Source of the DNA: an uncultured virus (IMG/VR IMGVR_UViG_3300020454_000007)
Taxonomy: Duplodnaviria > Heunggongvirae > Uroviricota > Caudoviricetes
Strand: one strand, 5' to 3'
DNA length: 64,000 nucleotides
IMG/VR virus record: IMGVR_UViG_3300020454_000007
Under the pieces are notes generated by a model. That model had not been told where the DNA came from. It worked only from the letters and a program-made list of their open reading frames with translations, and did no database searches. Below, one piece after another: positions 1 to 64,000 of the stretch; within the stretch, counting starts at the first letter, position 1; the number at the start of each line of letters is the position of its first letter. Position numbers and translations under genes: made by a program.

Positions 1-281
1 TGGATTTTGCCATATAGTTTTGGTTTGATTCGTCCGTATCCGTTTTTGATTGAAATGATTTCGCCCTTACCTTTGACACGGTCGTAATAAGGGTCAAAGA
101 TGTCGGCCATAGTGTAGGCACGGACAACGTCAAAGAAACGCTGCCCGTCCAAGGTGTACTCAACGATATGTACGTCAGTCGGGAGCTGAGTGTCGTCGAA
201 GGTATCAGGAACAATGCCCTGATCCATCACTTGACATTTCATTTTGGTCAGCTCTTCAGTTGTGAAATTAATATGTGGCAT
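1..281 (-). CDS. Hypothetical protein of a cyanophage-like family (runs off window start)
   Basis: Manually translated open frame MPHINFTTEE...LPTDVHIVEY...DIFDPYYD...GYGRIKPKLYG; ATG directly follows the RNR beta stop. Confidence 0.7.
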   Translation of the reverse strand, partial: MPHINFTTEELTKMKCQVMDQGIVPDTFDDTQLPTDVHIVEYTLDGQRFFDVVRAYTMADIFDPYYDRVKGKGEIISIKNGYGRIKPKLYGKI

Positions 282-1010
282 TTAGGCGTATTGAGGAAGA
301 TTAACGTTATTACTCTCAAAGAACGCGGGCATTCTCGAAGCACGGGTATCGGCTAGCCCTTCTGCTTTACCACGAGAGTACAGGCTGTCGCTCTGCTTCA
401 TCCAGAAGTTGGAAGAGAGGTGCCTGTTCTCGTGTTCGGCGCTCAGTGACTGAGTAACCCAGCTGATAGTCGCTTTGCGCAGCTTGTTCAGTTCTTTGTC
501 TGAGTTGAGTCCGAGTTCGGCGCAGACGAGGGAGTTTGCTGCGACGTGGGTTTGTTCGTCTCTAGAAATATCTGCGCTTGTTGTGCGAAGTCCTGTGTCT
601 CCCAAGAATCTAAAGATTGGTAGAAGCACGAAGAAAACGCTCCTTTCAAGGACAACAGCTTTAAGAACCGGGTGCCTATCAAGCTCAAGCCACGCTTTAC
701 AGATTTTCTGAGCTTCTGCCTCGTGTCTATCGCTGACTCTATGGGCGGCAGCTGCAAAATTGAGAGCAACATCATGATTTAATTCGTCTTGTACATTTGA
801 TAACAACAACTCCTTACAGCCATACTCGTCCGGCAGATCCCCTTTCATTGCATCGCTAATGAAATCACCTACGGGGATCTCAAGACAGCGGAGTGCCAAG
901 CCACGCTTGACTACATCTTCACCACCTTCAAGTAGCTTGCCAGCATTGACAGCTACAGGGGTCCACTTACGCTTGCGTTCGTGGAGTTTGGTGTAGGGAG
1001 TTTTTGTCAT
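282..1010 (-). CDS. nrdB: Ribonucleotide reductase class I beta subunit, short cyanophage type
   Basis: Ferritin-like metal ligands DELNH, LER and SRDEQTH; C-terminal Tyr; adjacent to alpha subunit; start placed at MTKTPY (1010) rather than 1130, which overlaps nrdA. Confidence 0.85.
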   Translation of the reverse strand: MTKTPYTKLHERKRKWTPVAVNAGKLLEGGEDVVKRGLALRCLEIPVGDFISDAMKGDLPDEYGCKELLLSNVQDELNHDVALNFAAAAHRVSDRHEAEAQKICKAWLELDRHPVLKAVVLERSVFFVLLPIFRFLGDTGLRTTSADISRDEQTHVAANSLVCAELGLNSDKELNKLRKATISWVTQSLSAEHENRHLSSNFWMKQSDSLYSRGKAEGLADTRASRMPAFFESNNVNLPQYA

Positions 1011-1029
1011 TGGTTTGTGTGGGTGAGGT

Positions 1030-2448
1030 TTATTCGGCGCAAGATACACAGAAGTTATCTTCTGGAAGTAGCTCGTCATCGCCAGGCAAGTCGTCAAAAT
1101 TGAAGAGGCTACTGAAGTCAGTATCATCATCTAATGCAGCCATAGCGTCGTCTTTGGCTTGCGTGTTCTGCATAACCTGCAGAGAGTAATAGAGACTGGT
1201 CTGTGGTGAATCCAGCCACTCCTGAATGAAGATGTCATCGTAAACGCAGACGTCACTCCAAGAGTTAAAGCTGTATCCGTGTGCTAAGCCTGTGTTATTC
1301 ACCATCTGCATGATGCCGTCAACACAACGCTTGTAGTTAGTCCAGCCAACTTCTTCAGCAGTTTCTACGTTGCCGTAGTTATACTGTTGAACACCAAAGG
1401 TAGAGCTGTCTCTATCAACAACACGCCCAATGGGTGGCGCAAGTTCCGGGGTGGTAGTGAAACCTTCCCGGTCAACATAACGGTATGAACAGCTAGCAGT
1501 AGGTGCAATAGCAAACGCTCGATCCATTTTGGCCTCACGTGCTATGTCACTTGCAAGCTTTAAACCGTGATCGAGGGCTTCAACTATTTTAGATGCAGCC
1601 GGAGTCACCATCAGATCAACTTCTGATCCGTGGTAAAGATCCAGTGCCTCAGCAAATTGTGCGTATGTGACCTTCTCTAAGGCCAACAGATTCGCCAGTC
1701 CGAGCATACCTAAACCAACTTGTCTATCGACAGATGGATCAAGATATTCACGGCTTTCTCCGACACCGGTCTTAGCGTGGAGATCTACCAGCTCCTGCAT
1801 CCCATCGCGGAATGCATAAGGGATTTCGTCAGGCTTACAAGCACCCAGGTTGATGTGCTCTAGCAGGCAGGTGCCACGTGATTTGAGGAAGACTTCAAGA
1901 CACACGTTGCCGTAGATACGCTCCCAATTTTGGTCAAAGCGAATCTTAGTGAGCCAGATATCACCCTTTTGAATGCCCTTGAGAATGGCGCATTTAACCT
2001 CATAGGATGCTTCATCCCACAGCTTTTGTGAGAGATTGACGCAGCGCTTGACCCAAGGCAGATCTTCCCGAGGGGCGGTTACAAACTCAAGAATGTCAGC
2101 GTGATTGATGTCCAGGTGACACACCACAGCACCGTTCTTGTATACGCCACCACGACGTAGTACTTCATTGAGTACAGAGTAAACCTTGGCGAAGCTAACG
2201 GGACCAGAAGCGACTAAGCCCTTGTCATTCTCAGTGCCATTAGGCCGGAGGTTAGACAAGTGCACAGCACAGCCAGCACCGTAACGTAAGGCGTGACTTA
2301 CAAAGTCCCAAGACGCCTCAATGCCATCGGGTCCTTCAATACTGTCTTGGACGACAAAGACAGTGCAGGAGGCTGGGAGTCTTTGCGAGGGGTTGTCGAT
2401 CCAGTTTTGGACTCGTCCGGTTCTTGCGATTTTTGTTGAGGCATTCAT
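1030..2448 (-). CDS. nrdA: Ribonucleotide reductase class I alpha subunit (compact, no ATP cone)
   Basis: NVCLE (NxCxE) active site, APTAS, SLYY tyrosine pair, C-terminal CVSC. Confidence 0.92.
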   Translation of the reverse strand: MNASTKIARTGRVQNWIDNPSQRLPASCTVFVVQDSIEGPDGIEASWDFVSHALRYGAGCAVHLSNLRPNGTENDKGLVASGPVSFAKVYSVLNEVLRRGGVYKNGAVVCHLDINHADILEFVTAPREDLPWVKRCVNLSQKLWDEASYEVKCAILKGIQKGDIWLTKIRFDQNWERIYGNVCLEVFLKSRGTCLLEHINLGACKPDEIPYAFRDGMQELVDLHAKTGVGESREYLDPSVDRQVGLGMLGLANLLALEKVTYAQFAEALDLYHGSEVDLMVTPAASKIVEALDHGLKLASDIAREAKMDRAFAIAPTASCSYRYVDREGFTTTPELAPPIGRVVDRDSSTFGVQQYNYGNVETAEEVGWTNYKRCVDGIMQMVNNTGLAHGYSFNSWSDVCVYDDIFIQEWLDSPQTSLYYSLQVMQNTQAKDDAMAALDDDTDFSSLFNFDDLPGDDELLPEDNFCVSCAE

Positions 2449-2789
2449 ATTAAGTCAGAGAGAGTGGGTGGTTGATAGTTAGGCCCTTTCAAAATCTTCC
2501 CGTCTTCACGGCGGATAGGCTTACGATCTGGTCCGAGCTTGGACATATTACTTTTGTGTACGCGATGTAGAGCGGTCATTAAATCCCACTCCATATTCTC
2601 TGCGTATTGGAACGCAACGTACACAAGATCAGCAAGCTCTTTGAGTTTGTCTTCAGCAAAGGATGCTTTCATAAACTCGTTGTACTCTTCGTGAATCAGA
2701 CGTAACTGCATTGCAGTGTTATCTGGCGTATTCGCAACTCCGTAACAGTGACGGAATTCGATTGCTTGTTCTTGTGGATCTGCAGTCAT
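2445..2789 (-). CDS. MazG-like / PRA-PH family nucleotide pyrophosphohydrolase
   Basis: EEYNE...KELADLVYV...VHKSNMSK...REDGKILKGPNYQPP pattern. Confidence 0.85.
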   Translation of the reverse strand: MTADPQEQAIEFRHCYGVANTPDNTAMQLRLIHEEYNEFMKASFAEDKLKELADLVYVAFQYAENMEWDLMTALHRVHKSNMSKLGPDRKPIRREDGKILKGPNYQPPTLSDLI

Positions 2790-3013
2790 TTTGCTCGTAA
2801 AGTTATTCTACCTTTTGTCAGGTCAAATGGTGACAATTCAACAGTCACTTTGTCTCCCACAAGCAGTTGAATCTTGCGGGTGATCAGACGGCCAGAAGCA
2901 CGACATAAACACTCGTGACCTTCCGGATCGTCTAGGCGTACATTGAAGTATCCGTTGCCAGATTCTTTGTATATAACGCCCTTTGCTTCAATTACATTAG
3001 CTTTCTTGCTCAT
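2786..3013 (-). CDS. infA: Translation initiation factor IF-1
   Basis: 75 aa; IEAKGVI...FNVRL...ASGRL...IQLLVGDKVTVELSPFDLTKGRITLR matches the IF-1 consensus. Confidence 0.93.
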   Translation of the reverse strand: MSKKANVIEAKGVIYKESGNGYFNVRLDDPEGHECLCRASGRLITRKIQLLVGDKVTVELSPFDLTKGRITLRAK

Positions 3014-3156
3014 TCTTTATCGTAGGTAAGTATGTATTTTTTGCATTTACGCAGACTTGAATCGACAGCTGCCACGCGGGACAGCTCAGCGCCCAGTAAC
3101 TTGCATAAGTTCAGGAGCTGAATATCAACTAGCGCTTGCTTTTCTTGTTCGGTCAT
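3010..3156 (-). CDS. Small hypothetical protein (48 aa)
   Basis: Manually found ORF MTEQEKQALVDIQ...; stop overlaps infA start (ATGA). Confidence 0.55.
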   Translation of the reverse strand: MTEQEKQALVDIQLLNLCKLLGAELSRVAAVDSSLRKCKKYILTYDKE

Positions 3157-3343
3157 TAGGTATATCTGTAGGGTCTGGAATCAGGTCCGGTGCCTGATCC
3201 TTAATGTCAGTAATCAGTTGAATTTCTGGGAGCATATCGTAATACTCTTCCAGACTGTCGTACGCATAGGAAAGAATATCGTCTAAGGTCATCTGACCTA
3301 TAAGCGTATGAATAAACTGAGCTTGTAGTTCTGCTCTATTCAT
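3125..3343 (-). CDS. Hypothetical protein
   Basis: 72 aa ORF in operon orientation. Confidence 0.55.
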   Translation of the reverse strand: MNRAELQAQFIHTLIGQMTLDDILSYAYDSLEEYYDMLPEIQLITDIKDQAPDLIPDPTDIPNDRTRKASAS

Positions 3344-3403
3344 CTCTTAGGGCCATTCCCTTTTGAATCAGCAGGACGTTGCCCTGGTGCATTAGCAGGT
3401 GAT

Positions 3404-3753
3404 TCAGACATAGGTCGTAGTTGCATAGTTTTTGATTACGCCAGGCAGAGCAGTAGTTATGTTCTGTCCGCCAACAATTGTTTCAATTGCTTCGTCTTTA
3501 AGATCGCAAAAACGGAAGCCGTCGTCGTCTGTATCAGTGTTACAAACGAGATACTCAGACGCAACTACCAATGTTGGTGTCACGTCGATATTGAGTTCTT
3601 CCGCAAGGGCAGTCTTTTGACCTGTTGGTGTTTTGAATGGCACCAACTCAATTGCGTCTCGTTGCTCACTAGGCAGAGTCTTGATATAGCTCTTTAAGCG
3701 ATAGCAAGGAGGGCAGTTCTCTTGTGTAAATACAAAAATTACAGTATCAGACA
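3404..3753 (-). CDS. Thioredoxin/glutaredoxin-like protein
   Basis: FTQENCPPC (CxxC) and VTPTLVV cis-Pro motif; start at MSDTV coupled to the upstream stop. Confidence 0.8.
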
Positions 3754-4017
3754 TTAGTCGAGAATAAGCGGAGGACAAGGTGGAAGGTATTTTTTCTCGG
3801 CGAGGTACTCGTCGATATATGCACGCTCTTCATGAGGTAAATAAGCGAAGAGCAGATTCATCACTATGTTGAGGTAGTGACGCTCGTCGTGGGGACTGTC
3901 CTGCGCAAGTGCTGCGTGACAGTGGCAAACTGCGTCAACTAAATCGTAACTGAATACGGGTATTTCTTTAAAGTCATTCATTGTTTGTTTCTGGTTCAAT
4001 ATATCCAAGTTTTTCAA
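3754..4017 (-). CDS. Hypothetical protein
   Basis: ORF in tightly packed operon; true start probably MNDFKE. Confidence 0.55.
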   Translation of the reverse strand: MKNLDILNQKQTMNDFKEIPVFSYDLVDAVCHCHAALAQDSPHDERHYLNIVMNLLFAYLPHEERAYIDEYLAEKKYLPPCPPLILD

Positions 4018-4195
4018 GAGCGTATTGAGATATTACCTCTTGAATCTGACTCTCTAATTCGTCAGTATCCAGCACCTCCAGTGACAAGGAACAGATGGCC
4101 CGCCTATCGGGCAGGCTCATCTTAGGATAGTTGTCAATGAGATACTGATTGATGTCGAAGAAAAACTCTCCGTCAACTTCAGTCTTCATTGGCAT
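3974..4195 (-). CDS. Hypothetical protein
   Basis: 73 aa acidic ORF, translationally coupled to neighbours. Confidence 0.6.
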   Translation of the reverse strand: MPMKTEVDGEFFFDINQYLIDNYPKMSLPDRRAICSLSLEVLDTDELESQIQEVISQYALEKLGYIEPETNNE

Positions 4196-4827
4196 CAGAA
4201 TGCTTCCTCCTCAGTGACTTGAGTAGGGATGATTGAGAGGCAGCCCTGAAGCACAGAAACGGTGTCACGGATGACTTGATCTTTCAGATCGTGATTCTTA
4301 GTGGCACGTGCTTCTTTGAGAGTGTCATACATAGCTTGGTCAGAGACCTTGACGCCGTTGTCACGGATGGCAGCAAAGCAAGTGCCGTACTTGGAATTGC
4401 CCTTCCAGGTGTCGATAGCAATCAAGTGACCCAGTGCTCTCTGGTTCATCAGCCCGGAGAGGCAGATCAACATGCACTGAGACCACATGGTCGTAAGACC
4501 AGAAGTCAGACAGACAACCTTGCCGCCTTGAGTGGTGAACTCAATGTTGAGCTTGCAGCCGTCAAAGCCGGAGCTGGCGTAAGGATTCTCTTCGATCTTG
4601 ATGCCAGTGATTTGCACAGGGTAGATGCGGGTAACGGGCTTACCGTTGGGTTGCATCAGTGCTTCTTTCTGGTCATCGCCCTTGTACTGGAAGAAGACAG
4701 CTTCGCTATCTTTCACCAGACCGACACCGACGAGGATGTCGTAAGAATTAGTGCTAGATCCAGCAAACTCAGCAACAAGAGCACTGGTGTCAGTGGAAGT
4801 AGCAGATTGAGAAACAATGTTGGTCAT
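4195..4827 (-). CDS. Hypothetical protein (210 aa)
   Basis: Long ORF with acidic/aromatic C-terminus (EEEAF). Confidence 0.75.
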   Translation of the reverse strand: MTNIVSQSATSTDTSALVAEFAGSSTNSYDILVGVGLVKDSEAVFFQYKGDDQKEALMQPNGKPVTRIYPVQITGIKIEENPYASSGFDGCKLNIEFTTQGGKVVCLTSGLTTMWSQCMLICLSGLMNQRALGHLIAIDTWKGNSKYGTCFAAIRDNGVKVSDQAMYDTLKEARATKNHDLKDQVIRDTVSVLQGCLSIIPTQVTEEEAF

Positions 4828-4895
4828 AGATATACAGTGGTTGTAAAGCCCGATTGGGCGTATTGGTAACGTCCGGCGTTAGCCGGACAGGGGTT

Positions 4896-5066
4896 TTATT
4901 TGTTGCGCTCTGGATGAGAGCTTTCGTGGATGTTGATCAGCACCTTGCACTCATGTTGTAAGTGAGTGAGAACGGTGGTTAGATCAGCGTGGTGCTCATT
5001 GCAGAGAGCCTTTGCAAAAGTAATGATGCCTTGAGCAACATACTTCTCTTTATTTTTATACAGCAT
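4896..5066 (-). CDS. Small hypothetical protein (56 aa)
   Basis: Manually found ORF MLYKNKEKY...; TGATG coupling with upstream gene; followed by hairpin 4871-4888. Confidence 0.55.
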   Translation of the reverse strand: MLYKNKEKYVAQGIITFAKALCNEHHADLTTVLTHLQHECKVLINIHESSHPERNK

Positions 5067-5275
5067 CAGTCAGCTACGCAACGTCCGGCAAGCTCAGCAA
5101 GCTTTGCTTCCGCAAGAGCTTCTATGCATGTCCAGGCTAGCTCGCCCGATAACTGATTCTGATCACAGAAGTACTCGACTGTGTCTTCGGTCACACCAAT
5201 TAGCTCATCAAGCTGGTCGTGTGTTATTTGCATTCGTGGTTGAAAGATATGAACTGCTGGCCTCGTTGGCCACAT
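5066..5275 (-). CDS. Hypothetical protein
   Basis: ORF directly downstream of sigma70-like promoter 5280-5308. Confidence 0.6.
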   Translation of the reverse strand: MWPTRPAVHIFQPRMQITHDQLDELIGVTEDTVEYFCDQNQLSGELAWTCIEALAEAKLAELAGRCVAD

Positions 5276-5279
5276 AATT

Positions 5280-5308
5280 AGTATACCCCGGCGTTAGCCG
5301 GGGTGCAA
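5280..5308 (-). promoter_or_regulatory. Sigma70-like promoter TTGCAC-N17-TATACT whose spacer is the repeated palindrome
   Basis: Minus strand TTGCAC cccggctaacgccgggg TATACT. Confidence 0.6.
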
Positions 5309-5337
5309 GCTTGTTTGTCAAATAAGTGGCATACTAA

Positions 5338-5754
5338 TTATTTCTTTGTTCTTCTCCGAGCTGTGCGCCGAGCACGCCTAATGCCACCGCGCTTAGCAGT
5401 AGGTCTGGCACTGCCCTTACGAGCCACGCGGCGAGCCTGACGCTTCTTACGACGGTCTGTAGCGTCTCCAGCAACCTTCTTCTTGCGAGTAGTAGTTGGC
5501 TTTGCTTTGGCTTTGGCTTTGGCTTTAGGCTTAGCTGCTGCTTTTTCTGCACGCTTAGTTTCTGATTTAACGGTTTCTTTCTTTTTAGATCTGACTTCTT
5601 CCATCGTCATCTTGGCTTCAGCCTTAAGCTTGCCTTTCTTTGAAGCCATAGCTTTAGCTTTGTCAGGAGCGGAAGTCATTGCCTTACGCTTCTCGCGCTT
5701 TGCTTTCATGCGTTCAATGAAATCGTTGCGTCTAGAGTCCTTGGTATCAGCCAT
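5338..5754 (-). CDS. Highly basic Lys/Arg/Ala-rich protein (histone H1-like composition)
   Basis: KAKAKAK and RRARRTARRR tracts; TACAAT upstream at 5779-5784. Confidence 0.65.
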   Translation of the reverse strand: MADTKDSRRNDFIERMKAKREKRKAMTSAPDKAKAMASKKGKLKAEAKMTMEEVRSKKKETVKSETKRAEKAAAKPKAKAKAKAKPTTTRKKKVAGDATDRRKKRQARRVARKGSARPTAKRGGIRRARRTARRRTKK

Positions 5755-5790
5755 TGGAGTGTGTACGTCAATACTTATATTGTATGCATT

Positions 5791-5819
5791 AAAAAAGCCC
5801 CCATGAAGGAGGCTCTTTT
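5791..5819. terminator. Putative intrinsic terminator
   Basis: AAAAAAGCCCCC-ATGA-AGGAGGCTCTTTT imperfect hairpin flanked by A and T tracts. Confidence 0.5.
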
Positions 5820-6196
5820 ACAACTAAGATACGAAATATGAGACCGTCATCTGCATCAATATGACGATACACAAACCAGGCCGCAACCACAACGGCCAGA
5901 TTTAACTATAACAAAGTCATCTCAATAAAGTGACTTGTTTAATACTGGAAGGTTTGTTACGTAGCTCGTGCTTGTTTTCTAGGAGGCGTTGAATGGCCTC
6001 ACTACGGCAGGAGCAATTGTCTAGGACTAGGGACGAGGATCCCAGTTCTTCAGACCAGTAACGGACGTGAAAAGTCATTGTCCGACAATCTGAGTGAAGA
6101 GAACTAAAATAATCATAAAGGTTGTGAGAATCATAATATCTAATGCAGCTATTTACAAAGTAGCTCGCAAAAATCTGCATAGACTTAGGGATAAGT

Positions 6197-6220
6197 GAAA
6201 AAACCCCGCGAAGCGGGGTT
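6197..6220 (-). terminator. Intrinsic terminator after DUF932 gene
   Basis: Minus strand AACCCCGC-TTC-GCGGGGTT followed by a T run. Confidence 0.75.
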
Positions 6221-6227
6221 ATTGTGA

Positions 6228-7184
6228 TCAAACAGACACAAGTTCCTTGGCAACAGCAACTGCTTTCTTCGCATACTGCATACCAGTACCAAAGTTAGCG
6301 CTGTTGAACTTACTCAAGCGCTGCTTGTACGTAAGACGGGAGACTTTAGGAGAGGTTTCTACCTCAGTCACAGCATTGATTGCATTCCAGACAGAGCCGG
6401 ATGCATATCTAGAGCCCATACCGTAGTGGTAAGCAGAGTTGAGCTGGCGATACTTGCGCATCTTGCTGAGGTCGCGGATGCCATAGGTGTCAGCAATGAA
6501 CTCAGCGAAGCTAGGCAGTTCAGTAGCAGCACAAGCTTTCAAGAACTCAGTGTCTTCCTCGAAAGATTGACGAGCAACGTCAATACTTTGGATCAGAGCA
6601 TCGAAGTTCTGTTCAGCCCCGCCAGTGTGGCGAACGCTTGCGTGACCACGGTTGTTGCCCATAGCAGCAGCAAGTGTGTTGCTACAGACAACCCGGACGT
6701 CAGTGAACATTGCACCGCAGCCGGTCTTACCGTCGTGACCTAGGTAACCGACGATCCGGCGACAAAGCTTGTCCCCTTCGACGATTTCCGTTGCCGCACC
6801 TTTGAGTGTGGCGGTAAAAGCGACTTTCGCTCCGTCTGCAAGTACGACGACGCTGTCCATGTCCGCCTCTTCGCGGATGAACTCCGCCATCCGCAGGAGT
6901 GAATGATTCTGGACGGTTTCGTATACGTCGGAAACTGCTCCGAGGAACTGCTGTGTATCAGCACGTACAACTCCGAAGGTGCCAGTTGGCTGGTCAATGT
7001 GCGGCAGATGGGTGTCTCCGTCGAGCCAAACTGGATAAGAAAGCTCTCGCTTCTCGACAGTGAAGAGTGCGTCTGCTGTTTCAAACGCTTCTCGCGCTGG
7101 AAGTGTGCCTTCGGTAACGGTTCCAAGACCGTGCCAGGCTTGCTCGTTGTTGCCGAACCAGCCAGAGGTGAAGTTTGCGGGCAT
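6228..7184 (-). CDS. DUF932/DUF945-family protein
   Basis: N-terminal AWHGLG, YETVQN, HDG, VRVVCSNTL, VRHT and WNAINAVTE motifs. Confidence 0.85.
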   Translation of the reverse strand: MPANFTSGWFGNNEQAWHGLGTVTEGTLPAREAFETADALFTVEKRELSYPVWLDGDTHLPHIDQPTGTFGVVRADTQQFLGAVSDVYETVQNHSLLRMAEFIREEADMDSVVVLADGAKVAFTATLKGAATEIVEGDKLCRRIVGYLGHDGKTGCGAMFTDVRVVCSNTLAAAMGNNRGHASVRHTGGAEQNFDALIQSIDVARQSFEEDTEFLKACAATELPSFAEFIADTYGIRDLSKMRKYRQLNSAYHYGMGSRYASGSVWNAINAVTEVETSPKVSRLTYKQRLSKFNSANFGTGMQYAKKAVAVAKELVSV

Positions 7185-7201
7185 TTGCCTTTCATATATT
7201 G

Positions 7202-7242
7202 AACACTTGATGAAATCCCGGCGTTAGCCGGGGGTGGCTGTT
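7202..7242 (-). repeat. Full copy of AACAGCC-hairpin-TGTT element
   Basis: Minus strand AACAGCCACCCCCGGCTAACGCCGGGATTTCATCAAGTGTT, 17 nt before the DUF932 ATG. Confidence 0.9.
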
Positions 7243-7318
7243 TTCTATTGCCAACCAACTGGTGCTGTCAATTTATTGTGCACGATTAAGAGCCAATTAA
7301 GTAACTAATTGCGTTTAC

Positions 7319-7615
7319 TCAAAAGTTTTCAAGGTCTATGATTTGCTGCAGCTTGTGGGCTTTTGAGCCGGGAGTGTATTGCCCGGTCATAAACATCTGC
7401 CTAATTTGTATATCGCTTCTTACAAGACGCTCAAAGTCAGTCGATATAAGGGCGTAACAATACTCACTAACGCTTATGCCTTTCATTGCGCACACGCTCT
7501 TAAGGAGGGCGTGACACTCAGGTGCCATATTGAAGTTGACCCGCTTACTTGCTAACAAATTCCTGGTGCAAATTTGATTGAGTGTATCAACACAGCTTTG
7601 TAGCGCTCGCTTCAT
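7319..7615 (-). CDS. Ribbon-helix-helix-like DNA-binding protein (CopG/ParG-like)
   Basis: KRVNFNMAPECHALLKSVCAMKGISVSEY fits the RHH strand-helix-G-S-helix pattern. Confidence 0.6.
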   Translation of the reverse strand: MKRALQSCVDTLNQICTRNLLASKRVNFNMAPECHALLKSVCAMKGISVSEYCYALISTDFERLVRSDIQIRQMFMTGQYTPGSKAHKLQQIIDLENF

Positions 7616-7767
7616 TTACATTTGTTGCCAGAGTGAGTAAATGAGTAGGCATTAATAATAGTTAGAAGTTAGAAGTGAGAAGATTTATTAAAAGCCACAG
7701 AACTTAACGTGGTTTTCGGTGGCTATGAAATCGCAGTGATACCAAGGGTTCTCAGCTATCAGTACCC

Positions 7768-7894
7768 TAAAAACCACGCAAACCGCACAAGTTCCCTTAT
7801 ATATTCCTTTTTTATACCCCTCCCCTCCTACTACTACTAATATTTATTTTGAAGGGTTAGGGAATTAGCGTGGCTAGTGTGGTTTTGTGGTTTT
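7768..7894. repeat. AACCAC/GTGGTT module, copy 1
   Basis: AAACCAC boxes, pyrimidine/AT-rich spacer, then three GTGG(C/T)T boxes. Confidence 0.75.
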
Positions 7895-7905
7895 CCGTGC
7901 TTGTC

Positions 7906-8619
7906 CTATCCAATGCTGTTTGGATCAACAGGCTGTATTGGTTTAAGTAGATCAGCAACCTTACGCTTGTAGTTAAAAACAAATTCGCCAAGACCCTCAC
8001 GGTCAGTCGTGCCGTCGACAGGGTTTGTGCCAAAAATCTGTTCACTACGGTCGCCACTCATAACGTGATCTTTGTACGATTCACGCAGAGCTTGGCTCTC
8101 AGCCATACGCGGTGAGTTCTTGATTGGTGGTGGTGGTGGTGCTTCAGGAGCTTCATCGCCACCTTTACCAGCAAGTGCCATCAATGCACCTTCTACGTCA
8201 GTAGCGGTGTTGAAGTTAGTGAAGTCTTTACCGCTGTCTTTTTCAAGAGAGCTATCAAAGACTGCACCAGCGTTTATATCAATGCCGCCTTCGTCTTCAC
8301 CTTGCTGCTTAAAGCCTTCAATCTCGTAAAAGTTACCAAGTCCATCAGCGACGATACCAGCGTCATGATCTGACTTAGTGGCATCAGATAGGCTGAGGCC
8401 ATAATCGGAGTAATCTGCTCCAGAGGATGCAGGTCTACGAGCTACAGCTTCGGTGTTGACTTCACCGCCGCCGTCCATCGGGTCAAACTGCTCAGAGATC
8501 TTAGAGCCACGTTGACGTACACGCTTTTGCTCAACAGGATTCTTGAGAGCCCGAACGGTTTGTGTATCTCTACCTTTACCAGCGACCTTAGAAATTAGGT
8601 CGTCTTTTGACATTGCCAT
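7906..8619 (-). CDS. Hypothetical acidic protein, possibly virion-associated
   Basis: 237 aa ORF; C-terminus resembles that of 8624..9442. Confidence 0.7.
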   Translation of the reverse strand: MAMSKDDLISKVAGKGRDTQTVRALKNPVEQKRVRQRGSKISEQFDPMDGGGEVNTEAVARRPASSGADYSDYGLSLSDATKSDHDAGIVADGLGNFYEIEGFKQQGEDEGGIDINAGAVFDSSLEKDSGKDFTNFNTATDVEGALMALAGKGGDEAPEAPPPPPIKNSPRMAESQALRESYKDHVMSGDRSEQIFGTNPVDGTTDREGLGEFVFNYKRKVADLLKPIQPVDPNSIG

Positions 8620-8623
8620 TTTC

Positions 8624-9442
8624 TTAAGCTCCGAAGTTAGATTTAGGACCGCGTGTAGGTGTGCCTGATAAGTTCAGTGCACTAGACACATTGAAGGAAT
8701 ATTTGTTCTTAAAATCATTGGCTGCTATTTCGTTGGTGTTGTCGATAGGGCTATCGGGAACAATGTCTTCAGTGCCTGGAGACAATCCATCAGTACTTTG
8801 ATCTGGCACCTCGTTAGTGGTGGGGGTTTCCATTCCCATTTCAGAGCTGCGTGTATCAAAAGGATCATCACCGGCTTTCTTGTGAAGACGGCTGCCTGTG
8901 ATACCTGCCTTGTAGTCGTCAAGCAGCTTTTCAGACTGCTGCATACGTTCAGAGTCTTTGACTTCAGGAACGATGACATCTTGAGTGTTCTGGGAAGGCC
9001 CCATGTCCTCACCGAAAGCCTTAAATGCTTTTGTTAGTTCATCAGTTGAGGTGTACTGCGAATCGATGTGGTCAAGAATGCCTTGAACATCATTTTTGCT
9101 ATTGATGTCCCCAATGCCTGCACCCTTAGCGTATTTACGCTGGTCGTTGTAATCAAGGCCGTGCTTGTTGTATAACTCAGCTGCGTGCTTGTTTGCATTA
9201 GCAACCCAAGAACCAGAGGCAGAAGCCCAGGCACGGTCAGCTTCAAATCGCTTATGGTCTCTCTCTGCAAATGAACCATTGCCTAATTCGGTACCATCTT
9301 TACCGCGATATTTGTGTTGGTAGTTGGGGCCTAGGTGCTTTGATTTCCAAGCATCTTCTCCGTAATGTCTTTCAAAGACATCACGAGCGTCACCACCTTC
9401 AGATCTGCCGCCGTAGCCAAAAGTATCTTTGTCCTTAGCCAT
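8624..9442 (-). CDS. Hypothetical protein, possibly virion-associated
   Basis: 272 aa ORF; TAGAAT at 9469-9474 upstream. Confidence 0.7.
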   Translation of the reverse strand: MAKDKDTFGYGGRSEGGDARDVFERHYGEDAWKSKHLGPNYQHKYRGKDGTELGNGSFAERDHKRFEADRAWASASGSWVANANKHAAELYNKHGLDYNDQRKYAKGAGIGDINSKNDVQGILDHIDSQYTSTDELTKAFKAFGEDMGPSQNTQDVIVPEVKDSERMQQSEKLLDDYKAGITGSRLHKKAGDDPFDTRSSEMGMETPTTNEVPDQSTDGLSPGTEDIVPDSPIDNTNEIAANDFKNKYSFNVSSALNLSGTPTRGPKSNFGA

Positions 9443-9466
9443 TACATCAGATAAGCAGTATTATCC

Positions 9467-9634
9467 TTATTCTAACGATGACCTTTCCATGCCAAAGTAG
9501 TCACGTACTGCTTCTTCAAGTTCTTTGTAAGCTTCATACCAGTCGTTTACAAGACCATGATGGGGAAGCACGTGATAGCGATACTCGTGCCAATCCATGA
9601 CATTATGGATCTTCTGTAAAGGAGGGTATTTCAT
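9467..9634 (-). CDS. Small hypothetical protein (55 aa)
   Basis: MKYPPLQKIH... portion of listed ORF 9467..9913. Confidence 0.45.
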   Translation of the reverse strand: MKYPPLQKIHNVMDWHEYRYHVLPHHGLVNDWYEAYKELEEAVRDYFGMERSSLE

Positions 9635-9912
9635 GAGAATGTTTATATAAGGGGCCGCCCCTCCGTAGCTAATGGAAGGGCGATCAATTAACAGGGTGGA
9701 AACTACAAAAAATCCCTGAACCTTTGAAGTTGGTGCCTGACGTAGTTCTTCTTTGGCACTCACAAATGCTAGCTCATAAGTATACCTATTAGGGTCCAAG
9801 TTATTGCGAGCAAAACAAAGGTGGTCCAGAGGATGAGTAAATCTGTGTCTTTCATTCTTATAAGAACTTGTGCAATATATACAATAGAGAGTGTAAACGA
9901 GTACGTAGAGCA

Positions 9913-10296
9913 ATGCCGTCGAGAGTTACTAGAACTGCTCATAAGCGGGGCTACAGAGATATCGTCTACAACATCAATCAGGACAAGTTTTACACTGATG
10001 CGGAAGGCGATTAGTTTGAAGAGATTTCAGTAACAGCTGACTCTGCTGGCTCGGGTGGCTCGGGTGGTCTGACAGAAGCAGAAGTCAATGCTTTGATTGA
10101 TACTGCGGATACGATTAGCCAATCCGAGATGGATGCAGCAAAGGCAACCAAGATCTGGTTGATGGGTGACGGGACTGACGACAGTTATCCAAATATCCGC
10201 AATCAGGTTAATCTGAACAATGTTGATTCCAGGTTAGTGTTGAAGTCAATCGTGTCTAACGACATCGAGACAGTGAATATTAATGGATTATCGTAA
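9913..10296 (+). pseudogene. Structural-type gene interrupted by in-frame TAG (10012-10014)
   Basis: TACAAT at 9880, ATG at 9913, 33 codons, TAG, then the same frame continues into ORF 10093..10296 (IWLMGDGTDDSY...SNDIETVNINGLS). Confidence 0.6.
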
Positions 10297-10376
10297 TTAA
10301 TCTGTAAGAGGAGGGAATGGACCAAGGCAGAGCTGCTTTATACGACGCCGAAGCGATCTATACAGCTCTGCGTCCG

Positions 10377-11033
10377 TCATCTTGCGTATTTGTTGAATAC
10401 ATTCTGAGCGTTCTTCACCCGACGATCCTCATGAGGCTCTGAAGGGCGGAAGAAATCGCGTCTAAGGTGCCTTGCAGCCCCCGCAGCATCCAATCCACCT
10501 AACTCGTCAAGAGAGTTGGTGTAGCCGACTAGAGAATAGCCAGGCTTTAGATCTTTCTTACCTAGATATTCGTCAGCAAAGTACTCAAGCTGAAAGTCCA
10601 TTGAGTTGGGATCGACCCCAGCATCAATGGCAGCTTGACGAGCAGCATCGTAAGCAATACGGCGATCACCTGTGTACTGGCTAATGCCTCGACCGGCCTT
10701 AGCCTTCTCTTCGACGATGTCTAAGTTCTGGAGAGTTGGGTCTCCAGTTTCTGTTTGCCAATTTCCAATGAGACCAGAAGCAGCTTCAGGTGTCATTGCA
10801 GAGATTTGGCCATCGGTATATTTCCTGATGCCATCTCCAGTAAGCCATTCATATGCCTTACCGACGTTATCGACACGAGGCGGTGCTTGATGCTTGGGTT
10901 GAATGTTAAAGCCACCGGCAGGCGCAGAATCGCCATAGGTATCCTTATACGCATCAACCCGCTGCGCCGCTTCTTGACGTGGGGTAATGCCTAAATGTTG
11001 GCCAACTGCTCGGAGGCCGCCCATTATGTCCAT
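10377..11033 (-). CDS. Phage tail lysozyme-like (Phage_lysozyme2) protein
   Basis: AASGLIGNWQTE...GRGISQYTGDRR...QLEYFADE...FFRP...RRVKNAQ. Confidence 0.8.
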   Translation of the reverse strand: MDIMGGLRAVGQHLGITPRQEAAQRVDAYKDTYGDSAPAGGFNIQPKHQAPPRVDNVGKAYEWLTGDGIRKYTDGQISAMTPEAASGLIGNWQTETGDPTLQNLDIVEEKAKAGRGISQYTGDRRIAYDAARQAAIDAGVDPNSMDFQLEYFADEYLGKKDLKPGYSLVGYTNSLDELGGLDAAGAARHLRRDFFRPSEPHEDRRVKNAQNVFNKYAR

Positions 11034-11074
11034 TGTAATTACAGAGATAAGGAATAAAGTGCTGAGCTAATGTT

Positions 11075-12766
11075 TCACGAGTTACTAAAGTTATGTCTTG
11101 AATTAAACATACCAGTTTTAGTACCTCTCTGTGTAGAGAATGGGTTGCTATTCTTATTAGCTAAGTCTTCCATAGTTGCTTTCGCATCGAAACGACGTAG
11201 CTCCCCTAGTTGATAACCAGGGTTAGTATTCATTTTTTCATATTGACCCTTGGTAATATCCAAGAAGTCAATTGGGTTTAGTTCAGGTGTTGGCTCAGGC
11301 TGGCCGTAGTACTGACCAGCAGAGGGGTTAGAAGGTGCGGAGGGCTGTAAAGCAGGTGGATTGGTGCTTGTAATCGTTGGCCTACCCGTGCCGCCAGCGG
11401 CTACAGGAGGCTTAGGTGCACCACCCACGGCAGGGTTCTTATCCCAAGAGAACCCACGATCTGGGTTGCTCTTAGTTGGACCCTTGTATGTAGGACTGAT
11501 AGGTCCATCCATAAAGTCACGTGGCTTTCCTGCCTGACTCAGGGTGTTGTTAAAGATTGCGCGTGTTGCTTTTGACTTAGAAACATCAGCCTTAGTTGGC
11601 TTAAAGTTAGGTGCGTAAGGAATACCAGGGTTCTTACCAACTTTCAGGCCCTTAGCGGCAGGGAAGAATTTGCTAGTACCAGGGGTAGCGAAGCCAGGTG
11701 CATTGACCGGCTTACTCAAACGTGACCTAGCACCCTTACCAACGTTAGTTTGTGTACGGGCAATATCGTTAATACGAGTTTGACTGAAGCCCATCGCCTT
11801 CATCCGATTGATATCGGATACTTCAAACTTATTCGGGTTCTTATCACCTTGCTTCCAGGCACTGCGCTTTGGATCACCACCTTTCTTTGCAGCTGGGCTG
11901 AAGTTAGTAAAGGGGTTAGCGCTTGCTGTCTTGAAGCCGAAGTTGCCAGTGGGCTTAGCTGGCTTCTTACCAGCAGCTATTGCTTTGTTGTATTGACCAA
12001 TTTTGCTACGTGCACTGGCCCAGTCACCTTTAGATCCACCAAACTGAGATTTCTGTTTGGTACTCAGCTGAGACCACTTAGTTCCAAAGTTCTGCTGAGC
12101 GAAGGCCATACCAGAGGTAGTGCCTCGACCACCACTATTAACAGTTGATTTCTGTTGAGTGAGTGGCTTGAGGTTGCCTTGTGCCTTAGCGATAGCAAGA
12201 GCACGAGCACCAGCAGCACCAATGTTCTTGCCAGCTGCTTGTTGCCTCTGAAGATGGAGGATATTCGCTGAATACTTAGCAGAAGGTTTGGCTGGAGTTT
12301 TAACAGCCGGTTTATGAATAGCAGGCTTATTGAAAGTAATACCAGCGTATCTGGAGTTACCTGCCGCCTGCTGGTTCTTTACGTACTGCTGATAACGACC
12401 AGTCTTCTTTAAGTGCGCAACATTCTGTGCGTACGTCGGCCTAGAGCTAGCAGGTGCAGCAGGCCGAGGTGAAGGTTTAGGTGCAGGAGCTGCATAACGA
12501 GTATTCCCTTTTGCACGTTGATTAGCAACGTACTGGTCATATCTACCAGTCGACTTTAAGTGCGCAATGTTCTGCGCATAAGTGGGTTTAGGAGCCGGTC
12601 TAGGAGCCGGTCTCGGCGCAGGACGCGGAGCAGGCCGGGGTGCCGGACGTGGCGCAGGCGCTGGCGCAGGTCTAGGCGCAGGCTTACTACGACTTGCTTG
12701 CCAGGCGTTATACCGGCCAGTTGCTTTTAAGTGCGCAATGTTCTGCGCTCTTGTTGGTCTTGCCAT
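11075..12766 (-). CDS. Long basic Pro/Ala/Lys-rich repeat protein
   Basis: 563 aa; three PTxAQNxAHLKxTGRY repeats and PRPA tandem repeats; TACAAT at 12795-12800. Confidence 0.75.
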   Translation of the reverse strand: MARPTRAQNIAHLKATGRYNAWQASRSKPAPRPAPAPAPRPAPRPAPRPAPRPAPRPAPKPTYAQNIAHLKSTGRYDQYVANQRAKGNTRYAAPAPKPSPRPAAPASSRPTYAQNVAHLKKTGRYQQYVKNQQAAGNSRYAGITFNKPAIHKPAVKTPAKPSAKYSANILHLQRQQAAGKNIGAAGARALAIAKAQGNLKPLTQQKSTVNSGGRGTTSGMAFAQQNFGTKWSQLSTKQKSQFGGSKGDWASARSKIGQYNKAIAAGKKPAKPTGNFGFKTASANPFTNFSPAAKKGGDPKRSAWKQGDKNPNKFEVSDINRMKAMGFSQTRINDIARTQTNVGKGARSRLSKPVNAPGFATPGTSKFFPAAKGLKVGKNPGIPYAPNFKPTKADVSKSKATRAIFNNTLSQAGKPRDFMDGPISPTYKGPTKSNPDRGFSWDKNPAVGGAPKPPVAAGGTGRPTITSTNPPALQPSAPSNPSAGQYYGQPEPTPELNPIDFLDITKGQYEKMNTNPGYQLGELRRFDAKATMEDLANKNSNPFSTQRGTKTGMFNSRHNFSNS

Positions 12767-12859
12767 TCTGAATAATATTTAGCGCCGTCATTTCATTGTA
12801 GTTAGAAATATTAATTAGATACGATTAAGAGAAGTAATTATAAATTAGGGCGTTGATAG

Positions 12860-13915
12860 GTGTCTCCCCGTTATACGAATACGCATAATGCGAGAGTAGC
12901 TGATACTGCTCGCTTATTTACATCTCCAGAAGCTATAAAGGCAAGGGCATCAGATGATGCTCTTGTAAAAGAGATTTACGAGCTTGGCTACATAGACCAC
13001 CTGCTTGGTGGCTTTAAACATTTGACTGACAGGGGGATCGACGGTCGTACCAATCGTCCGCATACAACCTTGGGGTTAGGCACAGATGATCCTGCAGTAA
13101 TGTCGCAGGCTGAGCAGAACCAGATGCAGATCAACGAGGTTAAGAATGCATTGAGCGGCAATGAAATCATTGACAGCTATGCAAATCAAATTAACCCCGA
13201 AGAAGCTGCATACATCAAAGGTTTAATTGCTAAGCACGTACTAGGTACAGATAGAGCAAAAGTCGGTGGACTGGGTACAGCCAACCGTCTCTATCCTTCA
13301 GAGCACCCTTTAGCAGGTGAAGTCATACCCGTTGATATGACGCCAGGGGATAGGTATGACCGTGCGGACAAGATATTTTTAGACGTGGCAGGGATGGTAG
13401 ACCCTGATACTGGTGCACAGCTGACGGGTAACGAGTTAGATGCAATGCATCGTGAACCGGCAGCAGAACGACCAGACTTGATTGCTGTTCCTAGCAACAT
13501 CAAGATGGGAGGTAAATCAATGAATCAATCTGACGGTAGACGTCAGGGTGATGCATTAGCAGATAGCCGCCGCACGCGCCTTGTGCGCTTGCAGGGCGAA
13601 CGATTTTTGGATGAAAATGATATCCCCGCTAAACAACGCGGGGGCGTAGATACAATAACTAACCGTGAGAATCGTATAGCTAATAAGATGACACGGCAGG
13701 AGCTGCTTGATGACTATGTTGTCCGTCAAGCGTTAGAGAAAGAAGCAGATGCCATCCTCGATGAACTTCGAGGGGGGCGCTTCGCTGGAGACGTGATGAT
13801 GCCATACATTAGTCAAGGACGTAGAGATAGCCCAGGCAGCAGCAAAGTAGTAATTGTTGATGCTGACCCAGGCTCTTATGTAAGGGTGAACGGCAACGGT
13901 AAGAAAGCTGCTTAA
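12860..13915 (+). CDS. Hypothetical protein, possible degenerate HNH-like motif
   Basis: 351 aa; DAMH...PSNI...MNQ loosely resembles a His-Me finger. Confidence 0.6.
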   Translation: MSPRYTNTHNARVADTARLFTSPEAIKARASDDALVKEIYELGYIDHLLGGFKHLTDRGIDGRTNRPHTTLGLGTDDPAVMSQAEQNQMQINEVKNALSGNEIIDSYANQINPEEAAYIKGLIAKHVLGTDRAKVGGLGTANRLYPSEHPLAGEVIPVDMTPGDRYDRADKIFLDVAGMVDPDTGAQLTGNELDAMHREPAAERPDLIAVPSNIKMGGKSMNQSDGRRQGDALADSRRTRLVRLQGERFLDENDIPAKQRGGVDTITNRENRIANKMTRQELLDDYVVRQALEKEADAILDELRGGRFAGDVMMPYISQGRRDSPGSSKVVIVDADPGSYVRVNGNGKKAA

Positions 13916-14106
13916 GTCAGCTTTCCGTCGACGGTACCCTTGAATGGCACTGACGTATATCCGTCGAAAGTTCCTTCAAGAACTGGGATGTGGATTTCAC
14001 GAGTGACATAGTCTACGCCTTCTGACGTAAGACCAGTCACCATCGGAGTCCCGTCTTCTTTGTAAGAGGTATACAGGCCGTACTTAGATTTCTTAATTTC
14101 AAACAT
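13912..14106 (-). CDS. Small hypothetical protein
   Basis: MFEIKKSKYGLYTSY... start chosen downstream of hairpin 14136-14155. Confidence 0.65.
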   Translation of the reverse strand: MFEIKKSKYGLYTSYKEDGTPMVTGLTSEGVDYVTREIHIPVLEGTFDGYTSVPFKGTVDGKLT

Positions 14107-14162
14107 AATGAGCGTAGCGAATAAAAGTAAAAGAAGGCTCCTCGTTAGAGGAGCCGTGTGTA

Positions 14163-14663
14163 TCACCAGAGAGCTGCAACTTCTGCAGGATCTGGTTGGT
14201 CGTTCATAGCGACTGGTGCTTCGTCGACAGGAGCTGCTTGAGTAGCAGCAGCTGGAGTCATGTGCACGGGACGACGAGCGTTACGTGCAGACTTAGAGGC
14301 ACTATCTTTTTTAGGGATGGGGCCTAAGCCGCCAGTCATGATCTGGACTTGAGCCATCTCAACCAGAGGACGCTGGCGCATCTGAAGCTCACCATCTTTG
14401 TTGGTGAAAGTTTCAGAGACAGACTGCAAGCGACCAGTGAGGGTAACTTGTGAACCTGAGCGCAGGTATCCAGCTTGGAACAAGCGAAGGAGACCGTCGC
14501 TGTCTGTGAATTTGACATCCATCTCAGCACCATCGCGAACGAGGGTAGAGATGATGGTCACTGACAGAAACTCGCCATTACGACCGTTCTTAACGTCAGA
14601 GTAGCTGATCCTTCCCTGAACAGTGAAGGTGTTGAATGAAGCGTAGTTTGTGTAGTCAGACAT
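14163..14663 (-). CDS. Single-stranded DNA-binding protein-like (OB fold)
   Basis: NTFTVQGRI...YLRSGSQVTLTGRLQS...FTNKDG, flexible Ala/Pro tail with acidic/aromatic end. Confidence 0.7.
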   Translation of the reverse strand: MSDYTNYASFNTFTVQGRISYSDVKNGRNGEFLSVTIISTLVRDGAEMDVKFTDSDGLLRLFQAGYLRSGSQVTLTGRLQSVSETFTNKDGELQMRQRPLVEMAQVQIMTGGLGPIPKKDSASKSARNARRPVHMTPAAATQAAPVDEAPVAMNDQPDPAEVAALW

Positions 14664-14723
14664 TGAATGTGATTTGAAAAAGAACATTAAAGAGAAACCC
14701 CGGCGTTAGCCGGGGTAGGGCTG

Positions 14724-14960
14724 TTATTCAGCCTTTAGGTTTGCAAGGTATGCACCTAGATCGTGTGTCTTCTCACCGACGACGGCGAGCACTAGACCCA
14801 CGTTGTTCAAACCTTTGACTGTCCGGCGACGTACGTCAGCCCAGTCGATGTTCTTAAAGAACGCGACTGCATCGTCCACAGGTGGAAACGATGGGGTGGC
14901 AGTTTCATCCTCAACGATGAATGATCCATCAACAGGATCAAGCTGAGATTGAGTGATCAT
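14724..14960 (-). CDS. Small hypothetical protein (cassette-like unit)
   Basis: ORF bounded by repeat elements; TAA stop overlaps the element's TAACAGCC. Confidence 0.7.
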   Translation of the reverse strand: MITQSQLDPVDGSFIVEDETATPSFPPVDDAVAFFKNIDWADVRRRTVKGLNNVGLVLAVVGEKTHDLGAYLANLKAE

Positions 14961-15031
14961 GTGTCAGTTATATGATGTTGACATTAAACAAAGGCCCGGC
15001 ATTAGCCGGGTTGGCTGTTAGATCATTCCAG

Positions 15032-15436
15032 TTAGAAAGTGAAGTCGTCGTCACCGAGACTTACACTTTGGAATGTTTCATAGGCAGCCTTGAGCTTGCC
15101 AAGGTCAACTGCCCAGCTAAGGGCATTCATGCCTTTGCCTTTGTCAAGTTCCTTCTCTGCCACGTCTTCGTGCCAGGTGATCATCTGATCAAGGATTTTG
15201 AGGACCATAAGCTTGTGAACCATTGGGTGAGCAATGGTGTCAATAGCAGCATCTGTATGTTCGTCAACGAACTTAAGCATCTGCTCAGCCGTATGTCCGG
15301 CATATATTGCCTTCTCTGCCTGCTTCTCATCTTCAGCTTCTTGGTTAAGTTCACCAAGGACGTTGTCCGCAATCTTTTCAAGGAAAAGATCTTCGAGAGC
15401 TGAAGAAGAGATGCTGTTTGGGACCGAAGCTGTCAT
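15032..15436 (-). CDS. Acidic hypothetical protein (cassette-like unit)
   Basis: 134 aa ORF bounded by repeat elements. Confidence 0.75.
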   Translation of the reverse strand: MTASVPNSISSSALEDLFLEKIADNVLGELNQEAEDEKQAEKAIYAGHTAEQMLKFVDEHTDAAIDTIAHPMVHKLMVLKILDQMITWHEDVAEKELDKGKGMNALSWAVDLGKLKAAYETFQSVSLGDDDFTF

Positions 15437-15494
15437 AGAGTGATTGTAAAGAACACTAAGAAAAGCTCCGGTGTTAGCCGGAACTGGCTGTTAC

Positions 15495-15698
15495 TCAGAG
15501 GTAATCAACTTCGAGATAGCAGCTAGCTGCATCGGAGATGAAATCACCGACGAGTTCGTGATCTACCGGCGCACTGCCGTTAGACATCACGTGATAATCA
15601 CACTCATCTACGAGGTAACGCCATGCGTCCTCGGTTTGAGGTTGGATGAGAGCCACACCAGCGACTGCAGTTGTGGATTGAATCTTGAAATCTGCCAA
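15495..15698 (-). CDS. Small hypothetical protein (cassette-like unit)
   Basis: 67 aa ORF bounded by repeat elements. Confidence 0.65.
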   Translation of the reverse strand: MADFKIQSTTAVAGVALIQPQTEDAWRYLVDECDYHVMSNGSAPVDHELVGDFISDAASCYLEVDYL

Positions 15699-15757
15699 GA
15701 TATATCATTTGTAAAGAACAAATGAAGAAAATCCCTGCGTTAGCAGGGAGATGGCTG

Positions 15758-16129
15758 TTAGTTAAATGTGAAGTATGTGTCACATTTCTTGGTGAACAAT
15801 CCAGTGATTGCTGCTTCATTGCCATTGAGGTTCAAAGCAACGTCACTACCGTCGAACTCCCAGGAGCCGACCATGACTGGTTGCTTGTTTGCACTCATTG
15901 CAATTGAAACGTTGCCGTTATGGTCGAAGCCCATAAACGACCCATCGTTTGACTCAAGTACTGCAAACACTTGGCCAGGGCCTTGGTTGCAGTGAAGCTT
16001 GAAGTCAGAGGCAGGGATCTCTACGCTCTTAGCAGGCGGTGCGACAATCAATAGGAACAGAAGTCCTACCAATGATCCACAGCCGATAAAGAAGAGATCG
16101 TTGCCGATAGTCTTGAGTACTCTCTTCAT
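15758..16129 (-). CDS. Hypothetical membrane-anchored or secreted protein
   Basis: Hydrophobic N-terminal segment LFFIGCGSLVGLLFLLIVAPPAKS. Confidence 0.7.
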   Translation of the reverse strand: MKRVLKTIGNDLFFIGCGSLVGLLFLLIVAPPAKSVEIPASDFKLHCNQGPGQVFAVLESNDGSFMGFDHNGNVSIAMSANKQPVMVGSWEFDGSDVALNLNGNEAAITGLFTKKCDTYFTFN

Positions 16130-16365
16130 CAGTCGAAGCTCCCAAAGCCAATGGCAGGGGAGAGCATTCCTGATTCAGGGCGAGAACCCCACCGACCAGC
16201 GGTGTGGATTTCGTACTCATAGTGGTTGCCCCACTTTTCTTCGTAGTGCTCGACTAGATCTTCAGCTCGATCGTAAGATCCAGCTGAGTATGACATTTGT
16301 GTCCACACAGCTTCAGGATCTGAAGTTCTGCGGCACCAGAGCACGTATTCTCCAGGAATAGACAT
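16129..16365 (-). CDS. Small hypothetical protein
   Basis: 78 aa ORF coupled TGATG to the next gene. Confidence 0.7.
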   Translation of the reverse strand: MSIPGEYVLWCRRTSDPEAVWTQMSYSAGSYDRAEDLVEHYEEKWGNHYEYEIHTAGRWGSRPESGMLSPAIGFGSFD

Positions 16366-16404
16366 AAGGTTGAAAGCTATTGATCAAGGAAAAAAGATCC
16401 GCTG

Positions 16405-16629
16405 TTAAGCGGATCTAAGATGTTCAGTTAGACGGATGTACTCAGCGTCAATCTCAACTTGAAGAGGATCTTCTGTGAGATCGAAGTACTCGTCTAGGTT
16501 GTCAAGTTCTATATCGTGCAGGAAGTCTTTCACCTCAGCAAAGCTGTTGAAAGCTGCCCAGATATTCTCGTATTTGACAGTAAACCTCGTCCTAGGTGGA
16601 CGATGTTGTTGGATGATGAGAGTCAGCAT
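16405..16629 (-). CDS. Small hypothetical protein
   Basis: MLTLIIQQH...; TGATG coupling; ends in TAAC-loop hairpin with T tract. Confidence 0.6.
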   Translation of the reverse strand: MLTLIIQQHRPPRTRFTVKYENIWAAFNSFAEVKDFLHDIELDNLDEYFDLTEDPLQVEIDAEYIRLTEHLRSA

Positions 16630-16787
16630 CAAAGTGAGCCCCACAGAGGCTCATGGTTCTCTTCATCGAAGCCGATGTCAGAGAACGCTTGTTGTGCTTC
16701 GTAAGAAACACGAGCAGATTGCTCTTCCAACCAACTGAGCATTTCTGCGTCGTTGGTGATCTCATCAGGGATAAAAGTGATTGACAT
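16629..16787 (-). CDS. Small acidic hypothetical protein (52 aa)
   Basis: Manually found MSITFIPDEITNDAEMLSWLEEQ...; ATG 13 nt after element TGTT. Confidence 0.65.
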   Translation of the reverse strand: MSITFIPDEITNDAEMLSWLEEQSARVSYEAQQAFSDIGFDEENHEPLWGSL

Positions 16788-16841
16788 AAGAATGGATATG
16801 AACAGTAAACAAACACCCGGCGTTAGCCGGGTGGAGGGCTG

Positions 16842-17027
16842 TTAGTTGCCGTTTAAGAACTCAGAGAGTTCATCCATGTACTGTTGCTTAGTCTCAAAGT
16901 GACGTCCGTGAATGACACAGGGGAACTCACGCTTGCGCGGAGCCTGCTGTTTCATTGAAAGGCGAACGTCAAAGACAGTAAGTCCTTCTTGGTCAGCAAC
17001 TTGTTGGATGTAAGGATTGAAAGTCAT
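16842..17027 (-). CDS. Small hypothetical protein (cassette-like unit)
   Basis: MTFNPYIQQVADQEG...; stop overlaps TAACAGCC. Confidence 0.7.
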   Translation of the reverse strand: MTFNPYIQQVADQEGLTVFDVRLSMKQQAPRKREFPCVIHGRHFETKQQYMDELSEFLNGN

Positions 17028-17129
17028 AAAATCATTGTAGAAACAATGAAAGAAACTCCCGGTATTTACCGGGAATTGTTGTTCCCCTTCTCTATTCATA
17101 TAAAATAGGGAGAGTTAGTAAAAGGTATT

Positions 17130-17441
17130 GTGAATAACTTACGTCTAGCTGGAGATCGCCTTGGCAGGCTGGATGATGCTATCCAGACCGCCATCAGACA
17201 GAAGCTGTACGGTGAACGGCCAGACGGAAGTTATGGAGATGGCAATCTTGCAGGTGCAAAAGCCATCGTTGCTAGCATCTTGCACGGCTCAGGTCAGCAG
17301 TTGACTGATGACGCACTTGAGCGTGCAATATATCTAGCGGGCACCAGAGGATTACAAGCAGGGGCTGTAACTGGTGCTGGTGTAGGTGTTGCTAGCCTGT
17401 TCGCTGATGAACAGGAGCCAGGCCAGCTACCGTTGAGTTAG
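17130..17441 (+). CDS. Hypothetical protein, late-type gene inserted in early array
   Basis: TAAAAT at 17101; N-terminal RLAGD; Gly/Ala-rich C-terminal segment. Confidence 0.65.
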   Translation: MNNLRLAGDRLGRLDDAIQTAIRQKLYGERPDGSYGDGNLAGAKAIVASILHGSGQQLTDDALERAIYLAGTRGLQAGAVTGAGVGVASLFADEQEPGQLPLS

Positions 17442-17644
17442 CCCATAGCTGTATCTGTTTCACGATCTGCTTGCTTAACAGGGTTGACGATTTCGTCACT
17501 GCGATAAGCAACACCGATGCTGCCTACAGCATCGAACTCGTGATCGATAAGCGCTAGCTCAACAATGTTGTACTTGCCGGACTCCTCTTTGGGAGCATGA
17601 CGTACACAGAGGGTACGGTTCTTGTGACCGAACAGTTTGATCAT
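17438..17644 (-). CDS. Small hypothetical protein
   Basis: MIKLFGHKN...; ATG 15 nt after element TGTT. Confidence 0.65.
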   Translation of the reverse strand: MIKLFGHKNRTLCVRHAPKEESGKYNIVELALIDHEFDAVGSIGVAYRSDEIVNPVKQADRETDTAMG

Positions 17645-17700
17645 AATGAAATGTGATTGAACATTAAAACAACCCCCTGCGTTAGCAGGGGATGGGCTGT

Positions 17701-17844
17701 TTAAAAAGGACACTCTTCGTCTAGCTCGTAGATGTCCCAGTCTTCGCTGTCTTCTAGTGAATCCAGGTAGGACTGAGCTGCATCTACAGTGAAGAAGCAC
17801 TTGTTGATGTAGCGTGTCTCGCTGAAGACGTGGTACGTTGTCAT
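17701..17844 (-). CDS. Small acidic hypothetical protein (47 aa, cassette-like unit)
   Basis: Manually found MTTYHVFSETRYINK...EECPF exactly between two elements. Confidence 0.65.
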   Translation of the reverse strand: MTTYHVFSETRYINKCFFTVDAAQSYLDSLEDSEDWDIYELDEECPF

Positions 17845-17901
17845 TGTGGAAAATATGTTTAACACAAAGAAAAACCCCGGTATTAACCGGGGTAGGGCTG
17901 T

Positions 17902-18111
17902 TTATGCATCAGCCTCTTTGTCGTCAAAGGGCCAAGGATTGGTGCGGAAGCACTCAAGCCAGGCCCAGACGAGATTTGTCATTGGACCTGCTTGCACAAG
18001 TGTGTAACTTGGGTCGTGAGCAGGGTCAAGGATTGCGTGGTACTGCAAGTCACGTGGAGTTGCGAAAGCAACGTAGTCGTGCTGCACTTGGTACCACATT
18101 GGTGTTGTCAT
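17902..18111 (-). CDS. Small hypothetical protein (first unit of array)
   Basis: 69 aa ORF between two elements. Confidence 0.65.
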   Translation of the reverse strand: MTTPMWYQVQHDYVAFATPRDLQYHAILDPAHDPSYTLVQAGPMTNLVWAWLECFRTNPWPFDDKEADA

Positions 18112-18260
18112 TTAGAGTGTGAATTATGTGAACACAAGCCAAAGAACCGGCGTTAGCCGGTGAGGCTGTTGGCTGTTAATAGTGAAAAAAGCCGGTGCCC
18201 AGCCGCGCAGCGGGTGCTATCAGCCACCTGCTTCTTTATATATACCCGCCCCTATTTACT

Positions 18261-18320
18261 CTCGCCAATACTCGCCTACCCTCGCCAATCTTCGCCAGGA
18301 TTCGCCAATCCTTGCCAACA
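18261..18320. repeat. Six tandem decamers (consensus YTCGCCAATN)
   Basis: ctcgccaata ctcgcctacc ctcgccaatc ttcgccagga ttcgccaatc cttgccaaca. Confidence 0.85.
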
Positions 18321-18420
18321 GATTGAGAGATGGAGTGTAATCAGGGGAGTGAATAGAGACTGTCGACTTGCCTACAGCGGTGGCACAGGGAGGTGCCGAG
18401 AGTGTAGAGCAAAGGGAGAT

Positions 18421-18480
18421 AACCTACAGTCGTAGGGCAGAAGCTTACAGACGTAGGTGGAGAAACCTACAGACGTAAGG
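18421..18480. repeat. Three ~21 bp repeats, each an imperfect palindrome CCTAC-AGAC-GTAGG
   Basis: cctacagtcgtagg, cttacagacgtagg, cctacagacgtaag. Confidence 0.8.
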
Positions 18481-18992
18481 TTGAACAGATATAAACAGAT
18501 GAATGTCACACGATAAGACGTAAGTAACCTAAAGCTAAGCTGAGGTTATAGATCTTATGTGATGACAGAAGAGAAGCGACACACGAACACAAGTAACGAT
18601 ACGAAAGCTTATCGCTTAAGTTGATAACTTATGATTTGTATTGAAAGATAACTTGTGTAGTGTCGCTGAACGGTCGTTGATTACAACAGTTAACTCTCGC
18701 TAAACGATTGTGAAACGAAGGTTAAACCTTAGTTATCTGTCAATCGAAGCAGGAGTTACTCGTTAGTTATATCAACAGACCTAGTTTATTTTTTTTGTTC
18801 CACCGACAGTCGGGGAACTGAGGGTATTAAAGGTGTCAAAAATTTTATAGCACTTTTGACCCCCTATAGCGGTTTTATAGGTACCCCAACGGTCACCATT
18901 GTTTAAAAGTACGTACGGCTACTATGAAAGGCTGTGTAACCCAAGTTTCACGAGCACCGTGCGAAGTCCTAACAACGGTATAAAACGTGGTC

Positions 18993-19122
18993 AAAGCCAC
19001 AGAACCACACTAAACCACGGTGGTTTCCTATATATCCCTCTCGTAATTCCCCTCTCTCTATATAGGGTATTTTTTAAGTTGGTTTATAGTAAATAGTGTG
19101 GCTAGCGTGGTTGCGTGGTTTT
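18993..19122. repeat. AACCAC/GTGGTT module, copy 2
   Basis: aaagccac agaaccac aaaccac ... gtgtggct gcgtggtt gcgtggtttt; same orientation as 7768-7894. Confidence 0.75.
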
Positions 19123-19428
19123 ATGGAAGACTTTATTGCAAGGGAGAAACGGAAGCGTGCTCTAAGTAGAGAGATTTGTAAGCCGGGTTGGGAGTGGAAT
19201 GAAGCTATCGGCAAGTGCGTGCTTCCTTATGCAGCGGTTGGTCCGGCACCATCTATGGATGGTCCTGGTAGTACTGAAGAGCCGGAGAGTACCCCAAACG
19301 CCTCCATTGAGCCCACAGAAGATGCCATTGGTGCGGAGAAAAATAAACGTCGTGCAAAAGCACAAAAGTCCGCACAAAATGGGCAACAGAATAAAATGCC
19401 TGTAAGTGCACCTAATAGTATTTCATAG
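19123..19428 (+). CDS. Hypothetical protein
   Basis: MEDFIAREKR...CKPGWEWNEAIGKC; first gene of the plus-strand block. Confidence 0.6.
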   Translation: MEDFIAREKRKRALSREICKPGWEWNEAIGKCVLPYAAVGPAPSMDGPGSTEEPESTPNASIEPTEDAIGAEKNKRRAKAQKSAQNGQQNKMPVSAPNSIS

Positions 19429-19457
19429 AATATAGAAATACATCCAGATATAGAAGA

Positions 19458-21005
19458 ATGAACTGGAACCCAATCGACTGGGCTAAAGGCCAACAGCAAG
19501 GTACTACTAATGAGTTGAAAAAGCTTAATCAGCAAACTCAAAGCAAGACTGGTAGAGCGCGTGCTGCGTCACAGAATCCTTACTCAAGTCAGTACAAAGG
19601 ATCCCCAATGAGTGGAGGTAGTGTTGCATCAGGCACTGCTAACGCATTACTTTATCAGGGTGCAGATGTAGCAGCTCAGGCAATTGCTCCTATGGCAGTA
19701 CGTGGAGCAGCTGTAGTGTTGGGTGCAGATATGAAAAATTATGACCGTCGTGCTAAAGGATTAAAACCTCTTCAAGTGAAGAGTGTAGGAAGTACAGACT
19801 TTAACGTTGCTACTCCAGAAGGTAAGGCAGCATATGAAAAAGCATTAAAGAATGTAGGCCCGAAAGTGCTACCAAGCAGCTCGATTGAAGAGTTAAGGAA
19901 AAGAAGTGATCAAGAGAGGGCAAAATATCAAACTCCAGTTGTAGAAGATCCAGCACTTGCTCCAACATCTCCCCCAGTAACCCCGCCAGATACCCCCACT
20001 GGTAGAGACACAGCTCCACCATCTGACCCAAATAACACGGGTGCCAAGGGAACTGCTATGGGATTGAGCGGTGGGTCCATTGCGACACCGTTTGATGGCA
20101 AGGCATTCGAGGCAATGCTGGGGAATTACGGAATCCAGATGGCAAATCCCTTCGATTCCAACGTTCAACCCGGCACTTTAGGTGGAGATAACCAGAGAAG
20201 GCTTGCTCCTGGTGAAATTAAGGGCGCATTTAACGAAGATGGCCAATTAAATCCAGGATATACCCGCGAAACTTTGATTGATGGCCAAGATGTCACCGAA
20301 AATCTGTACGTTGACACTAATAAACCGCAAGAACAGGGCATTGTTAGTAAGGGTGAAGCCGATCGTACCCTCGATTCCAGTGATTCTGAGGAATTAGAGA
20401 TTGGTGTCGACGGATATTACGGCGGTGGACTGTCAGATCGCAGTCGTGCCTTCCTCGATTACGACGGTCCTGGTGGATCAATGATGGCATTGCGTGCTGC
20501 CAACGCATCTCAAGGTATTGCCAAACAAGGTGGTCAAGCATTTGCAGTAGATGCTGAAGGTAATTACCAGAAGATCACTGATGAAGGCTATGAAATGCGC
20601 AAGAGCGGTAAGATCGATGCACAAACTCTGCTTGACGAGCATCTCGCCCAAGTTCCTGGCAAAGTAGTTGATAAAGCAGTGAATGAAGGTGATGCTGATG
20701 TGGTTACTGAACCAGGTGCAGCTGAAGTTCCAACATTAACTGAGACAGTTATCGATGGTTCCGATATGTCCTCTACTACTTACACAGGTGAGGAAGAAAT
20801 CGACGAATTCTTTGCAAACACTCGTAAGAATATCCAAGGTAATGCCGCTTCAACTCCACCATCAACACCTGATACTCCTGCAGTAGACCTTGGTTCTAGA
20901 GATACTCCACTGAATCAACGATATACACTTACACCAGAAGAAGTTGACGAAGGATTGAAGAACGGAACGTTGGATCAGATGCAATCTCAACTGATGAGTT
21001 TGTAA
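19458..21005 (+). CDS. Hypothetical low-complexity protein, putative internal virion protein
   Basis: 515 aa; TAGAAT promoter at 19426. Confidence 0.7.
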   Translation: MNWNPIDWAKGQQQGTTNELKKLNQQTQSKTGRARAASQNPYSSQYKGSPMSGGSVASGTANALLYQGADVAAQAIAPMAVRGAAVVLGADMKNYDRRAKGLKPLQVKSVGSTDFNVATPEGKAAYEKALKNVGPKVLPSSSIEELRKRSDQERAKYQTPVVEDPALAPTSPPVTPPDTPTGRDTAPPSDPNNTGAKGTAMGLSGGSIATPFDGKAFEAMLGNYGIQMANPFDSNVQPGTLGGDNQRRLAPGEIKGAFNEDGQLNPGYTRETLIDGQDVTENLYVDTNKPQEQGIVSKGEADRTLDSSDSEELEIGVDGYYGGGLSDRSRAFLDYDGPGGSMMALRAANASQGIAKQGGQAFAVDAEGNYQKITDEGYEMRKSGKIDAQTLLDEHLAQVPGKVVDKAVNEGDADVVTEPGAAEVPTLTETVIDGSDMSSTTYTGEEEIDEFFANTRKNIQGNAASTPPSTPDTPAVDLGSRDTPLNQRYTLTPEEVDEGLKNGTLDQMQSQLMSL

Positions 21006-21049
21006 ATATAAACCTTCTACAATGAGTGTAGGTTTATAGAGCGATAGTT

Positions 21050-23185
21050 GTGTTAAACAATCAACTTGAGGGTGCACAACGTATACATAACGCTGGAACA
21101 GCAGCGTCTGGCAATGTTTCACCCTCGAATAACCCAAGACAGATACAAATAGATAACGCAAAGAAGGCTGCTAGAGGAGTTCGAGCGCAACAAGAGCTTG
21201 AAATGCTCAGACGAGGTGCAGAAATCATTGCATCTGAGCGACCATCACAGATAAACACCATTGCTCAGCGTATGGGGTTGAGTGAAGAAGAAATTATTGG
21301 TCAAATCTCTCTTCAAACCCGAGCACAACGTAGAAAAGACAGCAACGTCACTGAACTAGACGTAATGCGTCAGATGATGCAAGCGTCTAAGTCACTTGCC
21401 GACGTATCTGAGTCCGCAGAACTAAAAGGGATCGCAGTTAGAGAAGAACAGGAAATTGATCCCTTCGGCATGATGCAAGATGACAGTCAGTCATACTCTC
21501 GCGATGAAAAAGTACGTTATGGCGTACTACCAGACGACATGCTTACAGATAATGAGCGTGCCCTTAAGGCTGAAGGTGTCGAACGCCCTGTAACTGGTGA
21601 AGCTGGGGTAAGAGATGCCCTTAGACAGCTCCAGAAAGCCCGTGCAAACCCAGGCATGGTGCAGACAGGGCTCGCAAAACTCTTTGGTGGTGAAGTACTA
21701 CCTGGAAGTGCGGGCTTGGAACAGTCACTAGAGGATGGACTTCAATATGGAGCTTCTCAACGTGCAGCCGAAGCTGATTTAGCCCGCAGATACGCCATAG
21801 CTGACCGTGCAGCCTCGGGCTTCGGTCGTAATGAGACAGCATTGGCTAATGAGTACCGTGCAGCCGCTGAAGCAGAGGCAATCGCACGTGATCGCTTCAC
21901 CGCAGGCGGTGGTGGAGCTATTGCAGACGAAATGATGGCTCGTATTGGTGCAGCAAACGCTGGACCAGTCGGAACAGCTGATTTCAACGGTCAAACCTAC
22001 ATTGATCCTCGTACTGGCACCCCAATCGCCATCGATCAACCTGGTAATGCGGTATTCGCAGGTTCAAACACTCCAGATACTCATAACCAACTCAATGCAC
22101 CGACCCGTGAGACTGCAATTGACTACGTAGCCCGCCAACAGCCTGATTTCACAGGTGGTGGTCGCGTATTTGGTGATTATCCACAGGTGGACATCACTGG
22201 ACAGTCAACAATGTTCGCAGATCGCGTCCGGAACTCCGGTATGGTCGATCCTCGTGCAGTTCCGCAAGATATCAGATCAATTGATGAATTCCAAAAGGCA
22301 GTTGATGCCATTAGCGCCATTACAGCTGAAAAAGGTACTCGGATGTATCGCAGAGCTGAAGTCGGTGACCCTGTAACCAAACAAATGGGTTACAAGAACA
22401 TTCGGGTTGCTCCAGAGAACGTTGGGCCTGAAGAAGTGATGCAGAAACTGCGTTACAGCCCTACGGAACAGCAAGCCTTCGCACAAGCGCTCTATCAAGC
22501 CGAAGTTTCTAAAAATAGTGGCATTAACGCCAACAGAGCGGCTGATTACTTCGGCAGGAACGCACAAGCCCGTGGCCCTAAGGACGACATTGTGTTTAGC
22601 GCCGCTGAAGCCATCAATCCACGTGAAGGTGAAGCAAAAGTCGCCAGAGTCAAGGCTGGGCAAACAATTGAAGGTCGTGACATCGGCACAGCCTTCAGAA
22701 CGCTCCAAACGCCGGGTGCGAGGCAACCATTCATCGGTCAAGTCGAAGGACAAGCCCCACGCATTGATAGATACGTCGGTCAGGGCATGAAAGGTGTCGC
22801 AACCGAAGATTACGGCGATGCACTCCGCGAAAAGGAGATGGGCTTCGCTCGTAACCGTGCAAAGACCGCTTTGAAGAAAGAAGGACAACCAGTAACGCCA
22901 ATGCGGGTTGAAAAACGCGCAACTGGCCTTGTTGACGAATCTGGCCTCAGAGATAAAACCGTAAAGGCACAATTAGTGTCTGAGCGGACTAAGCGCGACA
23001 ACAAAGCTCGTAATGAACGTGAAAGGGCGATCAGAACCCGTTCAGGTATGCCACCAGCCGAACCGCAGTCCGCAGGATCTGCAGCAGGCTATGGAGATCA
23101 ATTACGTAGCGTCATAGGAGACGCAAGAGAGCAATCTGCCGATATGGCACTTTCAGAAATGATTCGTCGTCGGAGGGGACGTTGA
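21050..23185 (+). CDS. Large hypothetical protein, putative internal virion protein
   Basis: 711 aa Ala/Arg/Gln-rich ORF. Confidence 0.7.
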   Translation: MLNNQLEGAQRIHNAGTAASGNVSPSNNPRQIQIDNAKKAARGVRAQQELEMLRRGAEIIASERPSQINTIAQRMGLSEEEIIGQISLQTRAQRRKDSNVTELDVMRQMMQASKSLADVSESAELKGIAVREEQEIDPFGMMQDDSQSYSRDEKVRYGVLPDDMLTDNERALKAEGVERPVTGEAGVRDALRQLQKARANPGMVQTGLAKLFGGEVLPGSAGLEQSLEDGLQYGASQRAAEADLARRYAIADRAASGFGRNETALANEYRAAAEAEAIARDRFTAGGGGAIADEMMARIGAANAGPVGTADFNGQTYIDPRTGTPIAIDQPGNAVFAGSNTPDTHNQLNAPTRETAIDYVARQQPDFTGGGRVFGDYPQVDITGQSTMFADRVRNSGMVDPRAVPQDIRSIDEFQKAVDAISAITAEKGTRMYRRAEVGDPVTKQMGYKNIRVAPENVGPEEVMQKLRYSPTEQQAFAQALYQAEVSKNSGINANRAADYFGRNAQARGPKDDIVFSAAEAINPREGEAKVARVKAGQTIEGRDIGTAFRTLQTPGARQPFIGQVEGQAPRIDRYVGQGMKGVATEDYGDALREKEMGFARNRAKTALKKEGQPVTPMRVEKRATGLVDESGLRDKTVKAQLVSERTKRDNKARNERERAIRTRSGMPPAEPQSAGSAAGYGDQLRSVIGDAREQSADMALSEMIRRRRGR

Positions 23186-23186
23186 A

Positions 23187-23498
23187 ATGAATTATGATCG
23201 CGAATCTATCCTGTCTGGTAATCAAATCCAGAAAGATAGGCAAGAAACACCATCTACCTTCCACGCGGCTAATCAACTAGATCGGCCACGGACTAAAACA
23301 CGTATGGCAGGTGAAATGGGCGCTCGTGCCCAAGAACTGATAAATGATCCCAACGAACAAAAGAACACAGACAACTGGATGGAGTTGTTCGGACAAAGTA
23401 ACGAAGGTAATGCTTTTAACCAAGCTAAAATAGCTTTAGCAGCCCCACCTTTAGCACCAGCTGAAGAACAGGCCCCAGCACCACCGCCAGTAGCATAA
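23187..23498 (+). CDS. Hypothetical protein
   Basis: 103 aa, coupled to neighbours. Confidence 0.7.
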   Translation: MNYDRESILSGNQIQKDRQETPSTFHAANQLDRPRTKTRMAGEMGARAQELINDPNEQKNTDNWMELFGQSNEGNAFNQAKIALAAPPLAPAEEQAPAPPPVA

Positions 23499-24085
23499 TG
23501 TTAGGACGAGGACTTGCAGCATTAATTAAAGGAATACCTTTCATTGCTAAAGCTGCACCAGCGGCAGCAGCGGCAGTACCCAAGTTAGGTGTTCTTGGTA
23601 ACGTTGGCAGATTTGCAGGTAGTGCAAAGAACTTCCTAATCCCTGCAGATATGAAAGGCGGTCAGCTAGCTATGCAGTTAGTACCTGACGCAATCTTTGG
23701 TATTGGTGCTGCAGCAAGTGCAGGACCAGAAGCGGATATATTTGATCGGGTAGGGATTGGCCTAGGCTCCACGCTTGGTGGTTCTGTTGGTGGTTTAACA
23801 GCAGGTGGAATTGGACGAAAGTTAAAAAGGGGGCAAATGACTCAAGGTCTAATGGATATGGGTGGATCATATGTTGGAGATATGGTTGGAATGAATGCAG
23901 GCTTAGGTGCAACACGTGTCAAAGAATCGCTGATGGGTAATGAAGCACTTGATCCATATCAACGGATGAGTATTGCACAGCATCAACAAATGGAAGAAGA
24001 GATGAAGCGTCGTCTAATGGCTGGCTATGGAATGCTGCCTGGCACACCATACGACCCCTTTATGTATAACAATGGGTTGGGCTAA
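23498..24085 (+). CDS. Gly-rich hydrophobic protein, putative ejection/internal virion protein
   Basis: Glycine-zipper-like segment GIGLGSTLGGSVGGLTAGGIG. Confidence 0.65.
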   Translation: MLGRGLAALIKGIPFIAKAAPAAAAAVPKLGVLGNVGRFAGSAKNFLIPADMKGGQLAMQLVPDAIFGIGAAASAGPEADIFDRVGIGLGSTLGGSVGGLTAGGIGRKLKRGQMTQGLMDMGGSYVGDMVGMNAGLGATRVKESLMGNEALDPYQRMSIAQHQQMEEEMKRRLMAGYGMLPGTPYDPFMYNNGLG

Positions 24086-25350
24086 TGAGCTTTGCAGGAC
24101 GATTAAAGCAAGCACTATCTGGCGATGCTGTAGGCAGGTTCAGAGAGGGCTTTGGTAGAGACTTCAGTGTTGGCCGAGAGCAAACACAGGCAATTGCAAA
24201 CGAAGCTCGTAAGCGTGCTGGTCTGCCAAAAGAAATGCCACAGATTGATTCGTATTTTGCGAATCACCCCACTGCATACAGAACCCGTGAACTACTAGGT
24301 AAAGCAGATCCACATTATCTGGATGTGCGAGCAGAGAGGGGAATGGGTTTATCTGATGATCTTGCTACTCGTGCTGGTCAGCTAGCGGGTACTGTTGGCC
24401 GTGACATTGTTGAGGACGGTAGCCGTTCTTTGTGGTGGTTGCTGAATGCAGCTCAAGCAGCTGGAAACGTAGCAGCAGAGAAGACACTGCACCGCGCAAA
24501 TATGGGTAAGTTCTATGATCCCGCCGCACCCTTAAATCCAAACCTGATCCAAGGTAAGGATTACTATCGTGATGCTGACGGCAATATGCTGGATTCAGGT
24601 TCAGTAGATAAAGCGCTGAAAGAAGGGCTTGTAAATCTTGTACCTGATACAGATGGTGCCCGTGGCGCGATGAAGTTTGAACCTGCTGCAGGCGTCACTT
24701 ACGTTCAAGATCCAAACAACCCAGACAAGAAAGTATTTGCCAAGAGTAACTACTCTGCAGTACAGCAGAAACTCCCATTGATAGCGACAGGGCTAGGAGT
24801 GAATACTGCTATTGGTTTAATGAATCCCTTTGGTGGAGCGGAAGGGTATAAAGCTGTCATCCCTAGTGATGAAGACCCCAGTGTAAGTGAGAACGTGCCA
24901 CTAGAAGTAGGTATGAAGTATCTGCTTGGACGTACTGGTGGAATACTTCCGTACAGCGAGTTTGTCAAAGTTAGACCTGACGTATCACCAGAAGAGTACA
25001 AAGCCTACAAAGCATACAAAGGATCTCGTGCTGCTGACTTGAATCTAATGGATGGTGACTTTGCTTTGCCGTATGTGCTCAAAGGAACTACAGATGGTAT
25101 TCACGGAGCAGAGATTGATTTCTTAGGCAGAAGCATTCCTGTTAACACAGGCGTTATTCCCATTGCTTCATCTATTGCAGGTGCAGCACTTGGATCACGC
25201 ATTCCTAAAGGTAAGAACATAGGCCCATTAATGGGTGCCACTGCAGGTAGCTTTGCCGGGTTAGGAGCGGGCAACATTGTTGGAGGATTACTTGAAGCCG
25301 AACGTCGTCGTAGGAACGAGATTGAGAACGAAGATATAATTATGGGATAG
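24085..25350 (+). CDS. Hypothetical protein, putative ejection/internal virion protein
   Basis: 421 aa, C-terminal glycine-zipper segments. Confidence 0.7.
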   Translation: MSFAGRLKQALSGDAVGRFREGFGRDFSVGREQTQAIANEARKRAGLPKEMPQIDSYFANHPTAYRTRELLGKADPHYLDVRAERGMGLSDDLATRAGQLAGTVGRDIVEDGSRSLWWLLNAAQAAGNVAAEKTLHRANMGKFYDPAAPLNPNLIQGKDYYRDADGNMLDSGSVDKALKEGLVNLVPDTDGARGAMKFEPAAGVTYVQDPNNPDKKVFAKSNYSAVQQKLPLIATGLGVNTAIGLMNPFGGAEGYKAVIPSDEDPSVSENVPLEVGMKYLLGRTGGILPYSEFVKVRPDVSPEEYKAYKAYKGSRAADLNLMDGDFALPYVLKGTTDGIHGAEIDFLGRSIPVNTGVIPIASSIAGAALGSRIPKGKNIGPLMGATAGSFAGLGAGNIVGGLLEAERRRRNEIENEDIIMG

Positions 25351-25361
25351 GGGAAATAACT

Positions 25362-25745
25362 ATGACTTTGTTTGCGGGATCAAGAAACTTAGGCGTAGAT
25401 ATCAGCTCGTTTATGGGTGACACTCAGCCATACGACGAGATGGGCGCTCAAGCCGTTGCTGAAGACGCTAAGAATATTGGACTGTCGTTTGGCTTAGGCG
25501 CTGAAATACACAACGCAGGCACAACAGCAGGTAGCGAGGCGATGAATGCACAGGCTAAAGGTGAAGCTATGACGTCTGCAGTTGAATCAACGACTGGCGC
25601 TCAAGTTGCTGGTGCCGGAATGAGAGAAGCAGGGGGCATCTTAGGTGGCTTGTTAAGTGGTGGAGGGATGGGTGCAGTTTCTTCTAGCCCATTTGCAGCA
25701 CCCGCACAGACTGCATTCGGCAGTTACTTCAGAGGTATGAGCTAA
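25362..25745 (+). CDS. Ala/Gly-rich hypothetical protein
   Basis: 127 aa; TATAAT at 25335. Confidence 0.65.
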   Translation: MTLFAGSRNLGVDISSFMGDTQPYDEMGAQAVAEDAKNIGLSFGLGAEIHNAGTTAGSEAMNAQAKGEAMTSAVESTTGAQVAGAGMREAGGILGGLLSGGGMGAVSSSPFAAPAQTAFGSYFRGMS

Positions 25746-26410
25746 TGAGATTTGCAGCAGCTGGAGCAAAACTCCAATTCACTCCTACAACATTTTCAGG
25801 ATCAGGCGGTCAGGGTATAGCCGGTGCCGGTGCTATGTCCACAATGGCTAAGAACTTCGCAACGTTTAGGAACAGAGCACCTAAGTACGGAGCAATAAGT
25901 AAAACAGGTATTGCAGCTGCAGCGTCTAAATGGCGCTCCGCTGCCACAGCTAAAGCTAAGGTCACAGCTAACACTATTCGAGCTGCTGGCTCAGTTCGAG
26001 CTAACAAGATTATGGCTGATTCGTATAAGTCTGCAGCAGCTAAGAAAGCGTCAGGTTCTATGGCAGCTGGAGCCATTGGAATGGTTGGTTCTATCGGGGC
26101 AGCGCTGTTAAGTGACGAACGCTCTAAGCATGACATCAAAGAGCTAGATAATGCACTATCAGTATTGAGGGAATTGAAGCCAGTTACCTTCCACTACAAT
26201 GAAGAATATACCTGCTCCCCCGAAAGGATGCACTATGGGTTTATAGCCCAAGAGTATGAGACGGTTATGCCTGACCAAACTTACTTCGATCCGTTTATGG
26301 ATCGTTATTGCATTGACACTCAAGAACTCATTGCAGTACTTGTGAAGTCAGTACAAGAGTTAAATACTAAGGTCACACGATTAGAAGCTAAAGCAGTCCT
26401 TGCCTTATAA
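25745..26410 (+). CDS. Ala-rich protein with C-terminal peptidase S74 (intramolecular chaperone) domain
   Basis: LSDERSKHDI...LKPVTFHY...GFIAQEYE...LIAVLVKSVQEL. Confidence 0.85.
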   Translation: MRFAAAGAKLQFTPTTFSGSGGQGIAGAGAMSTMAKNFATFRNRAPKYGAISKTGIAAAASKWRSAATAKAKVTANTIRAAGSVRANKIMADSYKSAAAKKASGSMAAGAIGMVGSIGAALLSDERSKHDIKELDNALSVLRELKPVTFHYNEEYTCSPERMHYGFIAQEYETVMPDQTYFDPFMDRYCIDTQELIAVLVKSVQELNTKVTRLEAKAVLAL

Positions 26411-26412
26411 AG

Positions 26413-26964
26413 ATGTATACACCAAGACAACAGCTATTAATGGCACAGCAAGGGCTTGACCCTCGTGCAGTGAGGCAAGGAATAGGCGTAAACCAAGGCA
26501 TCTCTGATGCACTGTATTCCACCGCTAGTGGCTTAGGCACAGCGTACGGGGCATACAACAATGTGGCTAATAAATTTGCCAATAATGCATCTAGTGCAAT
26601 TGCTGAAGGGTTAGGAAGAGTTGGCGGAATGAAAGCTCGCGGTGCTATGCGATTGGCTGGCAGTGCACCTGTTATGGGAGTTCTTAGATCAGTACCAGCT
26701 TTAGGTATGGTCAGTGGTGTTCTTGGTGCTGGGAATATTTTGTTAGGTGGAGAGAGTGGGGGTAATAAAGTAATGGACGGTGCTTCGATGGTCACGAGTA
26801 CATTGCTTGCTCGTAATCGTGGTCCTTTAGCTATGGCAGCTGCAGCTGGCGGTGGCAAGCTAATAAGTGATGGTGTTCAGTATGCGTTAGGCGGAGGTAA
26901 GTCTCCAGAAGAGCGTAAAATGGAACAAGCGCTAGCAATGCTGCAAACAGGAGCAATGGTCTAA
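26413..26964 (+). CDS. Gly/Ala-rich hypothetical protein
   Basis: 183 aa ORF in operon. Confidence 0.65.
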   Translation: MYTPRQQLLMAQQGLDPRAVRQGIGVNQGISDALYSTASGLGTAYGAYNNVANKFANNASSAIAEGLGRVGGMKARGAMRLAGSAPVMGVLRSVPALGMVSGVLGAGNILLGGESGGNKVMDGASMVTSTLLARNRGPLAMAAAAGGGKLISDGVQYALGGGKSPEERKMEQALAMLQTGAMV

Positions 26965-27845
26965 TGGAATTTACATTTACACCAGAAGAATTAGAAGTAG
27001 CTGATTACAGTCATATTGACCCTAGGCGCTATGGCGAGCAAACAGTTGGTGCAGGTAATGTAGGCGTAGGGAAAAATAAAGCTAATTCCATTCAAAATTC
27101 TATTCAGCATAACGCTATTCAAGCAATCCTGAAGCGAGGTTATGGTAAAGGTAATCCCAACAAATGGGATGAAGGGGATATCTCAGGACCAGTAGCTAAG
27201 GCATCTGGCGTAACAGTTCAACAGATTGAAGATGCTGAGCGTTCACGTGACCTTCCGTTGCTTGAAAAGGAGTACAACTCAACCTTAAAAGCCTTAGGCG
27301 TTAAGAACAAAGATGGCTCAGCACGCCAAGTTCAATGGGGTGACACAGCAGCTGATATACAGGTAATCATCAAAAACCATCAGGAAAAGAAAAATTTAGA
27401 TAAGACTGAGCCCAGTCGTATTCGTACTGCAAAGGCTATTGAAAATAGAAGGGTTGATAGCGCAAACAAAGGTATCGAAGCTAGGAATCAGGCTGGCACC
27501 CTGCAAGCACAGCAGCTTAACTATCAAAAAATTGAGGGTGAGAAGAACAGAGAAGAGCGGGAGGGAATTAGAGAAGCAGACAGCCAGTGGCGAAAAAATC
27601 GGGCAGCAGTAGAAGATAAGCGCTACTACGAAGACAAAGCTGCAAGGCGTGAAGAAGCAGCACTAATTCGTGCTGAAGGTGCTGCTGATCGAGCCGCAAG
27701 TATGAAGATGAAGATCTACGAAATTGATGCAAATAATCAGTACCGTCAGGAAGAAGCTCAGTATCGCCGTGAGCTAGACCAACGTAACAAGAATGCATCT
27801 ATTGTTGCTAGTCTTGCTTCTCTTGCTGGTCTGTTTGCAGTCTGA
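26964..27845 (+). CDS. Coiled-coil hypothetical protein
   Basis: 293 aa, charged helical C-terminal half and hydrophobic C-terminus. Confidence 0.7.
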   Translation: MEFTFTPEELEVADYSHIDPRRYGEQTVGAGNVGVGKNKANSIQNSIQHNAIQAILKRGYGKGNPNKWDEGDISGPVAKASGVTVQQIEDAERSRDLPLLEKEYNSTLKALGVKNKDGSARQVQWGDTAADIQVIIKNHQEKKNLDKTEPSRIRTAKAIENRRVDSANKGIEARNQAGTLQAQQLNYQKIEGEKNREEREGIREADSQWRKNRAAVEDKRYYEDKAARREEAALIRAEGAADRAASMKMKIYEIDANNQYRQEEAQYRRELDQRNKNASIVASLASLAGLFAV

Positions 27846-28832
27846 TTAGCGGTTGTTGTAAGCGTTCAACAAAGCTTGAGCATTGCTTAATCGTTGCGGT
27901 GTGTTTTGCACATCGGGGTTAGGACGCAAGTAATTATCTTGGAACGCATTGACAGACTGAGTTAGGTCAGAAATTTGATTAAAGCTGTTGGTATTCATAC
28001 CGCCAGTCCAGTGCGCACCCCCTTTCATTTCGTGCTGCAGATAACCAAGGTTTGCTTGATAACTGGTTGGGTCAAGATTTTGGGATTTAGCCCAGTTAAC
28101 GAACTCTGAACGACGGCTAGAGGAAGGACTATCAGTCCACATCATTACACCTAAGCCTTTAGTGCCATGGGCGTTTGGAGCGTATTCTTCCATTGCCTTA
28201 AAGCCATCAGTTTCATATTGTGCGTTACCGGCAATTGATGCCGCAGCAGTTGGAGAATACCCACCCTTAACAAGGTCAGTCATTAAGCGCATACCGTAAT
28301 CACTAGGTGCAACTTTTTCTATTGGGGTTGTTGGGGTTGATTTGGTTGGGGTACTATCGTCAGATTCACCACCTTCATACACATAATTGCTGGCCTCCTC
28401 TGCTTCCGCTTTATACTTACCTTCAAGTTCGTTAAGTCGGTTAACCTCATTCTGAAGAATTGAAGTGTCTACTTTCCTGACTGGCTTCTCAGGTGTTTTC
28501 GCTAATCCCTGACCGAGCAGGCCACCAGCTTTAACCAAGATGCCAGCCTTGCGCATAGAACTCTTGGCCTTTTCATCAGCCTCAAATACTTCTTTCTTTT
28601 GATTGGCAATAGAAACAGTTCCAGCAGCGTTAGTGGCTGCATTTATAAAAGCAGTCTTAGCATTAACAGCGGTGTCATACTTGGCTGCATCTTGCTTGAT
28701 TGATTCCTTAACTTGCTCTTCATACCTAGGTGCGTTATCCCTGGCTATCTGCGCAAACGCTGAAGATTGTTCCGCAGCTATCTGACCCGCAGTGACATAG
28801 TTAGCAGCACTTACTCGACCGGCGAATCTCAT
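27846..28832 (-). CDS. Virion-associated lysozyme (Phage_lysozyme2 C-terminal domain)
   Basis: AAASIAGNAQYE...GLGVMMWT...RR...NLGYLQHEM...YLRP...RLSNAQ. Confidence 0.8.
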   Translation of the reverse strand: MRFAGRVSAANYVTAGQIAAEQSSAFAQIARDNAPRYEEQVKESIKQDAAKYDTAVNAKTAFINAATNAAGTVSIANQKKEVFEADEKAKSSMRKAGILVKAGGLLGQGLAKTPEKPVRKVDTSILQNEVNRLNELEGKYKAEAEEASNYVYEGGESDDSTPTKSTPTTPIEKVAPSDYGMRLMTDLVKGGYSPTAAASIAGNAQYETDGFKAMEEYAPNAHGTKGLGVMMWTDSPSSSRRSEFVNWAKSQNLDPTSYQANLGYLQHEMKGGAHWTGGMNTNSFNQISDLTQSVNAFQDNYLRPNPDVQNTPQRLSNAQALLNAYNNR

Positions 28833-28893
28833 CTTGATAGAGCCTAAATATATCTACATTGTAGAATGTAATTATCCGTGAGTATTACTCGTA

Positions 28894-30330
28894 ATGGCTG
28901 AGCTGATAGGACCGGGTGGTCTAAGTTATAGAACTAACGACATTCCTGGTGTCAACGAGAAGTTGAAGGGCGAACAGCAAAAACAAAGTGAAGCCTATAA
29001 CAAGAAGTATGGTGTAGATACTGGCATCTTCAACCTGCAAGGGATGATGACAGACTTCTATGGTTTTGCACCTGAAAAAGACGACGCTGAAGGTCGGGGT
29101 ATTAAGCGCACATTCCAAGCAAATATGGTGCAGTCTGCGTTTGATACGCAGATGGCCAAAGACTTAGCATTCGCTAACCAAGAGGTTGCATCCGGTGCAA
29201 TGAACCAGGCTGCTGACCTGGAGATGCGTAACCAAGCTCAGGTAATGAAAGATGAGTTTGATTACGGTATGCAGAAGATGGGTTCAGAATTTGATCTACA
29301 GAACCGCTTTGCAACTGATGAGGCTGCACGTCAAACACTGTTGATGAGTCATGCCGGTAATGTTCAACAGAATCAAACCAAGACCGAAGGCAGTGAGAAC
29401 CGTTTAGGTCTTGCGACCTCAGGCGAACAAGAGCGTTTGACCTTAGACAAGAGTGGTCAAATTCAAGCTGGTCTGCAAGCACTGCAAGGAGCACAGGCTT
29501 TAGAGCAGATCAAGGAACAAGGTGATCAGTCTGCCAGACAAATTGGTGCCACAGGAGTTGAAACGCGCTTGACGCAAGAGCAACGTGGTGGCCAAGAGAT
29601 GTCCCAGTTGACTAAATCAGGCGAACAAGCTGTTGAACAGATTGGTGCTTCAGGTGATGAAGCTGTCCGCCAGATTGGTGCTACTGGTTCTGAGACACGT
29701 GAGACCATTGATACACAAGCTACGGCTGACATCAAGACTGCAGGTGGCACACAGAAAGATTTGATTGGTGCGCAGGGTGATGAATCTGTAAGACAGATTG
29801 GTGCTACAGGAACAGAAGCGCTCAAACAGATTGGAGCTACAGGTATTGAGTCGCGAGCAAATATTACTGCTCAGTCAAAAGCTAACATTGCTGAAGCAGG
29901 TGGAACACAGAAGGACTTGATTGGAGCTTCGGGTGATGAAGCTGTACGTCAGATCGGAGCTACCGGAACAGAAGCCTTAAAACAGATTGGCGCATCTGGT
30001 GACGTTGAAAAGACTTTGCAAAATATGCGTGGCATTCAGGCTCTAGATCAAATCAAAGGTCAAGGTGCAGAATCTTTGAAGCAGATTGGTGCATCTGGTG
30101 ACATTGAGAAGAGCTTGCAGAATACTCGTGGTGCCCAAGCCCTACAACAGATTGGTGCTTCAGGTAATGAAGCCGTAAGACAGATCGGTGCTTCCGGTGA
30201 TGAAAACGTCAGAGGCATTCAGACCACTGGTGCTGAAGAGCGTAAGGGAATGGAAACTCAGCAGCGCATGACTGCTAAGGACCGGGCTAACCAGTCTATG
30301 TATGCACGTCGTCTCGCAGGTATGATGTGA
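28894..30330 (+). CDS. Protein with many 11-residue QIGA(S/T)G repeats
   Basis: More than ten (Q/L)IGA(S/T/Q)G units at 11-aa periodicity. Confidence 0.8.
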   Translation: MAELIGPGGLSYRTNDIPGVNEKLKGEQQKQSEAYNKKYGVDTGIFNLQGMMTDFYGFAPEKDDAEGRGIKRTFQANMVQSAFDTQMAKDLAFANQEVASGAMNQAADLEMRNQAQVMKDEFDYGMQKMGSEFDLQNRFATDEAARQTLLMSHAGNVQQNQTKTEGSENRLGLATSGEQERLTLDKSGQIQAGLQALQGAQALEQIKEQGDQSARQIGATGVETRLTQEQRGGQEMSQLTKSGEQAVEQIGASGDEAVRQIGATGSETRETIDTQATADIKTAGGTQKDLIGAQGDESVRQIGATGTEALKQIGATGIESRANITAQSKANIAEAGGTQKDLIGASGDEAVRQIGATGTEALKQIGASGDVEKTLQNMRGIQALDQIKGQGAESLKQIGASGDIEKSLQNTRGAQALQQIGASGNEAVRQIGASGDENVRGIQTTGAEERKGMETQQRMTAKDRANQSMYARRLAGMM

Positions 30331-30869
30331 TGAATGCTTCTAAAGTAAACGGCGGAAAGGTATACGTAACCTATGTGGACGAGTGGCTAGATACTCTCCC
30401 GGCAGCTGATGCAGAAGACTTTAGAGAATTTGCTGAGATCACTCCGTCAGTAATAGAAATTTGGGTATATGCAGGAGTACTGAAATATCCAGGCACGTTT
30501 AATGACCTAGCGAGATGGGTCAAAATGAAATATAAGAAATTAGATCGTCGTGGTATCCTTAATAGCGAGATTAGTGCTCTTCATTCCGATATACAAGAGC
30601 TTAGAATGGCAATTACCTCGGGTGAAATTAAGGGCGACAATGGTGCTGCTCGACTGGGGGCGCTTGAAAAAGAACTTAGAAGCCATATTGAAACTTCTGA
30701 ACGAATGAATAAAACCACGGATAAGCGTGGCCTGATCTTGGCTGGTGCTGACCGTGTAATGCGTGAGATGACAGCCATCTTTAAAGATGACCCGCAGTTT
30801 GCAGAGCCAATGGACAATGCAATGAATGCGGTGTGGGCCAAGATCTACAGCGAGATTTCTAACCAATGA
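30327..30869 (+). CDS. Hypothetical protein, candidate terminase small subunit
   Basis: 180 aa helical protein shortly upstream of the large terminase; positional inference only. Confidence 0.45.
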   Translation: MMNASKVNGGKVYVTYVDEWLDTLPAADAEDFREFAEITPSVIEIWVYAGVLKYPGTFNDLARWVKMKYKKLDRRGILNSEISALHSDIQELRMAITSGEIKGDNGAARLGALEKELRSHIETSERMNKTTDKRGLILAGADRVMREMTAIFKDDPQFAEPMDNAMNAVWAKIYSEISNQ

Positions 30870-31123
30870 TTCCTGAAGTTCCAGAGATACCAGAGCTACA
30901 GCTTCAACAGCTGGGAGCTATGCGGCTGCAGAGGCCAGCCACCCCTGGCCTACCTCAACTACGTACCGAAAGTATTCTGGGATATGACCCACGTGCAGTA
31001 GCTGCAGCTCAATATGCAGAAGCTGTGCGTGTTGCTTATGAGGCGTCTCGTATTCAAGACGCGATTATGAGAGCAAAGGCTCGTAGAGAAGAAAGAGAAG
31101 AAGCGGCATACTATAGGTATTAA
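30866..31123 (+). CDS. Hypothetical protein
   Basis: 85 aa, ATGA-coupled. Confidence 0.6.
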   Translation: MIPEVPEIPELQLQQLGAMRLQRPATPGLPQLRTESILGYDPRAVAAAQYAEAVRVAYEASRIQDAIMRAKARREEREEAAYYRY

Positions 31124-31148
31124 GATATAAATACCCTAGAAAGTATTT

Positions 31149-32687
31149 ATGTCTAGCCCTAGCATTGCTTTAGCGTATCGCCGTAGCGCTTTGATGACGG
31201 CTACCAAAGTAACGACTAAGCCACCATCTGCAGAGGTGTTGCGGGCACGAGATAACTTCGTTGATTTCTGTACGTATATGGGTAAGCCCCCAGCTAAACA
31301 TATGCTGGAGTGGCACGCAGAATTATGTACTGGCACAGATAGTGAATGTTTAATAGGCGTTGGTGGACCCAATACTTCTATTCTCGCTCCACGTGGATCA
31401 GCTAAGTCAACAGTATTAGGTTTGTTCGCTGCTTGGATGATCGGACGACATACTGCAGTAAAGCAGATGTTGCGCATCCTGTATATCGCTTATATGGTTG
31501 ACATCTCCCGTGCAAAAAGTGCCACTATAAAAGGTATCCTTACATCTAACAAATACAGGGAAGTATTCCCTATGGTTAGATTGTCGAAGATAAAACGTTC
31601 AGACGAATATTGGAGTATAGATTATGACTTTGCAGGCATTGATACGGCAGGTGAAGAAGCTTTCACCATTGCTTGTGGAGGTCTCAAGGGAGCAATTACA
31701 TCGAAAAGATCGCAATTGGTGCTTATCGATGACCCTATTAAATCCGCTGCATCCATCAATAATCCTGACATTAGAAGGGAGATGGAACAAACGTGGTCCA
31801 ATGTCATTGCACCTACTATGTTCCAAGGTGCACGGGCCATCTGTTTGGGCACCCGATTCCATTTCGACGACATACACGCAACTCTATTTATCCCCAAAAA
31901 TAACTGGAAGCAAATTGTCCAAAAAGCAGTCATAACAAACGAGGAGGGTAAGCAGCGTTCGTACTGGCCAGAGTTCTGGTCAATGAAGTATCTAAATGAA
32001 CGTAAGAGTGAAGACCGGGTTGCATTTGCATATCAGTATCTCAACACTGCTGTTCAGTCCAGTGACGTTGGCATCTCACCAGAGTTAATCACTAAGGGTG
32101 TGGTGCCCGATGACTACGACTGTATTGGCGTAGGTATTGACCTTAGTGCTGGCTTGAATGAAAAGAACGACTGGACTGTCTTCACGTTAGGTGGCATCAA
32201 AGAAGGCAAGATCTACTTGATTGACCAACGTCGCCTTAAATCTATGGGAAACATAGAAAAGATGGATACGTTATGCGAGATGCTTGCTGACTGGAATATC
32301 TTGCTTGAAAACGAAAGAGGGCAGTACTTCCCTACAAACTCAGTATGCACAATCTGGCCTGAAGCAGTTGCATATCAGTCTTCATTTGAGGGTGACTTCA
32401 AACGAATTATGTTTGACAATCGTGCCCTCTACAATCTGAACTGTAGTCCTGTCAAGGGATTCAAAGGAGACAAGCTAGCTCGACTGCGTGGTGTCTTAGG
32501 ACTTTACGAACACCGCAAAGTTGTGTGGAACAAATGGCGAAAGTGGGATGTACTTGAAGACGAACTACTAAACTTTGGTCACGCATCACACGATGATGCA
32601 GTGGACTCAATGGTGCTAACTATGGGAGGTTTGCTAAGAAGGGGTTCGTTACAATTAGATTACAATAACGATAGCCAGTACCTGTAA
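31149..32687 (+). CDS. terL: Terminase large subunit
   Basis: Walker A APRGSAKST, Walker B LVLIDDP, LGTRFH, nuclease GIDLS and HDDAVDS. Confidence 0.93.
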   Translation: MSSPSIALAYRRSALMTATKVTTKPPSAEVLRARDNFVDFCTYMGKPPAKHMLEWHAELCTGTDSECLIGVGGPNTSILAPRGSAKSTVLGLFAAWMIGRHTAVKQMLRILYIAYMVDISRAKSATIKGILTSNKYREVFPMVRLSKIKRSDEYWSIDYDFAGIDTAGEEAFTIACGGLKGAITSKRSQLVLIDDPIKSAASINNPDIRREMEQTWSNVIAPTMFQGARAICLGTRFHFDDIHATLFIPKNNWKQIVQKAVITNEEGKQRSYWPEFWSMKYLNERKSEDRVAFAYQYLNTAVQSSDVGISPELITKGVVPDDYDCIGVGIDLSAGLNEKNDWTVFTLGGIKEGKIYLIDQRRLKSMGNIEKMDTLCEMLADWNILLENERGQYFPTNSVCTIWPEAVAYQSSFEGDFKRIMFDNRALYNLNCSPVKGFKGDKLARLRGVLGLYEHRKVVWNKWRKWDVLEDELLNFGHASHDDAVDSMVLTMGGLLRRGSLQLDYNNDSQYL

Positions 32688-32691
32688 TCTA

Positions 32692-34014
32692 ATGGCCAAT
32701 AGATATAACTCTCAGCCTAAGCGCGGCGGCAAAGGTGTGCTTCGCAACCCTGCTGATGCTGAGAAACCAGCACAACTAGATAAATACAACACGAAGGGTG
32801 GAGGCAATAAGGGTGTTGCTCCTCAGAGAATGAACAAGAGGGGTAATGCACGTCCTGGACGTAGAGGCACCTTTGCTGATGGCACTACTTATAACAGCAA
32901 GAGCCAAGGTTCTAATAAGTTCCAAACAGCTGACGTAGAGTTTCTGCGTGGTCAAGGTCGTACCGACCAAGAAATCGTCGATATGATGAACACGATGGAT
33001 CCCCGTAACGTGGGTTCCAACGCTCAGTACGAATTAGGTCTTGGTAAGCGCAGTGGTGACTACGAAAGTCTTGCTGATTTCAATCCCGCTGAATTTGGCA
33101 ATGCTAGGGTCAACACTGGTGATGTAAAAGCTGCCCTCGAAGGTGGCGAGTTCACTGCTCGTGAGCTAAACAAGCACATCAAATCAAAAGGATATGGCGT
33201 AGGCCGCAGTGCCCAGAAACTACTTAACAGCCGTATTGAGCCACTTAAGAATGAAGTTGCAAAAGCCCAAGGGAAGGATGGTGCTACAGCTCCTGGCCCC
33301 AGTGAAGCCACAGCTGTTCCTGGTGAACCGTTCACGAATCTGTCCACTACTACAACAACCCAAATAGGGTTAGCCGGTGACGGTACCCTTGGTGACGATA
33401 ACGTTGGCCCTAAGCAGGAAATCGAACAAACGCTGAACGATCAAGACACGATTAACAGCGATAAGCAGAACATTGGTGGTAACTTAACGAGCGACATTAG
33501 CGGCATTAACTACGGTTCTAACCTTGTCAACAGTGACCTCAGCGTAAACATTAACAGTGGTGCACAGCAGGGGATGAACGCTGCTAATTCCAGAAGCTCT
33601 GCTGGTGGCAGTGCTGGTCAATCCACTGGTTCTATGGGCTTCAACGACTTAGGTCTTGATAACCTTGCTTCTGCGACTGCAACTAACGCACTACTGAACA
33701 ACCAACTTCAGCGTTCACGTGCAGATATGACAGGTATGGGACGTGGTGCAGCTGCATCTGCTGCTGCTGAAAACATCACTGGTTCTAAGGATCGGGTTGC
33801 AACTCTTGATTACTACACCCAGATGAATCCTTACTACAATCAGGCTAAGTCTGATGAGTACACTAAGCTTGCATTTGGTGATGTATATAACAATAACTTC
33901 GCTAATCGTCTTGGTGGTGGCCTTGAATTTGCGAGACCTGAGTCTCCAGTGAATCCCGAAATGGACTATGACCTCGATGACACCCTCGATAAAATCAAAA
34001 AAACCGGCGGCTAA
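32692..34014 (+). CDS. Hypothetical protein, putative virion protein
   Basis: 440 aa Gly/Asn/Ser-rich ORF between terminase and portal. Confidence 0.7.
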   Translation: MANRYNSQPKRGGKGVLRNPADAEKPAQLDKYNTKGGGNKGVAPQRMNKRGNARPGRRGTFADGTTYNSKSQGSNKFQTADVEFLRGQGRTDQEIVDMMNTMDPRNVGSNAQYELGLGKRSGDYESLADFNPAEFGNARVNTGDVKAALEGGEFTARELNKHIKSKGYGVGRSAQKLLNSRIEPLKNEVAKAQGKDGATAPGPSEATAVPGEPFTNLSTTTTTQIGLAGDGTLGDDNVGPKQEIEQTLNDQDTINSDKQNIGGNLTSDISGINYGSNLVNSDLSVNINSGAQQGMNAANSRSSAGGSAGQSTGSMGFNDLGLDNLASATATNALLNNQLQRSRADMTGMGRGAAASAAAENITGSKDRVATLDYYTQMNPYYNQAKSDEYTKLAFGDVYNNNFANRLGGGLEFARPESPVNPEMDYDLDDTLDKIKKTGG

Positions 34015-34043
34015 TCGCTAGTATATAAAAAAGGGTACATTAA

Positions 34044-36275
34044 ATGAACTACGGGGACGGCTTTAAGCAAATACTTGAGGCTGCGAAAGATCGCAGAGGT
34101 GATAGCTCCACTGATACGATGATCGTAGCTTCGCATCTCTCACAGATGCGGACATTTATCTTACGTCGTGGCCTTGAGTTCTACTGTGATCAAGATAGTT
34201 ACGGTAAACGGAAAGAGTTTCTAGCGAAGATATATAGCGATAATATGCTGGAGATGAAACTCGACAGCATTGTTGACTACTTCTTGTGTGACGGACAAGG
34301 ATTGTTCTATTTCCGCCCCTCCGGTGACACCTATCAGCTGCTGTACTTCCCTAAGGACAGATATAGGTGCTATCGCAATCAGATGGGCGAGATTGACAAC
34401 GTAGTGCTGGTCTACAGTTTTGGTGTCAAAGGTAAGGATCAACTGGCTGGTATGTACGCACAGCCCAACAGCCGTGGCGGTAAGAAAAAGTATATCAAGC
34501 TGAGTGTATTCAAAGATCGTATTGAGCAGACTGTCAGTGACGAGAAGATAAACTTTGAAGATGAAAACCCCCTAGCTACTTCCAATATGCAGGGGCAGAC
34601 AGAGACGCTAACCAACTCCCTTGGTTTCATCCCTGCTATTGAGGTATTCAATCACCTTGATTGCACAGGTGAATCAACAGGTCGTGGTGAGTTTGACTGG
34701 CTCTCACATCAGATTCTGTATCACGACGAGCTGGTGCGGAACATCCGTAAGAACATGAAGTTCTTCGGCAACCCCACACTCCTATCTTCACGTCCTAAGC
34801 ACGACATTGTCGAAAGTGGTGATGGAGAGAACGGAATGCGCCCGACGATCAGCTCACAAGCTGGCTTCAGGCCAATGTCTACACCCAACCAACCCTTCGG
34901 TGCCCCGTCTCCTATTGATGGGCAGATCAAAGTTCCTAGGGTGATTGCAAACCTGGAGCCTACTGATCGTGTCAATTACTTAACTCCTGACAGTGTGTCA
35001 GGTGACCAGAACCTTTATGTCAAACAGTATCGCTCAGAAATTCGCTTGGCTCTTGGTGGTGTTGACGATATCGATATCAACACTGCGGCTACTGCCTATG
35101 AAATCAAAACCCTGTACGGACGGGTTGCAGCTACAGCTGAAAAGAAAGCCAAAGCTATGTTTGAGTATGGCTTATGTAAGCTGATGTCGATGATGATTCA
35201 ACACGAAGAGTTTCTCTTTGAAGAATCATTTGCACAGGCTATGGGTCTAGTAAAACCAGAAGTCCCGTTGCCTGAAAACTTTGCAACGCCAGTTGAATAT
35301 GAAGAAGCGATGCTTGCTTATAACGAACAGCAAGTGAAGTTTCTTGCAACTAGGGACGAAATGTTCCGTGTTAAACTTGAGGCAGGCGAGATCCCACCGG
35401 GGGTCACTGGCCTCATCCCTGACGGCAACACTAAAGTTAGTTGGCGTTGGACTGGGCAAGTATTTGAGGATGACAGTAATGACGTACTTCAGAACAGTAT
35501 TGTTGTTCGTAACCTCCAAGAACTAGGTGTTGATTCAATCGAAGCACTTAAGTTCCTGTTCCCAGGTAAAACTGATGAGGAGAGAGCATCAATGCTTTCA
35601 GGCTATCCCTTCAGGATGGTTCAGCAAACACAACAGTCTTTAAACCAATTTATTGGTCTTCTCGGCAACCTATATCAATTGCCTCATCCTCAGACACCAA
35701 ACTTACCTTTGGCATCTGACCCAAATCTGGATATCACCGGATTCTTATACCGATCACTCGAATTCTTACGCAAGGAGTTAAGTTACAGTGGAACATACAA
35801 GTCAAGCAGCACCGACGATCGCCCAACCAAGCTCAGCGATGCCGACCGCAAGCGTGCCCAGCGCGGTCAGCCAACACGTGATGAGCGACCCGTCTCAATT
35901 CCAGGCATCAACGGTCCAACCCCAGGCACCTCAGGTGCAGGCGGCTCCGGTTTACCAACAGACAGCGGCTCCGGCAGCTCAGGGGAATCCATGGCAAGAA
36001 GCATTTCAGGCGCTGAGCGCAAGTCTGACTACGCCCAGCCAATCCCAGGCCCAGGTACCGTACTCGGCTTACCAGACTCCAACACCACAGGCTCCTTCCC
36101 AAGCAGCTTGGGCTTCGCAAGCCCCAGCTCCACAGCACCAGTATTCGGAAGCCCAGACATACAGTCCCCAAGCTTCAACCCAGGCGTATTCGGCCCAGGA
36201 AGTACAAGCCCTGATGGCGCAGCAGGCGGCAATGCAAAGCCAGCCCGCCGCTCCAGCCGTTCAAAGCGGAAGTGA
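34044..36275 (+). CDS. Putative portal protein
   Basis: Size, position between terminase and scaffold/capsid, portal-like features (NSLGFIPAIE...GEFDWL...FFGNP); low-complexity C-terminal tail. Confidence 0.7.
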   Translation: MNYGDGFKQILEAAKDRRGDSSTDTMIVASHLSQMRTFILRRGLEFYCDQDSYGKRKEFLAKIYSDNMLEMKLDSIVDYFLCDGQGLFYFRPSGDTYQLLYFPKDRYRCYRNQMGEIDNVVLVYSFGVKGKDQLAGMYAQPNSRGGKKKYIKLSVFKDRIEQTVSDEKINFEDENPLATSNMQGQTETLTNSLGFIPAIEVFNHLDCTGESTGRGEFDWLSHQILYHDELVRNIRKNMKFFGNPTLLSSRPKHDIVESGDGENGMRPTISSQAGFRPMSTPNQPFGAPSPIDGQIKVPRVIANLEPTDRVNYLTPDSVSGDQNLYVKQYRSEIRLALGGVDDIDINTAATAYEIKTLYGRVAATAEKKAKAMFEYGLCKLMSMMIQHEEFLFEESFAQAMGLVKPEVPLPENFATPVEYEEAMLAYNEQQVKFLATRDEMFRVKLEAGEIPPGVTGLIPDGNTKVSWRWTGQVFEDDSNDVLQNSIVVRNLQELGVDSIEALKFLFPGKTDEERASMLSGYPFRMVQQTQQSLNQFIGLLGNLYQLPHPQTPNLPLASDPNLDITGFLYRSLEFLRKELSYSGTYKSSSTDDRPTKLSDADRKRAQRGQPTRDERPVSIPGINGPTPGTSGAGGSGLPTDSGSGSSGESMARSISGAERKSDYAQPIPGPGTVLGLPDSNTTGSFPSSLGFASPSSTAPVFGSPDIQSPSFNPGVFGPGSTSPDGAAGGNAKPARRSSRSKRK

Positions 36276-36810
36276 TTCTTATCTGAGCCAGATCTCTGAT
36301 ACTTCACTTGAAGTTCTTGAGCACTTTGGCGCTGAAGCTCCTGCTCTTCTGAACCAGTACGCTTGTGCTGTTGAAGATGCACTGATCGAACAGGTTCGCA
36401 CTACTCAGTCAATGAACCTGATGCTTAACGCTGCTGGCGAAGAGCGTGCAGCTATGAACATTATGTTGACTGATCCAGACATCCTGGCTGACTACGTCAA
36501 CGACTTCTTCGGTGCTAACGGTCCTTATCCGACCGAAACTCCTCAGGAAGCTTATGAGCGTGAGCAAATTGAAGCTGCTCAACAGTTCGAGTCTGAAATC
36601 GAAGCTCAAGAGCAACGTCAAGTTCCTCAGAACTTCCAGCGTCCTCAGATGGAAATGCCTACCCCTGGTCAACACCAGAACGGTGAGGCTGCCAACTTCT
36701 GGGGTCAGTTCTCTCAGATGATGGATAGCAACCCTGAGAATGCTTGGCAGTATCTCTCCGGTGCTAACCCTGCTGCCTTCCAGCAGAAGATGATGATCCA
36801 AGATCTTTGA
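35788..36810 (+). CDS. Putative capsid scaffolding protein
   Basis: Gln/Ala/Pro-rich N-terminus, acidic helical C-terminus; AAGGAG RBS upstream of GTG. Confidence 0.6.
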   Translation: MEHTSQAAPTIAQPSSAMPTASVPSAVSQHVMSDPSQFQASTVQPQAPQVQAAPVYQQTAAPAAQGNPWQEAFQALSASLTTPSQSQAQVPYSAYQTPTPQAPSQAAWASQAPAPQHQYSEAQTYSPQASTQAYSAQEVQALMAQQAAMQSQPAAPAVQSGSDSYLSQISDTSLEVLEHFGAEAPALLNQYACAVEDALIEQVRTTQSMNLMLNAAGEERAAMNIMLTDPDILADYVNDFFGANGPYPTETPQEAYEREQIEAAQQFESEIEAQEQRQVPQNFQRPQMEMPTPGQHQNGEAANFWGQFSQMMDSNPENAWQYLSGANPAAFQQKMMIQDL

Positions 36811-36818
36811 TCTTAAGT

Positions 36819-36836
36819 GGGGGTCTTCGGACCCCC
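36819..36836 (+). terminator. cUUCGg hairpin after scaffold gene (terminator or stabiliser)
   Basis: GGGGGTC-TTCG-GACCCCC; no U tract. Confidence 0.55.
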
Positions 36837-36871
36837 TACAATAGTTATTAAGAACGAATTACTGCATAACA

Positions 36872-37336
36872 ATGAACGGAATGCGCCCTGGTTCACCTGC
36901 AATGCACGGTCTGCAGGACAATATGCCTCAAGGATATGAAGCAATGATTCCTGGTAATCAGGGACTTGCTAATGCATACGACGGTGCGATGACCGGAGGA
37001 AAAAGTGGTGGCGGGATGAGCAAGGTCTATGCCGAGCCTCAGGCTGAGCGTGCTCAATATCAGTCAGAGCAGTTGACTAACCTCAACATGCGTGATGCAT
37101 CAACATACGCACAGAACCAAGCTCTTGGTAATGCTCGTCAGATGCAAATTGAGGAAGCAGGAGTGCAGAGCAGAATCAACCGTGGCCTTAATCAAGTGAT
37201 GGGCGACCTGATTATGCACGACAGACGTATTCCTTCTGGTGGTGCACACCTACAAGAACTAAGCCGTCAAATGGAAGGTGACGGTGGCGTTGAATTTAGA
37301 AAGCGTATCGGTAATGCACGTCAGCAATTTGGATAG
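36872..37336 (+). CDS. Hypothetical protein
   Basis: 154 aa; TACAAT at 36837. Confidence 0.7.
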   Translation: MNGMRPGSPAMHGLQDNMPQGYEAMIPGNQGLANAYDGAMTGGKSGGGMSKVYAEPQAERAQYQSEQLTNLNMRDASTYAQNQALGNARQMQIEEAGVQSRINRGLNQVMGDLIMHDRRIPSGGAHLQELSRQMEGDGGVEFRKRIGNARQQFG

Positions 37337-37363
37337 AATAAGGGTACTAAATAATATTTAGCC

Positions 37364-37669
37364 GTGTCAGAATGTTCTTGCCGTAAGGCTGGAGATATCC
37401 AGGAACATAATCCTGAAGTCTTCCAGACAATATGGAAACACTTAAAGTCTGACGGAATGCAGGATCAGGCTGCCAATCATTTGACAGCCGAGATGTTGCA
37501 TCATGGTGAGGACTTCGAGTCCTCTATTGATCTTTATCAGCAGAACTACGACAACTACATATCCAAGGGATTTAATGAGCACGCTGCTCAAGCAATGGCC
37601 GTAGAAAGTATGGAAGAAGGTGCAGAACAGCCAGTCAAAAGTATTAGATTTGCGATGCTAAATGGTTGA
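37364..37669 (+). CDS. Hypothetical protein
   Basis: 101 aa with internal duplication (GMQDQAANHLTAEML / GFNEHAAQAMAVESM). Confidence 0.65.
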   Translation: MSECSCRKAGDIQEHNPEVFQTIWKHLKSDGMQDQAANHLTAEMLHHGEDFESSIDLYQQNYDNYISKGFNEHAAQAMAVESMEEGAEQPVKSIRFAMLNG

Positions 37670-37695
37670 CATAAATGACATTTAGTAGGTATACT
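37666..37695 (+). promoter_or_regulatory. Sigma70-type promoter of the sigma factor gene
   Basis: TTGACA-N18-TATACT, 23 nt before ATG; spacer contains inverted repeat TAAATG-A-CATTTA. Confidence 0.7.
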
Positions 37696-37718
37696 ATATT
37701 GTATTCAACTAAAGTTAT

Positions 37719-38654
37719 ATGCCACAAAAAGGTACAGGCGATTCAGTTAGAGCTTATTTGAGAGATATCGGACGTATCCCACTTCTTGAACACGACGAAG
37801 AAATACTTTTAGGTCGCCAAGTTCAACAGATGATGAAGCTGACGGATATGCAGAAAGAGCTGGAGCTTGATCTGCAAGGTGTAGCTGATGCGATGGAGAT
37901 ACCACTCAAACAACTTAAGCGGGAGATGCGTGATGGCAAGCGTGCGAAAGAAAAGATGGTCACAGCCAACCTTCGTCTGGTGGTGTCTGTTGCCAAAAAG
38001 TACACGAAGAGAAATATGGAACTCTTGGACATCATCCAAGAAGGCACGATTGGTCTCGTCCGTGGTGTTGAAAAGTTTGACCCTGGCCGTGGCTACAAGT
38101 TTTCTACCTACGCTTACTGGTGGATTCGTCAAGGGATCACACGCGCTATCGCGGAGAAAAGTCGAGCAATACGACTACCCATCCATGTTACTGAGAATCT
38201 CAACCGACTTAAGAAAGCCCAGCGTGAACTATCACAGCTGAATGGACGTATGCCAACTGTTGCTGAGTTAGCAGTTGAACTCAACATTACTGACGACGAA
38301 GTCAAAGACCTGATGTGCAAAGCACGTCAACCAACTTCCCTCGAAATTAAAATCGGAGAGAATCGTGACACTGCTTTGGTTGATCTACTCGAAGATGAAA
38401 CGCAAATACCAGAAGACATACTGGAAGCGATGTGCATCAAAGAAGATATCCGAGAGCTTATTGCTGACCTTCCTCAGATGCAGTCAAACGTTATTTCTAT
38501 GCGTTATGGAATTGGAGATGAAATGTTGGAACCGATGTCAATGACAGCTATTGGCCAAGTTTTGAATATGTCTCGTGACCGGGTACGCACACTGGAGCAG
38601 AAAGCGCTGAAAGCTTTGCGTGATAATTCTTCCGGGATCAGTGAATATCTCTAA
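37719..38654 (+). CDS. rpoD: RNA polymerase sigma factor, RpoD/SigA family (cyanobacterial group 2-like)
   Basis: DSVRAYLRDIGRIPLL, ANLRLVVSVAKKY, EKFDPGRGYKFSTYAYWWIRQGITRAI, SRDRVRTLEQKAL; no region 1.1. Confidence 0.93.
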   Translation: MPQKGTGDSVRAYLRDIGRIPLLEHDEEILLGRQVQQMMKLTDMQKELELDLQGVADAMEIPLKQLKREMRDGKRAKEKMVTANLRLVVSVAKKYTKRNMELLDIIQEGTIGLVRGVEKFDPGRGYKFSTYAYWWIRQGITRAIAEKSRAIRLPIHVTENLNRLKKAQRELSQLNGRMPTVAELAVELNITDDEVKDLMCKARQPTSLEIKIGENRDTALVDLLEDETQIPEDILEAMCIKEDIRELIADLPQMQSNVISMRYGIGDEMLEPMSMTAIGQVLNMSRDRVRTLEQKALKALRDNSSGISEYL

Positions 38655-38684
38655 GTACAATAGAGGTATTGCACGGATTAGAGA

Positions 38685-39371
38685 ATGGACGTTTCTAAGC
38701 AAATAGAGCAATACGATAGGCAATACGGCGGTATGGGCAGCACAAAGCAAGAAGCTTTGGTTGCTAACCGTCGTTTGGACTATGCACGTGGTAACACGAT
38801 TCAATCCCCTGCTCAAGAAACTGTCAACGTTTCGCCAGCAGAGATTACATTTGAAGATTCAGTTGGTTTGTTCGGTAGTGAAAATACCTTCATTAAAGTG
38901 AATATGAATATAATTAGTGCAGTTAAAGCAGAAGAACAGGAAGGGCAAGGTGAGTATAGTTCTGCTGTCATTCTGCGCCGTGCTACTGAAGGTGACGCAC
39001 CAACGTACGCCGCTGCATTTATTAATTACGCTATTGACATCAATACTATCAATGACTTTGAGCCAGCAGACTCAAGCGACAACTTGGCACTGTCAACTGA
39101 TTTTATTGTCAGTGTGACGTTAAACAATTTAAAGACTAACAATATCTACGTTGATAGCTGGATTGATGCTCGTCTCTATGGACCAGATCGCAGACCTTTA
39201 GAAGGTGACACCGTATACGTAGGCATACATGATTACTTTTACGTAGGTATCCACGCACGCCGAACCAAAAGACTACCGTACAGAATACAGCTGTCAGTTG
39301 GTCAAACGCTTGGTTCTTTGTTTGAATTAACAGATGAGCAACGTAAATATCTAATCAAGCCACTGACGTAA
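38685..39371 (+). CDS. Hypothetical protein
   Basis: 228 aa; TACAAT at 38656. Confidence 0.7.
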   Translation: MDVSKQIEQYDRQYGGMGSTKQEALVANRRLDYARGNTIQSPAQETVNVSPAEITFEDSVGLFGSENTFIKVNMNIISAVKAEEQEGQGEYSSAVILRRATEGDAPTYAAAFINYAIDINTINDFEPADSSDNLALSTDFIVSVTLNNLKTNNIYVDSWIDARLYGPDRRPLEGDTVYVGIHDYFYVGIHARRTKRLPYRIQLSVGQTLGSLFELTDEQRKYLIKPLT

Positions 39372-40020
39372 TAGTTGCTGAGGCAACACCAGTTCCACCA
39401 GTCTCGGTAATAGTCACAGTCTCCCCAATCTGGAAGGTTGCGTCAGAGCTATTAATGACTTCAAGGTTGACAAACAGATCACCACCAGTGACACCATCTG
39501 CACTTGCAGAAGCACCACTTACGTCACCCAAAATCTCAATAGCAACACCATTCGTATCTTCATTCGTGAAGCCTACCGAGTTACCAACACTACCCAGTGA
39601 CGTGATAGTCAGCGTACCTGTGATCGGATTGTCTGGGAGATTAGAAATGGTGCGCTTAAGCGTTGCTCCACCAGAGATCTTACTGAACTGATATTCCTGC
39701 AAAATAGTATCGTCAGAAGCATTAGCAATGACAACGCGGTCAATACCACGATGAACAGGAAACTTAAACGTGTCTGTCGAATCATCCCACAGCAGTTCGA
39801 TATGAGATTTAAGTGATGTCGGGACAATGCATCTAACATTTCCCTCAGGTCTTGTGACAGTGAAGATAGCGCAATTCACATATTGAACCGATCCCTTCTT
39901 ATCCCACCATTTAGGGAATAGATGAAAGTCACGTCCAGAGGTAGGACGAATGAATGTTAAATCAGTGCCAGTCTGGGCAGTGACATCATCATATCCCTTT
40001 AAAGTAAGACGGTCAGCCAT
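39355..40020 (-). CDS. Hypothetical protein, possibly structural
   Basis: 221 aa with Thr/Gly-rich beta-type C-terminus; TACAAT at 40046-40051 (minus). Confidence 0.7.
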   Translation of the reverse strand: MADRLTLKGYDDVTAQTGTDLTFIRPTSGRDFHLFPKWWDKKGSVQYVNCAIFTVTRPEGNVRCIVPTSLKSHIELLWDDSTDTFKFPVHRGIDRVVIANASDDTILQEYQFSKISGGATLKRTISNLPDNPITGTLTITSLGSVGNSVGFTNEDTNGVAIEILGDVSGASASADGVTGGDLFVNLEVINSSDATFQIGETVTITETGGTGVASATITSVA

Positions 40021-40043
40021 CTTTTACGTCGTCGACAATATCA

Positions 40044-40418
40044 CTATTGTAAATGATTTCTAGTCGACCATTTCAAATTATTTGCTGAACAGTCGGAACG
40101 ATTACCGTTCTTGTGAGTAACTCCAGAGCAACCTTTGCTTCGCCCATAGGGTGTAGGTGATGGTCCTAAGAATGCAAGAGCAACAAGTTTATGAACATAT
40201 ACTGAGACTACAGTTTTGCGTCCAATACGCTGAGTCAAGTTGACCGAGAGATAACCTTTCTTATTTATCTTCGGCTTTAAGATACGCTCTACCGCTCCCT
40301 TAGTGCTTTTAACCTGGCCATATTTGTTTACGTAATACTCTATACAGCACTCAAAACCAGGCAGGCTGTGGATTGGCTTCCACAGTCCTGTATCTACAAA
40401 TTCCATTACCCCTAACAT
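40044..40418 (-). CDS. NUMOD4/HNH homing-endonuclease-like protein
   Basis: WKPI...YVNKYGQVKS...GYLSVNL...VHKLVALAFL...VTHKNGNRSD...NLKW. Confidence 0.8.
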   Translation of the reverse strand: MLGVMEFVDTGLWKPIHSLPGFECCIEYYVNKYGQVKSTKGAVERILKPKINKKGYLSVNLTQRIGRKTVVSVYVHKLVALAFLGPSPTPYGRSKGCSGVTHKNGNRSDCSANNLKWSTRNHLQ

Positions 40419-40521
40419 TTATGGTACTTCACCCATAATAATCAATTAACGAATACTATTTGTATATGTGACTAAGTCGAGGTCACAATAAATACTTTTT
40501 AGTTTCTGGAGATTAATCCTA

Positions 40522-41670
40522 ATGTGGATTGATAATGATTTTCCGAAACTTCTTGGTGCAGAGCTTTATCGTCCCCACCCCGCCTACATAATTGAAATGG
40601 CGGTTGAACCAGTGGTGGTCCACGATTTCAGTAAGCAGCCCGGTCAGACAGTTCAGCTTGACCGCTATCGCTTCTGGGGCAAGCCTGGCACTAAGGAGTC
40701 CCGTGAGCGTACTGCTGACCAAACTCTTGGTACCTCCTCCGCACGCAACATTGTGAAGGACAAGGTGCTGGTTACTCTTCGTGAGTACACCGGACCTGCA
40801 GATACCCGCGATTCCGCTCAGCCTTCAACCTTCAAGGTTGCTCGTGAGACCCTGATCACTGCTCAGCGTCTGCTTCTTGATACTGGCAACCTCAACGTCT
40901 TCCACCAGTCGATCGGAAGCTTGACTTTGCTTGATGACTACCGTCGCTGGCGCGATCGGGTGTTCGCTAACGAACTCCTGAAAGCCGAAGCAAATGGTGC
41001 TGCTGATAAAGAGCAAGGTGGTTACTACCTTCCCGGTGGTAAGGCCAAAGGTGGTTCCGGTGGAACCCTAGGTGTTACTTACGCCGCTGGTGAGTCCGCC
41101 AAGTTTGACATCACCACTGACCTTCTCGAAGTCGTCAAGGACATGCGTAAGCGCAACGTCCCGACCTTCGCTGACGGTTACTACCGCTGCATCGTGGACC
41201 CTACCGCGATGATGCACCTGCGTCAGAATTCTGACTTCCGCGAGATTGCTCGCTACCCCGGCCAAGGCATGATCAACCCGATGCAGCCAAACGCCGCCCC
41301 TAACGCCAACTTCTACCAGGGAATGGGACCGGCATACGGTCAGGCTGGCTTTGTTGCCGGACAACCTGTGATGCCTACCGGCTTCCTGTTTGAAGGCGTT
41401 CGTTGGTTCGAGAGCACCAACCTCCCCGAGACTACCTACAACCTCGTGGTTACCGATAAGTCCAGCTCTGCTGCTGATTACGGCGCATCCCAGCTGGTCT
41501 TCTTTGGTCCTCAGGCAGTCGGCGTCGGCATCGGTGGAAACAATGCTCAGATCCTTCTGAACAACAACGACGACTTCAGCCGCTTCATCATCATGATTTG
41601 GAGCCTGTTTGCTGGGTTTGAAGTTCTGAATAAGGACTTCATCACTGTTGGTTACTCATTCGTTTATTGA
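40522..41670 (+). CDS. Major capsid protein (putative)
   Basis: 382 aa, strong C/T-ending codon bias, PGQTVQLDRY, YRCIVDP...LRQ, GVRWFESTNLP, FGPQAVG features typical of HK97-fold capsids. Confidence 0.8.
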   Translation: MWIDNDFPKLLGAELYRPHPAYIIEMAVEPVVVHDFSKQPGQTVQLDRYRFWGKPGTKESRERTADQTLGTSSARNIVKDKVLVTLREYTGPADTRDSAQPSTFKVARETLITAQRLLLDTGNLNVFHQSIGSLTLLDDYRRWRDRVFANELLKAEANGAADKEQGGYYLPGGKAKGGSGGTLGVTYAAGESAKFDITTDLLEVVKDMRKRNVPTFADGYYRCIVDPTAMMHLRQNSDFREIARYPGQGMINPMQPNAAPNANFYQGMGPAYGQAGFVAGQPVMPTGFLFEGVRWFESTNLPETTYNLVVTDKSSSAADYGASQLVFFGPQAVGVGIGGNNAQILLNNNDDFSRFIIMIWSLFAGFEVLNKDFITVGYSFVY

Positions 41671-41685
41671 TAGGAGTTACTAACT

Positions 41686-42243
41686 ATGTCTGTGATTTAT
41701 CCCGGCAATTACGTTGCCCACCTGAATGCTTACAAAGGACAAGGCGTTGAAGCCCTGCCTGGCGTTGAGTTCTACAAGGCTATCGGTGTTTACACCGCTA
41801 CCAGTACTGTTTCCAGTGGCACCCTTGCTCTGGTAGTTCAGTCCCCTGACCAACGTGGTGACGACAAGCCTCGGCTTGACAAGAACTTCGTCATCCCCGC
41901 TGGTGCAACCATCTACCGCACGGCAGTTGGTGTCTACAACCTGAAGTCAACAGGTTCCGCAACCATCCAGGCAACTGGTATTTCTGGTGGCGTGACCCTT
42001 ACCGCTTCTTCCGGTGCATTCGACGAGAACGGAGCAGCTTCTGCTTTCGATCTCTCCGGTTCACTGTCTGCCCTTGGTTCCGCCACTGCTGTTACCGCAG
42101 CTGCCTCCGCGAACCTTGAGCTGGTTGACGTCAACAGCATCGGTGCTGTTCTCGTTGAGGTTTGCTACTACGTTGACGCTCCTGCTCCTAGCAGCGACGA
42201 CGTTCACCTCCCCTACAAGATTGAAGCTGGTCAGTCTGCCTGA
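41686..42243 (+). CDS. Putative capsid decoration/minor capsid protein
   Basis: Directly after capsid gene with AGGAG RBS, same codon bias, followed by a terminator. Confidence 0.6.
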   Translation: MSVIYPGNYVAHLNAYKGQGVEALPGVEFYKAIGVYTATSTVSSGTLALVVQSPDQRGDDKPRLDKNFVIPAGATIYRTAVGVYNLKSTGSATIQATGISGGVTLTASSGAFDENGAASAFDLSGSLSALGSATAVTAAASANLELVDVNSIGAVLVEVCYYVDAPAPSSDDVHLPYKIEAGQSA

Positions 42244-42262
42244 TCTGCATCAACATAATCAC

Positions 42263-42289
42263 AAGGCCCCCATCGATGGGGCCTTTTTT
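42263..42289 (+). terminator. Intrinsic terminator
   Basis: AAGGCCCC...GGGGCCTT followed by a T run. Confidence 0.85.
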
Positions 42290-42327
42290 GTTGGCTTATA
42301 ATAAACAAAGAAGACTTAAATACCCTA

Positions 42328-42762
42328 ATGTCTAGTAATCTTTTTCAGGATGATAATACTGGTCAGCTTGTAGAATTTATCAACAAGATTGACGGTGAAT
42401 ATGCAATGGTCCGTGATAGTGGCGGTGGCATACGATATGTAAACTTGACTGCACTGACACCTTACTCACAAGAGAAAGGACGTCTTGCCAAAGTAGAAGC
42501 ACCTCAGATTCAACCTGAGAAGGAAGAGGAAGCACCCAAAACTGTTGTGCCTTTGGAAGATACCCGTCTCAACCTCAATACAGCCCCTGCAGAAATTATT
42601 GCCAAGCGCCTGCCCGGCGTTGGATATGCAACAGCTAAGCGTATTGTCGAGCTGCGTATGTCACTTAGCGGTGAGCGTTTCAATAACCTCAAGCAACTTG
42701 AGAACATACCCCGTGTGAATTGGGAGCAACTGATTGAAGATGACCTCATCTTCATTGCTTGA
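42328..42762 (+). CDS. Helix-hairpin-helix DNA-binding protein (ComEA-like C-terminus)
   Basis: RLNLNTAPAE...LPGVGYATAKRIVELR...RFNNLKQL. Confidence 0.8.
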   Translation: MSSNLFQDDNTGQLVEFINKIDGEYAMVRDSGGGIRYVNLTALTPYSQEKGRLAKVEAPQIQPEKEEEAPKTVVPLEDTRLNLNTAPAEIIAKRLPGVGYATAKRIVELRMSLSGERFNNLKQLENIPRVNWEQLIEDDLIFIA

Positions 42763-42790
42763 TAAAATAGTATTACTAAAGGGCAAGTAG

Positions 42791-43186
42791 ATGATTACAC
42801 CTCAGATGGAGCAGTTACTGCTTCAAATGTCTGCTCAGCGCAATCAAGAACAAGAGCCCCTTGGCAACTTAGCCGTAGGAGCTGGTGCTATAGCAGGTGG
42901 ACTAGCTGGTGTAGGCATCACTCAACCACTGCATATGGTTGGTCGTCAATTCGGTAAATTAAATGGTCGTAACCATGTGATGCGCCCTGGAGCACGCATG
43001 GCTGGTGGTGCAGTGTTGGGAATACTCGGTGGCATCGGTGGTGATCAACTCCGTCAAGAGATGATTAGCAACTCACCTGAAGCTGCAATCCTAGCTCGCT
43101 ATCAAACAGGCACTCAGATGCCTGGCGATGATGTACTTCTAGCATCAATGCTTCAGAAGCAATATTCACAAATGGGTATCGGTTGA
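42791..43186 (+). CDS. Glycine-zipper hypothetical protein
   Basis: GAGAIAGGLAGVG and GGAVLGILGGIGG segments. Confidence 0.65.
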   Translation: MITPQMEQLLLQMSAQRNQEQEPLGNLAVGAGAIAGGLAGVGITQPLHMVGRQFGKLNGRNHVMRPGARMAGGAVLGILGGIGGDQLRQEMISNSPEAAILARYQTGTQMPGDDVLLASMLQKQYSQMGIG

Positions 43187-43668
43187 TGGAATTAGATGAT
43201 CTTAGTAAGTCCAAAATTCGTTGGCACTTAGGTTTTAACGCAGGAGCAATGATCCCAGCTGGAGATCGTGCTCGTTTGGAAGAAGCAATGTCCCTAGTGC
43301 CTGATGAGTACTGGTATGGAGAACTGATCAATCACATTAGACGTTGCGACCTGGCATATAAGAACTCAGAGTATTTCCCACAAAATGAAAACGAATCACC
43401 CAATTACTCTAGGTTGGAACAAATTGCGGGTGACGTTGCAAGAACGATGGCAACGAGTGATCCGCTCAAAGGAGACGAATACTTCAGAGAGATCTACCTC
43501 AGAGAAGTGGATCGCCTTGCAGAAAGCTTGTACGTTCCTAACTATCGTCGGCCTGAGCAGCGCCGTTATGCTTTCGAGCGTGCTGGTGCCGATTTTATTC
43601 TTGCTGTACCTGGGCCTGCGGATACAGCCGTTGGGTCCAGAATCCAACTCGCACAGAACTGGCGTTGA
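43186..43668 (+). CDS. Hypothetical protein, candidate head-tail adaptor
   Basis: ~160 aa helical ORF downstream of capsid module; positional inference. Confidence 0.55.
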   Translation: MELDDLSKSKIRWHLGFNAGAMIPAGDRARLEEAMSLVPDEYWYGELINHIRRCDLAYKNSEYFPQNENESPNYSRLEQIAGDVARTMATSDPLKGDEYFREIYLREVDRLAESLYVPNYRRPEQRRYAFERAGADFILAVPGPADTAVGSRIQLAQNWR

Positions 43669-43786
43669 AACCACAAAACCACAGTAACCACGCTGCTTAT
43701 CTATATGTTGAAAATAAATATTAGATAGTAGGGATAGAGGGAATAAGAATAGGGATATATAGAAAACCACAGTAGTTAGCGTGGTT
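43668..43786. repeat. AACCAC/GTGGTT module, copy 3 (inverted)
   Basis: aaaccacaaaaccacagtaaccacgct...aaaataaatattag matches the reverse complement of the 7768-7894 copy. Confidence 0.75.
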
Positions 43787-43819
43787 CTATAATGGATTTA
43801 GGTACATAGAGAGATAGTA

Positions 43820-44251
43820 ATGCAACCTCCTTTTATGGGTAGGCCGGATATTGTCAGGATGAAAGGTGACGGTGACTATGCCTCCAAGTTGAGCCAATCT
43901 CAACAACTGCAGGACAACGCTTTCATCTTCGGAATGCAGCAAGCCCTAGTACAAGGGTCAGGTGCTGCTGTCTCTGCTTCTCGCCACCCCCAGTACGCAA
44001 ACACCAACCGCACGACAGGCGAAACTATCGGCGGTATGAACGGGAACTTTGCACAGCAATCATTTCCAGGCAACAACCCTGGCTTTGATTTCAACCAAAC
44101 TGGATACACCATTTCCGGTCAGTCTGCCACAACTGCTCCTCAGGTTGACCCACGTCAACTAGGACAAGATGCAGCGATGCGTGTTCAGATGATCGCCGCT
44201 GGTAAGCAATACCCCGGATATAACAATCGTCAACAAACATTCCAGGCATAA
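43820..44251 (+). CDS. Gln-rich hypothetical protein
   Basis: 143 aa; TATAAT at 43788. Confidence 0.65.
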   Translation: MQPPFMGRPDIVRMKGDGDYASKLSQSQQLQDNAFIFGMQQALVQGSGAAVSASRHPQYANTNRTTGETIGGMNGNFAQQSFPGNNPGFDFNQTGYTISGQSATTAPQVDPRQLGQDAAMRVQMIAAGKQYPGYNNRQQTFQA

Positions 44252-44253
44252 CA

Positions 44254-44910
44254 ATGGACCCACGTCAAGCTCGCCGTGAAAAGCACGGAGCCGATAAGCC
44301 AGTTAAAAGGTCAGGTACCTCACACGCCGGGTCTCCTGCAGACGCGCTGGTTCCTAACCCTATGCTCCCTCAAGGGAAAAATCATCAGGCACTAAACCAT
44401 AATAATTTCCAAGAACAACCTGCTGGGAACTTGGGTATTGATGGGGATCCACGTCTTCATCCATTTGGAGACAGCATTCAGGAGAACGATGGTCGTGATG
44501 GCTATGTGTCTGGGAACGTGCCACCTTCCGGCACTCCACAGGGATATCTAGGATTCCGTGGGCAGAACCTGCCTCGTGAGACTGGTCAAGTTATGGATAC
44601 TGAAGCCAGCAAATACGACACTCTGGATATGGATTACAACGGAATGCAGGCATTGAATCAGGCGAATAAGAACTATGCCTCTTCCAGGGACAAAACTCCT
44701 TCCTACAACCTTGGTGGTATGGGGATGATGGGCACTGCTGCAATGACCGCTAATCCTCAGCTGCAAGAGCCCCCAACTAGAATGGAAGCTGAACTCGGTA
44801 TGACAGGAATGTCTGCCGCTGGTGAATCACTAAGTATGCAGCCTGTTGGCGGTGAGATGGTTCCAGGTTCCACACCTACAAAGATACAAAAGAAAAAAGG
44901 TAAGAAGTAA
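44254..44910 (+). CDS. Low-complexity hypothetical protein
   Basis: 218 aa ORF in operon. Confidence 0.65.
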   Translation: MDPRQARREKHGADKPVKRSGTSHAGSPADALVPNPMLPQGKNHQALNHNNFQEQPAGNLGIDGDPRLHPFGDSIQENDGRDGYVSGNVPPSGTPQGYLGFRGQNLPRETGQVMDTEASKYDTLDMDYNGMQALNQANKNYASSRDKTPSYNLGGMGMMGTAAMTANPQLQEPPTRMEAELGMTGMSAAGESLSMQPVGGEMVPGSTPTKIQKKKGKK

Positions 44911-45422
44911 TGGCCTCAACATCTACTAACAAACAACCTCTGCTAGTAGACCGCGTATTTAACGAGGTCTACAGTATGAATGACGCCACCATTCTGCAGA
45001 CAGACGTTACTGGTACGAACTTTGCTCAGTTAGTATTGAGCTGCGCCACTAACGATGGTGCTGTAATTGAAGACATCTATACGATTTCTCGTGGACAGGA
45101 TGCTAGTGACAATGACTACGTCGTTAACTTGTATATGTCTAGTGACGTTGATTTCCTTCGGCCCCCCTCTCAATCTGCTGGAGCTGTCACAGGTGGTATC
45201 TTCGTCGGCAGCATTACGGCAGGTTCAACCCTTGGTGCTGTTACTCACTCGACAACAATGCCCTTTGTACTTGCCCCTGTTCCTCAGGTAGGCACTGCAC
45301 AGAAGCTGACTGCGTTCTACGTGCCAAAAGGTAAGAACCTTTGGGCGGCTCGTCAGACCACAGACTTGACAGACAGTATCACCAACGCACCTCTGCTTGG
45401 TGTGCAGGGTGGTTTCTATTGA
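44910..45422 (+). CDS. Putative structural protein
   Basis: 170 aa beta-rich ORF, TAATG-coupled. Confidence 0.6.
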   Translation: MASTSTNKQPLLVDRVFNEVYSMNDATILQTDVTGTNFAQLVLSCATNDGAVIEDIYTISRGQDASDNDYVVNLYMSSDVDFLRPPSQSAGAVTGGIFVGSITAGSTLGAVTHSTTMPFVLAPVPQVGTAQKLTAFYVPKGKNLWAARQTTDLTDSITNAPLLGVQGGFY

Positions 45423-45425
45423 TCA

Positions 45426-47207
45426 ATGCCACGCAAGAAGAACGGTTGGGGACAGGCGGCTAATACTGGTTTTAAAAAGATCAGTCACCGTACAGATGTA
45501 GGAGCTAAACGTAGTGCATCTGGATCTTATCCCAGTGACCGGACGTTTGGTTCTGTTGTTCAACGTTCTGTTATTGAGCAATTCAATATTGACAGCGACT
45601 GGTCCCGCTGGCGTAAAGGACTAGAGTTTTACTATCAGATGGCGTGGTATCGTCTCAACGAATTAGACAAGGATCCATCGTCATCTACATTTGATGAGTA
45701 CATAGATAGTATCTATACAGCAAAGCTATATCAGGGTACTGACCAAGAGTTTAATGTCAGGTTTGACGGCTATAAGTTTGCAACACAGAATTCAGATACC
45801 AACGCTCATTACGTACTAAAGCGTACTCCTATCAATCCACCAGCATTGGGGACCGTAACAGGCGTGCGTGCTGATCGCGCTGCGTACCCAATCAATTTCG
45901 CCAATAAAGAGATTTGGGTATCAGTAAACACCACAGCAGACACACCTCTACTCACGAGCATGAGTGGCGATCGAGTGACTGATGGTGAAACAGAAGCAAC
46001 TCTCAAGCGCGTATTGACGTCTGACGGTCACCCTGCTCTTTATAAAGGGAACTCTAAAGAGACCAAAGTATTTGTAGAAGTGCCTCTAGCAGAGCTACAG
46101 AACAACCCCTTTGTGCAAACAAATAACAATCAGATCAGCTCGTTAGTCGGAAAGATTGGCTACTTAGATGGGCTATACACACGTAGGTCTATAGGTACTG
46201 AAGAGTTTATAGATGCAGTAAATACTTTCAGTGTCAAGATTGATAGTACAGAAGCTGCTCAGTCATTCCAGATACTTGATCAGAATGAACTACCAGCCAC
46301 GCTATATGACATTGCTGGGCTCACTGCTCTGTATACAACAACCAACGCTGTTCCTAAAGTACAGGGTACGTATGAGTTTGATAAAGCTGAATACCAATCA
46401 TTGTTTGGATCACAGTATTTAACAGCACAGCTTGTGGGAAGTGAAGCGTCACAACTCAGTTTTGCAATCTTACCGTTTGAGATACGAAGCATTCTGGATC
46501 AAGGTGACGGCACTGCTTTGATTGAAGCTGAGATATTCCCTGGTGAACTAAAGTTATATGCCAATGCAGACAATGGGTTTCTTGTATTTACGGACTTTAG
46601 TTTTACTAAGCTGGTTCGTGATGCGTACAACGGACAGTACTATCACACACAAACTCCAGGCGGAACAGACTGGATGCGCGTAGAAACAGACATTGATCCG
46701 TGGATGGATGAGATCTTTGCAAGCGGTGGAAACATAGTTCCCGCAACTATCTATAGCTGTAGCTGTCCTAGCTATGCCAGTGCCCAATTGGCTATGCCAG
46801 AGCCAACACAAGATGCAGGGACTCGGGCAAACAACAGACAGAGAAGGTATCCGCTGCCCTCAGCTAAAAGTAAAGCACAGCTGGATGGTGGTAGGTCAGC
46901 GGGTAAAGTCCAAAGCTGGGAGAACGAGAGACGGCGGACTAGCTTCAAGCAATGTAAGCACACCATTGCTGCGAAGTTTATTGAAAAGATTAAGACGCAG
47001 GAGCCTAAGTCATATCCTTCATCAGATGCTAGAGAAGCATTTGAAACAAAACTATCTGCTGAGATTCAAAGCGTAGGTCAAGAGTTTACACAGTCTTATA
47101 AGCGAGGTGAAATGAGTATTAATGAACTCATCCTTGCTATGTCACTAGGCTTGAACTTAGATGAAATTGAACTAGCATACGCTCTACTTAACGGGCAGAT
47201 ACAATAG
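45426..47207 (+). CDS. Hypothetical protein with SWIM-like Zn finger
   Basis: YSCSCPSY ... CKHTIA (CxC...CxH) with a long insertion. Confidence 0.65.
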   Translation: MPRKKNGWGQAANTGFKKISHRTDVGAKRSASGSYPSDRTFGSVVQRSVIEQFNIDSDWSRWRKGLEFYYQMAWYRLNELDKDPSSSTFDEYIDSIYTAKLYQGTDQEFNVRFDGYKFATQNSDTNAHYVLKRTPINPPALGTVTGVRADRAAYPINFANKEIWVSVNTTADTPLLTSMSGDRVTDGETEATLKRVLTSDGHPALYKGNSKETKVFVEVPLAELQNNPFVQTNNNQISSLVGKIGYLDGLYTRRSIGTEEFIDAVNTFSVKIDSTEAAQSFQILDQNELPATLYDIAGLTALYTTTNAVPKVQGTYEFDKAEYQSLFGSQYLTAQLVGSEASQLSFAILPFEIRSILDQGDGTALIEAEIFPGELKLYANADNGFLVFTDFSFTKLVRDAYNGQYYHTQTPGGTDWMRVETDIDPWMDEIFASGGNIVPATIYSCSCPSYASAQLAMPEPTQDAGTRANNRQRRYPLPSAKSKAQLDGGRSAGKVQSWENERRRTSFKQCKHTIAAKFIEKIKTQEPKSYPSSDAREAFETKLSAEIQSVGQEFTQSYKRGEMSINELILAMSLGLNLDEIELAYALLNGQIQ

Positions 47208-47225
47208 AAGAAAAGCATAGATACA

Positions 47226-47744
47226 ATGGCCGATTACGGACCTTTAAGGGCGAACTACCAAAGTATGATCGATGTGCTTAACCTCAAGCGCATTGAGAAT
47301 TATCAGACTCCCCTGGAATATCCTGCAAACTTTGCGGGTATGGTTGCTGCTCTTACAGACTTAAACTGGGGTCAAGGTAGTACAGGCGTACAGCCACCAA
47401 GCTGGGATGCTGCTAACGAAGAGTATTTACAGCCGCCTAGTGAAGGCGCTCTATGGTTTGACAAACGTCAAGGCAGGCTATTTATATACGTAAATGGTGA
47501 TTGGTACCAAACTAATGGTGGTGATGGATACGCCACAGTTCAGTCAACAATTGAACCAACAAATGGCCTTAGAGGTCAGTTTTGGCTTGAGTTTTTAAGT
47601 AAAGAATTGTACGTCCACGATGGCATTGGCTTCGTGCCCGTTCAATCTTCTGCTGTGCTTAATAGAGATTCAATTAAAGCTGTATTGAATGCATCTGCTG
47701 ACTACGCCAGTTTCAAAACAAATATGCTAAATTTAATCGGTTGA
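47226..47744 (+). CDS. Putative tail/fibre-associated protein
   Basis: Two GALWFD...GRLFIY...W-type modules, also seen in fibre 55235..57412. Confidence 0.6.
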   Translation: MADYGPLRANYQSMIDVLNLKRIENYQTPLEYPANFAGMVAALTDLNWGQGSTGVQPPSWDAANEEYLQPPSEGALWFDKRQGRLFIYVNGDWYQTNGGDGYATVQSTIEPTNGLRGQFWLEFLSKELYVHDGIGFVPVQSSAVLNRDSIKAVLNASADYASFKTNMLNLIG

Positions 47745-47755
47745 TAACTATAACT

Positions 47756-47983
47756 ATGTTTTTTACACCAGAAGATTTTAAACTTCCAATGGAGACTTCC
47801 CTCCGTTTGCGAGTGATCAACGATGAGATTGAAGGGTGCAATAATGCTGATCTGTTAAAAGAGCATCTCAAGGATTGTGTACGCATGACAATGCAGTATC
47901 AGCATATGCTTGAGAAAGTTATTGAGAGAACTATCGTCAAAGACTTAGATGATTGGATTAATAAGGTAGAAGCTGCTAGCTAA
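47756..47983 (+). CDS. NblA-like phycobilisome degradation protein (tentative)
   Basis: 75 aa two-helix protein; LPMETSLRLRVINDEIEG...LLKEHLKDCVRMTM resembles the NblA LSLEQQFxLR...KxxLxxLxxQMM pattern. Confidence 0.5.
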   Translation: MFFTPEDFKLPMETSLRLRVINDEIEGCNNADLLKEHLKDCVRMTMQYQHMLEKVIERTIVKDLDDWINKVEAAS

Positions 47984-48013
47984 AATATATAAAGATGTAG
48001 TTGTGGGTCGTAA

Positions 48014-48544
48014 ATGCCAGCTCTTGGTGATGTTAAAACTTTGCATGGACGGCAATACGTTTACGTAAACCCGGACCAAGCAGTCGGACCCGCCGTTTGG
48101 GTATTGTCCTCGCGTGATCTGTCAGCCGCAGCTGCTGGCGACGATGCAACAATCGCAGCAGGTTCTGCCACGCTTGACGCGAGCAGTTCTGCAGTTCTGC
48201 GCGGTCAGCTTGTAGCATTTACCGCTACCGGAACATTAACCGCTGCTGTTGCTTCCTCGATAACAACTGGTCAACCTGTCGGGGTCGCACTTAATGGTAC
48301 TAACCCTGGTCAAGTTTGTACGTTTACTAATAACATAAATCTAGACTTGAGTAATGCAGCAGTCATTACTGATGCCGGGGCAGCGCTAACGCCAGGTGAT
48401 GTTTATTACCTCAGTGCAACCAACCCTGGTAACTGGACTGCCACGCCAGACACAACCACTGCAGGTGCAGTCATCATCCAGTGCGGAGTGGCTCTTGCGG
48501 CTAACTCAATGCACATTGAAATCCAAACCGCAACCGTAGTCTGA
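48014..48544 (+). CDS. Putative structural (fibre/decoration) protein
   Basis: Ala/Thr-rich; LTPGDVYYLSATNPG motif. Confidence 0.6.
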   Translation: MPALGDVKTLHGRQYVYVNPDQAVGPAVWVLSSRDLSAAAAGDDATIAAGSATLDASSSAVLRGQLVAFTATGTLTAAVASSITTGQPVGVALNGTNPGQVCTFTNNINLDLSNAAVITDAGAALTPGDVYYLSATNPGNWTATPDTTTAGAVIIQCGVALAANSMHIEIQTATVV

Positions 48545-50160
48545 TGGCGAACCGTAACTTACTCGTACAGAATCCTGCTGGATATCAGGAGAAACTGCAA
48601 GCCGCAGACACTCTAATAGTTCCAGGTTTAGTAACGTTCGAGAATGATGTTACTTTTACAAGCTCCAACGCAACGGCGTTTGGTGCCATCACTGGAACTA
48701 CTGGATTATTCTCAGGCAACCTCACTGTAGATTCCAATACAGGTGATAGCATAAGCATTGTTTTAGATACGAACGGAAATATCACACTGTCAGGGTTGCT
48801 GACTACAACAACTCTGAAGATTGGCACTTCCTCCACTATGGACGGTGTGCTGGATGAAGACGACTTGACTTCAGATAGTGACACGCATTTAGCAACGCAG
48901 CAGTCAATCAAAGCTTATGTCGATGCTATTGAGACGAATTTTACGATCGCTGGTGATGTCGGGACAGACGCTTTCACCACAGGTGAAACTCTCACTTTTG
49001 CTGGCACTGCCAATGAACTTGAAGCAGTAATCACAAACAATACAGTTACTTACAAGCTGGTAAGCGATGTCACTATCGACAACAATTTAACGGTCGCTAA
49101 CAACCTTAGAGTTGATGGGACATTTAGGTTTGATTCTGCTGGCAATGCTGTAGATAGCATCCTTAATGAAAACGACCTTACCAGTGACAGCGCTTCCTCA
49201 CTGGCAACTCAAAGTTCAATCAAGGCATACGTTGATAACTTTGCTACTGGCACGTCATCCACAAACCTTTCGTATACATCAGGCACTAGAGAACTTGCCT
49301 CAAGTACAGGTAGCAACGTTACGCTGCCTGAAGTAGTTGACAGTGGTGATAGTGGTTTGATGACCGGCGCACAGTCTGCCAAGCTGACTGGAATTGAAAC
49401 TGGAGCTACTGCAGATCAGACAGGTGCTGAGATTAAAACTGCCTATGAAGGAGAAGCAGATACAAATGCATTTACAGATGCAGAGAAAACAAAGCTCGCT
49501 GGCATTGATGCTGGTGCAGAAGTAAACACTGTAACTAGCGTCAACGGACAAACAGGTGCAGTTAGCTTGAGTCTGGTCGGTGTTACTAACTTGAGCTACA
49601 CAGCTTCAACACGTGAGCTGGCTAGCAGCACTGGCAGTAATACAACCTTGCCAGAAGTAGCTGCCGGTGGTGACTCAGGTTTAATGACCGGAGCCGATAA
49701 AACAAAGCTAGACGGTATCGAAGCAGCAGCTACTGCTGATCAGACGGACGCTGAGATTAAAACTGCATACGAAAATAACAGCAACACTAATGCACTGACA
49801 GATGCTCTGCTTACTAAGCTCAACGGTATTGATGCAGGTGCAGAAGTCAATACTGTTACGAGTGTTAATGGGGACACTGGAGCCGTCACAGTTAACGGGA
49901 CAACCAATCTCAGCTACACCGCTGGCACTCGTGAGTTAGCTAGCTCTTCAGGAACTAATGTCACTTTGCCTCTAGTTGTCGCCAGTGGTGATGCTGGTTT
50001 GATGAGTGGAGCGCAGGCTGCCTCGTTAGCGTCTTTTGATCTTGGTTTTGATGGGGGAAGTTTTGATGAAGTAGTCACCGTTGATGCCGGTAACTTCACT
50101 GCAGGCACTTCGGCGCTAACGATTACCTCGTCTACAGAATATGACGGCGGAGCTTTCTAA
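48544..50160 (+). CDS. Fibre protein with internal repeats
   Basis: Two DEDDLTSDS...ATQQSIKAYVD units and repeated TNLSYT...GLMTG...ATADQT...AYE modules. Confidence 0.75.
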   Translation: MANRNLLVQNPAGYQEKLQAADTLIVPGLVTFENDVTFTSSNATAFGAITGTTGLFSGNLTVDSNTGDSISIVLDTNGNITLSGLLTTTTLKIGTSSTMDGVLDEDDLTSDSDTHLATQQSIKAYVDAIETNFTIAGDVGTDAFTTGETLTFAGTANELEAVITNNTVTYKLVSDVTIDNNLTVANNLRVDGTFRFDSAGNAVDSILNENDLTSDSASSLATQSSIKAYVDNFATGTSSTNLSYTSGTRELASSTGSNVTLPEVVDSGDSGLMTGAQSAKLTGIETGATADQTGAEIKTAYEGEADTNAFTDAEKTKLAGIDAGAEVNTVTSVNGQTGAVSLSLVGVTNLSYTASTRELASSTGSNTTLPEVAAGGDSGLMTGADKTKLDGIEAAATADQTDAEIKTAYENNSNTNALTDALLTKLNGIDAGAEVNTVTSVNGDTGAVTVNGTTNLSYTAGTRELASSSGTNVTLPLVVASGDAGLMSGAQAASLASFDLGFDGGSFDEVVTVDAGNFTAGTSALTITSSTEYDGGAF

Positions 50161-50199
50161 TAGACTAAAATATAAATAACATACAAGGCCGAAGAAGAA

Positions 50200-51483
50200 A
50201 TGCCTACCCCTTCAAATAGAACTCCTATCCGAGTTGGTCGCGGAACTAAGTCGGCGCTGACGTCTTCTCTGAGCGATTTAAAAGAGGGTGAAATTGTATA
50301 TGCAACTGACGAGAATCAGCTATACATCATAGAAGGTGGTGCCCTTACTGCGGGTGAGGCAGTCACCAACCTTACGTACACAGCTGGCACTAGAGTAATT
50401 GCCAATACTGCGGGTACTGATGTCACTCTGCCTGAAGTAGCCGCAGGTGGTGACTCTGGTTTGATGACTGGAGCAGATAAAACAAAGATTGATGGCATTG
50501 AAGCAAGTGCTACTGCCGATCAGACTGGTGCTGAGATTAAGTCTGCTTACGAGGGTGAGTCTGACACGAATGCTTTCACAGATGCTGAGCAGACTAAGCT
50601 GTCTGCCCTTCCAACTAATGCAAGTCTGACGACCACGCTGGCTGCTAAGGCTGATCTTTCAGGCGGCAAGCTTTCAGTATCCCAGGTGCCTGATCTGGCT
50701 ATTAGCGAGTTTAAAGGTGCTGTTGCCAATCAGAGTGCAATGCTCGCCATCACGGGTGAAAAAGGCGACTGGGTGACCCGTAACGACGACGGTAAGGTTT
50801 ATCTAATCACTGGTGATGACCCAACCAGTGCTAGTGATTGGACTGCTCTTAGTTATCCCGTTCAAGACGTAGCCGGTGCAACCCTTGGCACCTTTACTGG
50901 TTCAACTATTTCTGATAACGGCACGCTTGCAGCTGGCTTGCAAGAACTTGAGACTGCAGTTGAGACTAAAGCCAGTAACAGTATCTACGCTGATACCGGA
51001 ATCACAGCAAACACAGGTTTGCTGATGAACACTACGTTCTTTGAAGACATTGCTATTGATGGCACAACAGACAGCTTCGCTTCTTCAAGTGATGTCAACT
51101 TAAACACAGGTAACGTTCATCTATACACAGACGTTGAGACCGCTACCGCTTTAAACACTGTCAACTTTCGTTGGGATGGTTCAACAACCCTGGCTAGCAA
51201 GATGAGTGTTTCTCAAGCTTGCAGCGTGACAGTTATTGCTGCATCATCTGGAGACACAACTCGTGCTCCGTCCACATTCTCTGCTGTTCAAATTGATGGT
51301 AGTGCAACTAACGTTACTTTAATCTGGCAAGGGAATGCTATTCCTGAAGATACTCCAGGAGGCCAAACTTCTTCTGATAACAAAGACCATCACGTCTACA
51401 CTTTTACTATCATTAAAACAGCAAGCACTCCGGCATACGTAGTTTTAGCCTCAGTTGTTCGCTTTGGATTAGTACCTGATTAA
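50200..51483 (+). CDS. Fibre protein
   Basis: N-terminal LKEGEIVYATD, shared repeat module, C-terminal domain ending DHHVYTFTIIKTA. Confidence 0.75.
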   Translation: MPTPSNRTPIRVGRGTKSALTSSLSDLKEGEIVYATDENQLYIIEGGALTAGEAVTNLTYTAGTRVIANTAGTDVTLPEVAAGGDSGLMTGADKTKIDGIEASATADQTGAEIKSAYEGESDTNAFTDAEQTKLSALPTNASLTTTLAAKADLSGGKLSVSQVPDLAISEFKGAVANQSAMLAITGEKGDWVTRNDDGKVYLITGDDPTSASDWTALSYPVQDVAGATLGTFTGSTISDNGTLAAGLQELETAVETKASNSIYADTGITANTGLLMNTTFFEDIAIDGTTDSFASSSDVNLNTGNVHLYTDVETATALNTVNFRWDGSTTLASKMSVSQACSVTVIAASSGDTTRAPSTFSAVQIDGSATNVTLIWQGNAIPEDTPGGQTSSDNKDHHVYTFTIIKTASTPAYVVLASVVRFGLVPD

Positions 51484-51491
51484 TAAGTAAA

Positions 51492-52691
51492 ATGAAAATC
51501 TCTTTAATGGGCGCTGGCGGCGGAATTAGTAGTAATAATGTTACGGCAGGTGCTGGGGGAGGTGGTGAGTTTATCCCCGAATATCCGGCAGGTAGATCTC
51601 AACCAACGCTTTACACTAACTACACTGATGGCAACGACTTGTCAGCTATCAGCCCTGCCCTACTCAATGGAACAACTGAGCACGTTTTAAGCACTAGTGA
51701 CAGCATCGGTGCTCAGTTCTCTCCTGGTACTGAGTACACGTTTACTGCCGGTACTTACACATTAATTGAAGTGGAGCTGGATGGCGCTGGTGGTGCTGGA
51801 GGAAACAGCGGAGGCGGGAGTAACCAACAAAGCGGCGGTGCCGGTGGAGATGGAGGAACAATTAAAGTTCAGTATTACCTAGAGAAAGGAGTTCAATATA
51901 AAATTAAGCTTGGCCGTCCTGGCACAACCAGTAACAGCACAGGATCATCAAGCGCCGGAAATGGCGGAACAGATGACCTTGGCGAAGCAAACACTTCCAG
52001 CCAAGTTGGTGGACAGGGTGGAGAGCTTTCGTACATCAAAAGAGATGGAAACTATTATGTGGCAGCTGGTGGCGGTGGTGGTGGAGCGGCGTCTTATCAG
52101 TGGAAATCTAACGCTGGAGGTTGGACCACACCTTCCATCATGCATCCGGCAGTTGCCGCCAAAGGTGGCGACGGCGGTTGTGATGCTTTGACTGCTGCCA
52201 GTGGCAATGGGACAGGCAACGGCACTGGACAGAACGGCAGGAACACGCGATATGGAGTTAGTACAACTAATGGCCTTAATCCATCCTATGGATCTGGTGA
52301 AGGCGGCAAGACATCAACAGCAAGCAAGGGATCGTTCGATGACACCAGGGGTATCGGCTTCGACGATTTGTCAGGCTCAGCCAGTAGCGGCATTAACGGC
52401 GGTAATGGAGGCCCTTGGTACTTCGATACTGGAGGCGGTGGCGGCGGTGGTTCAGGCTGGTCAGGTTTCCAGGGAGAAGGCGGTGCTGTTCACGGTGGTG
52501 GCGGTGGTGGTGCTGGTGGAGCGGATCTTGCAGGCACGATTCAAACCGCACAAGGCGGAGGTGGCGGTGGGGCCAACGGTATTGACCCTGATTTCGTGAC
52601 GCTTGTTACTACAGCTGCTGGCGGTGGTGGTGCGGGCGGTGCTTATAACTCAAACGGAACTAACGGTTCGATCACTATTGGGAGGGCTTAA
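51492..52691 (+). CDS. Glycine-rich fibre-tip/adhesin-like protein
   Basis: Many GGGGG tracts and GAGGAGG motifs. Confidence 0.75.
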   Translation: MKISLMGAGGGISSNNVTAGAGGGGEFIPEYPAGRSQPTLYTNYTDGNDLSAISPALLNGTTEHVLSTSDSIGAQFSPGTEYTFTAGTYTLIEVELDGAGGAGGNSGGGSNQQSGGAGGDGGTIKVQYYLEKGVQYKIKLGRPGTTSNSTGSSSAGNGGTDDLGEANTSSQVGGQGGELSYIKRDGNYYVAAGGGGGGAASYQWKSNAGGWTTPSIMHPAVAAKGGDGGCDALTAASGNGTGNGTGQNGRNTRYGVSTTNGLNPSYGSGEGGKTSTASKGSFDDTRGIGFDDLSGSASSGINGGNGGPWYFDTGGGGGGGSGWSGFQGEGGAVHGGGGGGAGGADLAGTIQTAQGGGGGGANGIDPDFVTLVTTAAGGGGAGGAYNSNGTNGSITIGRA

Positions 52692-53134
52692 TGAAAAGCC
52701 TCATGTCCCTAGGTGGAGGTATTTCTGGTCACGATGTTATTGCGGGATCTATGTCTGGCGGCGCGGCGATCCCGCTTGTTCAACAAAACTGGACTTCCTT
52801 GCTAAGTGCTAACAATGGGTTCTTAGATGCTGCATCGGGCGGGTTCGATAACAACGAATCTACACGGGCTTCAAACAATGCAAACGGCAGTGGTTGGTTA
52901 AGACTCGACGCCACGTTTAGCTATGGCCAAAAGCTAGAGGTCTCGACCGGCGTCTTGAATCTTGTCTACGTCAATAATGTTCTCATAGGTCAGTCAACGG
53001 CTGATCCTTCTTATGTGGTGACCGAGGGCAGTGGCACGGTGACCAAAATTCAGATCTTCAGTCACAACGCGGTTGGATACAGGGCAGACCTTTACAACAT
53101 CAAGTCTGATGACCAATCGTTGATTACTCCCTGA
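52691..53134 (+). CDS. Short fibre-associated protein
   Basis: N-terminus MKSLMSLGGGISG nearly matches MKISLMGAGGGISS of the preceding gene. Confidence 0.65.
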   Translation: MKSLMSLGGGISGHDVIAGSMSGGAAIPLVQQNWTSLLSANNGFLDAASGGFDNNESTRASNNANGSGWLRLDATFSYGQKLEVSTGVLNLVYVNNVLIGQSTADPSYVVTEGSGTVTKIQIFSHNAVGYRADLYNIKSDDQSLITP

Positions 53135-53339
53135 TCGGAAAGCTAGGGGCAGCCTGAGTTCTGCCCCGTGTCTGACGCTAAAAAGCTAGATCAGCGGCAG
53201 CTAGAATGGAATAACCAGCTTGCAGCATTAGAAGAAAAAAATACACAGCAGATCAAGCGCGCGATGATCAACAGCATCGGTGCAACTCTGTTGGTAATGC
53301 TGGATCCCACGGCTCGATCACTATTGGCAAGGTTTAATC

Positions 53340-54050
53340 GTGAGTTATTCAGTATTAGAAATTGGCAAAACTGGGCCAGAAGGGCGCATTGGCTCAGGCA
53401 CTGGTTATCACATTGATAGTAAGTACAACAGAAACTTAGGCTTCGGAGACATTGTCAGTCGCTTTGACACAAAGGCTGCTGCTTATGCTAAAGATGGACG
53501 TAAGATTGTCTTTTCTAATCCCGGCGTTGCTGGTTTAGTTTATGACCCGTCTGCTTCTACAGAGGACAAGATAAATCTGCTTAAGCGTGCAAATGACGCG
53601 CACAGTCATAGCGTGCACAATGACTTTTTCTCATTTGATTACTACGCTCCAATTGGAGACGATCGCTACCACAAAAGTGCAGAAGGTGCTCCGATTTATA
53701 TCGTAGGCGCTGAAGGTATGAAAGCTGGTGGAGATACAGGTGGTGGTTACGGTAACTTCGCTTATGTCGATGGCTCTGATGGCAGCACAATAACTAAAGT
53801 AGGGCACGGTGATGATAGCTTGCCAGTCTTTGCAGGGGGCACATTCGGTAGTCTTGCGGGCGGTGAATTACCTACAGGAGATAAGCCAGATCCCGCACCT
53901 CCTAATCAAATAGAGGCAATGGATAGAGCTAAGGCTTACTCAGATATGTCGAAGGCTGAGATGGATGCCGCTTACGATAAAATTAGAAGTGACCCAAGTG
54001 CTGCAGCAGAAGGGATGAAAATGCATAAAGCGTTCTTCGGTAAAAGGTAA
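53340..54050 (+). CDS. Hypothetical protein, possible M23-peptidase-related fold
   Basis: GTGYHID, HSH...FDY, GGGYGN...VGH motifs in unusual order. Confidence 0.5.
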   Translation: MSYSVLEIGKTGPEGRIGSGTGYHIDSKYNRNLGFGDIVSRFDTKAAAYAKDGRKIVFSNPGVAGLVYDPSASTEDKINLLKRANDAHSHSVHNDFFSFDYYAPIGDDRYHKSAEGAPIYIVGAEGMKAGGDTGGGYGNFAYVDGSDGSTITKVGHGDDSLPVFAGGTFGSLAGGELPTGDKPDPAPPNQIEAMDRAKAYSDMSKAEMDAAYDKIRSDPSAAAEGMKMHKAFFGKR

Positions 54051-54373
54051 TGGCAGATCGCAAAATGGCTAAGCGTAAAGCCGCAATGGCTAAGCGCAAA
54101 GGCAGCATGAAAGGCCACACCATCAGTGGTGGACAGAAACGTCCTACTAAGAAAGGTGCTGGTATGACTAAAGCAGGAGTTAGGAAGTATCGCAGAGATA
54201 ACCCAGGCTCCAAACTCAAGACTGCTGTTACTGAAGAAAAGCCCACTGGTGCGCGTAAAAAGCGTCAGTCGTCCTACTGCGCTCGTAGCGCAGGGCAGAT
54301 GAAGAAGTTCCCTAAAGCAGCTAAAGATCCCAACAGCCGTCTCCGTCAGGCACGTAAGAGGTGGAAATGTTGA
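54050..54373 (+). CDS. Small basic protein
   Basis: GAGMTKAGVRKYRRDNPGSKLK...SYCARS...DPNSRLRQARKRWKC. Confidence 0.75.
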   Translation: MADRKMAKRKAAMAKRKGSMKGHTISGGQKRPTKKGAGMTKAGVRKYRRDNPGSKLKTAVTEEKPTGARKKRQSSYCARSAGQMKKFPKAAKDPNSRLRQARKRWKC

Positions 54374-54519
54374 GAATGGCAGGCGACGTAATGCCTGCTG
54401 GATTTCTACCCAAAGCTGATTTGATTGGAGAAGGTTGTGAGAAAAGGCCAGTCGACCAATATCCGGCTCCTGTTAAACCAACGATGCAAGCAGCAACTGG
54501 AGTGCTGATGCCGCGATGA
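54367..54519 (+). CDS. Small hypothetical protein (50 aa)
   Basis: Manually found MLRMAGDVMPAGFLPK...; overlaps both neighbours (ATGA at the end). Confidence 0.6.
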   Translation: MLRMAGDVMPAGFLPKADLIGEGCEKRPVDQYPAPVKPTMQAATGVLMPR

Positions 54520-54743
54520 AAAGAAAAAAAGCCAAGAGTTTTGCGAAAGCATTTAAGAAAATGTCCCACCGTAAAAAAGGTGGAACTAAAGGGACATTCA
54601 CTGCTGCTGCAACAAAAGCAGGCCACGCTGATACTCCAGCAGGGCGCAAAGCTTATGCGAATAAGGTTCTAAAAGATCCTAATGCAACCACTAAAATGAA
54701 GAGGAAGGCTACCTTCTATAAGAACATTATCAATAAAGACTAA
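54516..54743 (+). CDS. Small basic protein
   Basis: KGTFTAAATKAG...YANKVLK...KRKATFYKN. Confidence 0.7.
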   Translation: MKRKKAKSFAKAFKKMSHRKKGGTKGTFTAAATKAGHADTPAGRKAYANKVLKDPNATTKMKRKATFYKNIINKD

Positions 54744-54940
54744 TGGCTGAAAAGAAGAAAAAGTCTAGAGTCAATGAATCCGGCTGCTACACCAAGCCAG
54801 GGATGCGGAAGGGCTTGTTCAATAGCATCAAAGCTGGTAGCAAAGGTGGTAAGCCTGGTCAGTGGTCTGCACGTAAAGCACAACTGCTGGCTAATCGCTA
54901 CAAGAAAAATGGTGGTGGCTACAAGAAAGGTTGTAGCTGA
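54743..54940 (+). CDS. Small basic protein (DUF5872-like N-terminal half)
   Basis: YTKPGMRK...IKAGSKGGKPGQWSARKAQLLA...YKKNGGGY. Confidence 0.7.
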   Translation: MAEKKKKSRVNESGCYTKPGMRKGLFNSIKAGSKGGKPGQWSARKAQLLANRYKKNGGGYKKGCS

Positions 54941-55191
54941 TGGCTAAGCATAAGACTCAAAAGTCCTTAGATAAATGGACAAAAGAGGATTGGGGAACTA
55001 AGTCAGGAAAAAATAGCACCCAAGGTAAAGGCGCTACTGGTGAACGTTATCTTCCTAAAAAAGCTCGTGAAGCCCTGTCTGATAAAGAATATGCAAGGAG
55101 CACAGCTAAGAAGCGTGCTGCTATTCGTAAGGGCAAACAATTTAGCAAACAGCCTGATGATGTGGCTAAGAAGACTGCACGTTATCGATAG
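54940..55191 (+). CDS. Small basic protein (DUF5872-like C-terminal half)
   Basis: QKSLDKWTKEDWGTKSG...ERYLPKKAREALS...KGKQFSKQP. Confidence 0.7.
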   Translation: MAKHKTQKSLDKWTKEDWGTKSGKNSTQGKGATGERYLPKKAREALSDKEYARSTAKKRAAIRKGKQFSKQPDDVAKKTARYR

Positions 55192-55234
55192 AATAAACGG
55201 AGGGTTATTACTCGTCGTTTAGAGCTTATTAGCA

Positions 55235-57412
55235 ATGAAGATTCAGTTAAAGCGCAGTAGCGTATTAGAACTTGGTAAGGCCAAGCCGCCTAGTTCTAAT
55301 CAAATGGAATATGGCGAGATTGCGCTTAACTTTGAATCTACTGACCCAACGCTGTTCTACAAAGATAGTACTAACGCAATTCGGGACGTAAGGCTAAGCT
55401 TGCTGCCGGATATGGATAACGCTGCAGCACAGTCGGGCACCCTGGATGATCGTTATTTATTAGAAAGCGGAGGTACAGTTAGTGGGAATATTCAAGCTAC
55501 CCAGTTTGTGGGTGGTGTTGTTCGGATTTCTAACACCCCTCCTACCGCTGTTGCTGCAGGCGAGCTTTGGTATAACAGCGACGATGGCCGTACCTATATC
55601 TATTATTCTGATGCTGATAGTAGTCAGTGGGTCGATATGGCTCCTGACACTTTTGAGCTGACACAAAATCATTACACGAAAACACAATCGGATGCACGTT
55701 ATATACAAATTGCAGGTGACACTGTTACTGGAACTATTAGCTTTACCAACGGCACTAGCGCTGCTGCATTTAGCGGCCCCGTCAACTTTGATTCCGCTAA
55801 CACTACGTTCGGTGCTGCTGACTTCTCTAGTAATAGCGTTCGCATTAATCCCACTAATGGTAGTGTCGAATCCAGAGTGGCTTCTGCAAGCGATAGCTCT
55901 TTCGTCACATACCTAAATGGAAGTCAAGCATCTAATATCACTAGCATTATCAAGGGCAGTGGCGAAGGATGTTTCCGGGACAAAGTAATTGCTGGTGACC
56001 CCAGTCTTACTTACGTAAATATGACAGCGACGGGAGAAACTGCATATTGGAATGGAAGTACATACTCTTACAAGTTGGAAGCTGACGGTGATCTAATACT
56101 TGAAGGAAATATCACCGCTGATATTCCAGCAGATACATCGACTAATGCCGACCTGCCTGTATTATTCCAGCTTGCTAACGGCTCTTTCGCTCAGTCAACA
56201 GGTCTCACCTTCAATCCATCTAATGACGAACTAAAAGTATCAGGAACTATTTCAGGTGTCGGTGGAGGTGGTGCACCAACTGACGGCGTATTCCAAGGTC
56301 CAGATGATGTTGCTATCCTTGAAAACCTTGATAACACAGGAACAACTCAATTCAAAGTAGATGAAGATGAGTTGAAGCTAATTACAAATAGTGCAACTCA
56401 ATTGACGGTCAGTGCTACAGGTGTATCTACATTCGCCAATGGCTTGACAGTCACGGGCACACTCGGTGCTTCTGCAGTTACATCCACAGGTACTATCACA
56501 GGTAACGCATTTAGTACTGTTGGAGACTTGGACGCGCAGGATGTAAATCTGAGCGGCATACTTACTGCAGGTGATGGAACTGCAAGTAGTTTGAATGACT
56601 ACGCAGTCAAAGCATACTCAAGTTCAGCAGCTGCAGGTGGCATCCTTTCACGTAACAACAATACAGGTAACGTATTTACTGGGCATAACTTCTCTGGGGC
56701 AACTACGTCAGCTATTAGTTCTGCTGGCAACCTGACAATTTCAGGAAACGTCAGTGCCGTTAATGGCACGTTTACCGGACCAGTCAGTGGAACTGACGGC
56801 ACATTCAGTGGCGATGTTACTGGCGCTTCGTTTGAAACTACCGGATATGCTCACGTTCTTGGTGGACCCGTTCAGTGTTATCAAACAAACGGGAACGCGC
56901 CAGTTTTTACTGCATCAAATCAGGCTGTTACCTTCAACACTTCTGGTATTACAACAAACTCGACTGTTGAGATCACAGCTGACGGTGACGCAGCTTTTTC
57001 AGGTACTGTATTTTGTAATGACATTCAGCCTACGCAACCTCTGCCTGTCTCTTCACTAGGTAACTTTGCAGATACAAGTCTATATACATTTGATAGTAGC
57101 GGTAACTTCACAGCTACAGGTAATGTCACTGCATTCTCTGATGTGAAACTTAAAAAGAATGTAGAAGTCATTCCAGATGCTTTGGATAAAGTTAGCCAAG
57201 TGCGTGGAGTTACTTTTGATCGTACTGACATAAAGACCCCACGTCAAACGGGTGTAATCGCCCAAGAGCTTGAGGCTGTGCTACCAGAAGCAGTAATTAC
57301 TGGCCCTGACGGCACGAAGGCAGTCGCTTACGGCAATGTCATTGGCTTACTAATTGAAGCAATTAAAGAGCTTCAATACGAAATCTACACAATCAAGACT
57401 GGAGGTTACTGA
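55235..57412 (+). CDS. Fibre protein with C-terminal peptidase S74 chaperone domain
   Basis: MKIQLKRS...YGEIALN N-terminus; GNVTAFSDVKLKKN...GVIAQELE...YGNVIGLLIEAIKEL. Confidence 0.85.
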   Translation: MKIQLKRSSVLELGKAKPPSSNQMEYGEIALNFESTDPTLFYKDSTNAIRDVRLSLLPDMDNAAAQSGTLDDRYLLESGGTVSGNIQATQFVGGVVRISNTPPTAVAAGELWYNSDDGRTYIYYSDADSSQWVDMAPDTFELTQNHYTKTQSDARYIQIAGDTVTGTISFTNGTSAAAFSGPVNFDSANTTFGAADFSSNSVRINPTNGSVESRVASASDSSFVTYLNGSQASNITSIIKGSGEGCFRDKVIAGDPSLTYVNMTATGETAYWNGSTYSYKLEADGDLILEGNITADIPADTSTNADLPVLFQLANGSFAQSTGLTFNPSNDELKVSGTISGVGGGGAPTDGVFQGPDDVAILENLDNTGTTQFKVDEDELKLITNSATQLTVSATGVSTFANGLTVTGTLGASAVTSTGTITGNAFSTVGDLDAQDVNLSGILTAGDGTASSLNDYAVKAYSSSAAAGGILSRNNNTGNVFTGHNFSGATTSAISSAGNLTISGNVSAVNGTFTGPVSGTDGTFSGDVTGASFETTGYAHVLGGPVQCYQTNGNAPVFTASNQAVTFNTSGITTNSTVEITADGDAAFSGTVFCNDIQPTQPLPVSSLGNFADTSLYTFDSSGNFTATGNVTAFSDVKLKKNVEVIPDALDKVSQVRGVTFDRTDIKTPRQTGVIAQELEAVLPEAVITGPDGTKAVAYGNVIGLLIEAIKELQYEIYTIKTGGY

Positions 57413-59304
57413 TGGCTATTAGCTCTGCTGGACAACAGAAGTCATTGTCTGACTTGGCTACAGAGATGGGCATCGCTGCTAATCAGCCCGTCTCCCTAGG
57501 TAATATACAGACACGATTCTTTCTCAGTAACTCAGGAGGAATCACCGTTGATGCTTCTGCAGCAATTGGACTTGATTCATTCTCAGATAAAGAATATATC
57601 GTTCAAGATGCTTACATCGCAACGGTTGGTGTGAAAGATAGTGGTAATACAACCACCCTGCTTGCAAGCACACATGCTGGTGAGGTTGAATTAAGTCACC
57701 CGAAGCTTGGTCAAGGCATCTGGCCTGCAGATCCTAAGGTCGCCAATGAATCTGAATACTATTACTTCCGCATTACGTTTACTGATCCTATCTGTAATAG
57801 AACAGGTGAAGATATTTACTTTGTTGTTGAACTAGAAGATACAACAGACTTTGATTGTAGGTTTAGAGATAGTGCATTCGATCAAGGATTAGGTACGTTG
57901 CCACCTACTGGGGCTCCAGCTACACAACCTGCTATTGACTTTAAAACAAATGGCACGTACGTACAGAGCACTAAAGCTATGTGCAAGTTGGTTAGTGGCA
58001 GTAATCAAAAAGTACAAGTCGTAGAATTCTCAACAAAAGCTGGAAGTAGCGCAACTAAGTTTGGACCATTCTATTGGGCAACTGAGCCGACAAACAGTAA
58101 TGGGATAGGCCAAACACCACTAGATGTTATCAACCAAACGGAGAATGATTTCATTGAAGTGCAGTATGTAGTTGTAGGTGGAGGTGGTAACGCCGGTCAA
58201 CTCCAAGGTGGTGGTGGAGGTGGAGGAGGTGTCTCCTTCAATGAGACATATAGTTTGATGATTCCAAACAACTTGAAGATGACATCTAGGGTGGCACCTC
58301 AGTTTACTGGAGGGTACATCCGTGATGCAACTGGCACTGATATGAACTTGGCTAGTGGCTTAGGTGCAGTAGAAGAAGCCAACTCACGTTTTGGCGCTGG
58401 TACTTTTGATCTAAAGTTTCTTACCGTTGGGTACTCAGGCGGGACTTGTTATCTAGAACTAGAAGACCATACGTTTAGTCGCAGTGTTTATAAGATCTAC
58501 GGAAGTGGCGGCGGTGGCGGAGGCTCCTGGTTCTCTCCTGGGCCGTACTACTCCAGTGTGCCTGATTCAACTTTCACCGACACTCCAAAACAACTTACAA
58601 CTCGTCAAGATGGTTTAAGCACCTCTACTTACGGAACTGCGCCTGAAGACGGTAACTGGTTAGCCGGTGGTAGCGGAGCCGGTTCTTATTGGAGTCCTGG
58701 TTACTTTGTTTATGGAGTAGCAGGCGGCGATGGTGGAGTTGGCAAGTGGCGCTATGCCGGTGGAGGCGGCGGAGGTGGTACTCGTTCAGTGAGTGGTTCC
58801 GCTGGAGGTAATGGCTCAGGTGATGGCAGTACTACCTTGTCTAATCACATAGCGGGTGTTGGTGGTAATCCGGTGTTTGTTGGAGGTAGAGATAACAATT
58901 ATCACGGTCAAGGCGGTGCTGGTGCTGGAGGAACCACAGGCACAGCTCTTAACGGAGCTGGCGGTGCTTTGACTGAACAAAGTAAGCCTGCTCCTGCCGG
59001 AAGTCACGGCTATGGATATGACGCAGCTGGTACTAAAGATGATTCAAGAGGAGGCGGTGCTGCTCCTGGACAACAATTAACGGAACCACATCGTCAGGGT
59101 GGCTTTGGTATTGTCAAGTTATACTGGAACTTGTCTACAAGCTTTGAGCTGAAGATTCTTTCAACATCTAATCAAGGTTTAAATACCATTACTAACGCTG
59201 GTGGGAAGTACTTGCACTATGACAAAGGTGACAATGAAATTTTCTACATTGACACAGCGCTGCATAATACCGATGGTAGTTGGAAAGCTAGCGTAATCAA
59301 TTAG
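57412..59304 (+). CDS. Glycine-rich fibre-tip/adhesin-like protein
   Basis: VQYVVVGGGG, multiple Gly tracts, GGFGIVKLY; TGATG-coupled to the fibre gene. Confidence 0.75.
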   Translation: MAISSAGQQKSLSDLATEMGIAANQPVSLGNIQTRFFLSNSGGITVDASAAIGLDSFSDKEYIVQDAYIATVGVKDSGNTTTLLASTHAGEVELSHPKLGQGIWPADPKVANESEYYYFRITFTDPICNRTGEDIYFVVELEDTTDFDCRFRDSAFDQGLGTLPPTGAPATQPAIDFKTNGTYVQSTKAMCKLVSGSNQKVQVVEFSTKAGSSATKFGPFYWATEPTNSNGIGQTPLDVINQTENDFIEVQYVVVGGGGNAGQLQGGGGGGGGVSFNETYSLMIPNNLKMTSRVAPQFTGGYIRDATGTDMNLASGLGAVEEANSRFGAGTFDLKFLTVGYSGGTCYLELEDHTFSRSVYKIYGSGGGGGGSWFSPGPYYSSVPDSTFTDTPKQLTTRQDGLSTSTYGTAPEDGNWLAGGSGAGSYWSPGYFVYGVAGGDGGVGKWRYAGGGGGGGTRSVSGSAGGNGSGDGSTTLSNHIAGVGGNPVFVGGRDNNYHGQGGAGAGGTTGTALNGAGGALTEQSKPAPAGSHGYGYDAAGTKDDSRGGGAAPGQQLTEPHRQGGFGIVKLYWNLSTSFELKILSTSNQGLNTITNAGGKYLHYDKGDNEIFYIDTALHNTDGSWKASVIN

Positions 59305-59340
59305 TAGATAAAATTGTAGTAACACTCAAAGAGTACACCC

Positions 59341-62022
59341 GTGGCGATACTTAACTTCCCCAACAATCCGAGTAATGGTGATACGTATATAGAAAACAAC
59401 GTCACCTACACATATATTGGCACGTCTCCGAATGGCTTTTGGCAAGCAGATAATGGGAATGCACTGGAAGATATTTATGTAAACCGTAGTGGCGATACTA
59501 TTACTGGTGATGTTACGATCACCACGCTGTCAGGTACTGGCACTCGCAGCCTTGGTGTAGACAGTGCCGGTAAATTGCAAGTCGTTACCAGCAGTGGTGG
59601 TGGAGCAGCTTCTCCTTATGTGGATGAAAGTGGCGACACAATGACGGGTGACCTGCTTTTTAATGCTAAAGCTCAAATTAAAGCTGATAGTGGTAAAGCA
59701 ACATTTGGTGGTACGGGCACACCCCGTGAGCAAGTCGAACTTACAGCAAGTGGTGATGTAGCCCTTGAGTTGAACTCCAGTGGCGCTAAGTTTGCACAAC
59801 TTAAGCTGAAGACAGCTGGCGATCTTGAGATAATTGGCGCTGATGGAGATATCAAATTTATTAATGGCAATGCTGATGGTCCAACTGGTACTGAGAAAGT
59901 ACGTATCCACGACGATGGCAATGTAAGCATTGGCACCCCAACAGCAAACGAAGCACAGCTGACATTAGGTCAAGGTACGGGCACGGCTAATGAAGCAATC
60001 GCTATTACTGGCGGTAACACAGTCGCAGGTAAAGGCATACGTATTGGGATGGATTCCAATCAAGATGCGTACATTAGCCAAAGAGACGACAAGAGCATTC
60101 TTCTCTACACGAACTTGTTGAAGCGGTTCACCGTAGATAACGTAGGTCGCGTGATGATGAATGTTGACCAGCCGTCTACTGCTGGCGCAGCTGGACTTAC
60201 TGTCGCTGAACCTGGCGATATCAACACTGGTATCCAGATTCGTACTTCTACAACTGGTCAGGGCAGCATTCAATTTGGAGATTCAAACAGTGGCACTGAC
60301 GCATATAAAGGTTATATAACCTACGATCACGCCAATGACGATTTAGTAGTTGGCACTAACGCTACAGAAGCATTAGTTATAGGTTCAGATGGTCGTATTG
60401 CTATCAATCAAACAGGGTGGTCTAGCACTGCAGGTATTGAGTTAAATCAAGAAGCCACAGCAATGCACGGCATTCAAATCAATTCTTCGACAAGCGATAA
60501 AGCCAGTATTGGTTTTTATGCTGGTTCAAGTGTGTGGGGAATCGGTACTGACAGTAATAATGCAGATTATATGAACCTCTTCTATGACGCCGCCACTCGT
60601 TGGTCGATGGATGGTAACGGTAATATCAGTAACTACGTATCCAACGTCCTCAACACATATCACACCAACGTCACATTATGGTCAGGTAGTGATAACGGCA
60701 CCATCAACATAGGCTTCCGTAACAACACGACTGGTCCTGGTGCAAACTCAGGCTTAGACCTTCTTTATGATGACGTCGATCTAAAGCTGTTGAACCACGA
60801 AGATGGTGGAATCTTCTTTGGTCATAACGGTTCTCTGCATTCAGGTTTTGACAGTGAAGGTCGATGGCTTATTGGTGCTACTGGTTTTAACTTTAATCAA
60901 GCACTGATCCCTGGATCAAACGCAGCTGTAATTGTCAAGGGCAATGCAAGTAGCACCTCTGATGGACGCATTCTTTTAGCTAACGACGGTGCAATTGGAT
61001 CTGGTCTAGGTCATTCGACAGCTCTAGGAACCATCACGTTTGGTGATAATACTGGCAGTGAGTTTGGACGTATCACTTGTGAGACCGGCCCATCTCCTGA
61101 CCCTACAGGAACTGACTACCCTGGTGAGTTGCGCTTCTTCACTAACAGTGGCAGCAACGCTACTGGAGCTACTGTGAAGATGACGCTCGATAAAGAAGGG
61201 AAGCTGGGCCTCAATTCAACACAACCTAAGTCAGACCTTCATATCTACAGGACGGATACGCCAACCATACGCTTCACGAACAATCACTCGAACAACGGTG
61301 CAGATGATGGTACTCGTATGGGTCTACGAAATAACGATGACTGGGAGATAAGGAACAAAGAATCAGGTGGCTATATTTACTTCTCGCCTGGTGACAGAGA
61401 ATCTATCTGTTTAGAGCCTACAGGATTACAAACTATCTACAGCGACAATGGTAACTTCAGTCTGGAAGTTTCTACTGCTCGGGCATCAGGCAGCAGCACT
61501 GCTTTGTTTAACGGGTATCACAGCGGCACCAGCACTTCCGCACGTGGAACTAACGTCGTTAAGATAACGTCAGATGGCAACATTACAAATGTAAACAATA
61601 GCTACGGTGCACTGTCGGATATTAAAATTAAAACAAATATCGTTGATGCACAGTCGCAGTGGAATGATGTGAAGGAAGTTCGCTTGGTGAACTATGAGTA
61701 CAAAGATTCTGTTGCTTATGGTGAAGGATCACGCTTAGGTGTAATCGCACAGGAGATTGAACTAATCAGCCCTGGCTTGGTCGAGACTACCGACGACTTG
61801 ATTACGCAGCAAGTTCCTCAGTGGGACTCCGAAGGTAATCCCATCATTGACACAGACGGTAACCAGCTGAGTGAAACTGTCACTCAAAAGACTGGTAGTC
61901 AAACCAAGAGCGTGAAGTACTCCGTGCTTTTCACTAAAGCATTGGGTGCTTTACAAGAAGCAATGGAGCGCATTGAGCAACTGGAAGACGAAGTCAATAC
62001 GTTGAAAGCGGCAAACCAATAA
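59341..62022 (+). CDS. Long fibre protein with C-terminal peptidase S74 chaperone domain
   Basis: Repeated EKVRI..DGNVSIGT-type beta modules; YGALSDIKIKTNI...LGVIAQEIE...VKYSVL...ALQEAMERIEQLE. Confidence 0.85.
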   Translation: MAILNFPNNPSNGDTYIENNVTYTYIGTSPNGFWQADNGNALEDIYVNRSGDTITGDVTITTLSGTGTRSLGVDSAGKLQVVTSSGGGAASPYVDESGDTMTGDLLFNAKAQIKADSGKATFGGTGTPREQVELTASGDVALELNSSGAKFAQLKLKTAGDLEIIGADGDIKFINGNADGPTGTEKVRIHDDGNVSIGTPTANEAQLTLGQGTGTANEAIAITGGNTVAGKGIRIGMDSNQDAYISQRDDKSILLYTNLLKRFTVDNVGRVMMNVDQPSTAGAAGLTVAEPGDINTGIQIRTSTTGQGSIQFGDSNSGTDAYKGYITYDHANDDLVVGTNATEALVIGSDGRIAINQTGWSSTAGIELNQEATAMHGIQINSSTSDKASIGFYAGSSVWGIGTDSNNADYMNLFYDAATRWSMDGNGNISNYVSNVLNTYHTNVTLWSGSDNGTINIGFRNNTTGPGANSGLDLLYDDVDLKLLNHEDGGIFFGHNGSLHSGFDSEGRWLIGATGFNFNQALIPGSNAAVIVKGNASSTSDGRILLANDGAIGSGLGHSTALGTITFGDNTGSEFGRITCETGPSPDPTGTDYPGELRFFTNSGSNATGATVKMTLDKEGKLGLNSTQPKSDLHIYRTDTPTIRFTNNHSNNGADDGTRMGLRNNDDWEIRNKESGGYIYFSPGDRESICLEPTGLQTIYSDNGNFSLEVSTARASGSSTALFNGYHSGTSTSARGTNVVKITSDGNITNVNNSYGALSDIKIKTNIVDAQSQWNDVKEVRLVNYEYKDSVAYGEGSRLGVIAQEIELISPGLVETTDDLITQQVPQWDSEGNPIIDTDGNQLSETVTQKTGSQTKSVKYSVLFTKALGALQEAMERIEQLEDEVNTLKAANQ

Positions 62023-62758
62023 CTTGGAAGGCACGACGGGTATAGTCCCGCCTATCTTGGTAACCGTTTGGTAGGTACTTGCCGTTAACGCGAGCGCCTA
62101 CTTCATCAACATTAGGATTCGTTTTACAATACGAGATCATTTCGTTGTCGTACCACCAGAATCCGCTAATACTCCAAGGATACATTTCTGACGTGTAGGT
62201 TTTACCTACTTCCATAATCTTATTGTCGTACTGACTTTTTTTCTGTAGGTAATCACTAAAGCTTTGGTGGTTGTATCTGCCTGTGACTTGAATCCAGCCT
62301 GTTCCAGCGAACTTAACCCCGTCGCCTGGATAGATGTTGCCAAGATCACGGCGATATTCATAATTACTTCCAGAGTGCAGTTCGACGGGATAGCGCAGCC
62401 CAGCAGATTCGTGACCGCACTGCCCCAAAAAATATGCAAGGTTTAAGTCGTCAAAATCATACAGCTCATAGCACTCCCGTAAGTCATTCATCAGACTATC
62501 TGGTAGTGACTTAGGGTCACACAACATAATTTCCCCAAGCTGCTCCTTAGTTATCGGCCAGTCACCTGCCTTTACAGGCTTAGATTCTATTTCATTACGG
62601 TAAGTCATAATCCAATCAGCGTCTGTATAAAGCTGGTTGTTAAACATTGACTTATTGATCTCGTCATACAGCAGCCCGATTGCTCGATGCTGATGTGGCT
62701 CATCAGCGTAGTATTTAAAGAAGTTTTTGAATTCTTCGAAGGTAAGTTTTTTCGCCAT
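61994..62758 (-). CDS. Glycoside hydrolase family 19 endolysin
   Basis: AYFLGQCGHES, YEYRRDLGN...GDGVKFAGTGWIQVTGRYN, VNG..NGYQDR. Confidence 0.88.
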   Translation of the reverse strand: MAKKLTFEEFKNFFKYYADEPHQHRAIGLLYDEINKSMFNNQLYTDADWIMTYRNEIESKPVKAGDWPITKEQLGEIMLCDPKSLPDSLMNDLRECYELYDFDDLNLAYFLGQCGHESAGLRYPVELHSGSNYEYRRDLGNIYPGDGVKFAGTGWIQVTGRYNHQSFSDYLQKKSQYDNKIMEVGKTYTSEMYPWSISGFWWYDNEMISYCKTNPNVDEVGARVNGKYLPNGYQDRRDYTRRAFQVIGLPLSTY

Positions 62759-62818
62759 TGGTATAACCTTTTACCTGCATTCTACACCTTACAATGTATA
62801 TATCGGTAAAGTAAGGTT

Positions 62819-63094
62819 ATGACACCTCAAGAGCGACAAAAATTTTGGGACGCAGTTGAAAGTGGAGATAACCCTCTGCTGTCAGTTATGCACGGACTCA
62901 CTGAAAAGTGGGGACTACCCGCAATCATTATGTGCCTTGGAGATATCGGACACATTCTTTCTGAGGATGCTTTGGATGCTGAGCTAACGCCACATCAACG
63001 CGGTCTGATCATTGGTGCCTGTGCCCAAGTCTGTCAACTGAGCGATCAAATGCACGCCGAGATGGACCACTTACAAGAGATTGAATCCTCATGA
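62819..63094 (+). CDS. Hypothetical protein
   Basis: 91 aa; TACAAT at 62790. Confidence 0.65.
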   Translation: MTPQERQKFWDAVESGDNPLLSVMHGLTEKWGLPAIIMCLGDIGHILSEDALDAELTPHQRGLIIGACAQVCQLSDQMHAEMDHLQEIESS

Positions 63095-63252
63095 GCCCTG
63101 AAGAACTAACCAACTGGCAGAAAATCAAAGATCACTTTGAAGGACTGCCCGAAGAAAAACGCGACAACTACTTCTACAAGCGAGCCGTAGCCATCACAGC
63201 TGGTGAGGTTGATCCAATGGAGCAGCCCCTGTGGAAACCGGATGATAAGTAA
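63091..63252 (+). CDS. Small hypothetical protein (53 aa)
   Basis: Manually found MSPEELTNWQKIKDHF...YFYKRAVAITAGEVDP; ATGA-coupled. Confidence 0.65.
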   Translation: MSPEELTNWQKIKDHFEGLPEEKRDNYFYKRAVAITAGEVDPMEQPLWKPDDK

Positions 63253-63309
63253 GGCTTATCGTTAGCTTCACTTAGGCGTGCTAATTTGTGGTGAACAACG
63301 TCAATCAAT

Positions 63310-63333
63310 AGGGTGCGAATCCCACCCTCTCCG
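63310..63333 (+). other. Candidate attP core resembling a tRNA 3' end (Ser-like)
   Basis: CGAATCCCACCCTCTCCG = T-loop end, 3' T-stem, acceptor strand and G discriminator; 79 nt upstream of the recombinase. Confidence 0.6.
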
Positions 63334-63412
63334 TTTTTGACACATAAGGTTGCTATTTTGCAGCTTTGTCAATAAACTATTGATAGGCGTTGCTTATATA
63401 CAACCACACACA

Positions 63413-64000
63413 ATGAAAGTCTCTGAACTTGTCGAAGAACTCAAGGAACTTTATCCAAAGTTCGCACCATCTACCTATCTGTACTGGCAAAAATCGATAA
63501 AACCAATTGCAGACCTGGATACCCAGGAGGTTACGAAAGCCACTGCAAGAAAATACAGAGTGCAGTCATTGCAGTCAATGTCGGAGAATACCGTACTCAG
63601 ACGCATTGCATATCTCAAGTCGATCTGGACCAAAGGCTTGTACTGGGAACTACTGTCCGGCACTAACCCGTGGCAACACGCAGCAGATGGGTTAATCAAA
63701 AAAGATCGTGAACCGGAGTACCACCCTTGGGAGTTCTACGAGCCATATCACGAGCATCCCTGGTTCAGGATCCTGTGGTATACCGGAGCAAGGATTGCAG
63801 AGGTAGCTGCATTAGATCCTAAAAATATTGTTATGAACGCTTCTATCCCATACGTAAATTTCGTAAATCAACCTAACCGTAAGCTGAAGAATCCTTCGTC
63901 AAAGCGTAAGGTTCCCCTGCACCCTTCTACTTGGGATTACATCGAAGACTTCAAACCTACGAAGATGACATACAACCATGGTCATCGTTGGAGCTATGAC
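63413..64000 (+). CDS. int: Tyrosine recombinase / integrase (truncated by window end)
   Basis: Manually translated; ILWYTGARIAEVAAL (catalytic Arg) and KLKNPSSKRKVPLHP (catalytic Lys). Confidence 0.88.
   Translation, partial: MKVSELVEELKELYPKFAPSTYLYWQKSIKPIADLDTQEVTKATARKYRVQSLQSMSENTVLRRIAYLKSIWTKGLYWELLSGTNPWQHAADGLIKKDREPEYHPWEFYEPYHEHPWFRILWYTGARIAEVAALDPKNIVMNASIPYVNFVNQPNRKLKNPSSKRKVPLHPSTWDYIEDFKPTKMTYNHGHRWSYD

Follow-up and report, generated by a model that had tools for sequence, protein, structure and literature searches.

The 64-kb window, the whole stretch of DNA analyzed here, belongs to an S-EIV1-like marine cyanophage. Its minus strand carries an array of 13 small genes (13912..18111) with homologues in relatives, most of them ORFans. 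Listed from the upstream end, they encode proteins of 69 aa (17902-18111), 47 aa (17701-17844), 68 aa (17438-17644), 61 aa (16842-17027), 52 aa (16629-16787), 74 aa (16405-16629), 78 aa (16129-16365), 123 aa (15758-16129), 67 aa (15495-15698, TTG start), 134 aa (15032-15436), 78 aa (14724-14960), 166 aa (14163-14663, SSB-like), and 64 aa (13912-14106, DUF7468). A 103-aa ORF on the plus strand (17130..17441) forms one module with the 68-aa gene, judged from its 75% amino acid identity to the related locus L031 and their joint relocation. Upstream of the array, also on the minus strand, lies a putative control region (18230..18340) with six TTGGCGAR-like repeats of 10-bp period and a TATATAAA box. 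This region is conserved in L031 and is accompanied by a separate terminator-like hairpin found in a terminator scan (18190-18204, minus strand).

The window contains ten full and four hairpin-only copies of a repeated element of about 45 bases, spread over 4868-18177 and confined to the minus strand. A full copy is about 40-55 nt long and comprises, in order, a (T)AACAGCC box, a GC-rich hairpin with a UAAC tetraloop, a T-rich tail, a TGTTC box, a G-poor leader without a Shine-Dalgarno sequence, and ATG. Element 1 (18120..18177; 51.8 bits with the covariance model, terminator scan, and folding) has a tandem AACAGCC AACAGCC, the hairpin ACCGG-CTAACG-CCGGT, and TGTTC, and an element precedes the first gene of the array both here and in L031. 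The other full copies in the array are element 2 (17850..17905; loop TTAATA, end TGTTA; 61.3 bits and folding), element 3 (17649..17704; stem CCCCTG/CAGGGG; 60.2 bits), a variant element (17032..17086; GAACAAC box, loop region GTAAATAC, TTGTTTC; 47.5 bits and folding), element 5 (16789..16846; 61.0 bits), element 6 (15707..15762; stem TCCCTG/CAGGGA), element 7 (15441..15495; loop CTAACA; 66.6 bits), element 8 (14969..15022; loop CTAATG, TGTC in place of TGTT), and element 9 (14672..14728), which precedes the SSB-like gene; elements 6, 8, and 9 are likewise covariance model hits. An outlying full element (7191..7245; 57.8 bits) precedes a gene assigned to DUF932 by Pfam. Among the hairpin-only copies, the one at 16378..16415 has the loop TTAACA, which holds the stop codon of the upstream gene, and a T6 tail without TGTTC, and was also found in the terminator scan. 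The copy at 14136..14155 (GGCTCCT-CTAACG-AGGAGCC with a T-rich tail) was picked up in the same scan. The copies at 5285..5304, directly followed by TATACT and ATG, and at 4868..4889 have no T tract.

Of the 18 AACAGCC occurrences in the window, ten are minus-strand copies (7242 and 14725-18177), among them the tandem pair at 18177/18170. Each of these ten leads into a hairpin whose loop is CTAACG or close to it, and then into a T-rich tract and TGTT. The pattern CTAAYR-N16-17-TGTY has ten matches in the window against 2.46 expected, a number reached in 0 of 100 shuffles; eight matches are elements and two are chance matches on the plus strand. Two elements fall outside this strict two-part pattern, namely the copy at 17902, whose loop is TTAATA, and the variant at 17083. 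A covariance model built from the ten full copies recovers all ten (E <= 1.1e-6), and gives E values of 0.15 for the hairpin-only copy at 5285-5304, 0.17 for that at 4868-4889, and 0.23 for that at 16378-16415. The element family described in the original prediction is real.

The hexamer CTAACG had been taken as the loop, but its outer C-G closes the stem as a base pair and covaries to T-A (TTAACA) in relatives, leaving UAAC as the actual tetraloop. The stems are perfect, 5-9 bp long, and free of bulged bases. In the ten window copies, 90% of stem cells pair, compared with 75% in shuffles, and double changes are found in 4 of 7 pairs; across 50 copies from 18 sources, double changes occur in all seven pairs and pairing is 85.7% versus 65.7%, which 0 of 500 shuffles reach. 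This confirms the claim of a conserved structure with covarying stems, and shows that the element is a nucleic-acid hairpin rather than a duplex protein site. The distance from loop to TGTT is 16-17 nt in every full window copy (one reads TGTC), and the start codon follows TGTT by about 13-20 nt, both in agreement with the original prediction. Upstream stop codons were also said to overlap the box frequently, and the TAA of the upstream gene lies in or overlaps the box in five of eight array copies, in two different registers. In a wider set of 43 distinct copies, 36 have the G of GTTC +23 to +25 from the loop irrespective of stem length, and ATG is at +39 to +48 in 36 by automatic start call. 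The 5' box, located at -13 to -21, is absent in 10 of the 43 and in most copies of contig c33.

Outside the window, the element family is widespread in related marine phage contigs, and two near-complete related phage genomes carry about 10 and 18 copies. TGTTC is looser in the near-complete relatives G044 and G045 (TGTYC or TGT, or absent). One picocyanobacterial genome also has copies, inside a low-GC, tRNA-flanked island.

Several properties of the elements resemble those of intrinsic terminators. The mean folding energy of the hairpins is -13.1 kcal/mol, and folding z-scores of the ten window copies range from -2.2 to -4.2. In the terminator scan, all ten full window copies qualify; the region 13500-19600 holds 28 sites, against 5.2 expected. 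At least five T are present in the 8 nt after the stem in 29 of 43 distinct copies, and at least four in 37. The AACAG box is able to pair with the tail, comparable to the A-tract of strong terminators, which pairs with the tail. The T tail is weak in 14 of 43 copies and the T run in contig c33 often does not abut the stem, so termination may be weak or factor-dependent in some copies.

Relatives differ by insertion, deletion, replacement, and relocation of cassettes, with breakpoints inside the elements; gene content and order shift at the elements, as a cassette array would predict. L017 is identical to L023 up to the 5' box, after which L023 has an extra 228-bp module between two directly repeated 20-nt stretches of the hairpin core. 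L018, L032, and L023 show the arrangements A-E-B, A-E-C, and D-E-C, respectively, and between L022 and L021 the crossover is in the leader or the first codons. At the protein level, L031 is without the 69-aa gene, a new gene occupies another of its slots, and its module of the 68-aa gene and the opposite-strand ORF sits at another place than in the window; L026 is without the 78-aa gene preceding the SSB-like gene. In G045 (locus L217), the order of two genes is reversed. Among nine neighboring-gene junctions compared between the window and L031, all three without an element are kept, whereas four of the six with an element are broken. When modules relocate, the spacer and TGTTC move along with the downstream gene. 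The crossovers map either to the hairpin core, several of them inside its 14-20 nt, or to the leader near ATG, and none is at G/TT. This scatter fits homologous exchange between repeated linkers rather than integron attC chemistry.

Taken together, we slightly favor the reading that the elements are composite intercistronic regulatory cassettes, combining a terminator with a start region, which double as recombination linkers. The first half would be an RNA hairpin of the intrinsic-terminator type, with a 5-9 bp GC stem, a UAAC tetraloop, a U-rich tail, and, in this lineage, the 5' (T)AACAGCC box, which often supplies the upstream stop codon and could pair with the tail. The second half would be the start region of the next gene, with the TGTTC box 16-17 nt from the loop, the G-poor leader, and ATG another 15-25 nt on, and may be read as a promoter overlapping the terminator. 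Every small early gene would then be an insulated stop-start module. Since a 40-55 nt unit recurs between unrelated genes, short homology patches are supplied, and recombination or template switching inside them may insert, delete, replace, and relocate modules between phages and into host genomic islands. The original prediction is thereby supported in part. Its model of a fused terminator and promoter is the best reading. We note that no sigma-70-type -35/-10 pair was found in or near the elements (where 6.8 promoter-like sites were expected, the scan gave one, on the opposite strand), that logos anchored on TGTTC or ATG show no -10 box, and that searches of the phage turned up neither an ECF or other extra sigma nor a phage RNA polymerase, its single sigma being a cyanobacterial RpoD-type factor. 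Given these results, the promoter half is something we infer; the elements probably bear promoters. ECF-sigma promoters of the AAC...GTT type (SigR/SigH-like) have a comparable geometry, as the loop AAC is 18-19 nt from the GTT of TGTTC on the gene strand and the reverse strand reads GAAC-N17-CGTT. However, no matching ECF sigma was found in the phage, and the two-part motif is no more frequent than background across 21 picocyanobacterial genomes, which gives no sign of a host regulon. The AAC here also lies in a hairpin loop that is kept in copies without the GTT partner, so a -35 role alone cannot account for its conservation. The suggested N4-type hairpin promoter is unsupported.

The elements could instead be RNA-level sites in one long early transcript. 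An antiterminator, processing nuclease, or stabilizer of phage or host origin would then bind the hairpin with its UAAC loop, possibly together with the 5' box in a boxA/boxB-like layout, and processing at TGTTC would give the next gene its short leader. We regard this as possible but unlikely. Stem covariation shows a nucleic-acid hairpin, the loop persists in copies without TGTTC and T tail, a region that could plausibly hold a single upstream promoter, with a terminator-like hairpin after it, lies before the array and is conserved in L031, and ten serial terminators would require internal promoters or antitermination. On the other hand, the loop-TGTTC distance is fixed in linear sequence although the stem varies, which fits duplex-DNA recognition better than folded RNA; moreover, elements can do without the 5' box, a search for candidate RNA-binding proteins gave none, and the element has no Rfam match. 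That the elements are plain intrinsic terminators, whose TGTTC, leader, and 5' box are conserved merely through block copying by recombination, seems quite improbable to us. Hairpin and T tail are the most widely conserved part, most G045 copies look like textbook terminators with a loose TGTTC, free-standing hairpin and T-tract copies exist, and the AACAG box resembles an A-tract. Yet the first array gene already has an element ahead of it, all 36 anchored copies share the T of TGTTC next to a spacer that varies freely, and copies without a T tail (L016, L023_201, and contig c33) retain the hairpin and TGTTC at unchanged distance. Two diverged paralogous copies in the host island also share the hairpin and TGTTC across a diverged spacer.

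The original prediction also pointed to a tyrosine recombinase in the genome. It exists: the ORF at 63350..64000 (plus strand) is truncated by the window end and encodes the N-terminal portion of a divergent tyrosine recombinase. Its tblastn E values are 5.6e-22 to a 259-aa G045 protein and 1.9e-24 to a 268-aa G044 protein, full-length homologues that both exceed the Pfam PF00589 cut-off. The lineage recombinase has no NCBIfam match near any family cut-off, the best being the archaeal XerA model (23.8 versus 220 bits). The description of that model also names integron integrases. Because the lineage encodes this recombinase, a site-specific mechanism has to be considered, in which the elements are recombination sites of an integron-like or Xer-like phage gene-cassette system and a small tyrosine recombinase exchanges strands at the hairpin, as duplex DNA or folded single strand, the core site being an asymmetric conserved centre between inverted CCGG arms. 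Cassette changes at the elements, crossovers within the core, the CCGG arms around a 6-nt centre, the recombinase in the window and both near-complete relatives, and the copies in a tRNA-flanked island are all compatible with this, but we think it very unlikely. The two arms change freely in step with each other (CCTG/CAGG, GCGCG/CGCGC, CCCCC/GGGGG), so that sequence-specific binding to them would be lost, at least one crossover is outside the core, the recombinase gene is tens of kb away from the arrays, the host island has no recombinase homologue, and joined or excised forms were absent from the contigs examined. Integron attC sites, used by the IntI integrase, are about 57-141 nt long with bulged bases and crossover at G/TT. 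Like them, the elements are repeated sites after each small array gene with AAC...GTT at both ends, their structure is better conserved than the stem sequence, and relatives vary cassette-wise. Unlike them, the elements are shorter, at 40-45 nt, with a perfect short hairpin, a conserved loop, and crossovers elsewhere than G/TT, and the array has no adjoining integron-type integrase while each gene apparently has its own start signals. With such stems, crossovers, and recombinase, an integron mechanism is not supported.

T4 intercistronic regions carry extra-stable tetraloop hairpins of the C(UUCG)G type. The elements share with these and with intrinsic terminators a GC stem, a fixed tetraloop closed by C-G, a U-rich tail, and a place just past stop codons in a phage early region. 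They differ in that the loop is UAAC rather than UUCG or GNRA, and that a downstream box follows the hairpin at a set distance in a family with shared flanks. The intergenic repeats of halovirus HF2 carry promoters, as the elements here probably do, but HF2 is an archaeal virus with AT-rich repeats, and a hairpin-loop architecture is not apparent in the available portion of that report (PMC8707807). A precedent is given by the promoter-early stem-loops (PeSLs) of T4-type phages, terminator/promoter cassettes described for RB49/phi1, T4/PST, and KVP40/nt-1, where crossovers map to several points of the element, including the stem-loop (PMC2839356, PMC4122927). Both are small stem-loop and start-signal cassettes between ORFan genes in plastic genome regions, indels and replacements between relatives cross over at several positions within the cassette, stem-loop included, and PeSL modules are transcriptionally insulated, as those here would be. 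The elements may thus insulate ORFan genes and serve as portable homology in the same way. What is new is the sequence, the phage lineage, and the presumed promoter type: PeSLs occur in T4-type myoviruses, whereas the elements are in an S-EIV1-like cyanophage of picocyanobacteria, lack a sigma-70 -35/-10 consensus and a Shine-Dalgarno sequence, and have the UAAC tetraloop, the fixed-distance TGTTC, and the stop-overlapping AACAGCC box. The unit is also shorter than that of PeSLs, and copies of it lie within a host genomic island.

Reading the minus strand of 13900-18400 and listing every AACAGCC in the window upheld the description of the element in the original prediction. A full unit runs, in order, from (T)AACAGCC (the 5' box) through 2-6 nt, a GC-rich stem, CTAACG, the second stem arm, a T-rich tract and TGTT(C) to a leader of ~13-20 nt and a start codon. 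Nine full units are found in 14672-18177, within an array of small and mostly ORFan genes, and one at 7191-7245. The window copies include TTAATA, CTAACA and CTAATG as variants of the hexamer CTAACG. There are also hairpin-only copies on the minus strand, located at 4868-4889, 5285-5304, 14136-14155 and 16378-16415. The pattern CTAAYR-N16-17-TGTY has 10 matches in the window compared with 2.46 expected, and none of 100 shuffles reached 10; eight of the 10 matches are elements. A covariance model built on the ten full copies recovers all ten at E <= 1.1e-6 and matches neither the plus strand nor the window's structural half.

The anatomy of the element was derived by comparing 43 distinct copies, taken from the window and from related contigs; those on a shared contig or in a shared lineage are not independent of one another. 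The TAAC of the loop hardly varies in these copies, and the four loop-proximal stem pairs are mostly CCGG/CCGG. Many copies in two near-complete relatives (viral genomes G044 and G045) read TTAACA, which replaces C-G by T-A. The outer letters of CTAACG form the closing base pair, so the loop proper is a UAAC tetraloop. Among 50 model matches from 18 non-redundant sources, changes on both sides were found at all seven stem pairs. In this 50-copy alignment, which was fitted to the model and favours the structure, 85.7% of stem cells pair, compared with 65.7% in shuffles and 35-52% in slid controls. The ten window copies, aligned with MAFFT, show the same covariation trend. The mean hairpin energy of the 43 copies is -13.1 kcal/mol, and at least five T occur within 8 nt after the stem in 29 of them, with three or fewer in six. 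Counted from the first loop letter, the G of GTTC is at +23 (16 copies), +24 (19 copies) or +25 (one copy), that is, in 36 of the 43 copies, and this distance is unrelated to stem length (5-9 bp). A T precedes GTTC in all 36 anchored copies. The start of the 5' box varies from -13 to -21, and the box is absent from 10 of the 43 copies. The start codon, assigned automatically, is at +39 to +48 in 36 copies. The leader is nearly G-free across the 43 starts and contains neither a Shine-Dalgarno sequence nor a -10 box. An outer AACA/UGUU helix is predicted in six of ten window copies, but its pairing partners differ between them. It was set aside, as both sides are invariant and cannot show covariation, and copies without the 5' box retain TGTTC. 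Stems within a contig are not significantly homogenised (identity 0.675 within and 0.64 between contigs; 268 of 2000 permutations as high). Rfam gave no family at gathering scores, the single match being at chance level (E 0.37).

An exact-pattern scan of metagenome contigs found 56 loci. L041, L058 and L062 derive from the window phage itself (99.8-100% identity) and were left out when relatives were counted. The model showed multi-copy arrays in many short marine contigs: L031 has six model matches, L023 five or six, L053 four, and L021, L059, L033, L017, L019 and L022 two or three each; others have single matches. The near-complete viral genomes G044 (73 kb) and G045 (78 kb) have about 10 and 18 matches, respectively. 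A 26.7-kb contig assigned to an alphaproteobacterial MAG bin (L072, or G003:C33) matches window proteins at 37-58% amino acid identity and carries 12 hairpin copies, mostly without the 5' box. It is a more distant relative of the window phage, and probably a mis-binned cyanophage contig. No element was found in the nearest virus record (G001), which is a record without the array region, and megablast of window 13000-19000 against phage records gave no match. In a broad viral scan with a 15-base core pattern, the matches listed were mostly chance, with model matches in three of the 80 loci examined.

The hairpin core is present in only two of 41 picocyanobacterial genomes, and therefore it is not a host repeat family. 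One picocyanobacterial genome (G010, 2.43 Mb, ~63% GC) contains a low-GC stretch of 44-57% GC directly after adjacent tRNA-Tyr and tRNA-Thr genes (G010:C1 ~1,843,100-1,856,000, loci L093 and L094). This island holds three element copies, two of which precede paralogous ORFans, one ORFan being split into 104- and 137-aa ORFs. A PIN-PhoH gene is also found there; no window protein and no recombinase homologue was found in the island. A Synechococcus single-cell genome has two hairpin-core copies, on contigs C58 and C79, and C58 encodes a homologue of the G010-island ORFan ~1.3 kb from the element. The copies in these two genomes indicate that the unit is common to these phages and host islands. 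This sharing fits a movement of element-plus-gene modules, and suggests that the element works with host machinery. Its presence in a tRNA-flanked low-GC island of a picocyanobacterium provides a concrete sequence tag, by which the transfer of cassettes from phages to the genomic islands of hosts can be traced.

The original prediction had proposed gene cassettes, for which gene content and order should change at the elements, and such changes were observed between relatives. Most relatives are short metagenome contigs, and since the pairwise flank screen used a loose identity threshold, only the strongest pairs were used. L017 and L023 match exactly across the upstream gene and 5' box. At that point L023 gains 228 bases that comprise one hairpin core and one small gene, with a 20-nt direct repeat of the core as the boundary on either side. 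Past this junction the two contigs are only about three-quarters alike. L018 and L032 have a common upstream gene (89% identity), L032 and L023 have a common downstream gene (91%), and the switch point is between the hairpin and the spacer that precedes TGTTC. L022 equals L021 across the whole element and then continues into another gene from the leader or first codons, with a third copy representing the other parent. The crossover windows thus differ by case, lying in the hairpin core for L017/L023 and L018/L032/L023 and at the leader or ATG for L022/L021. In all cases the spacer and TGTTC move with the downstream gene, and the 5' box with the upstream gene.

Named by length in amino acids, the window genes are ordered 69, 47, (68 plus opposite ORF), 61, 52, 74, 78, 123, 67, 134, 78b and SSB-like. 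At the protein level, L031 has the order 47', a new gene, 61', 52', 74', 78', 123' and (68' plus opposite ORF'), L026 is without 78b, and in G045 the homologues of the 78-aa and 52-aa genes are the other way round. Between the window and L031, all three element-free junctions are kept, whereas four of the six junctions with an element are broken, these being small numbers without a statistical test. The opposite ORF (103 aa, 17130-17441, plus strand) is antisense to the array, has 75% amino acid identity in L031, and has moved with the neighbouring 68-aa gene as a two-gene module. The element marks the unit of gene movement, and also the early region of these phages, which is plastic and rich in ORFans. 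Crossovers this varied would be expected from homologous recombination or from template switching between short repeats.

The element had also been likened to integron attC sites, with a tyrosine recombinase of the genome as the possible enzyme. An attC site is an imperfect R''-L''/L'-R' dyad with extrahelical bases, ~57-141 bp in length; strands are exchanged at G/TT in the 3' core site, so that the upstream gene takes the entire site with it. In contrast, the element has perfect stems of 5-9 bp and a 4-nt loop in a unit of 40-45 nt, its spacer and TGTTC go downstream, its crossovers are in the core or leader rather than at G/TT, and no integron-type integrase lies beside the array. The likeness therefore fails at three defining features of the attC/IntI system: the dyad, the G/TT crossover and the adjoining integrase. 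The lineage does have a tyrosine recombinase, as had been supposed, but its gene is tens of kb from the arrays. The proteins of G045 (259 aa) and G044 (268 aa) pass the cut-off of the general Pfam model PF00589 only (32.6 and 32.0 vs 27.1 bits). The ORF at 63350-64000 (plus strand), which runs off the end of the window, encodes the N-terminal portion of a divergent homologue. The recombinases matched no NCBIfam family; the best was the archaeal XerA model, the description of which also names integron integrases, at 23.8 bits vs a 220-bit cut-off. The recombinase may simply be the phage integrase, and a site-specific contribution to exchange is unlikely. A bolder reading, which we regard as quite improbable, is that hairpin cores are the exchange sites of a cyanophage cassette system, in which the small divergent tyrosine recombinase of the lineage would act on the conserved asymmetric centre enclosed by the inverted CCGG arms, perhaps in folded single-stranded DNA. 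This system would also deliver phage cassettes to tRNA-flanked islands of marine picocyanobacteria. If true, it would be an integron-like platform outside bacteria, unrelated to IntI/attC. We note separately that full-length recombinase homologues in the two near-complete relatives suggest that the lineage may be temperate.

To our knowledge, linker-mediated modular shuffling has been documented so far only for T4-type myoviruses, through their promoter-early stem-loops (PeSLs; PMC2839356 and PMC4122927). By mode of action, PeSLs are the family closest to the element. Both are terminator-featured stem-loops among ORFan genes in a plastic region (the array genes are mostly without family matches), and in both, the crossovers of indels and replacements between relatives fall within the element. 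The differences are that the element has no sigma-70 promoter and belongs to another phage lineage. PeSL crossovers are reported within the loop, next to the stem-loop, and in the stretch from the -10 box to the ATG (PMC2839356), and dense PeSL arrays were sought in cyanomyovirus S-PM2 and not found (PMC4503421). Promoter-bearing intergenic repeats are reported for a halovirus. We found no description of the present motif in the literature outside subscription journals. The same evolutionary device, made of different parts, is seen here in an unrelated and little-studied cyanophage lineage, with comparative evidence from many environmental genomes.

Of the proposed activities of the element, termination has the best support, from its structure, its tail, its location immediately behind stop codons, and an excess of sites in a terminator scan (28 vs 5.2 expected). 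A GC-rich hairpin is directly followed by a U-rich tract in all ten full copies of the window. Assembled contigs from four runs included one RNA contig of 166 nt, which lies inside the SSB-like gene only, and gave no joints or informative ends. The 3' half of the element seems to belong to the start signals of the next gene. This is suggested by the fixed spacing to the loop while the distance to the ATG varies, by an element standing ahead of the array's first gene in the window and in L031 alike, and by the retention of TGTTC across a diverged spacer in the paralogous host-island copies. The linear spacing, fixed regardless of stem length, is easier to explain by recognition of duplex DNA, as with two promoter elements, than by a folded RNA. 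The promoter is an inference; if the TGTTC side proves to be one, it would represent a hitherto unknown promoter class used in marine Synechococcus infection. Two observations count against a promoter: copies without TGTTC still have a conserved loop, and in G044 and G045 the TGTTC box is less strict. A role of the element at the RNA level is a live rival.

The element was further compared with ECF, N4 and nut systems and with the T4 hairpin. On the gene strand near the stem-loop there is no sigma-70-like promoter (-35, ~17 nt, -10), and the logos are without a -10 box. ECF promoters of the SigR/SigH type have AAC and GTT/CGT motifs spaced ~16-18 nt apart. The ECF-like promoter of the original prediction agrees with the element in this spacing, with AAC-N18/19-GTT in 36 of 43 copies and GAAC-N17-CGTT on the opposite strand, but lacks a cognate factor and a regulon: no ECF sigma, second sigma (Pfam, NCBIfam and PHROGs) or phage RNA polymerase was recognised in the phage, and in 21 host-type (picocyanobacterial) genomes the motif does not rise above background. 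An N4-type promoter, also proposed earlier, is served by a giant virion RNA polymerase at a template-strand hairpin with a 3-nt loop centred near -12. It does not agree with a largest window ORF of 893 aa, a DxDGD motif in no frame, a 4-nt loop, and a hairpin ~40 nt before the ATG. In layout, the element is similar to a lambda-type nut site, in which a linear boxA and a boxB hairpin with a conserved loop are bound by an N-like antiterminator. However, the arrays have 10 or more sites each, the linear box is dispensable, and no N-like protein was recognised. Further candidates were rejected. Leaderless mRNA was considered for a TAnAAT-like hexamer 6 nt before the ATG in three copies, and no such box exists in the 43 ATG-aligned starts. 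A primary-sigma -10 reading of TAnTGT and the cyanobacterial LexA, NtcA and Pho boxes were dropped, as the conserved positions do not fit.

The window belongs to a phage, and the closest named phage is Synechococcus phage S-EIV1, with 54% amino acid identity in TerL. The window also encodes virion and tail-fibre proteins, ribonucleotide reductase, thioredoxin and DUF932. Genes run leftward in 1-18111 and rightward from 19458 onward. The array opens the leftward arm and has a control region immediately upstream. This region between the divergent arms (18275-18340, minus strand) contains six TTGGCGAR-like repeats with an exact 10-bp period, followed by a TATATAAA box, and is conserved in L031; an operator array, iterons and an origin are all possible readings of it. 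The full sigma factor encoded at 37719-38654 (plus strand) is of the cyanobacterial RpoD/SigA family (403 vs a curated NCBIfam cut-off of 384.5 bits). A near-consensus TTGACA-N17-TATACT promoter-like site lies ahead of it (~37660-37695), and an HNH endonuclease gene (40044-40418) adjoins. An IF-1 homologue is encoded at 2786-3013 (minus strand; Pfam eIF-1a, E 6.8e-16), notable beside leaders without a Shine-Dalgarno sequence. On the opposite strand, a 351-aa ORF (12860-13915, plus strand) abuts the downstream end of the array, has 42% amino acid identity to L026, and is a real gene. It has no PDB, Pfam, NCBIfam or PHROGs match, and the HNH-like nuclease leads from the atlas are no better than noise (~0.8). 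A second repeat family of ~100 nt consists of GTGGTTTCCTATATAT, a pyrimidine-rich stretch and a terminal triple GTGGYT motif, with copies at window 7790-7905 (plus), 19020-19135 (plus) and 43655-43800 (minus) and at 3500-3640 of L031. The element is absent from S-EIV1 (L002), which has on its minus strand, at ~3440-3500 and 3735-3800, two copies of a different box-plus-hairpin unit of similar layout. This unit has no T tail, and consists of a stop codon, an 18-nt conserved box, and a hairpin with a conserved TGCAAAC loop and covarying stems.
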